Virus genome (UHGV): UHGV-1361184
Reading direction: 5' to 3' (one strand)
Source of the DNA: a virus
DNA: 39,532 nucleotides
Made by a program: the position numbers and the translations under genes. Under the pieces are notes generated by a model. It was not told the DNA's origin and searched no databases. It saw only the letters and a list, made by a program, of their open reading frames with translations. Of the stretch, positions 1 to 39,532 are shown one piece after another. How positions within the stretch are numbered: the first letter of the stretch is position 1; the number at the start of each line of letters is the position of its first letter.

Positions 1-424
1 AAATAGCTATTTCATGGTCAGACTCAATTTGCTTTGCGAGAGCTTCAGCTGCTGCCTTAGCTTCTTCTTCGGCTTTAATCCGTGCCTGTTCCTCCTCATA
101 ATCAGTAAGAGGCTGGCGCGCCTTGGCTTTCAGTTCATCAAGGCGATCGCGCACTGTCTTGCGGTTGGCATCAATTAGCTTTGGAATTTCCTTCAGTTCA
201 GCAACAAGGTCTTTGCCAAGACCATCGAGATATGTTTTCGTCTGCGCAACTTTATACGCCAGAGAAGCGATCTCCTTTCTGCCCTTTGCCGTTGTGATAT
301 CAGGCACAAAGGACATAACTTCACGTTCAACCTTTTGAAGGATTTCTTCAATCTGGTCGGCAGACTGAAATACAGTCATTGCATTTGCTTTTTCAATAAC
401 AACTAAGTCTGTTACTTCACTCAT
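1..424 (-). CDS. 5' portion (about 141 codons) of an early-left-operon protein; ORF runs off the window start
   Basis: ATG at 424..422 behind a GGAGG RBS (429-433 complement); open frame to position 2 with no stop; begins MSEVTDLVVIEKANAM; in-frame with 38988..39530 if the ends are joined. Confidence 0.5.
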   Translation of the reverse strand, partial: MSEVTDLVVIEKANAMTVFQSADQIEEILQKVEREVMSFVPDITTAKGRKEIASLAYKVAQTKTYLDGLGKDLVAELKEIPKLIDANRKTVRDRLDELKAKARQPLTDYEEEQARIKAEEEAKAAAEALAKQIESDHEIAI

Positions 425-436
425 ATATCCTCCATC

Positions 437-464
437 AAAAAAAATTGCCCTCACATAGGAGGGC
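437..464 (-). terminator. Intrinsic terminator (tL-like) between early-left genes
   Basis: 6-bp GC stem GCCCTC/GAGGGC (447-452/459-464) with 6-nt loop, followed on the minus strand by a T-run (plus-strand A8 at 437-444). Confidence 0.5.
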
Positions 465-600
465 AAAGAAGATTTCCAATAATCAGAACAAGTCGGCTCC
501 TGTTTAGTTACGAGCGACATTGCTCCGTGTATTCACTCGTTGGAATGAATACACAGTGCAGTGTTTATTCTGTTGTTTGTGCCAAAAATAAAGGCCACCA

Positions 601-918
601 TCAGGCAGCCTTGTTGTAAATGTTGCAGGTATCAAGTAAGTAATTAGATGGAGCGCCATAAATTATGAATTCATCGTTTGTCGGGTCCATCTCCATCTCT
701 TGGCCTATTGCCATTCTTGCGTCAGTGTCGTCAGCGGCGAAGCATAAAACAGCCCACGCACCCATTGTTTTAAAAAGAACTGCAATTGGCTGTGGTTTTA
801 CTGAATTTGCGTTAGCGCGAAAATCACAAATCGCACTTTCATGAAACTCCATATCCCACCTCAAATAAGTGGTTTGCTGCCAAAACAATGAACCATCCGG
901 AAATTCCAGATAGTTCAT
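601..918 (-). CDS. Hypothetical early-left protein (105 aa)
   Basis: ORF start overlaps the upstream stop (translational coupling); no motif recognised. Confidence 0.5.
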   Translation of the reverse strand: MNYLEFPDGSLFWQQTTYLRWDMEFHESAICDFRANANSVKPQPIAVLFKTMGAWAVLCFAADDTDARMAIGQEMEMDPTNDEFIIYGAPSNYLLDTCNIYNKAA

Positions 919-1142
919 AATTCACTCTTCAATACTTCCAACTTACTAATCGCCGATAGATATCCGCGCTGATAGGGCATCATCATTCCTTCGAGCTTGC
1001 CACTTCTTAACTCCTCCCTGAGCAATTGTATTGCTTGATCAATAACCTCTGCCTTAGCGTCCTTTATGGCTTGCTTTCGGGGCTTTGCTTTCTGCTTTGA
1101 CAGATTTCTCAAGCATGATGGAATGTATGTCTGATTCATCAC
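915..1142 (-). CDS. Hypothetical early-left protein (75 aa)
   Basis: ORF directly downstream of the N-like gene, same strand, tightly packed. Confidence 0.5.
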   Translation of the reverse strand: MMNQTYIPSCLRNLSKQKAKPRKQAIKDAKAEVIDQAIQLLREELRSGKLEGMMMPYQRGYLSAISKLEVLKSEL

Positions 1143-1526
1143 TTACCTCGCTGTAACCTGCTTACTTGTACGATGACCAGCTGCGAAAAGCGCAACTTTT
1201 GGCAGGCAGACACCAGTTTCTGGTTGCTTATGTCCAAACTCATTCGCGTACACAATGGCCGCTCTCTCCAGATTGCGTCTGTATTCTTTCTGTTGCCAGA
1301 TCACGTCCTGTGCCATGAACTTAATTGGCTTAGCGTCTTCTATGCGCTCAGGCGTTTCGTGAGTACCTTTAGCCTGAATCTGCGCTCTGCTTAGAGTAGG
1401 GCGGTGTAATACTTCTGAACTTATTGCTTCTTCGCGGGCCAGCACGCCGTTAGCTAATGCCTTTGCCTTTAAACGCTCACGACGACGAGAACGTGAATTG
1501 CCTTTGAACTGAGTTCTGCGTGTCAT
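1143..1526 (-). CDS. N: N-family transcription antiterminator (P22 gp24-like)
   Basis: Arg-rich motif GNSRSRRRERLKAK near N-terminus; C-terminus ...LPKVALFAAGHRTSKQVTAR resembles P22 gp24 as I recall it; GGAGG RBS; first gene downstream of PL. Confidence 0.65.
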   Translation of the reverse strand: MTRRTQFKGNSRSRRRERLKAKALANGVLAREEAISSEVLHRPTLSRAQIQAKGTHETPERIEDAKPIKFMAQDVIWQQKEYRRNLERAAIVYANEFGHKQPETGVCLPKVALFAAGHRTSKQVTAR

Positions 1527-1691
1527 ATAGACCTCCTGATGAACTTTGGTGGTGTGGTAGGTGGGAGACCCATTTCGACCTGTTTCGGCCTACTTCAATT
1601 CGGCAATAGTCCCGCAGGCCTCGCCGCTTTACGTGCGACATATTCCCGTCCATGAACCCTTCACCACACCCCAAAGTTCACTTTGGTTATT

Positions 1692-1706
1692 GCGCTTTGT
1701 CAGCGC
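1692..1706 (-). promoter_or_regulatory. nutL boxB-like hairpin (P22 type)
   Basis: GCGCTGACAAAGCGC on the transcribed strand (stem GCGC, loop TGACAAA) between PL and the N-like gene; same loop as the nutR candidate. Confidence 0.5.
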
Positions 1707-1774
1707 CGTAGATTCATATTTGAATCGTTGTATATTCACCGCCCTGGTGAGTAGTGCGTCCTGCTGATGTGTTT

Positions 1775-1803
1775 AGTATCACCGCCAGTGGTATTTATGT
1801 CAA
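1775..1803 (-). promoter_or_regulatory. PL promoter
   Basis: Minus-strand -35 TTGACA (1798-1803) and -10 GATACT (1775-1780), 17-bp spacer, overlapping OL1/OL2. Confidence 0.75.
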
Positions 1804-1837
1804 CACCGCTAGAGATAATTCATCACCGCAGATGGTT
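1777..1837. promoter_or_regulatory. OL operators (OL1, OL2, OL3) for lambda-type cI
   Basis: Three 17-bp sites TATCACCGCCAGTGGTA (1777-1793), CAACACCGCTAGAGATA (1801-1817), CATCACCGCAGATGGTT (1821-1837). Confidence 0.85.
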
Positions 1838-1922
1838 ATCTGTATGTTTTTTATATGAATTTATTTTTTGCAGGGGTGCATTGTTTGGTAGGTGAGAGAT
1901 CTGAACTGCTATGTTTAGTGAG

Positions 1923-1952
1923 TTGTATCTATTTATTTTCAAATAGATACAA
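1923..1952. repeat. Perfect 12-bp inverted repeat with 6-nt spacer
   Basis: TTGTATCTATTT-ATTTTC-AAATAGATACAA read directly; AT-rich; between OL and the terminator of the cI-distal ORF. Confidence 0.6.
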
Positions 1953-1988
1953 TTGGTTATGTGTTCTTGGGTGAGGGGGATCGTGAGG

Positions 1989-2014
1989 CAAAGAAAACCC
2001 GGCTCTGTGGCCGG
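1989..2014 (-). terminator. Intrinsic terminator ending the cI-side operon (tIMM-like position)
   Basis: Minus-strand hairpin CCGGC-CACAGA-GCCGG followed by TTTTCTTTG, immediately after the stop at 2015-2017. Confidence 0.55.
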
Positions 2015-2393
2015 TTAGGAATCAAGGTCAGGTAGCATGATTTTCTCAATCAACGTCAATGCCCTTTGGTCTCGTTCAGCAAAATATTTAGGAGCGTACT
2101 GAGGCAGCCACACTTCGTTGAAGTATTGTTTGAAATCTGCAATATTCGTTTGGGTATAGACGTACCGGGAATGTCCGGCCATCTGGGTACTCATGGTTAT
2201 ATGTTGGGAATGTCTTCGGCTCAACCCCCCGGTTGTCACGGAGCCATTGCGAGAAAACCCTACCCTCTGAAATATCAGGGACCATTTTTTCTGGCAGCGT
2301 ATATCCGGCCTGTTCAAGTGGCGCAACCAAGTTAAACGTCAGTTCATTAAGCATAGAAAAGTGCGTATGAGGAACTCTGCCTCGGTTTGTCAT
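2015..2393 (-). pseudogene. Disrupted ORF downstream of KilA-N gene (two overlapping frames, 2088..2393 and 2015..2326)
   Basis: N-terminal frame (MTNRGRV...YPDGRTFPVRLYPNEY) and C-terminal frame (...NIADFKQYFNEVWLPQYAPKYFAERDQRALTLIEKIMLPDLDS) both look protein-like; terminator follows the second frame's stop; first frame is in-phase with the KilA-N ORF. Confidence 0.3.
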
Positions 2394-2432
2394 ATACCGC
2401 TTAAGGTGGATAGGGAGTTCGGCAGGCGCTCT

Positions 2433-2774
2433 TTAACCTGACATCCACTCACGCACCCATCTCGATACTTGCACTGCAAATTTTGGAGATAGCCACTGAG
2501 CTAAATTAATTGCGATGTCTGGATGAACCCAAGTCCCTTGATTCTCTGCTCTTCCGCCTTTAAATGATTGAATTAACTCCGATATGGGAATCCCCATATC
2601 GCGTGATAATTCATCAAAAAAATCTTGTGTTGTTTTTAGTCGTGTATAGTCAGCAAGTAGCTTCCCCGCAGACTTGCACATCGCGGTGGCATTGATGTAT
2701 CCGTCTTTGGTGCGAAGATGGATGACTTCTCCATCAACTTCTCTAGCGATTAATGCAAGTTGAAATTGTGTCAT
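2433..2774 (-). CDS. KilA-N domain protein, co-oriented with and directly downstream of cI
   Basis: Motifs GYINATAMCKSAGK and GTWVHPDIAINLAQWLSPKFAVQV typical of KilA-N domains as I recall them. Confidence 0.6.
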   Translation of the reverse strand: MTQFQLALIAREVDGEVIHLRTKDGYINATAMCKSAGKLLADYTRLKTTQDFFDELSRDMGIPISELIQSFKGGRAENQGTWVHPDIAINLAQWLSPKFAVQVSRWVREWMSG

Positions 2775-2805
2775 AAATCATCCTATTACGTGAAAAATAA
2801 AACAA

Positions 2806-3522
<717 letters not shown>

Positions 3523-3529
3523 TTAAATC

Positions 3530-3593
3530 TATCACCGCAAGGGATAAACTTCTAACACCGTGCGTGTTGACTATTTTACCTCTAGCGGTGATA
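3530..3593. promoter_or_regulatory. OR operators OR3-OR2-OR1 with PRM
   Basis: TATCACCGCAAGGGATA (3530-3546), TAACACCGTGCGTGTTG (3553-3569), TACCTCTAGCGGTGATA (3577-3593); PRM -10 TAGATT on minus strand at 3526-3531. Confidence 0.9.
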
Positions 3594-3595
3594 AT
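3567..3595 (+). promoter_or_regulatory. PR promoter
   Basis: -35 TTGACT (3567-3572) and -10 GATAAT (3590-3595) with 17-bp spacer, overlapping OR2/OR1, upstream of cro. Confidence 0.85.
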
Positions 3596-3619
3596 GGTTG
3601 CCTGTACTAAGGAGGTTGT

Positions 3620-3820
3620 ATGGAACAACGCATAACCCTGAAAGATTATGCAATACGCTTTGGGCAAACCAAGACGGCTAAAGATCTCGGCGTATATCAA
3701 AGCGCGATTAACAAGGCCATTCATGCAGGCCGAAAGATTTTTTTAACTATAAACGCTGATGGAAGCGTTTATGCGGAAGAAATAAAGCCCTTCCCAAGTA
3801 ACAAAAAAACAACTGCATAA
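3620..3820 (+). CDS. cro: Cro repressor (66 aa)
   Basis: [66 protein letters not shown], lambda Cro with about two substitutions as recalled; GGAGG RBS. Confidence 0.95.
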
Positions 3821-3827
3821 GTAACAC

Positions 3828-3873
3828 CGCTCTTTTCACAATGGACATTCGTCCTACGTCGCTGACAAAGCGA
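3828..3873 (+). promoter_or_regulatory. nutR (boxA plus P22-type boxB)
   Basis: boxA-like CGCTCTTTT (3828-3836) and hairpin TCGCTGACAAAGCGA (3859-3873) just downstream of cro. Confidence 0.6.
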
Positions 3874-3957
3874 GCCCCAAGATATCTGACCAACTAAGGC
3901 CATATGTGTTTCCACGCATACCTTTCAACTAACTATTCACTATTGGAAAATTAACAA

Positions 3958-4254
3958 ATGACACAAGCAAGTTACAGCAAGCCAACACAGCGAGAAATTG
4001 ATCGCGCAGAAACAGATTTACTCATCAACCTGTCAACGCTTACCCAGCGCGGTCTGGCAAAGATGATTGGCTGTCATGAATCGAAGATAAGCAGAACGGA
4101 CTGGAGGTTTATTGCTTCGGTCTTGTGTGCTTTAGGAATGGCATCAGACATCAGTCCGATTAGCAGGGCTTTTAAGTATGCGCTTGATGAAATCACAAAG
4201 AAAAAATCCCCGGCCGCCACCGAGGATTTTAAGCAAATTGATATGCAATTCTGA
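3958..4254 (+). CDS. cII: CII-family transcriptional activator (98 aa)
   Basis: Position after cro/nutR; HTH segment ...GCHESKISRTDW...; C-terminus KKKSPAATEDFKQIDMQF parallels lambda CII ...NKKRPAATERSEQIQMEF. Confidence 0.7.
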   Translation: MTQASYSKPTQREIDRAETDLLINLSTLTQRGLAKMIGCHESKISRTDWRFIASVLCALGMASDISPISRAFKYALDEITKKKSPAATEDFKQIDMQF

Positions 4255-4286
4255 GGTAATTACTGGATCAATCCACAGGAGTCATT

Positions 4287-4448
4287 ATGACAAAACGTCG
4301 TAAGAAATACCAGGAAAAAGAAGAGATTCGACACCCTGATTCACCTGAGGGATTAGTGGTAGCCGCAGCAAATAACAGGGCGTTCGCAGAGCGCCTTGTT
4401 GGTGTTTACAGACTAGCCAAAGCAGGAGTGAAACATGGGCGTCGTTAA
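4287..4448 (+). CDS. Small basic ORF (53 aa) between cII-like and O-like genes
   Basis: ATG with AGGAG RBS (4277-4281); stop overlaps the O-like start; below the 60-aa cutoff of the ORF track. Confidence 0.35.
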   Translation: MTKRRKKYQEKEEIRHPDSPEGLVVAAANNRAFAERLVGVYRLAKAGVKHGRR

Positions 4449-5325
4449 GTTAGCTGATTACAGGCATAACCCTGTACAACATCAGGAGGCATCCAGTATG
4501 GGGTATGTCTCTATACACCGCCAGTTTATGGACAGCAGGCTCTATAAGGACTCTCAGGCAGTACATCTTTGGCTTCACTTAATCCTCAAGGCTAATCACG
4601 AATCTACTGTCGTCAATACGGATATCGGTCCGATAACTGTTGATCGCGGTCAGATGATAACTGGACGCCCGTCGCTGGTCAGAGAAACATTCATCCCCGA
4701 CAACAAAGTTCGGAGCTTATTACGGACTTTTGAGTCGAAAGGGATGCTTAATATTTGCTCGATGGGGAAGAAATTTAGCCTGTTTACAATCGTTAAATAT
4801 GACGATTTTCAGGCAAAAAATTGTCCAACGGTTGTCCAACGGTTGTCCAACGCAAACACCAGTAATGGCGCGGCTCTCAGCGGAGATTGTCCAACGGTTG
4901 TCCAACGGTTGTCCATAAACAATAATATAAATAATATCTCTAATACTGACGTATTAGAGAGTACCGCAGCAGACAAAAAGTCTGACAAGAAAAAACCTTC
5001 CGTTAGCTGTCAGGATGTTGTCGATGCTTACCACGAAATCCTTCCTGAAGCGCCAAAAATCCGCGCACTGAATGACAAGCGTAAAAACCAGATCCGAACG
5101 TTCTGGCGCAAAGCCGGAGTGATAACCCGCCAGCTCGACGGGCATGGGTTCACGATGCAGGACTGGAGAAATTATTTGAGCTACGTAGGCGAAAATTGCC
5201 GATGGATGTTCGAAGAGCGCCCAAACCATCAGCGCGGAACCGTCTGGCACAAAAAGGGATTTGATTTCCTGCTTAACGATAATACCTACCTGAAAGTTCG
5301 TGAGGGTGAACACGATGACCGATAA
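4435..5325 (+). CDS. Replication initiator, lambda O-like architecture (296 aa)
   Basis: Strong AGGAG RBS; iteron array embedded in the coding sequence; followed by helicase gene. Confidence 0.7.
   Translation: MGVVKLADYRHNPVQHQEASSMGYVSIHRQFMDSRLYKDSQAVHLWLHLILKANHESTVVNTDIGPITVDRGQMITGRPSLVRETFIPDNKVRSLLRTFESKGMLNICSMGKKFSLFTIVKYDDFQAKNCPTVVQRLSNANTSNGAALSGDCPTVVQRLSINNNINNISNTDVLESTAADKKSDKKKPSVSCQDVVDAYHEILPEAPKIRALNDKRKNQIRTFWRKAGVITRQLDGHGFTMQDWRNYLSYVGENCRWMFEERPNHQRGTVWHKKGFDFLLNDNTYLKVREGEHDDR
4821..4917. repeat. Replication origin iterons (two clusters of 11-bp direct repeats TTGTCCAACGG) plus flanking AT-rich tract
   Basis: TTGTCCAACGG x3 at 4821-4853 and x2 plus a variant at 4888-4917, followed by AT-rich ATAAACAATAATATAAATAATAT. 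Confidence 0.75.
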
Positions 5326-6751
5326 TTTTTATGCGCCGCCCCATAGCATCGAGGCAGAGCAGGCGGTGATTGGTGGATTGCTTCTGGATGATGACAGCAG
5401 TGAGCGCGTCCAGAAAGTTCTGGCGATGCTGAAGCCTGACTCATTTTACTGCCGGCCACACAAAATCCTTTTCGAAGAAATAACCAGAATGCACCGGGAG
5501 CAAAAGCCAGTAGATGGCCTGACGCTTTTCGATGAACTGGAGCGTAAATCGTTAACGGCGTCTGTTGGCGGTTTTGCTTATATCGCTGAGATCGCAAAGA
5601 ACACGCCAAGCGCAGCAAACATCGTTGCCTATGCAATGCAGGTTCGTGAAACCGCAATGGAACGCTACGCCATCAACCGCATGACTGAAGCGACGGAATT
5701 GCTCTATTCCCGCAATGGAATGACTGCAACGCAGAAGTACGAAGCTATTCAGGCGATTTTCACGCAACTGACAGACCATGCAAAAACCGGATCGCGTCGC
5801 GGCCTTCGCTCATTTGGTGAGGTCATGGAAGACTGGGTTAGCGACCTTGAGAAGCGATTTGACCCGTCAGGTGAACAACGAGGAATGAGCACAGGAATAC
5901 CATCGCTGGACAGGATGCTGTCACCGAAAGGTCTGGTGAAAGGCTCTCTGTTTGTCATTGGCGCTCGCCCTAAGATGGGGAAAACGACGCTATACAGCCA
6001 GATGGCAATCAACTGCGCAGTGCATGAGAAAAAGCCCGCTCTGATGTTCAGCCTTGAAATGCCAGGTGACCAGATACTGGAAAAACTGGTGGGGCAGAAG
6101 TCTGGTGTTAACCCGAATATTTTTTACCTTCCGGCGACAAATGACGCCGATGACGGCTATCAGGGTGATTACGATGGTGACTTCAACAGGGCGATCGAAA
6201 CAGCTAATCGTTTGAGTGAAATCGACCTGCTTTACATCGACGACACGCCGGGATTATCTCTGGCTCAAATCGTCAGCGAAAGCCGTCGAATCAAGCGAGA
6301 AAAAGGATGTGTTGGCATGATTCTGGTCGATTACCTGACACTAATGACCGCTGAAAAGGCCGATCGCAACGACCTTGCTTACGGCATGATCACCAAAGGA
6401 CTGAAGAACCTTGCCAAAGAGCTTGATTGCGTTGTTGTGCTTCTGACGCAGCTTAACCGCGCACTGGAAAGCCGAACAAATAAACGCCCATTACCAAGTG
6501 ACTCGCGCGATACAGGGCAGATTGAACAGGATTGCGATTATTGGGTGGGGATCCATCGTGAAGGTGCTTTTGATGACAGCGTTCCTCCTGGTGAAACCGA
6601 ACTAATCCTTCGTCTCAATCGTCATGGCAATACCGGCACGGTGTATTGCATTCAGGCAAATGGAGCTATTTATGACACAGACCAACAGTCTGCTGAAATG
6701 CGCCGCCGTGAACGCGAGGAACCGCAGTCCAAGAAGAAAGGAGGATTCTGA
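5315..6751 (+). CDS. DnaB-family replicative helicase
   Basis: Walker A GARPKMGKTT; DnaB-like N-terminal region; ATG at 5315 with GAGGG RBS (track start 5300 is GTG). Confidence 0.85.
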   Translation: MTDNFYAPPHSIEAEQAVIGGLLLDDDSSERVQKVLAMLKPDSFYCRPHKILFEEITRMHREQKPVDGLTLFDELERKSLTASVGGFAYIAEIAKNTPSAANIVAYAMQVRETAMERYAINRMTEATELLYSRNGMTATQKYEAIQAIFTQLTDHAKTGSRRGLRSFGEVMEDWVSDLEKRFDPSGEQRGMSTGIPSLDRMLSPKGLVKGSLFVIGARPKMGKTTLYSQMAINCAVHEKKPALMFSLEMPGDQILEKLVGQKSGVNPNIFYLPATNDADDGYQGDYDGDFNRAIETANRLSEIDLLYIDDTPGLSLAQIVSESRRIKREKGCVGMILVDYLTLMTAEKADRNDLAYGMITKGLKNLAKELDCVVVLLTQLNRALESRTNKRPLPSDSRDTGQIEQDCDYWVGIHREGAFDDSVPPGETELILRLNRHGNTGTVYCIQANGAIYDTDQQSAEMRRREREEPQSKKKGGF

Positions 6752-6837
6752 TGACCATCTACATCACTGAGCTTGTAACAGGCCTGCTGGTAATCGCAGG
6801 CCTTTTTATTTGGGGGAGAGGGAATTGGAGGCTTTAA
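6751..6837 (+). CDS. Small hydrophobic peptide (28 aa), candidate membrane peptide
   Basis: MTIYITELVTGLLVIAGLFIWGRGNWRL; AGGAGG RBS at 6738-6743; ATG overlaps helicase stop (TGATG). Confidence 0.4.
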   Translation: MTIYITELVTGLLVIAGLFIWGRGNWRL

Positions 6838-6840
6838 GAA

Positions 6841-7068
6841 ATGAGTTCGATGACTGAGCTTGTCCGCGCCGACTTTCAGGAGAACATTGGTCGTGCAAAG
6901 CGGTACTGGTCTGCTTCCAGACTTCCGACTGGCGAGAGACAGAAAAACGCCCCTAAGCCACGTATCTATCCGCGTGACCGCGTTCTTCGCCGGTTGGTTA
7001 AAATCGATAATGATTTTCAGTGTGACAGAATTATCCAGCAATTAGATTTGATGACTGATGATGAATGA
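6841..7068 (+). CDS. Hypothetical nin-region protein (75 aa)
   Basis: ORF with GGAGG RBS at 6826-6830; no motif recognised. Confidence 0.5.
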   Translation: MSSMTELVRADFQENIGRAKRYWSASRLPTGERQKNAPKPRIYPRDRVLRRLVKIDNDFQCDRIIQQLDLMTDDE

Positions 7069-7483
7069 TTTCATTCTGCACGAAACCAATAAATCACAAT
7101 TCTGGTTAGTTCTGAAACAAATCCTCTCTACCGGCAAACGCTGGCGAATCAAAATATCTGAGTACCGTGAGAAGCGTACATTGTCACAAAACAATCTGCT
7201 GTGGATGTGGAATGCAGAAATAGCCGCACAGTTATCTGCTGCTTCTGCTGAAAACTTCACGCCTGAAGAGGTTCATGAGTGGCTGAAAGATATATTTTGT
7301 CCGGCTAAAAGGGTGACGATTTTTAATATTACACGATGCGTTAAATCAACACGTCAGCTTGATATTGGAGATATGCACAAATATCTGACCGATATTGACC
7401 AGTGGGCGCATCAGAAGGGATTACGACTAACCATTCCTGATAATTGCGAGTACCGGGATCTAAAGGAGAGGCAAGTAGAGTGA
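7058..7483 (+). CDS. ninB: NinB-like protein
   Basis: Segment RTLSQNNLLWMWNAEIA resembles the NinB motif as recalled; position in nin region. Confidence 0.55.
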   Translation: MMNDFILHETNKSQFWLVLKQILSTGKRWRIKISEYREKRTLSQNNLLWMWNAEIAAQLSAASAENFTPEEVHEWLKDIFCPAKRVTIFNITRCVKSTRQLDIGDMHKYLTDIDQWAHQKGLRLTIPDNCEYRDLKERQVE

Positions 7484-8007
7484 CTATCAAATCAAATACG
7501 CCAGCACACGACAAGGACTGCTGGCAAACTCCGCTTTGGCTTTTTGATGCACTGGATATTGAGTTTGGATTCTGGCTGGATTCGGCAGCGAGCGACAAAA
7601 ATGCTCTGTGCGCTCACTGGTTAACTGAGGCCGACGACGCGCTAAATTCTGAGTGGATAAGCCACGGTGCAATCTGGAATAACCCACCGTACAGCAATAT
7701 CAGGCCGTGGGTGGAAAAAGCCGCTGAGCAGTGCATACAACAGCGACAGACGGTAGTGATGCTTGTGCCAGAGGATATGTCAGTCGGATGGTTCAGCAAG
7801 GCTCTGGAGAGTGTCGACGAAGTTCGTATTATCACTGATGGACGGATTAATTTTATCGAACCATCGACAGGGCTAGAGAAGAAGGGAAACAGCAAAGGTT
7901 CCATGCTGCTGATTTGGCGACCGTTCATCAGTCCTCGACGGATGTTTACTACCGTATCCAAATCGGCATTGATGGCGATCGGACAGGGCGCCAGGAGGGC
8001 GGCATGA
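7480..8007 (+). CDS. Phage N6-adenine DNA methyltransferase (Dam-type)
   Basis: NPPY motif (IWNNPPYSN); GTG start at 7480 with AAGGAGAG RBS, overlapping ninB stop (GTGA). Confidence 0.75.
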
Positions 8008-8186
8008 GACGACAGCGACGAAGTATCACCGACATAATCTGCGAAAACTGCAAATACCTTCCAACGAAACGCTCCAGAAATAAACGCAAGCCAATCCCGA
8101 AAGAATCTGACGTAAAAACCTTCAACTACACGGCTCACCTGTGGGATATCCGGTGGCTTAGAGAACGTGCGAGGAAAACAAGGTGA
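8004..8186 (+). CDS. ninE: NinE (60 aa)
   Basis: [60 protein letters not shown], close to lambda NinE as recalled. Confidence 0.8.
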
Positions 8187-8353
8187 TTGACCCAAATCGA
8201 AGTTACGAACAACAAAGCGTCGAGCGGGCTTTAACGTGCGCTAACTGCGGTCGGAAGCTGCATGTGCTGGAAGTTCACGTGTGTGAGCACTGCTGCGCAG
8301 AGCTGATGAGCGATCCGAATAGCTCAATGTACGAGGAAGAAGACGATGAATGA
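8183..8353 (+). CDS. ninF: NinF (56 aa)
   Basis: GTG start overlapping ninE stop; cysteine pattern [30 protein letters not shown] matches lambda NinF as recalled. Confidence 0.75.
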
Positions 8354-9068
8354 GTTAATAAATGGCAATGCCATCAAAATGACAAGCATTGAAATCGCTG
8401 AGTTGGTTGGTAAGCGTCATGACAATGTGAAACGTACCATCGAAACGCTGGCTAAAAATGGTGTTATCCGGCTTCCTCAAATTGAGGTTTCCGAAAGAAT
8501 CAATAACTTAGGGTTCAATGTTCAGTACGAGCATTACGTTTTCGAAGGCGAACAAGGTAAGCGAGACAGTATTGTCGTTGTTGCCCAGTTGTCGCCGGGA
8601 TTCACCGCTCGCCTTGTTGACCGCTGGCGAGAGCTTGAAGAAGCTGCGGTTAATATCCCAAAAACGCTACCAGAAGCGTTGCGCCTTGCTGCTGATCTTG
8701 CTGAGCAGAAAATGCAACTGGAAAACCAGCTCGCAATTGCCGCACCTAAAGTTGAGTTTGCCGATCGCGTTGGCGAGGCCAGCGGAATTTTGATTGGAAA
8801 CTTTGCAAAGGTTGTCGGTATTGGTCCAAACAAACTGTTTGCGTGGATGCGCGATCACAAAATCCTTATTGCTTCAGGTTCCCGGCGCAATGTGCCAATG
8901 CAGGAATATATGGATCGCGGCTATTTCACAGTGAAAGAAACAGCGGTCAACACAAATCACGGAATACAGATATCGTTCACCACAAAAATCACCGGGCGTG
9001 GTCAACAGTGGCTGACCAGAAAGCTGCTCGATAACGGAATGCTGAAAGTAACAGGTGAGGCTGCTTAA
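8346..9068 (+). CDS. Phage antirepressor (ORF6N-type N-terminus with KilAC-like C-terminus)
   Basis: N-terminal MTSIEIAELVGKRHDNVKRTIETL typical of ORF6N/Rha-type regulators. Confidence 0.6.
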   Translation: MNELINGNAIKMTSIEIAELVGKRHDNVKRTIETLAKNGVIRLPQIEVSERINNLGFNVQYEHYVFEGEQGKRDSIVVVAQLSPGFTARLVDRWRELEEAAVNIPKTLPEALRLAADLAEQKMQLENQLAIAAPKVEFADRVGEASGILIGNFAKVVGIGPNKLFAWMRDHKILIASGSRRNVPMQEYMDRGYFTVKETAVNTNHGIQISFTTKITGRGQQWLTRKLLDNGMLKVTGEAA

Positions 9069-9358
9069 TGGCTAATCTACGCAAAGAAGCACGCGGCAGA
9101 GAATGCCAGGTACGTATTTACGGCGTATGCAATGGCAACCCTGAAACTACAGTTCTGGCACATTACCGGATGGCTGGAATTTGCGGAACGGGAATGAAAC
9201 CTGACGACCTGATCGGAGCATGGGCTTGTAGCGCGTGTCACGATGAAATCGACCGACGCACAATGATTATCGACAACAAAGATGCCAGACTTTACCACCT
9301 CGAAGGCGTGATCAGGACGCAGGCGATACTGCTGAAGGAGGGGAAGATTAAGTCATGA
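9068..9358 (+). CDS. YbcO-like (DUF1364-type) Cys-rich protein
   Basis: 96 aa with Cys cluster (CQVRIYGVCNG...CSACHDE); position upstream of rusA as in DLP12-type nin regions. Confidence 0.5.
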   Translation: MANLRKEARGRECQVRIYGVCNGNPETTVLAHYRMAGICGTGMKPDDLIGAWACSACHDEIDRRTMIIDNKDARLYHLEGVIRTQAILLKEGKIKS

Positions 9359-9717
9359 ACGAATATCAGTTTGTGCTTCCATACCCGCCGTCGGTGAATA
9401 CCTACTGGCGAAGACGGGGAAGCCAATACTACATCAGCGATAAAGGCCAGAAATACCGAAAAGACGTTCAGCAAATCATCCACCAACTCAAGTTAGATAT
9501 TTTCACCAAATCACGACTCCGCATCAAAGTCATCGCAGACGTTCCAGACTCCCGCCGCCGCGACCTCGATAACATCCTGAAAGGTTTACTCGACTCCCTT
9601 ATCCACGCCGGATTTGCGGAAGACGACGAGCAATTCGATGACATTCGCGTAATTCGTGGTGTGAAAGTACCAGGCGGAAGGCTTGGAATAAAAATCACCG
9701 AACTGGAGAACGCATGA
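9355..9717 (+). CDS. rusA: RusA Holliday-junction resolvase
   Basis: 120 aa; PYPPSVNTYW and RRRDLDNILK motifs parallel E. coli RusA. Confidence 0.8.
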   Translation: MNEYQFVLPYPPSVNTYWRRRGSQYYISDKGQKYRKDVQQIIHQLKLDIFTKSRLRIKVIADVPDSRRRDLDNILKGLLDSLIHAGFAEDDEQFDDIRVIRGVKVPGGRLGIKITELENA

Positions 9718-9902
9718 ACGCCACAATTCAAACGATACCAGAGCTTCTTATCCAGACACGAGGCAATCAGACCGAGGTGGCAAGGATGCTTTCCTGTGCA
9801 AGAGGAACAGTGCTCAAGTACAACCGAGACAGCAAAGGTGAGCGTCACGTAATAGTTAACGGCGTCCTGATGGTCAAACAGGGCAAGAGGGGAAGACGAT
9901 GA
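9714..9902 (+). CDS. ninH: NinH-like protein
   Basis: TIPELLIQTRGNQTEVARMLSCARGTVLKY parallels lambda NinH (GNQTEVARRLKCSRGTVRKY). Confidence 0.7.
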   Translation: MNATIQTIPELLIQTRGNQTEVARMLSCARGTVLKYNRDSKGERHVIVNGVLMVKQGKRGRR

Positions 9903-10417
9903 GCATAAGAGAACTAAATCTCACCAAAGAGCAGCACGAGTGGCTGAATGGCTGGCTTGAACTGTGGGGCGCATGGGTTTATTCAGGTCGTCTGGAAAAG
10001 CGCATGAGCAGCGTAATAGCGAAGTTCATGGAGAGCGTAGAGCCGGGAAGAGTTATGACAAGGCCAATGTGTAATGATGATGATGGAATGTTGATTTCTC
10101 AGGTCGTCGATTCCGTCATGTACATTGACAAGAAAGCCTTTGGCATCCTCCTCAGCTACTACGCTCATGGTTCATCTAAGCGAGCAATTGCATCCTACTA
10201 TCACGCGACTGCAAAGCCACGCAAGATGTGTGGGCGTGGTGGCGAGGGATGGAGAAAACCTTCACTGGCAACCTGTAGAAACGAAATTGACGATATCCTG
10301 AAAGCGTCATTATTTGTTTTGTACCAACCAATGCAAAATGCTTTCAAAATGCGTAAACGTGTTGAGAAAGTTAAGCATGTTGCTGTTAAAAGTCTTGACA
10401 TGCAATTATCCATTTAG
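9899..10417 (+). CDS. Putative late-gene antiterminator Q (non-lambda type), called mainly by position
   Basis: Last gene of nin region, immediately upstream of a sigma70 promoter and short terminated leader; sequence family not recognised. Confidence 0.5.
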   Translation: MSIRELNLTKEQHEWLNGWLELWGAWVYSGRLEKRMSSVIAKFMESVEPGRVMTRPMCNDDDGMLISQVVDSVMYIDKKAFGILLSYYAHGSSKRAIASYYHATAKPRKMCGRGGEGWRKPSLATCRNEIDDILKASLFVLYQPMQNAFKMRKRVEKVKHVAVKSLDMQLSI

Positions 10418-10424
10418 CCATAAT
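10395..10424 (+). promoter_or_regulatory. PR'-like late promoter
   Basis: -35 TTGACA (10395-10400) and -10 CATAAT (10419-10424), 18-bp spacer, overlapping the 3' end of the Q-like gene. Confidence 0.5.
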
Positions 10425-10433
10425 TAGAAGGTA

Positions 10434-10477
10434 AGCTGCCGTTAGTGACTCTTAAGTTGCAACGGTGGCTTTTTTTA
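10434..10477 (+). terminator. tR'-like intrinsic terminator
   Basis: 10-bp stem (two G-U pairs) 10434-10443/10461-10470 followed by T7 (10471-10477). Confidence 0.45.
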
Positions 10478-10480
10478 TTT

Positions 10481-10555
10481 GGGTCAGTCGTATAAAGGTC
10501 ATTACGGAAGGCTGTTAACCTTCTTATCGTGGTTCGAGTCCACGCTGTCCCGCCA
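10481..10555 (+). tRNA. tRNA-like gene, anticodon GUU (Asn) by hand fold; non-canonical acceptor and D stems
   Basis: Acceptor GGGTCAG/CTGTCCC (one T-T mismatch), anticodon stem GAAGG/CCTTC with loop CTGTTAA, T-arm CGTGG-TTCGAGT-CCACG, 3' GCCA. Confidence 0.45.
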
Positions 10556-10560
10556 AATAT

Positions 10561-10636
10561 GCTGGTTTAGCTCCAATGGTAGAGCAGTCGCCTTGTAAGC
10601 GAATGGGTAGCGGTTCAAATCCGTTAACCAGCACCA
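10561..10636 (+). tRNA. tRNA gene, anticodon UGU (Thr) by hand fold
   Basis: 76 nt: acceptor GCTGGTT/AACCAGC, D-arm GCTC-CAATGGTA-GAGC, anticodon loop CTTGTAA, T-arm AGCGG-TTCAAAT-CCGTT, 3' ACCA. Confidence 0.55.
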
Positions 10637-10878
10637 TAACTGAGCCGTAGCCACTGGCTATCCTGAATTCATCAGTGATAGTTACGCTGCGGCATTCTAC
10701 GCATGACCTTCGTGAAAGCGGGTGGCAAGAGGCTGCGCTAACAACCTCCTGCCGTTTTGCCCGTGCATATCGGTCACGAACAAATCTGATTACTAAACAC
10801 AGTAGCCTGGATTTGTTCTATCAGTAATCGACCTTATTCCTAATTAAATAGAGCAAATCCCCTTATTGGGGGTAAGAC

Positions 10879-11202
10879 ATGAAGATGCCAGAAAAACATG
10901 ACCTGTTAGCCGCCATTCTCGCGGCAAAGGAACAAGGCATCGGGGCAATCCTTGCGTTTGCAATGGCGTACCTTCGCGGCAGATATAATGGCGGTGCGTT
11001 TACAAAAACAGTAATCGACGCAACGATGTGCGCCATTATCGCCTGGTTCATTCGTGACCTTCTCGACTTCGCCGGACTAAGTAGCAATCTCGCTTATATA
11101 ACGAGCGTGTTCATCGGCTACATCGGTACTGACTCGATTGGTTCGCTTATCAAACGCTTCGCTGCTAAAAAAGCCGGAGTAGAAGATGGTGGAAATCAAT
11201 AA
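10879..11202 (+). CDS. S: Holin S (dual-start S107/S105)
   Basis: [39 protein letters not shown]... essentially lambda S; upstream stem CCCC/GGGG (10860-10873). Confidence 0.95.
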
Positions 11203-11662
11203 TCAACGTAAGGCGTTCCTCGATATGCTGGCGTGGTCAGAGGGAACTGATAACGGACGTCAGAAAACCAGAAATCATGGTTATGACGTCATTGTAGGCG
11301 GAGAGCTATTCACTGATTACTCCGATCACCCTCGCAAACTTGTCACGCTAAACCCCAAACTCAAATCAACAGCCGCCGGACGCTACCAGCTTCTTTCCCG
11401 TTGGTGGGATGCCTACCGCAAGCAGCTTGGCCTGAAAGACTTCTCTCCCAAAAGCCAGGACGCTGTGGCACTGCAGCAGATTAAGGAGCGTGGCGCTTTA
11501 CCGATGATTGATCGCGGTGATATTCGTCAGGCTATCGACCGTTGCAGCAATATCTGGGCTTCACTGCCGGGGGCTGGTTACGGTCAGTTCGAGCATAAGG
11601 CTGACAGCCTGATTGCAAAATTCAAAGAAGCAGGCGGAACGGTCAGAGAGATTGAGGCATGA
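11186..11662 (+). CDS. R: Endolysin R (lytic transglycosylase)
   Basis: 158 aa, [53 protein letters not shown]... matches lambda R. Confidence 0.95.
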
Positions 11663-12096
11663 ACAGAGTAACCGCGATTATCTCCGCTCTGGTTATCTGC
11701 ATCATCGTCTGCCTGTCATGGGCTGTTAATCATTACCGTGATAACGCCATCGCCTACAAAGAGCAGCGCGATCAAGCCACATCCACAATCGCTGATATGC
11801 AGAAGCGTCAACGTGACGTAGCAGAACTCGATGCCAGATATACAAAGGAGCTTGCTGATGCTAACGCGACTATCGAAAGTCTCCGTGCTGATGTTTCTGC
11901 TGGTCGTAAGCGCCTGCAAGTCGCCGCCACCTGTGCAAAGTCAACGACCGGAGCCAGCAGCATGGGCGATGGAGAAAGCCCAAGACTTACAGCAGATGCT
12001 GAACTCAATTATTACCGTCTCAGAAGTGGAATCGACAGGATAACCGCGCAGGTTAACTACCTGCAGGAATACATCAGGACGCAATGCCTTCGATGA
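11659..12096 (+). CDS. Rz: Spanin inner-membrane subunit Rz
   Basis: N-terminal TM segment [30 protein letters not shown] as in lambda Rz; start overlaps R stop. Confidence 0.9.
11858..12043 (+). CDS. Rz1: Spanin outer-membrane lipoprotein Rz1 (embedded in Rz, +1 frame)
   Basis: [20 protein letters not shown] lipobox followed by Pro-rich [13 protein letters not shown]; AAGGAG RBS 11845-11850. Confidence 0.8.
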
Positions 12097-12396
12097 TAGC
12101 GATAATTTTACTCATCATCCTTCACATCTGGCTCTGTAGACAGGGTGATGATCACTTCTGGAGTGAATCCAGATTAAACATCTCATTGCTGATGCTTGAT
12201 ATTGAGCATCTGGCGCGCGGCAAGGGGCTGCGTTGAGATAAGAGCCAGTTCATTACAAAGCCTATCTACGGGTGGGCTTGATAATGAAACCGGAATTTAT
12301 TCTGGGTAACCAGTTACGGCAGTACAGCGAAACAACCCAAGCCAGAAAGTGGGGAAATAACACTGGCAGCCACTGAAAGATGAACCTCCAGCCTTA

Positions 12397-12834
<438 letters not shown>

Positions 12835-12946
12835 GACGAACCGATTGATGCATTGAAAATTTTGCGTGTGAATTGATGTGTCTCATCAATTATTCTGGTG
12901 GATGAACTCATTATGATTTTTCACTCACCGGTATCGGAGCAAATCG

Positions 12947-13687
12947 ATGCATCAAACTTTAGCCAACGCAACGTTTCAGGTCATTGCAGGTGATTCTCGT
13001 GGTAGTGGGTTCAGCTTTATGCGAGAAGATCTGGTCGTAACCAATTTTCATGTTGTCGCCACCTGTTGTGACTTACAGAGCATGCGTCAAATCAATAATG
13101 TCACCCTTCAAACTGAAGCTAATGAGCATATTGGTGCTCAAATATTGCATGTTGATGGTAGTAACGACTTTGCTATCATGCAATTGCAATCCCCCCTTCC
13201 TGGCGGAAGAACAGTCCTTCAACCATCTGCTGGGTTTGCTCCATCCAGGGGCAGAAAAGTAATTTTTGCAGGATACCCGCATGGGATACCTCTGTTACTA
13301 ACAAGTGAGGCAATTATTTCAGCACCGATGGAGCATGGCCGATTTACGCTTGATGGAATGGTTAATGGGGGGAACTCAGGAGGACCTATTATTGATCGAG
13401 ATTCGGGAGAGTTAGTAGGTATCGTCACCCAGCGTAGATATATAATGGGCGATCAGGCTGATGCTTTCAGCCAAGAAATAGCCCAACTGCGACAATATCT
13501 TTCTTCAGCAAGTCTGCATGGAAGTGTTGAGATCATGGGTGTTAATTTCGGGCAAATGGCGGACATGTTTGGTAGATCGCTACAGATTGTTTCGGACATG
13601 ATGTCGCTGAATGCTAACTCCGGAATTGGTATTGGATTTTCAATCCAGCCCATCGTTGATGTGATCACATCTTTCCCTACGAAATAA
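12947..13687 (+). CDS. Cytoplasmic trypsin-like (S1/HtrA-type) serine protease with uncharacterised C-terminal region
   Basis: Catalytic-triad motifs in order: TNFHVV (His), DFAIMQL (Asp), GNSGGPI (Ser); no signal peptide; AT-rich. Confidence 0.75.
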   Translation: MHQTLANATFQVIAGDSRGSGFSFMREDLVVTNFHVVATCCDLQSMRQINNVTLQTEANEHIGAQILHVDGSNDFAIMQLQSPLPGGRTVLQPSAGFAPSRGRKVIFAGYPHGIPLLLTSEAIISAPMEHGRFTLDGMVNGGNSGGPIIDRDSGELVGIVTQRRYIMGDQADAFSQEIAQLRQYLSSASLHGSVEIMGVNFGQMADMFGRSLQIVSDMMSLNANSGIGIGFSIQPIVDVITSFPTK

Positions 13688-13720
13688 ACATTCGTTGTAT
13701 AAGATTTTATACATGATATG

Positions 13721-13744
13721 GCCACGCATATGTGTGGCTTTTTA
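13721..13744 (+). terminator. Intrinsic terminator after protease gene
   Basis: GCCAC...GTGGC hairpin followed by T5-6. Confidence 0.6.
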
Positions 13745-13850
13745 TTGCCATCACAAAAGCCATTCCTTGCAGAGTGGCTTTGATAATGGCTTATACCCTA
13801 CACGGGATAACTTAACTGATATCCCTTTTAACGGATAAACGGAGCCAACA

Positions 13851-14093
13851 ATGGCAGAGATTATTCCCATGACTGAAGAATAGAAATTCCAGTTAGAGAT
13901 TTACAAACTGGTCATGAACCAGAACGCAGCCGCAGAAGAAGCATTTCAGTTCATTGGCACTGACGAGCTGAAGCTTGAGCTATTCAAAATTCACTTCCAG
14001 TCAGGCGGCGCTAATTCTGATATCACGACCCGCACTATCGAAGCGGTGCGTAAATCGAAGGAAGCGTTAGACCTGTTTACTACCGGAGCATGA
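13851..14093 (+). pseudogene. 80-codon ORF (position of P22 orf80) interrupted by an in-frame TAG at codon 11
   Basis: GGAG RBS then ATG 13851; MAEIIPMTEE-TAG(13881-13883)-KFQLEIYKLVMNQNAAAEEAFQFIG... open to TGA 14091-14093; internal ATG at 13914. Confidence 0.4.
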
Positions 14094-14128
14094 TGCTCAA
14101 CCTGAAATAACAAATAAGTGAGATGAAT

Positions 14129-14617
14129 ATGGCAGCACCAAAGGGCAACCGATTTTGGGAGGCCCGCAGTAGTCATGGGCGAAACCCTAAATTCGAATCG
14201 CCTGAGGCGCTGTGGGCTGCTTGTTGTGAATACTTCGAGTGGGTGGAAGCTAACCCGCTATGGGAGATGAAGGCGTTCTCGTATCAGGGTGAAGTGATAC
14301 AAGAACCTATCGCCAAGATGCGAGCGATGACCATTACCGGCCTCACTCTGTTCATTGATGTGACGCTTGAAACATGGCGCACATATCGCCTGCGAGAAGA
14401 TTTATCTGAAGTCGTTACGCGAGCAGAGCAGGTCATCTACGACCAGAAATTCTCTGGCGCAGCCGCTGACCTTCTCAACGCTAACATCATCGCCCGTGAT
14501 TTGGGCCTCAAAGAGCAGTCGCAAGTTGAAGACGTGACACCTGATAAGGGAGATCGCGATAAGCGACGCTCTCGTATCAAGGAGCTATTCAACCGTGGAA
14601 CTGGACGCGATTCTTGA
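14129..14617 (+). CDS. 3: Terminase small subunit (P22 gp3-like)
   Basis: [53 protein letters not shown]... matches P22 gp3 as recalled (162 aa); contains pac-like sequence. Confidence 0.85.
14396..14417. other. Candidate pac site (P22-type) within gene 3
   Basis: GAAGATTTATCTGAAGTCGTTA matches my recollection of the P22 pac sequence. Confidence 0.45.
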
Positions 14618-16094
14618 TAACTTGAGCGACGAAGAGCAAATCGAGTTGCTCGAGCTACTCGAAGAAGAAGAGAACTACCGGAACACACACCTGCTATATG
14701 AATTTACGCCATACAGCAAACAGCGTGAGTTCATCGACGCCGGTCATGACTATCCAGAGCGCTGTTTTATGGCTGGTAACCAGCTTGGTAAGTCATTTAC
14801 TGGCGCTGCTGAAGTCGCGTTTCACCTTACCGGGCGTTATCCGGGCACAAAAGGCTATCCTGCTGATGGTAAATATGGCGGTGAGTGGAAAGGTAAGCGT
14901 TTCTATGAGCCTGTTGTCTTCTGGATTGGTGGCGAGACAAACGAGACGGTAACCAAAACGACTCAACGCATCCTGTGCGGTCGTATTGAAGAGAATGATG
15001 AGCCGGGCTACGGTTCAATACCGAAAGAGGACATCATTAGCTGGAAGAAGTCTCCTTTCTTTCCGAACCTTGTTGATCACCTTCTGGTTAAGCATCACAC
15101 GGCTGATGGCGTTGAAGATGGCATTTCAATCTGCTACTTCAAACCATACTCGCAAGGCCGCGCTCGCTGGCAGGGTGACACAATCCACGGCGTGTGGTTT
15201 GACGAAGAGCCACCATACAGCATTTATGGCGAAGGTCTTACCCGTACCAACAAATACGGGCAATTCTCAATTCTGACGTTTACCCCGCTGATGGGGATGT
15301 CTGACGTTGTTACCAAGTTCCTGAAGAATCCCAGCAAGTCGCAGAAAGTGGTCAACATGACCATCTATGACGCCGAGCACTACACAGACGAGCAGAAAGA
15401 GCAAATCATCGCATCCTATCCTGAGCATGAGAGAGAGGCGCGTGCTCGCGGTATTCCTACGATGGGTAGCGGGCGAATCTTCCAGATACCGGAAGAGACG
15501 ATTAAGTGTCAGCCGTTCGAGTGTCCTGATCACTTCTACGTAATTGGCGGGATGGATTTCGGATGGGATCACCCGCAGGCGCAGGTTCAGCTTTGGTGGG
15601 ATAAGGACGCAGACACAATCTACGTTTCACGCGTGTGGAAGGCGAAAGAAAAAACAGCGGTTCAGGCATGGGGAGCTGTTAAATCATGGGCGCATAAAGT
15701 GCCAACCGCATGGCCTCATGACGGAAACCAGCATGAGAAGGGCGGCGGTGAGCAGCTCAAAGGGCAGTATGCAGACGCTGGATTTATGATGTTGCAGGAG
15801 CATGCGACATGGCATGATGGCGGTAACGCTGTTGAGCCTGGCATCACTGAATTGCGAGACATGATGCTCGACGGTCGCTTCAAAGTATTCAACACCTGTG
15901 AGCCATTCTTTGAGGAGTTCCGCCTCTATCACCGTGATGAAAACGGGAAAATCGTCAAGCTTAACGACGACGTGCTATCCGCCGTTCGCTATGCATACAT
16001 GATGCGCCGCTTCGCAAAAATGATGCGCGACATCAAAAAACCAAAAGAGAAAAAGATACCAGCCCCAATCAGGCCCATCGCACGGAGAACTTAA
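14595..16094 (+). CDS. 2: Terminase large subunit (P22 gp2-like)
   Basis: 499 aa; N-terminal [46 protein letters not shown]; ATPase and nuclease regions. Confidence 0.9.
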
Positions 16095-18260
16095 ATGGCC
16101 GACGAAAACAGACTCAATTCCATTCTGTGTAAGTTTGACGCAGACTGGATGGCGAGCGATGAAGCCAGAACCGAGGCGACAAATGACCTGTATTTTAGCC
16201 GAGTGTCGCAATGGGATGACTGGCTATCAAACTACACGACCCTGCAATATCGCGGACAATTCGATGTTGTTCGCCCGGTGGTCAGGAAACTGGTCGCAGA
16301 GATGCGCCGTAACCCTATCGACGTTCTCTTCCGACCCAAAGACGGCGCTAATCCTGATGCAGCCGATGTGTTGATGGGGATGTATCGTACTGATATGCGC
16401 CATAACACGGCAAAAATTGCCGTTAACGTTGGCGTTCGTGAGCAGATAGAGTCCGGCGTTGGTGCATGGCGTCTGGTCACGCAGTACGAAGACAACGATC
16501 CAACAAGCAACAATCAGGTAATCCGACGCCTGCCAATCCATGAAGCCTGCTCACACGTCATATGGGACGCCAACAGCAAGCAGATGGATAAGAGCGATGC
16601 TAAGCACTGCACGGTGATTAACGCCTTGTCACGCAATGGCTGGAAAGAGTTCGCAGAGGATTACGGTATTGATCCGGATACCTTGCCATCTTTCCAGAAT
16701 CCGAACGATACATGGCTGTTCCCTTGGGTATCGAATGATGTCGTCTACGTCGCTGAGTATTACGAGGTCGAAGAGAAGAAAGAGAAGGTCTTCATCTACC
16801 GCGACCCGCTGACAGGTGAGCCGGTCAGCTATTACCAGCAAGATATCAAAGACGTCATCGACGACCTGGCTAATCGTGGATTCATTAAGGTAGCAGAGCG
16901 CAAGGTGAAGCGTCGGCGTGTGTATAAGTCGATCATCACCTGCACGCAGATACTGAAAGACCGAGAAAAGATAGCCGGAGAGCATATCCCAATCGTTCCT
17001 GTGTACGGCGAATGGTCATTCGCTGGTGACAAGGAGTGCTACGAAGGAGTGGTAAGGCTGACGAAAGACGGTCAGCGCCTTCGTAACATGATCATGTCGT
17101 TCAACGCCGATATTGTTGCTCGTTCACCGAAGAAGAAACCTACCTTCTTCCCTGAGCAAATCGAAGGCTACGAATACATGTACGGTGGAAATGATGACTA
17201 TCCGTACTATCTGCAGAACAGGACCGATGAAAACGGTAACGACCTGCCGATTGGTCCAATCTCCTACATGGAAAACCCTGAAGTGCCGCAAGCCAACGCT
17301 TATATGCTTGAGGCTGCCACCAACGCAGTGAAAGAGGTGGCTAGTCTTGGTGTGGATGCGCAGGCAGCAAACTCTCAGGTCGCTTTCGATACCGTCAATC
17401 AACTGAACATGCGGGCAGACCTTGAGACATACGTGTTTCAGGATAACCTGGCTACCGCAATGCGACGTGATGGCGAGATTTATGCCTCAATGGTCAACGA
17501 TATTTATGACGTTCCTCGTCATGTAACGCTGACACTTGAAGATGGAAGCGAGAAAGACGTTCAACTCTATGCGCAAGTTGTCGATTACCAGTCCGGCAAT
17601 GTGGTCACACTCAACGACATTCGCGGTCGCTATGAGTGCTATACAGACGTCGGACCATCCTTCCAGAGTATGAAGGAACAGAACCGTGCAGAGATTCAGG
17701 AGTTGCTCACCAAGGTTCCGCAAGGTACTCCAGAATTCCAGATGCTGATGCTGCAATACTTCACGCTGCTTGACGGTAAAGGCGTCGAGATGATGCGAGA
17801 GTACGCGAACAAGCAACTGGTGATGATGGGGCTGAAGAAACCAGAAACACCTGAAGAGATGGAGATGGTGCAGCAGGCACAACAACAGCCGCAGCAGCCA
17901 TCAGCAGAGCAAATTCAGGCGCAGGGTATCCTTCTGCAAGGTCAGGCTGAATTGCTCAAGGCAGAGAACCAACAGGCGCAGATTCAGGTTGAAGCCGCCA
18001 AGGTTGAAGCCCAAAACCAACTCAACGCCGCGAAGATTGCAGAAATCTTCAACAATATGGACCTCGACAAGCAGGCAGAACTGCGTGAGTACCTCAAGCT
18101 CGTAGGTCAATTCCAGCAACAGCGCAGCAAAGATGCTCGTGCTAACGCTGAGCTGCTTCTTAAAGATGCAGACCAGACTCATTCACAACGCATGGATTTC
18201 GCGAATCTTATGCGTCAAGTTCAAATCCCCTCCGGCGGAGTAGCCGAGACACCTCAATAA
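16095..18260 (+). CDS. 1: Portal protein (P22 gp1-like)
   Basis: 721 aa; long stretches match P22 portal as recalled ([35 protein letters not shown]-terminal Gln-rich barrel). Confidence 0.95.
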
Positions 18261-18273
18261 GAGAGAGTTAACC

Positions 18274-19185
18274 ATGGACCAAACCACCGACATTCAGGCT
18301 TCTGAAGAATTAACCCTGCCAGGCAATCATGCAGCGGCATCTGCTGATGGCTTAGTTGTCGATAATGCCAACGACAACGCAGGTCAGGAAGAAGGCTTCG
18401 AGATTGTCCTGAAAGACGATGAGAAACCAAAACAAGACCCGGCAACTAATGCTGAATTTGCCCGTCGCCGCATCGAACGCAAACGCCAGCGTGAGCTTGA
18501 GCAGCAGATGGAAGCGGTTAAGCGTGGAGAGTTGCCGGAGCACCTGCGGGTGAACCCTGAGTTACCAAAACAACCAGACCCTAACGATTATCTTTCCGAA
18601 GATGCACTGGCTAAGTACGACTATGACCAGAGCCGCGCACTGGCTGCCTTCCAGCAGGCAAACAGTGAATGGCAGATCAAGGCTATGGACGCACGAAGCC
18701 AGGCTGTCGCCGAGCAGGGTCGCAAAACTCAGGAGTTCACCCAGCAATCAGCGCAATACGTCGAGGCAGCCCGTAAGCACTACGACGCAGCGGAAAAGCT
18801 CAATATCCCTGACTATCAGGAGAAAGAGGATGCATTCATGCAACTGGTGCCGCCAGCAGTCGGTGCCGACATCATGCGCCTCTTCCCGGAGAAATCCGCT
18901 GCTCTCATGTATCACCTTGGTGCTAATCCTGAGAAAACACGCCAGTTGCTGGCGATGGACGGGCAATCCGCGCTGATTGAACTCACTCGACTGTCAGAAC
19001 GTTTAACTCTCAAGCCTCGAGCCAAGTCTGTTTCAGAAGCCCCGTTACCTGATGAACCCATTCAGGGACACGCTGTTGCTGCAAATATCTCTGCGATTGA
19101 AAAGCAGATGGAAGCGGCAGCAAACAAAGGTGATGTAGAGACGTACCGCAAGCTTAAGGCGCAACTGAATAAAGGAATTCGATAA
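18274..19185 (+). CDS. 8: Scaffolding protein (P22 gp8-like)
   Basis: 303 aa, acidic/helical, between portal and coat genes. Confidence 0.85.
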
Positions 19186-20480
19186 TGGCATTAAATGAAG
19201 GTCAACTGGTCACATATGCTCTGGATGAAATCATCGAAACCGTCCAGAACCTGACGCCAATGGCGTCCAAAGTGACAAAATACACCCCTCCGGCAGAATC
19301 CATGCAACGTTCAAGCAACACCGTGTGGATGCCTGTTGAGCAGGAAGCGCCAACTCAGACAGGCTGGGATTTAACTGGCAACGCAACCGGGATTCTGGAA
19401 CTCTCCGTGAAATGCAACATGGGCGATCCGGATAACGATTTCTTCGAGCTTCGTGCAGATGACCTGCGTGATGAGCGTTCTTACCGTCGCCGCATCCAGG
19501 CATCCGCCAAAAAACTGGCGAATAACATTGAGTCAGCAATTGCCAAACAGGCAACCGAAATGGGCTCACTTGTTGTTCACGATACCCGCGCAATTGGTCC
19601 ATCTACTGGCCTGTCTGGCTGGGATTTTGTGTCTGATGCAGAGCGCCTGATGTTCTCCCGTGAGCTAAACCGCGATATGGGCATCAGTTACTTCCTGAAC
19701 CCTGACGATTACCGCAAAGCAGGCCGCAACCTGGTAGATGGTGACATCTTTGGGCGCGTTCCTGAAGAAGCGTATCGTAACGGTACTATTCAGCGTCAGA
19801 TTGCTGGCTTTGATGAAATTCTTCGCTCACCGAAACTTCCGGCAGTTACCAAGTCAACCGCTACTGGTGTAACTGTTTCTGGTGCGCAGAAGTTTAAGCC
19901 GCAGGCATACACCCTTGATACCGATGGTAACAAAGAGAACGTCGACAACCGTGTTGCAACGGTGACCGTATCCTCCACCACCGGATTTAAGCGCGGCGAC
20001 AAAATCAGCTTCACTGGTGTGAAATTCCTATCTCAGATGGCGAAGAACGTGCTGACTGATGATGCTACTTTCTCAATCACCCGAGTGATCGATAGTACTC
20101 ACATCGAAATCACGCCGAAGCCGATTGCGCTGGATGACTCGTCACTGACAAAAGAAGAGAAGGCTTACGCTAACGTAAACACCTCTCTTGCTGATACCAC
20201 TCCGGTAAACGTTCTGAACGTGGCAACAACCACCGCTAACGTGTTCTGGGCTGATGACTCAATCCGCCTGCTGTCTCAGCCGATTCCGGTAACCCATGAA
20301 CTGTTTGCTGGCATGAAAACTTCTTCCTTCAGCATTCCAGGTATTGGTGTTAACGGCATCTTCGCAACGCAGGGGGATATCAACACTCTGTCTGGCAAGT
20401 GCCGTATTGCTGTGTGGTATTCAGCATGTGCTGTACGACCAGAGGCAATTGGTGTTGGTCTGCCTAACCAGACCGCGTGA
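19185..20480 (+). CDS. 5: Major coat protein (P22 gp5-like)
   Basis: 431 aa; [19 protein letters not shown]..., ...[14 protein letters not shown] match P22 coat as recalled. Confidence 0.95.
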
Positions 20481-20487
20481 TAACCAG

Positions 20488-20510
20488 AGGGAGCTTCGGC
20501 TCCCTTTTTT
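20488..20510 (+). terminator. Intrinsic terminator after coat gene
   Basis: AGGGAGC-TTCG-GCTCCCT hairpin followed by T6. Confidence 0.7.
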
Positions 20511-20524
20511 ATCTGGAGACAAGC

Positions 20525-20767
20525 ATGACACACATGATCTTTCGTCATGGAGACATGAAGAAGTGGAAAGGCGTTGGATACGACTTTGAAATCGTGAAAG
20601 CCGAAGAGCTTCAGGAATATCTGGATGCTGGCTGGTTTGCACATCCTGATGATCTTCTGAAGGATGTTGCAGAGCCAGAGCCAGAGCCAGAGCCAGAAGA
20701 AAAACAGCGTAAAAAGCCTGGTCGAAAACCTAAGGCGGCAGCAGATGAACCTGACAACGAAGGGTGA
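20525..20767 (+). CDS. Small acidic protein (80 aa) with (EP)n repeat, overlapping the gp4 start
   Basis: GGAG RBS then ATG 20525; [70 protein letters not shown]... Confidence 0.45.
20670..20697. repeat. Hexanucleotide tandem repeat (GAGCCA)4
   Basis: GCAGAGCCAGAGCCAGAGCCAGAGCCAGAA read directly; encodes EPEPEPEP. Confidence 0.85.
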
Positions 20768-21245
20768 TTTAGTTCTTGCGGCATTACGTAAGCTCGGTGT
20801 GGCATCAAATGCCACGTTAACCGATGTCGAACCTCAGTCCATGGAAGATGGTGTCAACGACCTTGAAATGATGATGGCGGAATGGCTTGGCGGTGATGCG
20901 TCACCAGGTATCAACGTTGGCTACATTTTTGCTGATGCAGATGTCTCTCCTGATCCGGGCGATGAGCACGGTTTATCAAATAACGCTATCAATGCCGTCA
21001 TTTTCAACCTTGCCTGCCGCATTGCTCCAGATTATGCGCTGGAAGCGTCTGCAAAACTTATAACCACTGCCAGATACGGGAAAGAGCGACTAATCAAACT
21101 GTCTGCAATGGACAGAGCAAAAGCCGCTAAATGTAAGTCCGGTTATCCAAACCGTATGCCTGTTGGTAGTGGTAACCAGTTGGCGAAGTGGAACGGTTGG
21201 AATTACTTCCACCGAAAGGAACCTTGCGATAACGGGAGCGAATAA
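20745..21245 (+). CDS. 4: Head-completion / tail accessory protein (P22 gp4-like)
   Basis: 166 aa; [28 protein letters not shown]...[13 protein letters not shown] parallels P22 gp4. Confidence 0.85.
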
Positions 21246-22663
21246 TGCCGATTCAGCAACTTCCGCTTATGAAAGGTGTCGGCAAAGACTTTAGAAACGC
21301 TGACTATATCGACTATCTGCCAGTGAATATGTTGGCTACACCCAAAGAAATCCTTAACAGCAGCGGATATCTTCGCTCATTCCCGGGCATTGCCAAACGT
21401 TCTGATGTGAACGGTGTATCTCGCGGCGTCGAGTACAACATGGCGCAGAGTGCTGTTTATCGCGTGTGTGGTGGCAAGCTGTACAAAGGAGAAAGTGAAG
21501 TTGGTGATGTCGCCGGAAGTGGTCGTGTATCAATGGCGCATGGTCGGACATCACAGGCGGTAGGCGTTAACGGGAAACTGGTCGAGTATCGCTATGATGG
21601 CACGGTTAAAACCGTCTCAAACTGGCCTACAGACAGCGGATTCACGCAGTATGAGTTAGGTTCTGTTCGTGACATTACTCGCTTACGTGGGCGTTATGCG
21701 TGGTCAAAAGACGGTACTGATTCATGGTTTATCACTGACCTTGAAGACGAATCGCATCCTGACCGTTACAGTGCACAATATCGTGCTGAGTCTCAGCCTG
21801 ACGGCATCATCGGCATCGGAACATGGCGAGACTTCATCGTCTGCTTTGGTTCATCGACGATTGAATATTTCTCCCTGACTGGCGCAACTACCGTTGGTGC
21901 TGCTTTGTATGTCGCGCAGCCATCGCTGATGGTGCAAAAAGGAATTGCCGGAACCTACTGCAAAACGCCGTTTGCTGATTCGTATGCGTTCATCAGCAAT
22001 CCGGCAACAGGTGCGCCGTCTGTATACATCATCGGCTCCGGTCAGGTGTCACCAATCGCCAGCGCGAGCATTGAGAAAATCCTCCGCTCCTACACTGCTG
22101 ATGAACTGGCTGATGGCGTGATGGAATCGTTGCGGTTTGATGCTCATGAGTTGCTGATTATTCACCTGCCGCGCCATGTTCTTGTTTACGACGCATCTTC
22201 AAGCGCTAATGGTCCGCAATGGTGTGTGCTGAAAACAGGACTGTATGACGATGTGTACCGCGCTATCGACTTCATTTACGAAGGCAATCAGATAACGTGC
22301 GGCGATAAGCTGGAATCCGTGACCGGGAAATTGCAGTTCGATATCAGCAGCCAGTACGACAAGCAACAGGAACACCTACTGTTTACTCCGTTGTTCAAAG
22401 CGGATAACGCCAGATGCTTCGATCTGGAGGTTGAATCTTCAACTGGCGTTGCTCAGTATGCTGACCGCCTTTTTCTCTCTGCAACCACTGACGGCATCAA
22501 TTACGGGCGTGAGCAGATGATTGAGCAGAATGAACCGTTCGTTTACGACAAACGCGTTTTGTGGAAGCGAGTAGGGCGCATCAGGAAAAATGTCGGCTTC
22601 AAATTGCGCGTTATCACTAAGTCACCTGTCACTCTGTCAGGCTGCCAGATAAGGATTGAGTAA
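21245..22663 (+). CDS. 10: Tail accessory protein (P22 gp10-like)
   Basis: 472 aa, same length and position as P22 gp10. Confidence 0.8.
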
Positions 22664-23364
22664 TGGTTGATTCATCACTGAATAATCCTGTCGCGGTTCA
22701 GGCTACGCGCCTTGATGCTTCAATTTTGCCACGCAATATATTCAGCCAGTCTTACATGCTGTATGTCATAAATCAGGGTGCTGATGTTGGCGCAATTGCC
22801 GGGAAGGCAAATCAGGCTGGTCAGGGCGCTTACGATGCTCAGGTGAAAAACGATGAACAGGACGTCGAGCTGGCAGATCACGATGCAAGAATCACCGCAA
22901 ACACAAAAGCGATAAATCTCCTTGAGGTCAGGTTAACAACCGCCGAAGGGAAGATAGTCGTACTACGTAGCGATGTTGATTACTTGCTGGATGAGGTTAT
23001 CGATATTCAGGCGCATCTGGTCACTGTTGACCAAAGACTGGATGGCGTAGAAAGCGATGTATCTGACATTAAGAGTGATTACGTATCGAAAACCGTAACC
23101 GAATCGCAGTCTCTTGCGTCACCGCTGGATGTAAAAACATCATATTCAGTTGATGGAATTCAGGTCGTTGGAGCAAGGCAGACCGGATGGACTGCAGCCA
23201 CAGGTACGCCACTTCTTGGCTCATTCAACGCTAACCAGTCATACACTGTCGGCACTACGTACACGCAATCCGAAGTCGCAGCTCTCGCTACAGGTTTGCA
23301 GCAGGCGCGGCAGCGTATTCTGGCGCTTGAAACGGCACTTAGATTACATGGGCTGATTGACTGA
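22663..23364 (+). CDS. 26: Tail needle (P22 gp26-like)
   Basis: 233 aa; [23 protein letters not shown]...[19 protein letters not shown]... and C-terminal [13 protein letters not shown] match P22 gp26. Confidence 0.9.
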
Positions 23365-23819
23365 TGATTACATTCAAACCAACGCGAAACATCGACCTGA
23401 TCGAAGCAGTCGGAAATCACCCTGACATTATTGCCGGGAGCAACAACGGTGATGGATACGACTACAAGCCTGAATGCCGTTACTTTGAGGTTAACGTGCA
23501 CGGTCAGTTTGGCGGCATTGTTTACTATCAGGAGATTCAGCCGCTGACATTCGATTGCCACGCCATGTACCTGTCAGAGATTCGCGGCTTCAGCAAGGAA
23601 ATCGGACTGGCGTTCTGGCGATACATTCTGACTAACACCACCGTTCAGTGCGTAACATCGTTCGCTGCACGCAAATTCCGACACGGTCAGATGTACTGCG
23701 CAATGATTGGCCTTAAGCGTGTAGGAACCATCAAGAAATACTTCAAAGGCGTGGATGACGTGACTTTTTACAGCGCCACACGCGAAGAACTAATCGACTT
23801 CCTGAATCATGGGAGATAG
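23364..23819 (+). CDS. Head-assembly/ejection-associated protein (position of P22 gp14)
   Basis: 151 aa ORF between gp26 and gp7 homologues; assigned by synteny only. Confidence 0.5.
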   Translation: MITFKPTRNIDLIEAVGNHPDIIAGSNNGDGYDYKPECRYFEVNVHGQFGGIVYYQEIQPLTFDCHAMYLSEIRGFSKEIGLAFWRYILTNTTVQCVTSFAARKFRHGQMYCAMIGLKRVGTIKKYFKGVDDVTFYSATREELIDFLNHGR

Positions 23820-23821
23820 CC

Positions 23822-24517
23822 ATGTTATATGCATTTAAGCTGGGCAGAAAGCTGCGCGGCGAGGAACCTTATTGCCCTGAAAAAGGCGGCAAAGGTGGCA
23901 GTTCTGATAAAAGCGCAAAGTATGCCGCAGAAGCTCAGAAGTATGCAGCAGACCTGCAAAATCAGCAGTTCAACACCATCATGAACAACCTGAAGCCGTT
24001 TACTCCTCTGGCTGATAAGTATGTCGGCAGCCTCGAGAACTTATCGTCTCTGGAAGGGCAAGGTCAGGCACTTAACCAGTATTACAACTCTCAGCAGTAC
24101 AAAGATCTTGCAGGTCAGGCTCGCTATCAGAGTCTGGCGGCAGCAGAGGCAACGGGTGGATTAGGCTCTACAGCAACAGGAAACCAGTTAGCAACAATCG
24201 CACCAACGCTTGGTCAGCAATGGCTATCTGGTCAGATGAACAACTACCAGAATCTGGCAAATATTGGTCTTGGCGCACTGCAAGGTCAGGCAAACGCCGG
24301 GCAGACATATGCCAACAACATGAGTCAGATTTCGCAGCAAAGTGCGGCTCTTGCAGCGGCAAATGCCAACAGACCATCAGCAATGCAATCTGCTATTGGC
24401 GGAGGTGCGTCTGGTGCTATTGCTGGGGCTGGACTTGCGAAATCAATTGGTTCATCAACTCCGTGGGGTGCTGGTATCGGTGCTGGTATCGGTCTGCTTA
24501 GTTCACTGCTTTATTAA
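23822..24517 (+). CDS. 7: Ejection protein (P22 gp7-like)
   Basis: 231 aa, Gln/Ala/Gly-rich with C-terminal hydrophobic Gly-rich segment; synteny. Confidence 0.7.
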   Translation: MLYAFKLGRKLRGEEPYCPEKGGKGGSSDKSAKYAAEAQKYAADLQNQQFNTIMNNLKPFTPLADKYVGSLENLSSLEGQGQALNQYYNSQQYKDLAGQARYQSLAAAEATGGLGSTATGNQLATIAPTLGQQWLSGQMNNYQNLANIGLGALQGQANAGQTYANNMSQISQQSAALAAANANRPSAMQSAIGGGASGAIAGAGLAKSIGSSTPWGAGIGAGIGLLSSLLY

Positions 24518-24527
24518 GGGGTAATCA

Positions 24528-25802
24528 ATGGCTACGTGGCAACAGGGTATTAATTCTGGTGGTTTTCTGGCTGGCATCGGTACGCAAAATGAGAATGCGC
24601 CAAAGGCAAGCGACATTAACGCAACGCTTGGTCTGATCCGCGAAAACAATGAACTGGCTCGCTCAGGTGCAAATAACGTTGGCCTGACCGCGTTACGTGG
24701 TCTGGCTGGAGTTGCTGATATTTACAATCAGGAACAGCAACAGAAAGCTATTAGTGCGTTCAATAAGGTTCACGCTGATGCATGGGCTTCTGGTGATCCA
24801 TCGGGACTATTTAAGTTTGCCCAGGAAAATCCAGCGTTTGTTGCACAGGCACAACAGGCGTTTTCCGGTCTTAATGATCAGCAACGCAACGATATGGGCG
24901 ATTTAGCCATGAGGGCTAACGTCGCTCTTTCTCAGGGACCGGAAGCCTACAGTAAATTCATTACTGATAACAAGGACAGGTTAAATCGCGTGGGGGCGAA
25001 TGCTGACTGGATGATTCAGACAGGTATTCAGAATCCAGAGCAGCTATCACACATGCTGACTACTATGTCTCTCGGTGCACTTGGGCCAGAAAAGGCGTTT
25101 GCTGTTCAGGACAAGATGGTTGGTCGCCAGCAGGAGCAGCAAAGAATTAACGAAACAATCCGTAATAATGACATGACAAATGCCAGAGGGTGGGCAAGCA
25201 ACAATATTGCGCAACAAAATGTCAATCTTCGTCGGATGGAATTAGAGGACAAGAAATACGACAGACTCATCGCAAATGAAACTAATGCCTTAAAACTTGC
25301 TGAATTGCAGGACAAGAGATTGCAGAATCAGCAAGCTATGGAGCAGGCAAAGCGAGATAAGGCCGATGCGTACAACTCTGGAATGGATAATCTCTCCAGA
25401 ACGATAGAGACGGCTACAAAAGTTCTTAATAGCCCAGGATTCACGGGATATTTCGGAACAAACCTAAACCCACTATCGAGTAGATTCATTCCAGGAACAG
25501 AGGCTGCTGATACAGAAACTCTGGTTGACACACTGAAATCTCAGGGATTCTTATCTGGCATTCAGCAGATGAAAGGGATGGGGGCTTTAAGTAATGCCGA
25601 GGGGCAAAAGGTAATGGATGCTATTGGTAGTTTGTCCCCAAATCAGTCTGAAAAATCAGCCAGAGCAGCTATCAAAACAATCATAAAAACCACTGAGATG
25701 GCTCAGAAACGTATGCAACAGAAATACGGGAAGGACATACAACCGTCTCAACAGCAGCTTTCTGATGATGACCTGATTAATAAATATCTCGGAGGGCAGT
25801 AA
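24528..25802 (+). CDS. Ejection protein (position of P22 gp20)
   Basis: 424 aa ORF in the E-protein cluster; synteny-based. Confidence 0.6.
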
Positions 25803-27913
25803 TGGCCTATAGTCGCGAACAGTTGATGACGGCGTTAAGGAATGCTGATGCTGCCGGCGATACTGAGGGAGCACGTCGCATTGCTCAGATGCTGTCTTCT
25901 GGTGATCAATCCACTCAAAACCAATCGCAGCCAGAAGAACAATCTCTGGTGGGAAAAGCCACTGACTGGCTCACTGGTGGTCAAAGTGCAGGGCAAATTG
26001 CAGAACAGGCTGGTCGTGGTCTGGTAAACATACCATTTGACGTATTGCAGGGTGGCGCAAGTCTGATTAATGCAATCAGCCAAGGGCTTGGTGGCCCCAA
26101 GGTTTTGGATGATGTTTATCGCCCTGTCGATCGACCGACAGACCCTTACGCGCAAGCCGGTGAAACAATTGGTGGGTATCTCCTGCCAATTGGCACAGCG
26201 GCAAAAGCTGCTGGAGCGCCAGCAAAGCTCGCTGGAGATATCGGTTCCGCAGGAAACATGATTGCAGGTTCACTTGCTGATGCTGCAAATCAGGAGGGCG
26301 ACTTTGCACAAAATGCTGCCATTAACGGTGGTATCAATATTGGTGCTCAAGGCGTTCTTTCAGGTGTCGGGCGCGTTATTGCTCCAAGGGTTTCACAGGC
26401 TATTGGTGGTGCAGCACTGAATTCTGCTAATGATGTTTCCAGGATGGCAAAGTCAGGTGCTGGGCGTCAGTCAATTGCCAGTCAGGCCGCTAATGTGTCC
26501 GAAGATGTAGCAAAAGCGGCTGAGTCTGCTGGAATTGATATAAACGCATTAACACCAGGAATGCGATCTGGAAGTCGTGGAATTGCACAAGCCGAAGGCG
26601 CATTGGCATCAACACCTGGAATTGTTCAGGACGCCCATCAGGCAGCATTTAACGAAATATCATCAAAGTTAAGTCGAAACCTTGATGAATTTGGGGCCGC
26701 ATCTGGAACGGCATCAGAAAAAAGTGCGGCTATAAAACAAAGGATTCTTCAAAATCTTGATCAGATGAAGGATGCCGAGCGCGCGGCATGGGATGACGTG
26801 CGGTCAACAATGCCAAATCAAAAAGCAAGAATGCTAAATGGTAATGCCGTTATTCAGGCAGAGCGATCTGCTGGCATACCGCTTACTCCTGAAATGAAAC
26901 AGTTTGTTCAGGCAAACAATCAAGGTGGAGTAACATTTGATGGCATGAAAGCATGGAGAGCGAAATTTGCTGATGCGGAGCAAAAATATAAGCGTAGCGG
27001 AGAGGCAAATGCGGCAAGGAGAGCAGGGGAAATACGCCGGGCAATTACTGATGATATGCGCACAATGGCGGAAAACGGCGGATTTCTTGATGACTGGCAG
27101 AAAGCTAATGATCTGTCTAAAGCGAGGTTATCAGCACAAGAGAGTGCAGAGTCTGTTTTCGGGCGTGATTTGGCAACAGATGCACTGATTACGAATGGAG
27201 TAAAATCCCTTCAATCATCGTCAGCTAAAGGTCTTAATGGTCCTGCTGGATTCCATTCTATGATCCGCGCGCTGCCAGAATCAGAGCGTGTTCCTGCTAT
27301 ATCATCAATGTTGCAAGATGCTATCTCGCATGGTGTACGTGGTGGCAAAGCTGATGCAGCAGGAATTAACCATATCGCAGAGATACTCACTCCACAAAAT
27401 GTAAAAGCCATTAGCCGATATTCCTCAGAGCTTGGAAGAATTGCAGATGCATATGGCACTCTTGCAAGAGCAGCAGTGAAACCTCAGCAGTATATTGAAA
27501 GAACAGGGCGAACTGCCAATGTACTACGCGATCTGGATGCTGGTTTATCCAACGTCACATCAACAGTGTTAAATGCAATTGCTAACTCAACATCAGGTGC
27601 CATTGTTGGTGGAGCAGGAGGGGGCATTGCAGGCGCTGCCGCAGGTGCTTTAGTTGGCGCTGGGTTAAAAGGCGCTGTATCTAAAATTGCCACCACACGT
27701 AGTGGTCGATATGCGATAGAGAAAGCTGTTCAGGAAGCCACCAAAGCAGTAAGAGCAGGCGGAAGCAAAGAAGCATTACTGGCGGCGGAACGCAGATTTA
27801 TGGCAAATAAGGCCGCCGTAAAAGCAATACGTGATACAGTCGGAAACGAAGAGTTTCAGCGCTTAGCGAGGGCTGGTATTGTGGCATCGCTAAGCGGAAT
27901 TGCACAGGAGTAA
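25802..27913 (+). CDS. Ejection protein (position of P22 gp16)
   Basis: 703 aa, Ala/Gly-rich with C-terminal [19 protein letters not shown] segment; synteny-based. Confidence 0.6.
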
Positions 27914-27996
27914 TTAGTCGTCCACGGATGGATTGATCTTATCTCGTGCTTCACATTTGGTTGTTTTGTCATTAGGATGTTTCCGGTTTTTTAAAT

Positions 27997-28428
27997 ATGG
28001 AAATTGATATGAAGAGGATTATTAGCGTCGTTGCTGGCGTTATCATGTTATCTGGGTGCGCAACTATTGTTGGTGATGAAACGCAACTTGTGCAAGTGAA
28101 CAGCAACCCTTCCGGTGCGAGCTTTAAGGTAAAAGATGAATCAGGCGTGATTGTTGCGCAAGGCAAGACTCCACAAGGAGTAACTCTTGCCAAGTCAGAT
28201 GGTAGTTATTTTGGCAAAAAGAGCTACCAGATCACTATGGAAAAGGATGGGTACGAACCAGTTACCCTGCCAATCAAAGCCAATGCTAATGGTTGGTATA
28301 TTGGTGGAAACCTTGTGTTTGGTGGGTTAATTGGTTGGCTTGCTGTAGATCCATTTAATGGTGGGATGTATACCTTGAAGCCAAAAGAGGCAAACGCATC
28401 TCTTATACCATCAACAAAGCAAGACTAA
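27997..28428 (+). CDS. Predicted lipoprotein in the sieA position
   Basis: Signal peptide with lipobox (MKRIISVVAGVIMLSGC; alternative ATG at 28009); C-terminal hydrophobic GGNLVFGGLIGWLAV; own terminator. Confidence 0.6.
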   Translation: MEIDMKRIISVVAGVIMLSGCATIVGDETQLVQVNSNPSGASFKVKDESGVIVAQGKTPQGVTLAKSDGSYFGKKSYQITMEKDGYEPVTLPIKANANGWYIGGNLVFGGLIGWLAVDPFNGGMYTLKPKEANASLIPSTKQD

Positions 28429-28437
28429 TAAATAGGA

Positions 28438-28459
28438 CCCACCTTCAGGTGGGTTTTTT
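28438..28459. terminator. Intrinsic terminator (hairpin overlaps the mnt stop)
   Basis: CCCACC-TTCA-GGTGGG followed by T6 on the plus strand and preceded by an A-run. Confidence 0.6.
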
Positions 28460-28696
28460 GTACAAATCCTTCAGCGTATCAAACACCATCTTCTTAACAA
28501 GCTCTGACTGCTCATCAGCAAGTCGTTCTGCATCGTCGCGATATCCAGTCACAGGCGATGGTTTTGATAGAGCATCTTGGACGATTTGTAACAACTCGGA
28601 GTTCATTGATCTCCCATTCGCCTCCGCCCTGAATTTTAATTTCTCCCTTACTTCCATAGGCATACGGAAGTTAAAGTGCGGATCATCTCTAGCCAT
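28445..28696 (-). CDS. mnt: Mnt repressor (P22 immI)
   Basis: MARDDPHFNFRMPMEVREKLKFRAEANGRSMNSELLQIVQDALSKPSPVTGYRDDAERLADEQSELVKKMVFDTLKDLYKKPT, near-identical to P22 Mnt as recalled. Confidence 0.9.
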   Translation of the reverse strand: MARDDPHFNFRMPMEVREKLKFRAEANGRSMNSELLQIVQDALSKPSPVTGYRDDAERLADEQSELVKKMVFDTLKDLYKKPT

Positions 28697-28718
28697 GCCA
28701 TCACTCCAAGTTAGTGTA

Positions 28719-28770
28719 TTGACATGATAGAAGCACTCTACTATATTCTCAATAGGTCCACCGTGGACCT
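28719..28770. promoter_or_regulatory. immI control region: Pant, arc operator and mnt operator
   Basis: -35 TTGACA (28719-28724) and -10 TATATT (28742-28747); Oarc ATGATAGAAGCACTCTACTAT (28724-28744); Omnt 17-bp palindrome AGGTCCACCGTGGACCT (28754-28770). Confidence 0.75.
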
Positions 28771-28786
28771 ATATTGTGAGGTGAAC

Positions 28787-28948
28787 ATGAAAGGAATGAG
28801 CAAAATGCCGCAGTTCAATTTGCGGTGGCCTAAAGAAGTATTGGATTTGGTCCGCAAGGTGGCGGAAGAGAATGGTCGGTCTGTTAACTCTGAGATTTAT
28901 CAGAGAGTAATGAAAAGCCTTAAGAAGGAAGGGCGCATTGGCGCGTAA
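28787..28948 (+). CDS. arc: Arc repressor (P22 immI)
   Basis: MKGMSKMPQFNLRWPKEVLDLVRKVAEENGRSVNSEIYQRVMKSLKKEGRIGA, 53 aa, matches P22 Arc with few substitutions. Confidence 0.9.
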   Translation: MKGMSKMPQFNLRWPKEVLDLVRKVAEENGRSVNSEIYQRVMKSLKKEGRIGA

Positions 28949-29017
28949 AGTTGAAGCCCCAACTGCTGGAACAGTCAGGGCTTCGGTATCGTAAAACCAC
29001 GCATAGGAATTAACGAC

Positions 29018-29941
29018 ATGAAAAGTATAGCAACAGCAGTATCTACTATCAACGTGCCATTCCACGGCGCAGAGCTTTATGTTGTCAATCACAACGGCGA
29101 GCCGTACACCCCAATGAAACCTATCGTTGAGGGAATGGGTATGGATTGGGCTTCACAGTTTACAAAGTTAAAACAAAGATTTGCTAAAGGTATTGTGGAA
29201 ATCGCAATACCTTCAGTTGGCGGCGTGCAGACCATGATTTGCCTTGCTTTACGTAAACTGAATGGCTGGTTGCAAACCATCAGCCCTAACAAAGTCCGCC
29301 CTGAAATCCGCGACAATGTAATCCAGTATCAGGAAGAGTGTGACGATGTGCTCTACGAGTACTGGACTAAAGGTCATGTGGTTAACCCACGCAAAGCTAA
29401 AAAGGCGTTGCCGGGTAAAATCACCACTGAACAGCAGGAAGCCATTAAACAACTCGTCATGAGTCGCGGTCAGTCTCTGCCAAAGGAAAAACAGGCTAAG
29501 GCGATGATCACCATGTGGTCGTCACTGAAATCCCATTTTGGATGTTCATACAAAGAAATCAGTGAGGAGCAGTTTACCGAAGCACTGTCACTTGCAGCTC
29601 GAGTTCCGCTTGAAGGTGAGTTCATTGGCAAACAAGAGAAGAAAACCAACGAGCTTTCTGCAAAAGAAGCAAACAGCCTTGTATGGTTATGGGATTATGC
29701 CAACCGTTCGCAGGCATTATTCCGCGAACTGTATCCGGCATTAAAACAAATTCAATCGAACTATTCCGGCAGATGCTACGACTACGGTCATGAATTCTCG
29801 TATGTTATCGGAATGGCGAGAGACGTTTTAATCAATCACACACGAGATGTTGATATCAATGAGCCAGACGGACCAACGAATCTTTCCGCATGGATGAGAC
29901 TTAAGAATAAAGAATTACCTCCTTCAGTACATAACTACTGA
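29018..29941 (+). CDS. ant: Antirepressor Ant (P22 immI)
   Basis: 307 aa directly downstream of mnt-arc; N-terminus [23 protein letters not shown]... Confidence 0.8.
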
Positions 29942-29958
29942 CAGATAACCAACGCAAC

Positions 29959-29983
29959 GACCCAGCTTCGGCTGGGTTTTTTT
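29959..29983 (+). terminator. Intrinsic terminator after ant
   Basis: ACCCAGC-TTCG-GCTGGGT followed by T7. Confidence 0.7.
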
Positions 29984-30119
29984 ATGCCCAAAATTCACCG
30001 TAGCTACTCAGCGGCTATGGCCTTGAAAGATAGCACTACACAAAAAGTGTAGTGCAAAAAGCAAACAAATACTCGCCGTAGCCATGCTGCGGCGATTCCT
30101 TGTATCTGGAGCAAATTAA

Positions 30120-31556
30120 ATGACAGACATTACAGCCAATGTGATCGTATCGATGCCTTCGCAACTCTTTACTATGGCCCGCTCTTTTAAAGCCGTAGCT
30201 AATGGCAAAATTTATATCGGTAAAATTGACACTGACCCAGTAAATCCAGAAAACCAGATTCAGGTTTATGTGGAGAACGAAGACGGCTCTCACGTTCCTG
30301 TTTCTCAACCAATCATCATTAACGCAGCTGGTTACCCCGTATACAACGGACAGATTGCCAAGTTTGTAACTGTGCAAGGCCATTCTATGGCTGTTTATGA
30401 TGCTTACGGCGTTCAGCAGTTTTATTACAAGAACGTGTTAAAGTATGATCCTGACCAGTTACGGCAAGTATTTATTGGCCCTGATGGAAAGGGTCTAGAT
30501 AACTTCTTTGGCGGCGGCGGCTGGACCGTGGCAAACGCTTCAACGGAGAACATCTATAATACCGCTGACGACACCAACAATAACGCACTACGCTGGCGCT
30601 ATGATGTGCCATCGACAGATAATCAACTCCCGATCGCCTATCTCAAGAAAACAATCACAACTACCAGGGATCCGGCTGCAGGAGGAAAGCCAGGCCGGTG
30701 GGATGAAGGCACTATTTACTCTCATGTAAAAAAACTTGGCGGCTCGGCATATGCGGCTGGTATAACCAGCATGTTTGACGCCACTGATGGAACAGGAGAT
30801 AGCGTTTCAATACACGCAAGGGCAAACGGTCGTCGTCCTCACGTTGTCGGCGGACAAGAGGGGTCGGGGGTCTGGGGATTGTGGTCGTTTGCTGTCGCTA
30901 CCCCGTCAGACGGGACATGGATTAAGCAGATGTTGGGGCTGGAGATTGACTGCATCAACAACGGACAGGCAATTCCATTCCCTGTGCCAACTGGTCAAGG
31001 TGCATATATCGGAGCACAGATAACCGCAGTTAATGGCATTTGCTCACATGGTCTTGAGATTGGCGCTGGTTCTGGCGCGTCATGGCACCGCGGTATTTTC
31101 ATCAGACAAGGCGCTATAACCCCATCAAATACATTCGCTGGCACAAGTTGCATTGAACTTGAAGGTGGTGTTTTTAATAAACGTGTTGGTGGGCTTAATT
31201 TCGGGAAAGGTTATTTTGACTACGGCATTAATTTTGCCAAGCCATCAGAAGATTACGCAAGCCTTGCTGCAATCATCATGGGTGAGGGAAACAGGATTTA
31301 CATGGGGGATTCTGTTTCATCGGCAAATTACATCGCAAAGGTAGCCGGTCAGTCCGTCTTAAACTTCCAGAACTTATCTATCGCCATTAACGGAACTAAA
31401 GTAATAGGCCCGAGAGTGACTGGGATCTTTGCACTCACTGGCACTGCTGACGGAGCAACGAAAAACACTGAAACAATGACACTCCAGGAATTAGCAAGGT
31501 ATGTTAAAAAGGGTTTTGATGCCCTTATCGGTCATGGCTTATTTAGCCCAACATAA
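30120..31556 (+). CDS. Tailspike: P22-like N-terminal head-binding domain fused to a short divergent receptor-binding domain
   Basis: N-terminal ~115 aa ([11 protein letters not shown]...[30 protein letters not shown]...[14 protein letters not shown]...VLKYDPDQ) matches P22 gp9; remainder (478 aa total) unlike P22. Confidence 0.8.
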
Positions 31557-31566
31557 TAGGAAAAAT

Positions 31567-31728
31567 ATGAATAAGCAAACTATTCAGTACATCATGCAAT
31601 TTATGCTGCGCGTTAATTTAACCGGGCATGAAGTTCCAGCTTTCAATGAAGCAATGAACGCTTTACAGGCTGAGTTAGATCGCCCTGAGGCATCAATGCC
31701 GGAGGTCAAAGATGGCTTTGACAAATAA
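31567..31728 (+). CDS. Small ORF (53 aa) downstream of tailspike
   Basis: AGGA RBS then ATG 31567; MNKQTIQYIMQFMLRVNLTGHEVPAFNEAMNALQAELDRPEASMPEVKDGFDK. Confidence 0.35.
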   Translation: MNKQTIQYIMQFMLRVNLTGHEVPAFNEAMNALQAELDRPEASMPEVKDGFDK

Positions 31729-31954
31729 TAACCAAGGGGCGCTATATATACGAGTGGAGTTGCCGCGCGTTTACGGCAAGTATCGTGTGCAGTACGACCT
31801 GATCCAGTATGTAGACCATCCAATAACTGGTGAAAAAGCAGAGGTCGGCAGGGAGGTTATGGAATGTGACTATGATCTGGATGGTCCTAACATCTTCGAG
31901 CAGTGTTACGAGCACGCAAAGAAAGAGTTGCCTTATGCGAAAATTGATTGCTAG
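31712..31954 (+). CDS. Hypothetical protein (80 aa)
   Basis: ORF overlapping the previous small ORF; followed by a hairpin; no motif recognised. Confidence 0.4.
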   Translation: MALTNNNQGALYIRVELPRVYGKYRVQYDLIQYVDHPITGEKAEVGREVMECDYDLDGPNIFEQCYEHAKKELPYAKIDC

Positions 31955-31987
31955 TTAAATTTTCAGATGCACATTTATGAGAGTAAA

Positions 31988-32009
31988 AAGGCGGGCATAA
32001 TCCCGCCTT
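31988..32009 (-). terminator. Intrinsic terminator after the glycosyltransferase gene
   Basis: 8-bp stem AAGGCGGG/CCCGCCTT with loop CATAAT, followed on the minus strand by T5. Confidence 0.6.
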
Positions 32010-32012
32010 GTC

Positions 32013-33140
32013 TTACTGGAAATAGGACTCGTTTTTCTTTCTGTTAAGCTTAGAGCCAGTTCCTTTATGCCCGGCAGTAACGTGAAACTCCCATTCGTTA
32101 TTCTGCAGTGCGCTTTTTGTTAATCCGTAGAACCTTACTAAGAAACCACATTCAAGATTGTAATCTGGAAATCTAGCGACAACATCTGAGCGCTGAATTT
32201 TTCCTTCCAGGAATCCAGGAACAATCTCCTGACCTATGCGAAGATTGAAAAACTCCTGAGCTACACTCTCAGTTGGAACACACCAACCCGTGAACACACA
32301 TGACCCATCGTCTTCTCTTATGCGGTCCACATACCCATGCCATGTTATTTTTATTTCATCATGGTCAATGGTTAAATCCTGATTTAGATTAAGACCAATA
32401 TATTTAAGATATTCGTAAACATCTTCCATAACAAAGAACTTAAATGGGCTGGCAGCTTTAGAGGAGGCATGCATATCGTAATATTCAGTTTGTGTCATCA
32501 AGAATTTTTTGACCAGGTGATGACCGGCGCCCTTGAATGCTTTTAGTGCTTCAATATCATTGACGTCAACAAGGCCCTCTAACTTATTGCGCGCGCTTGC
32601 GATGTAGTCATCATAGTTCTTATGATGGAAGTGTAGGTAAATAATATCTGTATCAGTCTGCAGTCCTGATTCCACCTCTCCGCGATGAAACCCATTCCCT
32701 AGGGCAGTAATTCTTGATTTAGGGGAAAACACTTTTTCAGGCTTATGGCTCAATGCGAACTCTTTGGCATTGAGTGGATGGTTGCCATATGTGTATTTAA
32801 TTTTAAGGGTTGAGTCTATATCTTTGTATTTTAGTAATTCATCCCTCACATCATCACTTGAGAGAGAAACCTTACCCTTTGAAAACTCAACCCCAACAAA
32901 TTCGTCGCAATCAAGTGGAAGCATGAAATCATAATCATGGACACGCTTTAATTCTTCGTATTTATCTACGAAATAGATATGCCTTGTATTGAAATCGTCA
33001 AAAGTGTTTCTGTCATAAATAACATGCAACCCCTTTTGGCTATATTTTTCCAGAACGTCAGTACACCTCTGGTCGGCAGAGCCGTTATCGTAGACGTATA
33101 AATTTTCCAGGCCAAAAAGCTCAGCAGATGCAGTATCCAT
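32013..33140 (-). CDS. Putative GT-A-fold glycosyltransferase; apparent frameshift at the 5' end (N-terminal segment in the 33193..33138 frame)
   Basis: ENLYVYDNGSADQ (DxGS.D-type) and FMLPLDCDEF (DxD-like) motifs; AT-rich; MKVAVLMMQKDEYRLLEPW with AAGGA RBS lies just upstream in another frame. Confidence 0.55.
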   Translation of the reverse strand: MDTASAELFGLENLYVYDNGSADQRCTDVLEKYSQKGLHVIYDRNTFDDFNTRHIYFVDKYEELKRVHDYDFMLPLDCDEFVGVEFSKGKVSLSSDDVRDELLKYKDIDSTLKIKYTYGNHPLNAKEFALSHKPEKVFSPKSRITALGNGFHRGEVESGLQTDTDIIYLHFHHKNYDDYIASARNKLEGLVDVNDIEALKAFKGAGHHLVKKFLMTQTEYYDMHASSKAASPFKFFVMEDVYEYLKYIGLNLNQDLTIDHDEIKITWHGYVDRIREDDGSCVFTGWCVPTESVAQEFFNLRIGQEIVPGFLEGKIQRSDVVARFPDYNLECGFLVRFYGLTKSALQNNEWEFHVTAGHKGTGSKLNRKKNESYFQ

Positions 33141-33360
33141 GGCTCAAGAAGCCGGTACTCATCCTTCTGCATCATCAAAACAGCAACTTTCATCTCAAGA
33201 TCCTTTTAGTGTGTGTGGCATGAATATATCACGGCGCATTCTCCTGAGGGAGAAGCGCTGGTTGCAAACTGCTAAATCTCATGGATTCATCCTTGATAGG
33301 CCTAGCCATCTTGATCTGAATCTACTTTAAAACTACTGTATATAAAAACAGGTAAAAGGA

Positions 33361-33609
33361 GTGCAGATCATGCCCCGCAGTCACGACATTCACGCCTCAT
33401 TTGTGGCCGCAATACAGCTAAACCCCAAGGGCTACAGGTGCTTACGCACAGAAGACTTTATCCGCGAGCTGGCAAAGGTCCACTGGCATTTCAGCCGGGC
33501 CGACGCCAACGAGTGGATAGAGCGCTATCAGCCCGACTTCACCGACAAGACAACTGACGGAACCGACAATCACTACTGGATCCTGCGCAACATGGGGAGG
33601 GTTCACTGA
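33361..33609 (+). CDS. Hypothetical 82-aa protein, translationally coupled to the downstream UmuD-like gene
   Basis: Stop overlaps the next start (TGATG); gene size and position reminiscent of impC. Confidence 0.45.
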   Translation: MQIMPRSHDIHASFVAAIQLNPKGYRCLRTEDFIRELAKVHWHFSRADANEWIERYQPDFTDKTTDGTDNHYWILRNMGRVH

Positions 33610-33959
33610 TGGGCTTTCCTTCACCGGCGGGAGACTACGTAGAGCAGCGGTTAACACCGGAGCGTATCTGCGGGATCGGCATGCACAGCCGCATCCTCGA
33701 AACATCATCCGGCTTTGCCGTTATCGAACCGTGCACCAGGCTGGTACAGAATCAGGTTCTGCTGATTTTATCTGGCGGCAGAACGCAGTTTGCCAGGGTA
33801 ATGGGTAGGGCATTAATCACTGATGATGGTGAAGCGATCGAAGGGGAGGAGGCGGAGGAAGTTGAGGTGCTGGGGCGCGTGACGTTCTTCATCAACAGCG
33901 CGCTACAGGATGACAGGGTGGGTGATGGGTGGCATTACGCCACCTTTTCATCAAGCTAG
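33609..33959 (+). CDS. UmuD/ImpA-like (peptidase S24 fold) protein, apparently lacking the catalytic Ser/Lys motifs
   Basis: N-terminal GFPSPAGDYVEQRL is the hallmark UmuD/MucA/ImpA motif; no SGDSM or VKK motif found downstream. Confidence 0.5.
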   Translation: MGFPSPAGDYVEQRLTPERICGIGMHSRILETSSGFAVIEPCTRLVQNQVLLILSGGRTQFARVMGRALITDDGEAIEGEEAEEVEVLGRVTFFINSALQDDRVGDGWHYATFSSS

Positions 33960-34249
33960 TTCGCCCACCACTGCATCATTTCTCTGCGCTTAATGTAGCG
34001 GATGCATCACTATCACATAGTGATGGTTCATTACTGCTTTGTAGAATGGATAGAGAACTGAGGATAAAAAGATATCCCAAAACCCCAAAATCTCATCTTT
34101 AGGATTTGCAGAAAGGGAGGCGTGAACAGATACCTGCGCATGAAGACGGAACTAGTCCAGATGTGATATTTGTGGTGATCACATACATCATCAACGATGC
34201 TCGTTATGGTGAGTTTGATGACTACCCGCTGAAGTGAAAATAGTGTTGT

Positions 34250-34542
34250 GTACCAAATTGCGTACCAAACTAAAATCACAAATCATGAAACCCTTGTTCA
34301 TGGCGGTTCTCAGGGGTATTGCGCGTAATCGTGAAAGAGGAAGGTAGGTTGTTTATCTGTGTCTGTCATTGTCTAGTATTGTCCACTGTAGTTAATTAAC
34401 TGTCTGTTATAACTCGAAAAACAACCCTTTTTTAACCTGAGTATGTCTACGAACGTCAAATATAGTTGTTTACTGTGCGCTGTTGTCCATGTGATATTGT
34501 GTACCAGATGTGTACCAAACCATTATTTTTGAGCGTACCAAA
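34250..34542. repeat. attP region with five direct arm-type repeats GTACCA(A/G)A
   Basis: Copies at 34250-34257, 34262-34269, 34501-34508, 34512-34519, 34535-34542, flanking an AT-rich stretch just upstream of int. Confidence 0.5.
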
Positions 34543-34550
34543 TATTATTT

Positions 34551-35729
34551 ATGGCTATAAGCGACACAAAACTGCGTACTATTTATGGTAAACCATATTC
34601 GGGCCCACAAGAAGTGGCTGATGCCGATGGCCTCAGCGTACGAATTTCACCGAAGGGGGTCATCCAGTTCCAGTACCGCTATCGCTGGCATGGCAAGCCT
34701 AATCGACTTGGGCTTGGTCGATACCCATCCCTGTCTTTGAAGGATGCCAGACAGATCACTGCTGACTTGCGAAAGCTCTATTTCTCAGGAACGGATCCAC
34801 GCACTTATTTTGAAGAGAAGGTGGAGAACTCCATGACGGTCGCCCAGTGTCTCGACTACTGGTTCGACAACTACGTCTCTACAACTCTCAGAGAAAAGAC
34901 CCAGGCACTTTACCGATCAACGGTTATGAAGCGCATGCATGACGCCTTCCCTAATCGTCCGGCATCTTCTATCACGGTTAAGCAATGGGTTGACCTGCTT
35001 ACCGAAGAAGAAAAAGATAATCCACGCCGAGCAAGACAGGTGCTAAGTCAACTAAGATCAGCAATTAGTTGGTGCATGCGGCGCCAGTTGATAGATAGTT
35101 GCGCAATTATGAGCATCCAGCCAAGGGACTTCGGCTCCCGCGCTGAGGTAGGGGATCGGGTACTGTCGTATCACGAACTGGCTAAGATTTGGCTTGCTAT
35201 TGAAAGAAGCCGTGCGTCTACGTCAAATAAGCTCCTTCATCAGATGCTTATGCTGTGGGGGGCGAGGCTCTCAGAGCTTAGGCTGGCAACAAAGACAGAA
35301 TTTGACCTGCTGGACAACGTATGGACCGTACCGAAAGAGCATAGCAAGATGGGTAATGTTATCCGCCGTCCAATCTTCGAACAAATTAAGCCTTTTCTCG
35401 AAAAGGCCATGACAACGTACAATGATGTTCTTTTCCCTGGAGAAGACATAAACAAACCGATCAGCATCGCTGCAGCCAACCGATTCGTAAACAGAATAAG
35501 GGGAGGGATGGATCTAGGTTACTGGCGAACACATGATTTCAGAAGAACGCTTGTTACACGTCTGTCTGAGATGAATGTCGAGCCTCATGTCACTGAGCGA
35601 ATGCTCGGTCATGAACTTGGCGGGATAATGTCCGTGTACAATAAACACGACTGGATAGAGGCTCAGCGTAAAGCGTATGAGCTTCACGCTGATAAATTGT
35701 TCTGGCACATCAGGAGCATTTCTGATTAA
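34551..35729 (+). CDS. int: Tyrosine integrase (P4-type, DUF4102-like N-terminal arm-binding domain)
   Basis: 392 aa; N-terminal GLSVRISPKGVIQFQYRYRWHGK...LGRYPSLSLKDAR; C-terminal catalytic region HDFRRT...LGHELGGIMSVYNKH. Confidence 0.9.
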   Translation: MAISDTKLRTIYGKPYSGPQEVADADGLSVRISPKGVIQFQYRYRWHGKPNRLGLGRYPSLSLKDARQITADLRKLYFSGTDPRTYFEEKVENSMTVAQCLDYWFDNYVSTTLREKTQALYRSTVMKRMHDAFPNRPASSITVKQWVDLLTEEEKDNPRRARQVLSQLRSAISWCMRRQLIDSCAIMSIQPRDFGSRAEVGDRVLSYHELAKIWLAIERSRASTSNKLLHQMLMLWGARLSELRLATKTEFDLLDNVWTVPKEHSKMGNVIRRPIFEQIKPFLEKAMTTYNDVLFPGEDINKPISIAAANRFVNRIRGGMDLGYWRTHDFRRTLVTRLSEMNVEPHVTERMLGHELGGIMSVYNKHDWIEAQRKAYELHADKLFWHIRSISD

Positions 35730-35901
35730 CGCCACCGTTAAGAATCCACCCTTCAACAGCTTCACGAAGGTATGATTTGGGGTGGGTTCTGACTGGCTTC
35801 GGAAATCCGTGCCGTTTGGTATAGTTCCAGATTGTCTGACGTGATGAAACACCGAGCTTGTTCATCACTTCTTTCTCAGGAATCAGGCTGGTATCGGTCA
35901 T
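35710..35901 (-). CDS. xis: AlpA-family excisionase / DNA-binding regulator
   Basis: 63 aa with HTH (MNKLGVSSRQTIWNYTKRHGFPKPV); convergent with and overlapping the int 3' end. Confidence 0.6.
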   Translation of the reverse strand: MTDTSLIPEKEVMNKLGVSSRQTIWNYTKRHGFPKPVRTHPKSYLREAVEGWILNGGVNQKCS

Positions 35902-36050
35902 CTTAATTCTCCAGGCAAAAATAAACCGCCATATAGCGGCTCTATCAGATATGTACAGGCCTCATCGAGTGTGAGGCGTTAGTCCTTGCGTAGCTCGCTG
36001 ATTCTTCTGTAAGTCTCTGGTGCTTTGTTATCTCACGCAGTGCCTGATAG

Positions 36051-36356
36051 TCAATCTTGCTCACTGGTTGCCTCCTTTGCTGGGCTTTCGAATGTATCAA
36101 ACTCAAACAACTTAACTACGTCATCAAACAGGACATAATCGCCATCAGAATCTTCAGTCATGTCAGCGCCACAATCCTGACCGAACGAGTCGCAACCATC
36201 CATATCAAGCTCGTATCGCTTAAGGTTTGCGATATTTGATAAATTCAACGCCAGTACAGCAAGGTCATAAACCTCGTCAACGGTATACCCTGCACCATGC
36301 CCATACATTTCAATGCGCGATATGATTTCTTCTACTCGTTGTTTTGTGATTGTCAT
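36051..36356 (-). CDS. Hypothetical acidic early protein (101 aa)
   Basis: ORF in early-left operon; start overlaps upstream stop. Confidence 0.5.
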   Translation of the reverse strand: MTITKQRVEEIISRIEMYGHGAGYTVDEVYDLAVLALNLSNIANLKRYELDMDGCDSFGQDCGADMTEDSDGDYVLFDDVVKLFEFDTFESPAKEATSEQD

Positions 36357-36958
36357 TTTTGATCACATCCTTTGCGAAGCTGGGCGGCGATATCTTCGAG
36401 AACGCCATCAGAGAATGAGCGGTCAAAATCGCCTTCCGGCGCATTAGCCATAAACTCAGTAGAGGTAAGAATCATCCGGGCAATATCCGCGGCGTTCTTC
36501 GCAGTATCATCAATAAAACCAGCTTCCCAGGCAGCCAGCATTCTGTTCGCCACAAAGTAAGCGCCCTCCTTGCGTGCTTCAGTCTTCACTTCAGCCAGGA
36601 AAGCATCGGTGGCTGGTGTTTGCGGCATCCCTCCATCTGTTGCGCAGATATACGCATCAGATATTTCATCCTGCTCGCCATCAAACACGTAGCAACTCTG
36701 TGCGATAAATTTATTCAGCCCAGCATTCTCCGCTGCCAGCGCCGAAAACTTCTCGTGTGCCAACTTAACAGCCGAATCAGCCTGCTTAATTGACTCAATC
36801 GCTCTCTGGTGGTCTTCGGACAGAGCCGAAATCTTGGCCTCAGCTTCAGCAAATTTACGCACCAGATATTCAGCGTTTGTTTCGTTAACATTTAAATCAC
36901 TTGGGATGCATTTGCCTTTCAGAAAACCATCCATCTCAATTAGTGTCATTTGTTTCAT
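36353..36958 (-). CDS. Hypothetical early protein (201 aa)
   Basis: ORF in early-left operon; no motif recognised. Confidence 0.55.
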
Positions 36959-37137
36959 TTTTTTCCACTCCGCAACATCGCATTCAGATATTTGTTGTCA
37001 TTAACAGAACCGAAACTATTTCTCTTAAGCAATTCCTCTCTCGATGGCATTGGCTTTACGCGTTGGCGAATAATCATTTCTGCCGGAAGAATTCCGGGAT
37101 TGTATGCAAGTCCTCTCATGGTAAATTCCTCAGTCAT
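36955..37137 (-). CDS. Small early protein (60 aa; internal start of track ORF 36955..37272)
   Basis: ATG at 37137 overlaps the stop of the upstream gene (ATGACTGA); the longer track ORF would overlap its neighbour by 140 nt. Confidence 0.35.
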
Positions 37138-37426
37138 TACTGATAGCGCCATAGCGTGAGCGGTAATTACGCAGGCGCGGGTCGATATATTCAGGGAAGT
37201 GGGTATATGTGGCTTTGCGGAATGGTCGGATTGATGTCTGGTAAATTCGCTCGCGTTCTTCTTTCTCTGCAAGCCATATACAGTGGCGAAATTCCTTTTC
37301 CTCTTTCGTTTCCTGCGGTAGAGACATTATTCGATCGTAGTTTTTCCTGAATTTATCCAGCACCTCCGATACGGAATTGCCGGAACAGCGGCGTGCGTCA
37401 TCCGCACCATACAGAGGCACTGGCAT
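37130..37426 (-). CDS. Hypothetical early protein (98 aa; position of P22 abc genes)
   Basis: ORF between the SSB-like gene and downstream small ORF; synteny only. Confidence 0.45.
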
Positions 37427-37449
37427 AATTAAATCCTTATTTTTCTAAA

Positions 37450-37833
37450 TCAGAATGGGATGGAATCGTCGTATACAGGAGTGTTCTGCTGGTTACTACT
37501 TTGCTGCTGCGGGCTGTTTCCTGAAGTTGCAAATCCAATCTTTGCATTCAGTAATTCAAGAGTGATTGATTGACCATTTTGCCCCTGATAAACATCAACC
37601 CTGATGTTTTCTCCGGTAATTTCCACAATTCCACCTTCAACAAGAACACTACGGTAGTAATCCGCTTGCGCTCCCGGCTTGGCAAATACAACGGCGCTGT
37701 AGTTTGTCCATTCTTTCTTTTTTGTCTGGCGATCGTAATACTGAACGCCAGCACGGATGTTGAATCCGATATTTTCCCCGGCCTGAAACTCTCTTGCGGG
37801 CTTGTTTAGTCTTACAGTAATCGAATGTGCCAT
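37450..37833 (-). CDS. SSB-like single-stranded DNA-binding protein
   Basis: C-terminal acidic tail ...PVYDDSIPF (SSB DDDIPF-type) after Gln/Ser-rich linker; ATG at 37833 overlaps erf stop (TAATG). Confidence 0.55.
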   Translation of the reverse strand: MAHSITVRLNKPAREFQAGENIGFNIRAGVQYYDRQTKKKEWTNYSAVVFAKPGAQADYYRSVLVEGGIVEITGENIRVDVYQGQNGQSITLELLNAKIGFATSGNSPQQQSSNQQNTPVYDDSIPF

Positions 37834-38438
37834 TAAGCAGCAGCTCCTTCTAATTCGTCTCGTCTGATGTTGTAAACGTCCTGCGCTTTGTGCTGCTCCG
37901 GTGTGCCTTCGAGCATCTTCCACGCTTTGGCGAACGCCTGTTTAAGCTCTTCCACGGTGTTTTTCTGCATTGCTGCGTCAGTGAATGCTTTTAGAACCTG
38001 TTCAGGTGTAGGTGATGGTTTTGATTGCTTTGCTGCTGCGTTCTGCTGATGTTTATGCTCGTCTGTATCTGCATCTTTCGCATCATCAATGCCGAACAAA
38101 CCATTGAGGCAATACTTGCGTGCATAAGAGCTTGTAGCTCCCGTAACTTGTGCAGAATCCATTCCTTTCTTGCTTTCTTCCTCTCGTGCAAGAGCGGTTG
38201 CTGTATGACTGTTTTCGCCATCGGTAATAGTTGCCGTGGCTTTCACGTAATACCGATCACCAATCAACACAACTTCATCGCTGATTGATAAAAACAGACC
38301 ATTCAGTAACGGCTTAACGCCTTCAAGAATATCTTCGCAGCTTCTGTATTTATATTTACCGAATGAGTTGTACTGATTTTTTGGCGCGTTCAGATTCTCC
38401 TGAATAGCTGCCAGTCTTGCGTAAAATTCTTTGCTCAT
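37833..38438 (-). CDS. erf: Erf recombination protein (P22-type)
   Basis: MSKEFYARLAAIQENLNAPKNQYNSFGKYKYRSCEDILEGVKPLLNGLFLSISDEVVLIGDRYYVKATATITDGENSH... matches P22 Erf as recalled. Confidence 0.9.
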   Translation of the reverse strand: MSKEFYARLAAIQENLNAPKNQYNSFGKYKYRSCEDILEGVKPLLNGLFLSISDEVVLIGDRYYVKATATITDGENSHTATALAREEESKKGMDSAQVTGATSSYARKYCLNGLFGIDDAKDADTDEHKHQQNAAAKQSKPSPTPEQVLKAFTDAAMQKNTVEELKQAFAKAWKMLEGTPEQHKAQDVYNIRRDELEGAAA

Positions 38439-38448
38439 ATGATTGTTC

Positions 38449-38619
38449 TCAGAATGGACACGGCCCAATGAAATAACGCTGATTTAATACTTCGACTCGG
38501 GACAAATTAAGGCATACCCGCATTCCTTCGCGGTCACCATTATGGCGATACCAGAGAGCTTTCTGCGTGTACATGCGTCTCTGTAACTTGCTCTCCTTCA
38601 CTGTGGTTGCAAGTGACAT
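38449..38619 (-). CDS. Small ORF (56 aa) immediately upstream of erf (arf position)
   Basis: AAGGAG RBS then ATG 38619; stop 10 nt before erf start; overlaps an alternative 52-aa ORF (38540..38698) in another frame. Confidence 0.3.
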   Translation of the reverse strand: MSLATTVKESKLQRRMYTQKALWYRHNGDREGMRVCLNLSRVEVLNQRYFIGPCPF

Positions 38620-38694
38620 GAATATCTCCTTCGTTACCGATTAATTCTTTCATCTGACGAATGAATTCTTCGTCTGACCAGTTATCTGTGAAAC

Positions 38695-38847
38695 TCATTT
38701 CCTGCGATACCACGGAAGGTTGATAGCTGATTTCATCGCTTTATTTGCTTCAAGCCACATTTTTGAATCACCAATAAATCGGGCTATTACTGCTTTGTTC
38801 TGTGCAGCACGAAGCATCTGGTGATTGATGGCTATTTCATTGCGCAT
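38695..38847 (-). CDS. Kil-like small protein (50 aa)
   Basis: MRNEIAINHQMLRAAQNKAVIARFIGDSKMW...; IA.FIGD.KM resembles lambda Kil as I recall it; overlaps cIII-like gene. Confidence 0.4.
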   Translation of the reverse strand: MRNEIAINHQMLRAAQNKAVIARFIGDSKMWLEANKAMKSAINLPWYRRK

Positions 38848-38963
38848 AATAAGACCTCAACTCTTTTCCATCCGTCACGTAATTTACGGGTGATTCGTTC
38901 AAGTAAAGATTCATTTAATTGGAAGGCACCCATGCGAGCGCCTCCCGCGATTGCGTAAATCAT
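38832..38963 (-). CDS. cIII: CIII-like protein (43 aa)
   Basis: MIYAIAGGARMGAFQLNESLLERITRKLRDGWKRVEVLLCAMK; SLLERITRKLRDGWKR matches the lambda CIII core. Confidence 0.65.
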   Translation of the reverse strand: MIYAIAGGARMGAFQLNESLLERITRKLRDGWKRVEVLLCAMK

Positions 38964-38987
38964 GGGTGGTTCCTTATATTGGTTTTA

Positions 38988-39532
38988 TTAGTAGGTTATT
39001 TTTGTTGCGAATACTTCGCCTTTTACGATGGCTGTTATGATATTTTTAGCAACATCTTCTGATGCGCCAACCTTGATAAGGTCAGCAAGTATTTTGTTAT
39101 TTACTTCTTTCCGGTGAGCTTTATCCTTTGCTCTACGCTCTTCTTCGTCCTTGATTCTTTTTTCTTCTGCTATTCTGGCTTGCTCTTTTGCTTCAGCCTC
39201 GCGCCGGATTCGTTCTGCCTCCTCCTGTGCTTTTCGGCGTTCTGCTTCAATTGCCGCCTGCTTTTCTCTTTCCGCTCGTTCTGCTGCCTCTTTTGCTTCG
39301 CGCTGTGCTCGTTGCTCGGCTTCAATGCGTTCACGCTCTGCACGTTCCGCTGCGGCCTTTGCTTCTGCTTCTCGCCTTGCTGCTGCTTCAATTTCGGCTT
39401 TTGCCTTTGCTTCGGCTTCTGCTCTGGCTTTCTCTTCAGCTTCTCTTTTTAAGCGTTCTTCATGCTCTCGCTTTTCCTGCTCCGCTTTGAGTCTTGCCTC
39501 TTCTCTTTGGCGGTCAAATTCGCGATCCATCA
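38988..39532 (-). CDS. 3' portion of a coiled-coil, Glu/Lys/Arg/Ala-rich protein; reading frame is open to the window end
   Basis: Stop at 38988-38990; frame open through 39530 (first in-window ATG) to the last base; highly repetitive KAEAEAKA/REAEAKA coding. Confidence 0.55.
   Translation of the reverse strand, partial: MDREFDRQREEARLKAEQEKREHEERLKREAEEKARAEAEAKAKAEIEAAARREAEAKAAAERAERERIEAEQRAQREAKEAAERAEREKQAAIEAERRKAQEEAERIRREAEAKEQARIAEEKRIKDEEERRAKDKAHRKEVNNKILADLIKVGASEDVAKNIITAIVKGEVFATKITY

What the first reader, a model, noticed from the sequence alone, without database searches (positions are those of the whole stretch)
2015..2805. rexAB-position cluster downstream of cI: KilA-N gene followed, in the same frame past a TAA, by a frame-disrupted ORF and a terminator
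In lambda the genes co-transcribed with cI from PRM are rexA/rexB, an exclusion system. Here that slot holds a 113-aa KilA-N protein (2433..2774). Its TAA is followed 39 nt later, in the same frame, by an ORF (2088..2393) that then appears to shift frame around 2140-2170 into a second protein-like frame ending at 2015, right before an intrinsic terminator. Either this is a decaying multi-domain KilA-N gene, or two or three small lysogeny-expressed proteins of unknown function. Either way it is a lysogen-expressed accessory locus with no assignable function.
Basis: partly seen in the sequence, partly recalled or inferred. Interest (0 to 1): 0.6.

Follow-up and report, generated by a model that had tools for sequence, protein, structure and literature searches.

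The report
Dead BstA phage-defence gene after cI
The three small reading frames downstream of the lambda-type repressor are the broken remains of one 253-codon gene of the BstA abortive-infection (anti-phage defence) family, so this is an ordinary though widely spread pseudogene, not a new set of small genes.

Summary
On the minus strand, cI (3519..2806) is followed by a 113-codon KilA-N ORF (2774..2433), an in-frame ORF 39 nt later (2393..2088), a frame change near 2142/2143, a tail ending at 2015, and a terminator (2014..1989).

Relatives settle what it is. E. coli D5, ML35 and phage PhiR5_2 carry one intact 253-aa gene at the same place. The window differs by GAA->TAA at codon 114 (T at 2435), a 2-bp deletion (between 2143 and 2142), H218Y (2125) and a silent G9A (2766). 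Repairing the first two lesions restores the intact protein.

That protein has a KilA-N domain plus a BstA_C domain. It falls in PHROG 6287 with Salmonella BTP1 BstA (hhalign probability 97.8%), a prophage abortive-infection protein encoded just after cI. Across 80 species representatives the fused single ORF is the norm.

The locus is therefore a pseudogenised, divergent bstA homologue in the rexAB slot. At most a 113-aa KilA-N stub is made. The same broken haplotype occurs on at least 1000 public contigs, so it is not a sequencing error. The same TAA also occurs in a second haplotype family; whether by recurrence or recombination is unresolved.

Interest is low to moderate.

The parts
2806..3519 (-). 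cI repressor (237 aa). First gene of the PRM transcript that would also carry the locus.
   Evidence: 98% identical to lambda cI. The OR/PRM region 3505..3640 is 97% identical to lambda.
2741..2803 (-). Position equivalent to the BTP1 aba self-immunity DNA element (29 bp upstream plus the first 34 bp of the gene). Assigned by position only; includes the SD AGGA and the silent G9A change at 2766.
   Evidence: aba coordinates come from PMC8585504. The region is identical to the intact D5 allele except G9A. No sequence signature exists to test it.
2433..2774 (-). KilA-N domain fragment: codons 1-113 of the ancestral gene plus the premature TAA.
   Evidence: Pfam KilA-N E=8e-27. PHROG 6287 E=4e-28. 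The exact 113-aa sequence occurs on at least 1000 contigs.
2433..2435 (-). Premature stop: GAA(E114)->TAA. The G340T change is the T at 2435.
   Evidence: Alignment to intact alleles. It lies in the interdomain linker of the AF2 model, residues 113-121.
2144..2432 (-). Untranslated remnant of codons 115-211 (linker plus the first two-thirds of the BstA_C domain), in the original frame. Contains the mechanical ORF 2393..2088.
   Evidence: PHROG 6287 E=7e-30 for the ORF 2393..2091. No SD before ATG 2393.
2142..2143 (-). Site of the 2-bp (TC) deletion, nt 633-634 of the intact gene, which shifts the frame.
2015..2142 (-). Remnant of codons 212-253 plus the original stop codon, now out of frame. 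Carries H218Y (C652T at 2125) at a nearly invariant residue.
   Evidence: A precomputed Pfam BstA_C (weak) hit falls on the equivalent tail ORF in relatives.
1989..2014 (-). Rho-independent terminator ending the cI operon: stem 2014..1999 plus T-run. A 9-bp deletion unique to the window brings it directly against the stop codon.
   Evidence: Homologous to the lambda sequence after rexB.

Best explanation
The interval 2015..2774 (minus strand) is a pseudogene of a bstA-family abortive-infection gene sitting in the rexAB slot of a P22-like phage that has lambda immunity.

In intact relatives, one 253-aa protein is encoded directly after cI and ahead of the shared terminator. It has an N-terminal KilA-N/APSES-type DNA-binding domain (about residues 8-112), a short linker (113-121) and a C-terminal BstA_C domain (122-253). 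It would be co-transcribed with cI from PRM in the lysogen.

By analogy with the tested BstA proteins of Salmonella BTP1, E. coli NCTC10963 and Klebsiella Kp52.145, the intact protein would block DNA replication of superinfecting phages and abort the infection. A short DNA element at the 5' end of its own gene (aba) would spare the resident prophage.

In this window the gene is inactivated by E114->TAA in the linker, by a 2-bp deletion at codons 211/212 that removes the last 42 residues from the frame, and by H218Y. At most the 113-aa KilA-N domain can be made, so BstA-type exclusion is most likely lost.

Shown: the lesions, the homology, the synteny and the spread of the allele. Inferred: transcription from PRM, the abortive-infection activity of this untested subfamily, the existence and position of aba, and loss of function.
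For: Lesions and synteny
- An intact 762-bp gene (WP_000191544.1) sits at the same position in E. coli D5 and ML35 and in phage PhiR5_2.
- The window differs by G9A, G340T (TAA), a deletion of nt 633-634 and C652T. Repairing the two lesions restores 253 aa identical to the intact protein except H218Y.
- The flanks match: cI is 98% and OR 97% identical to lambda, the terminator is homologous to the one after lambda rexB, and N follows.

Family assignment
- Pfam KilA-N E=8e-27.
- PHROG 6287 'BstA abortive infection system' E=1.8e-82 over the full length, the same family as BTP1 BstA.
- PADLOC BstA E=2.5e-20.
- BLASTP to BTP1 BstA: 29% identity, E=5e-15 over the C-domain.
- hhalign probability 97.8% over 187 columns.
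- Precomputed Pfam BstA_C plus KilA-N on all 115 listed homologues longer than 200 aa (120 listed, of 2748 clusters found).

Fused ORF is ancestral
- 74 of 80 species representatives have one ORF of 250-297 aa.
- The AF2 model (pLDDT 91.8) shows two domains, and the stop falls in the linker.
- The frameshift removes the invariant residues F215, F219, W223, Y231 and F232.

Lesions are real
- The identical haplotype occurs in 11 independently fetched assemblies and in further IMG/VR and metagenome contigs.

BstA biology comes from PMC8585504.
Against: - This subfamily (canonical KilA-N, 253 aa) shares only about 29% identity with tested BstA proteins, and only clearly in the C-domain. The E. coli entries seen in that paper's homologue table were 849-897-bp genes and WP_000191544 was not found there. 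Abortive-infection activity is therefore extrapolated.
- Outside Enterobacterales the same architecture often sits next to IS1595 transposases rather than repressors. The family's role may be broader than prophage defence.
- The 113-aa fragment keeps a good SD and a complete folded domain, and its sequence is unchanged across at least 1000 contigs. Some residual or new activity is not excluded.
- No expression data are available.
Confidence: 0.9

Rival explanations
1. The E114* allele is a selected, functional truncation rather than a dead gene. A stand-alone KilA-N DNA-binding protein is expressed with cI. It might act as a non-abortive regulator or excluder, as a dominant-negative or decoy against BstA of co-resident prophages, or as a partner of a retained aba element. 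The effector domain has been discarded.
For: - The stop lies exactly in the interdomain linker and leaves a complete domain with its own SD.
- The same G340T occurs in a second haplotype family, 339C-340T in E. coli H5/H6, L103 and L136, where the rest of the frame is open. It probably also occurs in a Klebsiella background (P0004 plus P0033).
- Only 1 of 109 possible single-nucleotide nonsense changes is this one.
- Secondary mutations on the broken haplotype fall downstream of the stop: 5 events against 1 synonymous change upstream.
Against: - The numbers are too small for a selection test.
- H6 and L136 look mosaic around the site. One origin plus recombination is as parsimonious as recurrence.
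- The E114* truncation was not found in the 86%-identical E. coli paralogue or in two other homologues.
- Other truncations of 69, 81, 93, 124, 144, 175, 176 and 239 aa also exist, as expected for plain decay.
- Abundance can be explained by hitch-hiking with the lambda-immunity module, which appears in many different prophage backbones.
Confidence: 0.08
2. The pieces are two or three independent small lysogeny-expressed genes. This would be a natural split form of the system, with the KilA-N and BstA_C parts working as separate polypeptides.
For: - TAA-only alleles with an otherwise open C-terminal half exist. RefSeq annotates them as two genes.
- Owen et al. noted a few homologues that have only the N- or only the C-terminal region.
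Against: - In the window the C-terminal half is itself frameshifted. It loses five invariant aromatic residues and carries H218Y.
- There is no SD before ATG 2393.
- The fused ORF is found in 74 of 80 species representatives and in the listed database homologues of full length.
- Intact alleles that are 99.3% identical at the nucleotide level show the separation is a recent mutation.
Confidence: 0.015
3. The stop and the frameshift are sequencing or assembly errors, or are bypassed by programmed read-through and frameshifting. On this view a full-length BstA-like protein is still made.
For: The two lesions are small, and each alone could look like a base-calling error.
Against: - The identical four-change haplotype occurs in many independent assemblies from different projects and technologies.
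- Intact alleles need no recoding.
- TAA followed by A is an efficient stop (established knowledge).
- There is no slippery heptamer at GAATATTGCAG (direct reading).
Confidence: 0.005

Closest known systems
BstA of Salmonella prophage BTP1, with BstA-Ec and BstA-Kp (Owen et al. 2021, PMC8585504; PHROG 6287; PADLOC BstA; Pfam PF26567 BstA_C)
   Same: - Two-domain build: a KilA-N-type N-domain plus a homologous C-domain (29% identity, hhalign probability 97.8%).
- Encoded immediately downstream of, and co-oriented with, the cI-type repressor of a P22-like or lambdoid prophage.
- Ends in its own Rho-independent terminator ahead of pL/N.
   Different: - The ancestral protein is 253 aa rather than 282-307 aa.
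- Its N-domain is a canonical Pfam KilA-N, not merely 'KilA-N-like'.
- This subfamily has not been tested experimentally.
- No aba element can be recognised by sequence.
- In this window the gene is broken by a nonsense mutation, a frameshift and H218Y.
RexA/RexB of phage lambda
   Same: - Same genomic slot: between cI and the shared terminator, transcribed from PRM.
- Same general role in intact relatives: prophage-encoded abortive infection.
- The flanking DNA (cI, OR, terminator, oL region) is homologous.
   Different: There is no sequence or domain similarity to RexA or RexB. Similarity to lambda is interrupted after cI and resumes about at the stop codon. The mechanism is different: replication block versus membrane depolarisation.
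KilA-N / APSES DNA-binding domain proteins (P1 KilA, phage Bro/Ant-type proteins, yeast Mbp1)
   Different: The ancestral C-domain is BstA_C, not KilA-C/ANT or Bro-C (no such Pfam hits). The stand-alone form here arose by truncation.
Variable immunity-region cassettes of wild lambda-immunity phages (Degnan et al. 2007, as cited in PMC8585504; records EF120455-EF120458)
   Same: Lambda cI/OR with non-rex genes between cI and the terminator. The flanks match HK544, HK542 and mEp332.
   Different: Those records carry other inserts. Among phage records, only PhiR5_2 holds this gene in close form, intact, after a lambda-type cI.

Membership tests
BstA abortive-infection family | N-terminal KilA-N(-like) DNA-binding domain | tested here: met
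   [not shown]
BstA abortive-infection family | C-terminal domain homologous to that of BstA-BTP1 (Pfam BstA_C) | tested here: met
   BLASTP 29% identity, E=5e-15. hhalign probability 97.8%. PHROG 6287 for both proteins and for the window fragments. PADLOC BstA E=2.5e-20. Precomputed PF26567; the local Pfam copy did not report it. In the window this domain survives only as out-of-frame remnants.
BstA abortive-infection family | One uninterrupted polypeptide joining both domains (a functional gene) | tested here: not met
   TAA at codon 114 and a 2-bp deletion at codons 211/212. The window therefore holds a pseudogene of the family, not a working member.
BstA abortive-infection family | Located directly downstream of, and co-oriented with, the prophage repressor, with its own terminator | tested here: met
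   The cI stop is 31 nt before the ATG. The terminator stem is at 2014..1999 and N lies downstream.
BstA abortive-infection family | Cognate aba DNA element overlapping the 5' end of the gene that gives self-immunity | not testable with these tools
   aba is defined functionally, and the paper showed that immunity is specific to each cognate BstA. The positional equivalent 2803..2741 is conserved, with one change (G9A) against the intact allele.
BstA abortive-infection family | Abortive infection and inhibition of phage DNA replication | not testable with these tools
   This needs plaque, survival and replication assays. No member of this 253-aa subfamily was identified among the tested or tabulated homologues.
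Lambda RexAB exclusion system | Homology to RexA and RexB | tested here: not met
   Only the flanks (cI and the terminator/oL segment, query positions 884-1001) match lambda. Pfam, PHROG and PADLOC give no Rex hit.
KilA / Ant-type antirepressors (KilA-N plus KilA-C/ANT) | C-terminal ANT/KilA-C or Bro-C domain | tested here: not met
   [not shown]

The most novel reading that the evidence does not exclude
The linker-stop allele (E114*) is not mere decay but a selected 'KilA-N-only' variant. The phage sheds the costly abortive effector domain. It keeps a cI-co-expressed DNA-binding domain and the aba-equivalent DNA at the gene's 5' end. This would let it escape or interfere with BstA of related prophages, acting as a defence 'cheater' or anti-BstA. 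On this view the same stop arose more than once.
Probability: 0.08. Interest if true: 0.55.

Novelty: new member of a known kind. Interest (0 to 1): 0.25.

Why it matters
The rexAB position of this lambda-immunity, P22-like phage once held a BstA-type abortive-infection gene that is now dead.
- It corrects annotation. The 113-aa 'KilA-N domain-containing protein' in RefSeq and the 'hypothetical protein' after it are fragments of one pseudogene.
- Inactivated alleles are common: 5 of 22 close alleles in complete E. coli genomes and 10 of 31 in IMG/VR. This fits frequent loss of a costly defence.
- The broken allele still carries the region where the self-immunity element lies in BTP1. It is therefore a natural 'effector-minus, aba-plus' construct for testing whether phages can keep the key while dropping the lock.
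- None of this changes current concepts.

Tried and rejected
1. Sequencing error was rejected. The identical haplotype occurs in many independent assemblies.
2. Programmed recoding was rejected. Intact alleles exist and there is no slippery site.
3. RexAB or Ant/KilA-C identity was rejected. There are no domain hits.
5. I tried to decide whether G340T arose independently in the two haplotype families. All four 339/340 combinations exist, but H6 and L136 are mosaics. This stays unresolved. Exact look-ups of hypothetical E114* truncations in three more divergent homologues found nothing. Neighbouring nonsense truncations were absent or only on contigs under 3 kb. There is therefore no support for a family-wide hotspot.
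7. A literature search for post-2021 mechanistic work on BstA or KilA-N found none.
8. An Rfam scan found no RNA family in the interval.
9. I tested whether the repressor-downstream context is general for this subfamily. It is not. Only 2 of 61 upstream ORFs were S24 repressors, and 11 were IS1595 transposases.

Full report
**What is in the sequence**

On the minus strand the order is as follows.
- cI: 3519..2806, 237 aa.
- A 31-nt spacer containing an AGGA Shine-Dalgarno.
- A 113-codon ORF, 2774..2433, ending in TAA.
- An in-frame ATG 39 nt later that opens an ORF 2393..2088.
- A protein-like tail in another frame, ending at TAA 2017..2015.
- A G+C-rich hairpin (stem 2014..1999) followed by GTTTTCTTTG.
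- Further downstream, N (1526..1143).

cI is 98% identical to lambda cI and the OR/PRM region is 97% identical to lambda. The terminator and the sequence beyond it are homologous to the lambda segment that follows rexB. The 'rexAB position' is therefore literal. Similarity to lambda is interrupted after cI and resumes about at the stop codon of the insert. The window as a whole is a P22-like genome, 96% identical to phage IME10 over two-thirds of the first 25 kb. It has large uninterrupted ORFs throughout.

**The pieces are one broken gene**

Megablast found the same cI-to-terminator segment in E. coli genomes and in phage PhiR5_2. In E. coli D5 and ML35 and in PhiR5_2 the interval holds a single annotated 762-bp gene, WP_000191544.1, 253 aa. 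Alignment shows that the window gene differs from it at four places.

| Change | Window coordinate | Effect |
|---|---|---|
| G9A | 2766 | silent |
| G340T | 2435 | GAA E114 -> TAA |
| deletion of nt 633-634 (TC) | between 2143 and 2142 | frameshift |
| C652T | 2125 | H218Y |

Restoring the G and the TC in silico gives a 253-aa protein identical to the intact one except H218Y. H218 is nearly invariant in an alignment of 40 homologues. The frameshift puts the invariant residues F215, F219, W223, Y231 and F232 out of frame. The ATG at 2393 is preceded by ...CTTAAGCGGTAT, which is not a usable ribosome-binding site. The window alone also lacks 9 bp between the stop codon and the terminator stem.

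**The lesions are real and inherited**

The exact intact 253-aa protein is on 924 contigs.

Eleven independently fetched assemblies carry precisely the same four changes. Ten came from different neighbourhoods and the eleventh is E. coli EC2641. Some of these are complete-looking prophages and some are decayed remnants. E. coli strain 81 has the same haplotype with further damage.

| Sample | Close alleles | Intact | Window haplotype | TAA only | Other stop |
|---|---|---|---|---|---|
| 5426 complete E. coli genomes | 22 (>=95% identical) | 17 (MB51 inferred from its match to DY612) | 3 | 2 | 0 |
| IMG/VR scan unbiased for G or T at the site | 31 full alleles | 21 | 8 | 1 | 1 (W177*) |

Other truncated forms of 69, 81, 93, 124, 144, 175, 176 and 239 aa also exist in the same 90% cluster. 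Sequencing error and programmed recoding can be dismissed.

**What the ancestral gene is**

- Pfam finds a canonical KilA-N domain at residues 13-112.
- PHROGs places the whole protein in phrog_6287, 'BstA abortive infection system, replication inhibitor', with E=1.8e-82 over positions 6-301 of 304. BTP1 BstA and both window fragments fall in the same family.
- PADLOC's BstA model matches residues 120-237.
- BLASTP to BTP1 BstA (st313-td, 307 aa) gives 29% identity over the C-terminal 120 residues, E=5e-15.
- A profile of 40 homologues aligns to BTP1 BstA with hhalign probability 97.8% over 187 columns that span both domains.
- All 115 listed database homologues longer than 200 aa carry precomputed Pfam PF26567 (BstA_C) plus PF04383 (120 listed, of 2748 clusters found).
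- An AlphaFold model of an 86%-identical homologue (pLDDT 91.8) shows an N-domain at 8-112, a lower-confidence linker at 113-121 and an alpha/beta C-domain at 122-253.

In 74 of 80 species-representative genomes from many phyla the two domains are one ORF of 250-297 aa. The fused gene is therefore ancestral, and the premature stop falls in the interdomain linker.

**How it most likely works or worked**

Owen et al. (PMC8585504) showed the following for BstA.
- It is encoded just after the repressor of prophage BTP1 and is expressed in lysogens.
- It co-localises with incoming phage DNA, blocks its replication and aborts the infection.
- A 63-bp DNA element (aba: 29 bp upstream plus the first 34 bp of bstA) spares the resident prophage.
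- Each homologue has its own cognate aba.

By homology and synteny I infer that the intact D5-type protein does the same under PRM control. In this window only the KilA-N stub can be produced, so the exclusion function is most likely lost. The aba-equivalent segment (2803..2741) is retained with one change (G9A), but its function cannot be judged from sequence.

Two cautions apply. This 253-aa subfamily is distant from the tested proteins, and it was not identified in the paper's homologue table, where the E. coli entries seen were 849-897 bp. Outside Enterobacterales its genomic context also differs (see 'Side observation' below).

**An unresolved detail**

The same G340T stop occurs in a second haplotype family with the neighbouring synonymous site changed (GGC TAA instead of GGT TAA). 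These alleles have no 2-bp deletion and an otherwise open frame.
- E. coli H5/H6, behind an unrelated XRE-type repressor.
- IMG/VR contig L103.
- Metagenome contig L136.

Protein data suggest a Klebsiella allele of the same kind (P0004 plus P0033), but its DNA could not be fetched.

Only 1 of 109 possible single-base nonsense changes is this one. However, H6 and L136 are mosaics around the site, so one origin plus recombination is about as parsimonious as recurrence. The equivalent truncation was not found in three more divergent homologues. Neighbouring nonsense truncations are absent or occur only on very short contigs. On the window haplotype, secondary mutations seen so far lie downstream of the stop (five events) or are synonymous upstream (one). 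The numbers are too small to test selection. I therefore keep 'functional KilA-N-only allele' as a low-probability rival.

**Side observation**

Among ORFs immediately upstream of homologues in other phyla, 11 of 61 are IS1595-family transposases and only 2 are S24 repressors. In one genome, a 2258-bp unit appears at 99.9% identity at two sites. It consists of a transposase plus a KilA-N/BstA_C gene bounded by 32-33-bp perfect inverted repeats. A rearranged third copy is also present.

**Verdict**

'No assignable function' and 'several small proteins' are not supported. The locus is a pseudogenised, divergent member of a known prophage defence family sitting in a known hotspot. It is of low to moderate interest. 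The one open question is the common linker-stop allele.

Noticed in passing
L035:1394-3653 and L038:1394-3653 (Thalassobaculaceae MAG OY729512.2); also L077/L078: A 2258-bp unit is present at two sites at 99.9% identity, with a rearranged third copy (L037). It consists of an IS1595-family transposase (315 aa) followed by a KilA-N+BstA_C gene (261 aa), bounded by perfect 32-33-bp terminal inverted repeats. In 11 of 61 species-level loci the ORF just upstream of the BstA-like gene is an IS1595 transposase. The BstA-like gene seems to travel as an IS passenger outside Enterobacterales.
   Followed up: partly
window 2435 versus L017:2900, L103 and L136: The identical E114->TAA change occurs on two backgrounds: GGT-TAA (window type, with the 2-bp deletion) and GGC-TAA (E. 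coli H5/H6, L103, L136, no other lesion). All four combinations of sites 339 and 340 exist. Recurrent mutation and recombination could not be told apart.
   Followed up: partly
L017:2500-2560, L018:2440-2500, L019:2440-2500: In prophages where the bstA-like gene follows unrelated repressors, the ~60 nt upstream of it still contain a remnant of the last ~27 nt of a lambda-type cI (…CAGTGGCCAGA.GA.ACGTTTGGGTGA). The cassette seems to have moved out of a lambda-cI context together with the cI 3' end.
   Followed up: partly
window 2014-2017: The window alone lacks 9 bp (ATGTTATTC) between the stop codon and the terminator. This shortens the stem by one G-C pair and places the hairpin directly against the TAA. 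All other alleles examined keep these 9 bp.
   Followed up: partly
window 28949-29016 (-) and 29018-29941 (+): An Rfam sar RNA match (81 bits) lies next to a 307-aa ORF. This is the signature RNA of the P22 immI region, so the 307-aa ORF may be the antirepressor (not checked). The phage would then combine lambda immC with a P22-type immI.
   Followed up: no
window 10481-10636 (+): Two adjacent tRNA genes, Asn-GTT and Thr-TGT.
   Followed up: no
window ~4800-4910 (+), inside ORF 4435..5325: The 296-aa ORF upstream of the DnaB-like helicase ORF contains the near-repeat CPTVVQRLSN … CPTVVQRLSI. This implies direct DNA repeats inside the gene and is reminiscent of origin iterons within lambdoid O-type genes.
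   Followed up: no
window 3525-3545 (-): The window differs from lambda at two adjacent bases between OR2 and OR3 (TAGATA in lambda, TAGAAG here), a hexamer I recall as the PRM -35, and at a few bases near the cI start. Any effect on PRM strength is unknown.
   Followed up: no
L003 (E. coli strain 81): The same broken haplotype appears with extra damage: a 1-bp deletion at nt 545, two substitutions, a frameshifted cI and a truncated neighbouring gene. This is a later stage of decay of the same module.
   Followed up: partly
[not shown]
   Followed up: partly

What the first reader, a model, noticed from the sequence alone, without database searches (positions are those of the whole stretch)
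27997..28459. Lipoprotein gene in the position where P22 carries sieA
Between the last ejection-protein gene and mnt, P22 has the superinfection-exclusion gene sieA. Here there is a 143-aa predicted lipoprotein (lipobox LSGC, C-terminal Gly-rich hydrophobic segment) with its own terminator. Phage lipoproteins at such loci (Cor, Llp, Bor) often block receptors or DNA entry. Function is not assignable from sequence.
Basis: partly seen in the sequence, partly recalled or inferred. Interest (0 to 1): 0.5.

Follow-up and report, generated by a model that had tools for sequence, protein, structure and literature searches.

The report
Prophage-expressed outer-membrane lipoprotein moron
A small self-contained gene in a P22-like phage, lying where P22 keeps its superinfection-exclusion gene, encodes a very conserved lipoprotein of unknown function, predicted to sit in the outer membrane, that a nearly identical prophage copy transcribes on its own (strongly inside macrophages), so it most likely changes the host cell envelope rather than building virus particles.

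Summary
A real lipoprotein gene lies between the last ejection-protein gene and mnt. Its true start is 28009 (139 aa, not 143). It has an invariant lipobox Cys with Ala at +2, its own promoter-like element and its own terminator.

The protein is identical to Salmonella phage epsilon34 gp15 ("conserved hypothetical", 2008; phrog_6823, unknown function). It belongs to a large uncurated family of 5,280 cluster representatives across Gamma-, Beta- and Zetaproteobacteria. The predicted structure is a transthyretin/PEGA-like beta-sandwich carrying a near-invariant Gly-rich hydrophobic insertion. It shows no homology to SieA, Cor, Bor, SlyB or any PADLOC defence model.

Phage-borne copies are under strong purifying selection (dN/dS 0-0.1). 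They recur in P22-like prophages and in lambdoid prophages at the HK97 gp15 slot (tail chaperone/tape measure) or next to gpJ.

Published RNA-seq of the 96.5%-identical Gally/LF82 copy shows autonomous prophage transcription. It is low in LB overnight culture and 15-60-fold higher in DMEM and in macrophages, while the neighbouring injection genes stay silent.

Best reading: a lysogenic-conversion moron that gives the host an envelope lipoprotein. Superinfection exclusion remains a live, untested rival. Interest is moderate.

The parts
27950..27978 (+). Promoter-like element: -35 TTCACA, 17-nt spacer, -10 TAGGAT
   Evidence: The consensus scan scores it 9 of 12, which is weak on its own. In 78 P22-like loci the conserved block begins exactly at CTTCAC, whatever lies upstream, and the hexamers and spacing are kept even in the divergent Gally-type upstream region. 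The Gally homologue is transcribed independently of the adjacent late genes.
27997..28008 (+).
   Evidence: This ATG is ACG in Gally-type alleles. The PHROG profile and the epsilon34, Gally and 720R6 annotations all start at the MKR codon, 28009.
28009..28428 (+). CDS, 139 aa prolipoprotein (stop TAA at 28426-28428); identical to epsilon34 gp15
   Evidence: Supported (100% identity to EU570103 gene 15; phrog_6823, E = 2e-86; dN/dS 0-0.1 among 51 DNA alleles).
28009..28059 (+). Signal peptide (aa 1-16) with lipobox L14-S15-G16-C17 (nt 28048-28059); Ala at +2
   Evidence: Read directly from the sequence. Cys17 is invariant and Ala18 near-invariant. 81 of 94 unique family proteins pass a PS51257-like regular expression, and all 94 have Ala at +2.
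28081..28287 (+). Beta-sandwich core (aa 25-93), transthyretin/PEGA/CnaB-like
28288..28368 (+). Gly-rich hydrophobic insertion (aa 94-120), NGWYIGGNLVFGGLIGWLAVDPFNGGM; the family signature
   Evidence: It is the most conserved segment. In 150 distant representatives, G109, D114, P115 and M120 are at 100%, Y97 and N101 at 99%, and W96, G100, G105, G106 and G118 at 92-97%. AF2 predicts two short helices at low confidence (pLDDT 50-64).
28369..28401 (+). Two C-terminal strands (aa 121-131) that return to the sandwich
   Evidence: AF2 places strands at 121-124 and 127-131 with block pLDDT of about 89.
28435..28460 (.). Intrinsic terminator hairpin GGACCCACC-UUCA-GGUGGGUUU plus U-run, shared with convergent mnt
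   Evidence: The RNA fold is -14.5 kcal/mol with z = -2.6. The terminator scan finds it. It is annotated as rho-independent in epsilon34. The mnt ORF ends at 28445, inside the hairpin.

Best explanation
This is a moron: a self-contained promoter-gene-terminator unit inserted in the variable region between the ejection-protein genes and the immI region of a P22-like phage. It is expressed from the prophage independently of the late operon.

The product is a prolipoprotein. [quoted passage not shown] Its transthyretin/PEGA-like beta-sandwich would face the periplasm. A near-invariant Gly-rich hydrophobic insertion would dip into the outer membrane or contact outer-membrane proteins.

I think the phage copy keeps the ancestral activity of a chromosomal envelope-lipoprotein family that E. 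coli and Salmonella lack in their core genomes. On this reading it acts as a lysogenic-conversion factor that alters or stabilises the outer membrane of the lysogen, especially under host-like conditions. Its role would resemble Bor or SlyB/YfgH, though it is not related to them. Any phage exclusion would follow from that envelope change.

What is shown: gene reality, lipobox conservation, moron boundaries, autonomous and condition-dependent transcription of a 96.5%-identical copy, purifying selection, and family distribution. What is inferred: acylation, outer-membrane localisation, the role of the hairpin, and the phenotype.
For: Moron architecture:
- The conserved block starts at the -35-like hexamer in 78 loci with three different upstream contexts.
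- The gene has its own terminator.
- In a lambda-like prophage the gene sits between two terminator-like hairpins, between gpI and gpJ.

Autonomous expression (PMC9928086, S1 Table; LF82_139 coordinates match). Values are log2(fpkm+5):
- LF82_139: 6.2/4.8 in LB overnight, 9.8-10.5 in DMEM, 11.0 in macrophages at 1 h, 9.4-9.5 at 6 h.
- Adjacent injection-protein gene LF82_137: 3.6-4.1 throughout.
- Only the c2 repressor is higher.

Lipoprotein: invariant Cys, Ala at +2 in all 94 unique proteins.

Ancestral, constrained function:
- 5,280 cluster representatives at E <= 1e-3.
- 50-60% identity reaching Halomonadaceae, Nitrosomonas, Gallionellaceae and Mariprofundus.
- A syntenic chromosomal locus (mmuM / X / speG) in 10-15 Erwiniaceae species, and next to murJ in six Photorhabdus.
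- dN/dS 0-0.1 with dS up to 0.25 among phage-borne alleles.
- The phage copy keeps every family-invariant residue.

Absent from the E. coli core: only 126 of 5,426 complete genomes carry it, all on the chromosome.

Carried by phages with different adsorption machines: P22-like phages and three J-protein types.

Hints of an outer-membrane link:
- One subfamily is fused to an OmpA-like transmembrane barrel.
- In three Pasteurellaceae species an 8-stranded OMP gene ends 9-16 nt upstream on the same strand.

Not a lysis or virion gene: the window has its own holin, endolysin, Rz and embedded Rz1.
Against: - No experiment links any family member to a phenotype.
- No solved structure or curated family is informative.
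- The hairpin is modelled with low confidence. Its invariant Asn and Asp could equally mark a ligand site.
- The family has no detectable homology to SlyB (hhalign probability 0.6%).
- Counted by independent lineages, OMP neighbours are not clearly above chance.
- The gene occupies two slots where experimentally proven exclusion genes sit: P22 sieA and HK97 gp15. It was never found together with sieA type A or type B.
- HK97 gp15 also has non-phage chromosomal homologues, the YebO family. Chromosomal relatives therefore do not exclude an exclusion role.
- The DMEM and macrophage induction was compared with LB overnight cultures, so it may partly reflect growth phase.
Confidence: 0.45

Rival explanations
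1. Dedicated superinfection exclusion. The outer-membrane lipoprotein masks an outer-membrane receptor from the periplasmic side, as Cor and Llp do with FhuA or TraT with OmpA. Alternatively, it obstructs assembly of the trans-envelope DNA conduit (gp7/gp20/gp16, or the tape measure and tail tip) at the outer-membrane or periplasm stage.
For: - It lies in the gene 16-mnt interval where P22 has sieA.
- In E. coli ED1a-type and Proteus prophages it lies between the tail chaperone and tape-measure genes, the slot of the HK97 gp15 exclusion moron.
- In Pseudescherichia it lies directly upstream of gpJ.
- None of 78 P22-like loci carrying it has sieA type A or B, whereas 22 of 66 P22-like phages carry sieA.
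- It is expressed from the prophage.
- The OmpA-like fusion and the OMP operon hint at binding to small outer-membrane barrels.
Against: - No homology to SieA, Cor, Bor or any PADLOC model.
- Extreme conservation and purifying selection rather than arms-race divergence.
- Syntenic chromosomal copies in free-living bacteria.
- Carried by phages with four unrelated adsorption devices, so it is not a blocker specific to its own phage's receptor.
- Only about 3-fold above background in LB overnight culture.
Confidence: 0.3
2. Lytic-cycle accessory. The gene is co-oriented with the late operon and has no terminator between itself and gene 16, so it would be made late in infection. It could then protect progeny from adsorbing to cell debris, or modulate the envelope before lysis.
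For: - It is on the same strand as the late operon, 95 nt downstream of the gene 16 stop codon, with no terminator found in between.
- From my own knowledge: P22 late transcription reads through this region to reach gene 9.
- From my own knowledge: T5 Llp is a precedent for such a role.
Against: - In LF82 it is transcribed while the late genes are silent.
- Most relatives have a reverse-strand gene between gene 16 and this gene.
- Chromosomal homologues exist outside phages.
- The lysis cassette is complete without it.
- Most P22-like phages lack it: only 4 of 50,697 phage records carry it.
Confidence: 0.07
3. Inner-membrane retention. The Gly-rich hydrophobic segment acts as a stop-transfer or membrane anchor, so the protein works at the inner membrane like SieA or HK97 gp15.
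For: - There is an 18-19-residue hydrophobic stretch (aa 96-113).
- BLASTP finds a faint local resemblance to a SieA transmembrane stretch (E = 0.04 for a single comparison).
Against: - My hand calculation of mean Kyte-Doolittle hydropathy gives about 1.1 over 19 residues. The stretch contains six Gly and an invariant Asn, which is below usual transmembrane thresholds.
- It is followed by confidently modelled strands that rejoin the sandwich.
- Ala at +2 in all members predicts Lol export.
- The SieA motif FxRYPxEAxxFNK is absent.
Confidence: 0.05
4. Passenger gene with no benefit to phage or host under normal conditions, hitch-hiking in a recombination hot spot.
For: - The gene 16-gene 9 interval is a known mosaic hot spot, the 'ant moron' region.
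- At least five unrelated genes alternate beside it.
Against: - dN/dS is 0-0.1 over 51 alleles.
- It has been captured into at least four phage contexts.
- The exact protein is seen on 1,000 or more contigs.
- Transcription is high and regulated.
Confidence: 0.08

Closest known systems
Salmonella phage epsilon34 gene 15 product (ACF16641.1); phrog_6823
   Same: The protein is 100% identical over 139 aa. It has the same neighbours (gene 13 ejection protein upstream, mnt downstream) and the same terminator.
   Different: epsilon34 has an extra reverse-strand gene 14 (hkcB-like) between the ejection gene and this gene. The window has a clean junction there. The function was recorded as unknown in 2008 and is still unknown in PHROGs.
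P22 SieA (superinfection exclusion, types A and B)
   Same: It occupies the same interval between gene 16 and mnt/gene 9. It is expressed from the prophage. It is an envelope protein. It alternates with this gene and was never found together with it.
   Different: SieA is a multi-pass inner-membrane protein encoded on the opposite strand, with the motif FxRYPxEAxxFNK. There is no sequence similarity. SieA is restricted to P22-like prophages, whereas this family is widespread in chromosomes.
HK97 gp15 moron (YebO-derived exclusion protein)
   Same: Family members in E. coli and Proteus lambdoid prophages sit in the same slot between the tail assembly chaperone and tape-measure genes. Both have non-phage bacterial homologues.
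   Different: gp15 is a small inner-membrane protein that has diverged from YebO at its C-terminus. This protein is a lipoprotein with a beta-sandwich, and it keeps all family-invariant residues.
Cor (phi80/N15/HK022) and Llp (T5) exclusion lipoproteins
   Same: They are phage-encoded lipoproteins expressed to act at the outer membrane.
   Different: Matches cover only the signal peptide and lipobox. For NCBIfam lamb_exclu_cor the score is 13 bits against a cut-off of 31. For phrog_1119 the match covers aa 5-24 only. Cor is 78 aa and FhuA-specific, and the fold and family are different.
Lambda Bor/Iss and F-plasmid TraT
   Same: They are outer-membrane lipoproteins encoded by mobile elements that change host envelope phenotypes such as serum resistance and surface exclusion. 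Bor is also induced in DMEM in LF82.
   Different: No Pfam hit to Lambda_Bor or TraT appears at E <= 1. Nothing is known about the phenotype here.
SlyB / YfgH glycine-zipper outer-membrane lipoproteins
   Same: They have an N-terminal lipid anchor and a Gly-rich hydrophobic helical hairpin. They are stress-induced and have roles in stabilising the outer membrane.
Pfam PEGA (PF08308) and transthyretin-like / carboxypeptidase-regulatory-like beta-sandwiches
   Different: The PEGA score is below the gathering cut-off (17.5 against 20.8 bits). The signature C-terminal insertion is not part of PEGA.

Membership tests
Bacterial lipoprotein (Lgt/LspA/Lnt substrates; PROSITE PS51257-type signal) | N-terminal signal peptide with K/R in the first 7 residues and an uncharged hydrophobic core | tested here: met
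   MKRIISVVAGVIMLSGC has K2 and R3, and no D/E/R/K between residues 4 and 16.
Bacterial lipoprotein (Lgt/LspA/Lnt substrates; PROSITE PS51257-type signal) | Lipobox [LVI..][ASTG..][GAS]-C with the Cys at position 15-35, conserved in homologues | tested here: met
   LSGC with Cys17. The Cys is invariant in 40 sequences and present in 99% of 150 representatives. 81 of 94 unique proteins pass the regular expression.
Bacterial lipoprotein (Lgt/LspA/Lnt substrates; PROSITE PS51257-type signal) | Actual diacylglyceryl modification, signal peptidase II cleavage and outer-membrane sorting | not testable with these tools
   Only the sequence rule could be checked. Ala (not Asp) is at +2 in all 94 unique proteins, which predicts Lol export to the outer membrane.
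Moron (Juhala/Hendrix sense) | Own promoter | tested here: inconclusive
   The consensus match is only 9 of 12. However, the conserved block begins at this element in 78 loci, and the 96.5%-identical LF82 copy is transcribed while the flanking late genes are silent.
Moron (Juhala/Hendrix sense) | Own terminator | tested here: met
   A hairpin plus U-run lies at 28435-28460. It is annotated in epsilon34.
Moron (Juhala/Hendrix sense) | Present or absent between otherwise collinear relatives; not needed for lytic growth | tested here: met
   Only 4 of 50,697 phage records carry it. P22 has sieA and orf59a in its place. Whether it is needed for lytic growth was not tested.
Moron (Juhala/Hendrix sense) | Base composition different from neighbours | tested here: inconclusive
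   GC is 0.41-0.45 against 0.44-0.54 in gene 16, a small difference.
SieA (phrog_7745) | Multi-pass inner-membrane protein with the FxRYPxEAxxFNK motif and sequence similarity to types A, B or C | tested here: not met
   BLASTP against P22 SieA gives only 6 of 31 identities (E = 0.04). The PHROG scan does not hit phrog_7745. tblastn with type A and type B SieA finds nothing in the window.
Cor exclusion lipoprotein (NF047972, phrog_1119) | Full-length match above the curated cut-off | tested here: not met
   The NCBIfam score is 13 bits against a cut-off of 31, covering aa 5-33 only. The PHROG match covers aa 5-24 only.
Lambda Bor/Iss (Pfam Lambda_Bor) | Pfam or PHROG match | tested here: not met
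   The Pfam scan at E <= 1 lists only PEGA. There is no Bor PHROG among the hits.
Known anti-phage defence systems (PADLOC-DB 2.0) | Match to any model | tested here: not met
   0 families at E <= 1.
PEGA domain (PF08308) | Score above the gathering threshold | tested here: inconclusive
   17.5 bits against 20.8, E = 0.004, aa 32-97. The predicted fold is consistent with this class.
Glycine-zipper 2TM outer-membrane lipoproteins (SlyB/YfgH) | Glycine-zipper 2TM domain detectable by profile; repeated GxxxG | tested here: not met
   There is no Pfam hit. hhalign against E. coli SlyB gives probability 0.6%. The segment has only one GxxxG (G105-G109).
o-spanin (Rz1) | Short Pro-rich lipoprotein encoded within or next to Rz in the lysis cassette | tested here: not met
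   The window already has Rz (11659..12096) with an embedded Rz1-like ORF (11831..12043, lipobox VSAC, Pro-rich). This gene is 16 kb away and has a different architecture.

The most novel reading that the evidence does not exclude
The family could be a new, widely disseminated class of phage-borne exclusion factor. It would act from the periplasmic face of the outer membrane, possibly by binding small OmpA-like barrels or by obstructing the trans-envelope DNA conduit. On this reading it would be the functional replacement for SieA in the two-thirds of P22-like phages that lack sieA, and for gp15 in HK97-like prophages. Being switched on in host-like conditions and in macrophages, it could also contribute to the intracellular fitness of adherent-invasive E. 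coli (AIEC).
Probability: 0.3. Interest if true: 0.7.

Novelty: new variant of a known kind. Interest (0 to 1): 0.45.

Why it matters
About two-thirds of P22-like phages have no sieA, and what they carry in its place has not been studied.

This gene is one of the commonest occupants of that region. The exact protein is seen on at least 1,000 contigs, and it is present in 2.3% of complete E. coli genomes.

It belongs to a family of several thousand sequence clusters that no database has curated and for which no phenotype is known.

The same family sits in two classic exclusion-moron slots of unrelated phage types. [quoted passage not shown] The published analysis concluded that Gally carries no moron.

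A simple expression and deletion experiment would therefore give one of two results. It could reveal a new envelope-level anti-phage mechanism. Or it could define the function of a conserved proteobacterial outer-membrane lipoprotein that phages pass between hosts.

Tried and rejected
**Homology-based annotation**
- Pfam gave only a sub-threshold PEGA hit.
- NCBIfam gave only weak partial hits: LEPBI_I2678 on the C-terminal motif, and Cor on the signal peptide.
- PADLOC gave nothing.
- A PDB sequence search gave nothing significant.

**Candidate relationships tested and rejected**
- SlyB homology.
- SieA homology.
- A spanin role.
- The JGI name 'YceK'. No family scan supports it, and I think it comes from the signal peptide alone (my inference).

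**Search for a conserved chromosomal operon partner**
- I clustered all neighbours in 176 loci and found no partner shared across lineages.
- Lineage-specific neighbours are unrelated enzymes and regulators: mmuM, speG, Tsx, murJ, GGDEF-EAL and WYL. Some are other small lipoproteins, DUF2846 in one case.
- OM-barrel neighbours looked enriched by raw counts. They collapse to about five independent lineages, which is near chance. Only the tight Pasteurellaceae operon and the rare fusion remain as leads.

**Long family members.** C-terminal extensions are mostly low-complexity Pro/Ala tails with no domains.

**Literature**
- I found no paper on the function of epsilon34 gp15.
- A CRISPRi gut-fitness preprint on LF82 does not mention this gene in its text or in its held supplement.
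- S4 Table of PMC9928086 was truncated in the held copy, so the q-value for LF82_139 could not be read.

**RNA families.** The Rfam scan found no RNA element in the gene itself, only sar RNA further downstream.
Full report
**1. The observation**

The window is a complete P22-like (Lederbergvirus-type) genome. The region of interest reads as follows:

| Feature | Coordinates |
|---|---|
| gp7-like ejection protein | 23822-24517 |
| gp20-like ejection protein | 24528-25802 |
| gp16-like ejection protein | 25802-27913 |
| ORF under study | see below |
| mnt | 28445-28696, minus strand |
| arc | 28784-28948 |
| sar RNA | 28949-29016, minus strand |
| ant | 29018-29941 |
| tailspike | 30120-31556 |

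The ORF 27997-28428 exists as described. Its start should be moved to 28009. The ATG at 27997 is ACG in Gally-type alleles. The PHROG profile and every deposited annotation begin at MKRII.

The 139-aa product begins MKRIISVVAGVIMLSGC. That gives a basic n-region, an uncharged h-region, the lipobox LSGC and Cys17. A hairpin with a U-run at 28435-28460 follows the stop codon (-14.5 kcal/mol, z = -2.6). The stop codon of mnt lies inside this hairpin, so the terminator serves both convergent genes.

P22 itself has sieA and orf59a in this interval, both on the minus strand.

**2. It is a real, selected gene, and one already on record**

The protein is 100% identical to epsilon34 gp15 and about 96% identical to hypothetical proteins of E. 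coli phages Gally and vB_EcoP-720R6. Only 4 of 50,697 phage records hold it. [quoted passage not shown]

The gene is much commoner in prophages than in sequenced phage isolates:
- 111 IMG/VR loci encode a relative, 74 of them 96-100% identical.
- The exact protein sits on at least 1,000 contigs under the name 'hypothetical protein'.
- 126 of 5,426 complete E. coli genomes carry it, always on the chromosome.

Among 78 P22-like loci there are 51 DNA alleles but only 20 protein variants. dS reaches 0.25, dN stays at or below 0.0125, and dN/dS is 0-0.1.

**3. Anatomy of the protein and its family**

A 40-sequence alignment (54-97% identity) has 29 invariant columns, including Cys17.

An exhaustive profile search finds 5,280 cluster representatives at E <= 1e-3 and 1,979 at E <= 1e-10. 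In the best 150 of these:
- Cys17 is at 99% and Ala18 at 95%.
- The C-terminal signature G-W-Y-x-x-G-N-x-x-F-G-G-L-I-G-W-L-x-V-D-P-x-x-G-x-M-[WY] is nearly fixed. G109, D114, P115 and M120 are at 100%; Y97 and N101 are at 99%.

All 94 unique mature proteins taken from the fetched loci have Ala at +2. By the Lol +2 rule (established knowledge) this predicts outer-membrane sorting.

AlphaFold2 gives a confident beta-sandwich over aa 25-93, plus strands at 121-131. The Gly-rich insertion is modelled as two short helices at low confidence. Overall mean pLDDT is 77.

Three candidate relationships failed direct testing:
- Cor matches only the signal peptide.
- SieA shows no similarity.
- SlyB gives hhalign probability 0.6%.

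**4. It is a moron unit and is expressed from the prophage**

I aligned the upstream DNA of 78 P22-like loci. The conserved block begins exactly at CTTCAC, the -35-like hexamer (TTCACA, 17 nt, TAGGAT, at 27950-27978). This holds whether gene 16 (9 loci, including the window) or one of several reverse-strand genes (69 loci) lies upstream.

In a lambda-like Pseudescherichia prophage the gene sits between gpI and gpJ and is bracketed by terminator-like hairpins.

The strongest evidence is published RNA-seq of AIEC LF82, whose Gally prophage carries a 96.5%-identical copy. That copy is LF82_139 = GALLYPH_14, and its coordinates 1033474-1033893 are confirmed. The values below are from S1 Table of PMC9928086, as log2(fpkm+5), two replicates where given.

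| Gene | LB overnight | DMEM | Macrophages 1 h | Macrophages 6 h |
|---|---|---|---|---|
| LF82_139 | 6.2 / 4.8 | 9.8-10.5 | 11.0 / 11.0 | 9.4 / 9.5 |
| LF82_137 (adjacent injection protein) | 3.6-4.1 in every condition | | | |

Only the c2 repressor is higher. The authors applied a 5-fold cut-off to the LB data only and concluded that Gally has no moron. In LB the gene is about 3.3-fold above background.

Because the comparison is with stationary LB cultures, part of the induction may reflect growth phase rather than a host signal.

**5. Where the family lives**

Close relatives (69-80% identity) are mostly on prophages:
- E. coli ED1a-type and Proteus lambdoid prophages, between the tail assembly chaperone (gpG/T) and the tape-measure gene. 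This is the slot of the HK97 gene 15 moron, a proven exclusion gene.
- Pseudescherichia and Phytobacter prophages, between gpI and gpJ.
- An Actinobacillus contig, between a Q-like antiterminator and an antirepressor.
- A Rosenbergiella island with an integrase fragment.

More distant members (50-70% identity) are stand-alone chromosomal genes:
- Between mmuM and speG in 10-15 Erwiniaceae species.
- Near murJ in six Photorhabdus.
- In Enterobacter, Lonsdalea, Halomonadaceae, Pasteurellaceae, Nitrosomonas, Gallionellaceae and Mariprofundus.

No partner gene is shared across lineages. Two specific leads remain:
- In three Pasteurellaceae species an 8-stranded OMP_b-brl gene ends 9-16 nt upstream on the same strand.
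- One metagenomic subfamily (three members) fuses the domain to an OmpA-like transmembrane barrel.

Counted by independent lineages, other OM-barrel neighbours are not above chance.

**6. Interpretation**

Shown:
- The gene is real and under strong constraint.
- The lipoprotein signal is conserved across the family.
- The gene forms a mobile promoter-gene-terminator unit.
- A near-identical copy is transcribed autonomously and in a condition-dependent way from a prophage.
- A chromosomal family has been captured repeatedly by temperate phages that use different adsorption machines.

Inferred:
- The protein is acylated and located in the outer membrane.
- The Gly-rich insertion engages the membrane or an outer-membrane protein.
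- The phenotype.

I favour (0.45) a lysogenic-conversion factor that supplies E. coli and Salmonella with an envelope lipoprotein missing from their core genomes, one that modifies or stabilises the outer membrane. Three things support this:
- The phage copies keep every family-invariant residue.
- They evolve under purifying selection rather than diversifying selection.
- Their chromosomal relatives sit at syntenic, non-island loci.

The main rival (0.30) is dedicated superinfection exclusion. Its support is positional:
- The family occupies both the sieA interval and the HK97 gp15 slot.
- It never co-occurs with sieA type A or type B in 78 loci.
- HK97 gp15 shows that a chromosomal ancestry does not preclude an exclusion role.

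The two readings are not mutually exclusive. A lipoprotein that masks or reorganises outer-membrane proteins could do both. From my own knowledge, F-plasmid TraT, reported to interact with OmpA, is a precedent.

I consider three further roles unlikely, though none is formally excluded: a lysis or spanin role, an inner-membrane SieA-like role, and neutral passenger status. They are scored among the rivals at 0.05-0.08 each.

**7. Verdict**

The gene is already on record as epsilon34 gp15, a hypothetical protein, but neither it nor its large family has an assigned function.

It is a non-homologous variant of a known kind, the phage-moron outer-membrane lipoprotein. Interest is moderate (0.45). 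It would rise substantially if simple plating and envelope assays reveal a phenotype.

Noticed in passing
Literature: PMC9928086 S1 Table, LF82 1032854-1033893 (homologous to window ~27914-28428): LF82_138 (a reverse-strand lipoprotein, phrog_6067) and LF82_139 (the homologue of this finding) are the most highly transcribed Gally genes after c2 in DMEM and in macrophages. The paper nonetheless concludes that Gally carries no moron, because its 5-fold cut-off was applied only to LB overnight data.
   Followed up: partly
L001-L003 and L020-L093, between the gene 16 homologue and the lipoprotein gene (the window has a clean junction at ~27914-27949): In 69 of 78 P22-like loci a second, reverse-strand gene fills the exact sieA slot. 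Five unrelated small envelope proteins alternate there, all of unknown function: phrog_2651 (secreted), phrog_6067 (lipoprotein), phrog_5962 (hkcB-like, one TM helix plus coiled coil), phrog_8100 and phrog_21338.
   Followed up: partly
window 32013-33140 (-): A 375-aa reverse-strand ORF lies between the tailspike gene and the UmuD-like and integrase genes. It has no PHROG match and only a borderline Pfam glycosyltransferase-2 hit (27.3 against 27.5 bits). It may be an O-antigen-modifying conversion gene, sitting where P22 has gtrABC.
   Followed up: partly
window 30120-31556 (+): The tailspike is only 478 aa. Only its N-terminal head-binding domain (aa 1-113/150) matches Pfam or PHROG families, so the receptor-binding part is not covered by known families.
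   Followed up: no
window 33609-33959 (+): A UmuD-like protein (phrog_3469) is encoded just upstream of the integrase gene (34551-35729).
   Followed up: no
L130 7887-7954 (Spirabiliibacterium pneumoniae, Pasteurellaceae): An 11-nt tandem repeat, ATTCCGCATGG x 6.2 (96% matches), ends about 40 nt upstream of the chromosomal family member. It could be a regulatory or phase-variable array.
   Followed up: partly
L004-L007 (E. coli ED1a-type lambdoid prophage), genes at ~12261-13424 and 14376-16388: The same prophage that carries the family gene between gpT and the tape-measure gene also has a porin gene between gpM and gpL. A ClpP-like, Arc and Bro-N/antirepressor module is inserted among its tail genes.
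   Followed up: no
L128, L129, L146 (Pasteurellaceae), 7397-7991: An 8-stranded OMP_b-brl gene is tightly coupled (9-16 nt gap) upstream of the family gene. In addition, a metagenomic subfamily (P0144, 365 aa) fuses the family domain to an OmpA-like transmembrane barrel.
   Followed up: partly
window 28435-28456 / 28445-28447: The mnt stop codon lies inside the terminator hairpin of the lipoprotein gene, so one hairpin appears to terminate both convergent transcripts. Rfam's weak sroH match here (16.7 bits, E = 0.54) covers only the 3' end of the model (positions 139-161 of 161) and coincides with this hairpin.
   Followed up: yes
L184 35463-36101 (-) (E. coli HS prophage HS1): The reverse-strand 212-aa 'hypothetical protein' after gene 16 is the type B SieA of the literature. 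It is 28% identical to P22 SieA and carries the motif NRYPGEARKFNK. RefSeq still labels it hypothetical.
   Followed up: yes

What the first reader, a model, noticed from the sequence alone, without database searches (positions are those of the whole stretch)
32013..33193. AT-rich glycosyltransferase-like gene with an apparent -1 frameshift near its 5' end
The 375-aa minus-strand ORF has GT-A hallmarks (YVYDNGSADQ, LPLDCDEF) but begins only 11 residues before the first motif. A well-placed start with AAGGA RBS (ATG 33193) encodes MKVAVLMMQKDEYRLLEPW in another frame, which would supply the missing first beta-strand and helix if joined at about 33140 (sequence GAGCCATGGATACT). This is either a pseudogenised conversion gene, a sequencing error, or a programmed shift. 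The gene lies between tailspike and attP, the usual place for O-antigen conversion genes in P22-like phages, but it is a single soluble-looking enzyme rather than a gtrABC set.
Basis: partly seen in the sequence, partly recalled or inferred. Interest (0 to 1): 0.5.

Follow-up and report, generated by a model that had tools for sequence, protein, structure and literature searches.

The report
Frameshift-broken prophage glycosyltransferase gene
A sugar-transferring enzyme gene carried by an E. coli P22-like phage, in the place where such phages keep genes that alter the host's surface sugars, has lost one base near its start and is almost certainly dead; this is an ordinary pseudogene in a family nobody has studied.

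Summary
On the minus strand a gene starts at ATG 33193 (AAGGA 7 nt upstream), reads 22 good codons, then changes frame. The rest (to stop 32013) is the 375-aa ORF.

The cause is one missing A between 33127 and 33126 (CTGCATCATGCTGAG became CTGCATC-TGCTGAG).

- **Intact relatives.** Every homologue inspected is a single frame of 392-393 aa. One intact allele matches the window from about -100 to +400 apart from that A.
- **Not a sequencing error.** Two other samples carry the same deletion in a different phage backbone, and the site is not a homopolymer.
- **Not a programmed shift.** There is no slippery heptamer or stimulatory structure. The lesion removes the codon of near-invariant His23.
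- **Truncated ORF.** It lacks strand beta1 and most of helix alpha1 and scores below Pfam's threshold.

The intact protein is a soluble GT-A enzyme (PF13704; nearest solved fold GT92 GalS1) with a C-terminal beta-sandwich. It lies between the tailspike and attP (core 34324-34336, in sbcB). Distant relatives sit in polysaccharide synthesis clusters.

A cytoplasmic surface-glycan-modifying role, like TarP rather than gtrABC, is inferred and untested. Verdict: recent pseudogene, low interest.

The parts
33128..33193 (-). 5' segment of the glycosyltransferase gene in its original frame: codons 1-22, MKVAVLMMQKDEYRLLEPWILH. It encodes strand beta1 and most of helix alpha1.
   Evidence: sequence and ORF. 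(identical to the N-terminus of intact homologues; M8, E12, W19 invariant). (beta1 = residues 3-9, alpha1 = residues 13-27 in the model of the 90%-identical intact homologue).
33126..33127 (-). Site of the lesion: one A is missing between these two bases (intact CAT CAT GCT, window CAT C-T GCT). This destroys the codon of near-invariant His23 and shifts the frame.
   Evidence: Alignments. Six IMG/VR loci all carry the A.
32013..33125 (-). Remainder of the gene (codons 24-393 plus stop) in the -1 frame, with no further stop or indel. The mechanical 375-aa ORF begins upstream of this at ATG 33140.
   Evidence: (the repaired gene is 1182 nt with a single terminal stop; dN/dS 0.12 against the closest intact allele). 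(all invariant residues retained).
32966..33193 (-). What translation from the real start would now produce: a 75-aa product with 22 native residues followed by out-of-frame sequence and a premature stop.
32901..32912 (-). The D95-C96-D97-E98 (DxD-type) motif of the GT-A domain, invariant in the family.
   Evidence: D95 C96 D97 E98 F99 invariant. (aligns with the DVDEY of GT92 GalS1).
32073..32342 (-). C-terminal beta-sandwich domain (residues about 285-374 of the intact protein). It is present only in the closer homologues and is replaced by TPR or other tails in others.
   Evidence: strands 285-374. (alignment). (TPR families in one member).
33201..33205 (-). Shine-Dalgarno-like AAGGA, 7 nt upstream of ATG 33193.
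   Evidence: Conserved in intact homologues.
33223..33231 (-). Possible extended -10 promoter element TGaTATATT. This rests on inference from the sequence only.
   Evidence: Read. Conserved in all alleles. Not reported by the consensus scan, which requires a -35 hexamer.
31988..32009 (-). Terminator-like GC-rich hairpin followed by a T run, directly after the stop codon.
30120..31556 (+). Tailspike: a P22-type head-binding domain (residues 1-113) plus a receptor-binding domain that travels with the glycosyltransferase.
   Evidence: PF09008, 5e-66. (residues 113-478 are 32% identical to a siphovirus tail fibre next to the same GT in E. coli E3)..
34324..34375 (-). attP. The exact 13-nt core TTTCACGATTACG lies at 34336-34324, preceded by a phage-borne imitation of the 5' end of sbcB.
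   Evidence: comparison of the window, the integrated form L004 and the empty site L010. (the flank is E. coli sbmC-dacD-sbcB).
34551..35729 (+). Tyrosine integrase.
   Evidence: PF13356, PF00589..

Best explanation
The locus is a recently inactivated allele of a prophage-borne, soluble GT-A glycosyltransferase gene.

Shown:
- Deletion of one A between 33127 and 33126 removes the codon of near-invariant His23 and puts the remaining 370 codons out of frame.
- Translation from the genuine start (ATG 33193, good RBS) therefore ends after 75 residues.
- The only way to make the rest is initiation at ATG 33140, which has no evident Shine-Dalgarno. That product would lack beta1 and most of alpha1, the first beta-alpha unit of the nucleotide-binding fold.
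- The deletion is a real, inherited mutation, not an assembly artefact.

Inferred: the intact enzyme uses its DxD motif and a cytoplasmic nucleotide-sugar to add a sugar to a surface polysaccharide precursor, an O-antigen or capsule unit, on the cytoplasmic face of the membrane. This would change the receptor that the linked tailspike recognises. That is lysogenic conversion or superinfection exclusion by a single soluble enzyme, as with TarP of S. aureus phages, rather than the periplasmic three-protein gtrABC route. In this phage the function is lost.
For: **The lesion**
- The window differs from intact 1182-nt homologues by one missing A.
- The closest intact allele (L009, ERR8084925) is identical from about -100 to +400 apart from that base.

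**It is real**
- The same deletion is present in L004 (ERR2138677) and L005 (ERR2137976).
- In those loci the cassette 30530-34336 has only two base differences from the window (at 30529 and 33857), while the tailspike head-binding domain and the ant gene differ. That means a second phage backbone.
- The context is not a homopolymer.

**Intact is the norm**
- Intact copies include three RefSeq E. coli prophages and six IMG/VR loci.
- Most members of the two 90% clusters are full-length at 392-393 aa: 8 of 12 in cluster 1, and 11 of the 15 listed of 148 in cluster 2. The shorter entries are mostly partial or short-contig products.

**The N-terminus is needed**
- M8, E12 and W19 are invariant and H23 is at least 90% conserved in 36 sequences down to 27% identity.
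- The W-x3-H-x4-G motif even aligns with plant GT92 GalS1.
- All 150 best representatives begin at profile positions 1-8.
- One representative that starts at position 8 has the beta1 codons upstream in frame.
- Pfam falls below threshold without the N-terminus.
- In the model, beta1 is residues 3-9 and alpha1 is residues 13-27.

**The event is recent**
- There is no other stop or indel, all invariant residues are retained, and dN/dS is 0.12 against the nearest intact allele, compared with 0.06-0.08 among intact pairs.

**Function**
- All 36 family members match PF13704.
- The AF2 model has pLDDT 87.9.
- No transmembrane segment.
- The gene lies between the tailspike and attP.
- The tailspike receptor-binding domain and the GT are found together in a podovirus and in a siphovirus.
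- Full-length distant homologues lie in polysaccharide clusters, next to tandem GT2 enzymes, NTP-transferases, UDP-glucose dehydrogenase, RgpF, Kdo genes and GT61.
- TarP is a prophage-encoded enzyme that glycosylates wall teichoic acid polymers (PMC9650247).
Against: - No reads were available, so within-sample heterogeneity at 33126/33127 could not be examined.
- ERR2137976 and ERR2138677 may come from one study, so the number of truly independent lineages carrying the deletion is small: two backbones.
- The 375-codon remainder is perfectly intact. That fits recency but would also fit some retained use.
- The substrate, the sugar and even the class of acceptor are untested.
- The family has no characterised member, no PHROG and no NCBIfam model.
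- The closest structural neighbours include peptide S-glycosyltransferases (SunS, ThuS).
Confidence: 0.85

Rival explanations
1. Sequencing or assembly error: the phage really has the intact 1182-nt gene and the missing A is an artefact of this contig.
For: A single-base indel is the commonest assembly artefact. The contig has modest coverage (the name gives cov 27). No identical allele with the A was found.
Against: The same deletion occurs in assemblies of at least two other runs. Those runs carry the cassette on a phage with a different tailspike head-binding domain and ant gene. The site, CATC|TGC, is not a homopolymer. The exact 375-aa product was called on 9 contigs.
Confidence: 0.03
2. 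Programmed -1 ribosomal frameshift or transcriptional slippage: the full-length enzyme is still made at some level by recoding in the overlap 33143-33110.
For: The two frames overlap and a T5 run (AGC TTT TTG, 33118-33114) lies in the overlap, where weak -1 slippage of tRNA-Phe is conceivable.
Against: All homologues inspected are single-frame, so recoding is not a property of the family. There is no X XXY YYZ heptamer. T5 is too short for efficient transcriptional slippage; that point rests on established knowledge. The downstream RNA folds no better than shuffles (z = -0.88). Any shifted product lacks near-invariant His23, reading H-L-L-S-F-F-G or H-S-A-E-L-F-G in place of H-H-A-E-L-F-G.
Confidence: 0.03
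3. The 375-aa ORF from ATG 33140 is a functional, N-terminally shortened enzyme.
For: The ORF is long and intact, keeps the DNGS and DxD motifs, and still scores 27.3 bits against PF13704.
Against: It has no Shine-Dalgarno before 33140 and lies wholly inside the translated 75-aa ORF. It lacks beta1, most of alpha1, and the invariant M8, E12 and W19. None of 35 aligned homologues or the 150 best representatives starts there. Its score is below Pfam's cut-off.
Confidence: 0.05
4. The gene is broken as described, but the intact enzyme does not modify O-antigen or capsule. Instead it glycosylates a peptide or protein (as SunS and ThuS do) or phage DNA.
For: SunS and ThuS are among the best structural matches. 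Small conserved ORFs, including a Cys-containing 80-aa one, flank the gene. Phage GT-A enzymes that glycosylate DNA are described (bioRxiv 10.1101/2023.12.21.572611, seen).
Against: Distant full-length homologues sit in four different polysaccharide clusters. There is no glycocin export or maturation gene next to it. Of the ten other window ORFs scanned, the only DNA-modification gene found was a Dam-type adenine methylase, and nothing suggesting a 5hmC pathway. The gene has its own terminator, is divergent from the late operon, and sits in the classical conversion slot.
Confidence: 0.15

Closest known systems
TarP, the prophage-encoded wall teichoic acid glycosyltransferase of S. aureus, and its chromosomal relative TarS
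   Different: Sequence identity is only 12-16%. The Pfam family differs (PF13704, not PF00535). The host is Gram-negative, so the acceptor would be an undecaprenyl-linked O-antigen or capsule intermediate rather than poly-ribitol phosphate. No activity has been shown. The copy in the window is broken.
gtrABC O-antigen glucosylation cassette of P22 and of Shigella and E. coli prophages
   Same: It occupies the same genomic slot, between the tailspike and attP/int. The presumed biological role is also the same: serotype conversion and blocking of superinfection (PMC7685785; for the slot in relatives).
   Different: gtrABC is three membrane proteins acting through Und-P-glucose in the periplasm. 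Here there is one soluble protein with no transmembrane segment and no gtrA or gtrB homologue in the slot.
GT92 galactan synthase GalS1 (PDB 8d3t)
   Different: It is a plant Golgi enzyme with 15% identity. Only 1 of 36 family members touches the GT92 Pfam model (E 6e-4).
Pfam PF13704 Glyco_tranf_2_4
   Same: All 36 aligned family members match it (best E 1.4e-11). The repaired window protein scores 33.7 bits against a cut-off of 27.5.
   Different: The Pfam model covers only about the first 100 residues. The subfamily seen here (442 clusters at E<=1e-30) has further conserved motifs, such as GFH, HxH and K204-L205, and in the phage branch a specific C-terminal beta-sandwich.

Membership tests
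PF13704 Glyco_tranf_2_4 / GT-A glycosyltransferases | Score above Pfam's gathering cut-off (27.5 bits) | tested here: met
   The repaired 393-aa protein scores 33.7 bits and the 90%-identical intact P0001 scores 39.5 bits. The 375-aa ORF as encoded scores 27.3 bits, just below the cut-off.
PF13704 Glyco_tranf_2_4 / GT-A glycosyltransferases | GT-A (single Rossmann-like) fold | tested here: met
PF13704 Glyco_tranf_2_4 / GT-A glycosyltransferases | Acidic DxD-type metal and nucleotide-sugar motif | tested here: met
   D95-C96-D97-E98 are invariant in 36 sequences and present in the window at 32912-32901.
PF13704 Glyco_tranf_2_4 / GT-A glycosyltransferases | Glycosyl transfer activity | not testable with these tools
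   This needs an enzyme assay. No characterised member of this subfamily was found.
CAZy GT92 | Match to the GT92 sequence model (PF01697) | tested here: not met
   Only 1 of 36 members matches, at E 6e-4. The window protein and P0001 do not match. The structural resemblance alone is strong.
gtrABC serotype-conversion cassette | Three membrane proteins: GtrA flippase, GtrB bactoprenol glucosyltransferase, and a polytopic GtrC | tested here: not met
   It is a single protein with maximum 19-residue hydropathy of 0.6. The other ORFs in the slot are 53, 80, 82 and 116 aa and have no Gtr matches.
Lysogenic-conversion (moron) gene of P22-like phages | Location between the tailspike gene and attP/int, as a separate transcription unit | tested here: met
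   Tailspike at 30120-31556, GT at 33193-32013 on the opposite strand with its own terminator, attP core at 34324-34336, integrase at 34551.
Lysogenic-conversion (moron) gene of P22-like phages | Expression from the prophage and a change of the host surface | not testable with these tools
   This needs a lysogen transcriptome and LPS or capsule analysis.
Programmed -1 ribosomal frameshift | Slippery X XXY YYZ heptamer at the frame junction | tested here: not met
   The overlap 33143-33110 contains none; there is only a T5 run.
Programmed -1 ribosomal frameshift | Downstream stimulatory RNA structure | tested here: not met
   Region 33112-33040 has an MFE of -15 kcal/mol, z = -0.88 against shuffles.
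Programmed -1 ribosomal frameshift | The frameshift is conserved among homologues | tested here: not met
   All other alleles are single-frame.

The most novel reading that the evidence does not exclude
The intact form of this gene defines an unstudied route of phage serotype conversion in E. coli. A single soluble GT-A enzyme (PF13704, GT92-like, with its own C-terminal beta-sandwich) would decorate the O-antigen or capsule precursor in the cytoplasm. It would be inherited as one cassette with the tailspike receptor-binding domain whose receptor it masks. This would be a Gram-negative counterpart of TarP. The frameshifted allele would then be a natural loss-of-conversion variant that has nevertheless spread to a second phage backbone.
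Probability: 0.35. Interest if true: 0.5.

Novelty: new member of a known kind. Interest (0 to 1): 0.22.

Why it matters
For the frameshift itself, little. It shows that this phage, and a close relative, carry a dead accessory gene, so annotation should mark 32013-33193 as a pseudogene rather than a 375-aa protein.

The family behind it is of more use. It is a rare, uncharacterised, soluble glycosyltransferase that occupies the serotype-conversion slot of E. coli P22-like prophages. It also moves together with a particular tailspike or tail-fibre receptor-binding domain.

If it modifies O-antigen or capsule, it could account for some side-branch sugars whose transferase genes are 'elsewhere in the genome' (PMC7685785). 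It would also provide a matched natural ON (L009 allele) and OFF (window allele) pair for testing.

Tried and rejected
- **Phage database, DNA and protein:** no match for the gene in 50,697 deposited phage records. The rest of the window matches P22-like coliphages such as IME10.
- **PHROGs, NCBIfam, PADLOC:** no family for the GT. A defence-system role therefore has no support.
- **T6-to-T5 slip in CTTTTTG:** this was my own first guess at the lesion. The alignments reject it. The T run has the same length in intact alleles, and the missing base is the A of CATCAT.
- **Exact-pattern scan of one genome per species:** 0 hits, so it gave no information on species range.
- **Kapi1 paper (argW P22-like coliphage with O-antigen modification):** its candidate genes are acyltransferase-like or unknown, not this GT.
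- **Literature search for the RefSeq accessions of the intact homologues:** nothing found.
- **Representatives that 'start at M7/M8':** these raised the question whether beta1 is dispensable. The one checked has the beta1 codons in frame upstream (MVQSVCMVMQKNE), so it is a start-codon call and not a shorter protein.
- **dN/dS as a test of post-deletion decay:** uninformative about time since the deletion. It only shows that most of the divergence accrued under constraint.

Full report
**1. What is in the sequence**

On the minus strand an ORF starts at ATG 33193-33191. AAGGA (33205-33201) lies 7 nt upstream, and the ORF reads MKVAVLMMQKDEYRLLEPWILH... before running into a stop at 32966 (75 aa). 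A second ORF, 53 nt out of register (that is, in the -1 frame), runs from ATG 33140 to the stop at 32013 (375 aa). It contains YVYDNGSADQ and LPLDCDEF.

The gene has 40.4% GC against 47.4% for the window, and the protein has no hydrophobic stretch (maximum 19-residue Kyte-Doolittle value 0.6). The factual content of the finding is therefore correct. Two details are off:
- the first motif starts at residue 15 of the long ORF, not after 11 residues;
- the junction is not at about 33140.

**2. The lesion**

Three complete E. coli genomes carry an 80-82% identical gene annotated 'glycosyltransferase family 2 protein'. It is 1182 nt and 393 aa in one frame.

In the alignment the window lacks exactly one base. 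The intact sequence is CTG CAT CAT GCT GAG and the window reads CTG CAT C-T GCT GAG. The gap falls between window positions 33127 and 33126. The window gene is 1181 nt.

A closer intact allele (94% amino-acid identity) comes from sample ERR8084925 (L009). It is identical to the window from about 100 nt upstream of the start to about 400 nt into the gene, except for this A.

A pattern that tolerates zero or one base at the site found six IMG/VR contigs. All six carry the A. Five have 392-393-aa ORFs, and the sixth runs off its contig end.

**3. Error, recoding or mutation**

The window is ENA contig ERZ1745393 NODE_55 (L003 is 100% identical). The exact 375-aa product was called on nine contigs.

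Two were fetched from other runs: L004 (ERR2138677) and L005 (ERR2137976). Both show the same gap.
- Across 30530-34336 they have only two base differences from the window, at 30529 and 33857.
- They diverge by 53 substitutions in the tailspike head-binding domain, and by about 7% in the ant gene.
- So the broken cassette sits on at least two phage backbones.

Together with the non-homopolymer context, this makes an assembly artefact very unlikely.

Programmed recoding is not supported either.
- The family is single-frame everywhere else.
- The overlap has no X XXY YYZ heptamer, only a T5 run.
- The downstream RNA folds no better than shuffles (z = -0.88).
- The deleted base belongs to the codon of His23. 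That residue is invariant in 19 and at least 90% conserved in 36 homologues down to 27% identity, so no slip downstream of it can restore the native sequence.

**4. Can the 375-aa ORF work?**

- All 35 aligned homologues, and all 150 best of 2354 representative clusters, begin at profile positions 1-8.
- One representative that appears to start at Met8 has the missing strand encoded in frame just upstream.
- M8, E12 and W19 are invariant. The W-x3-H-x4-G motif aligns even with plant GT92 GalS1.
- In the AlphaFold model of the 90%-identical intact protein (pLDDT 87.9), residues 3-9 form beta1 and residues 13-27 form alpha1. The short ORF replaces residues 1-23 by MDTAS.
- It has no ribosome-binding site of its own and lies inside the translated 75-codon frame.
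- Its Pfam score drops to 27.3 bits, below the 27.5 cut-off. The repaired protein scores 33.7 bits.

I conclude it is non-functional.

The rest of the gene has no other defect. dN/dS against the nearest intact allele is 0.12, against 0.06-0.08 among intact pairs. The inactivation is therefore recent relative to the divergence of the alleles.

**5. What the intact gene is**

- *Family.* All 36 family members match PF13704 (Glyco_tranf_2_4). There is no PHROG, NCBIfam or PADLOC model.
- *Size of the family.* The subfamily is modest: 442 clusters at E<=1e-30 among 1.84 billion representatives.
- *Conserved residues.* D36-N-G-S, D95-C-D-E-F, G168-F-H170, H188/H190, K204 and H226 are all retained in the window allele.
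- *C-terminus.* A beta-sandwich (about residues 285-374) is confined to the closer homologues. Others carry TPR or other tails.

**6. Context**

The integrated form L004 abuts E. coli sbmC-dacD and the start of sbcB. Comparing the empty site, the integrated form and the window places the attP core, TTTCACGATTACG, at 34336-34324. It is preceded by a phage-borne imitation of the sbcB 5' end.

The order is therefore:
- tailspike (30120-31556, +);
- two small ORFs;
- GT (minus strand, with a terminator-like hairpin at 32009-31988);
- two small ORFs;
- attP;
- integrase (34551-35729).

No gtrA, gtrB or gtrC is present.

The same GT with the same small ORFs sits next to a siphovirus tail fibre in E. 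coli E3. The C-terminal 370 residues of that fibre are 32% identical to the window tailspike's receptor-binding domain. So the receptor-binding domain and the GT travel together.

More distant full-length homologues (29-35% identity) lie in chromosomal polysaccharide clusters:
- with tandem GT2 enzymes, an NTP-transferase, UDP-glucose dehydrogenase, GT1, GT61 and sulfation genes;
- with RgpF and a GT2-GT1 fusion;
- with another tandem GT2 set;
- with Kdo synthesis genes and GT61.

A 49% homologue lies beside a phage lysozyme.

**7. Mechanism**

Shown: the gene is a DxD GT-A enzyme, soluble, phage-borne, in the conversion slot, and broken here by a 1-nt deletion.

Inferred:
- The protein has no signal peptide and no membrane segment, and nucleotide-sugars are cytoplasmic. 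The intact enzyme must therefore act in the cytoplasm.
- Genomic association points to a surface polysaccharide precursor as the acceptor.
- The likely benefit is alteration of the receptor of the linked tailspike.

It would thus work like TarP, a prophage enzyme that glycosylates wall teichoic acid (PMC9650247), and not like gtrABC, the route known for E. coli prophages (PMC7685785). Peptide or DNA glycosylation remain minor alternatives.

**8. Verdict**

This is a real and correctly spotted frameshift. The best explanation is a recent, inherited single-base deletion that has turned an accessory glycosyltransferase gene into a pseudogene. As such it is ordinary. The uncharacterised family it belongs to is the more interesting object, but nothing here tests its function.

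Noticed in passing
window 33088-33236: There is an island of 96-98% nucleotide identity covering the promoter region, the RBS and the first 35 codons of the GT. It separates the window from the PK12 and E3 alleles, which are only about 78-80% identical on either side. The boundary near 33088 is sharp. This could be a recombination junction, or a 5' region constrained at the nucleotide level.
   Followed up: partly
window 33609-33959 (+) and 33361-33609 (+): A 116-aa protein begins with the UmuD/HumD N-terminal motif GFPSPAGDYVEQRL (phrog_3469 'UmuD-like', E 3e-45). It matches HumD only over its first 21 residues and has no recognisable GDSM serine-protease part. It overlaps by one base an 82-aa partner (phrog_3893, unknown function). 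The pair is conserved next to the GT in the E. coli prophages.
   Followed up: partly
window 34324-34375: attP carries an imitation of the first codons of sbcB (ATGACAGACACAGATAAACAACCTACCTTCCTCTTTCACGATTACG, against the chromosomal ATGATGAATGACGGTAAGCAACAATCTACCTTTTTGTTTCACGATTACG). Integration into the 5' end of sbcB would therefore regenerate an sbcB start with several changed residues.
   Followed up: partly
window 30120-31556; L002 7872-9374: The tailspike is short (478 aa) and its receptor-binding part (residues 113-478) has no PHROG match beyond the head-binding domain. It is 32% identical to the C-terminus of a tail fibre of a TipJ-type siphovirus prophage in E. coli E3, which carries the same GT cassette.
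   Followed up: partly
window 31567-31728 (+) and 31712-31954 (+): Two small overlapping ORFs (53 and 80 aa, the latter with three Cys) lie between the tailspike and the GT. They are present in every copy of the cassette, in podovirus and siphovirus alike, and match no family. The weak PADLOC REase_II hit at E 0.006 is probably chance.
   Followed up: no
whole window (ENA ERZ1745393 NODE_55_length_39587): The contig is 39587 nt and the window 39532 nt, a difference of 55. That looks like a trimmed k-mer overlap of a circular assembly. int and the GT cassette are adjacent across attP, so the sample held the excised or packaged phage form rather than only a prophage.
   Followed up: no
window 12947-13687 (+): A 246-aa trypsin-like serine peptidase (PF13365, E 4e-20) is encoded just upstream of the terminase region of a P22-like genome. 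This is an unusual accessory gene for that position.
   Followed up: no
L001 8919-9287 (E. coli PK12 prophage at argW): In PK12 the GT is intact, but the adjacent tailspike is annotated as a truncated pseudogene with the head-binding domain only. So the cassette decays in different places in different prophages.
   Followed up: no
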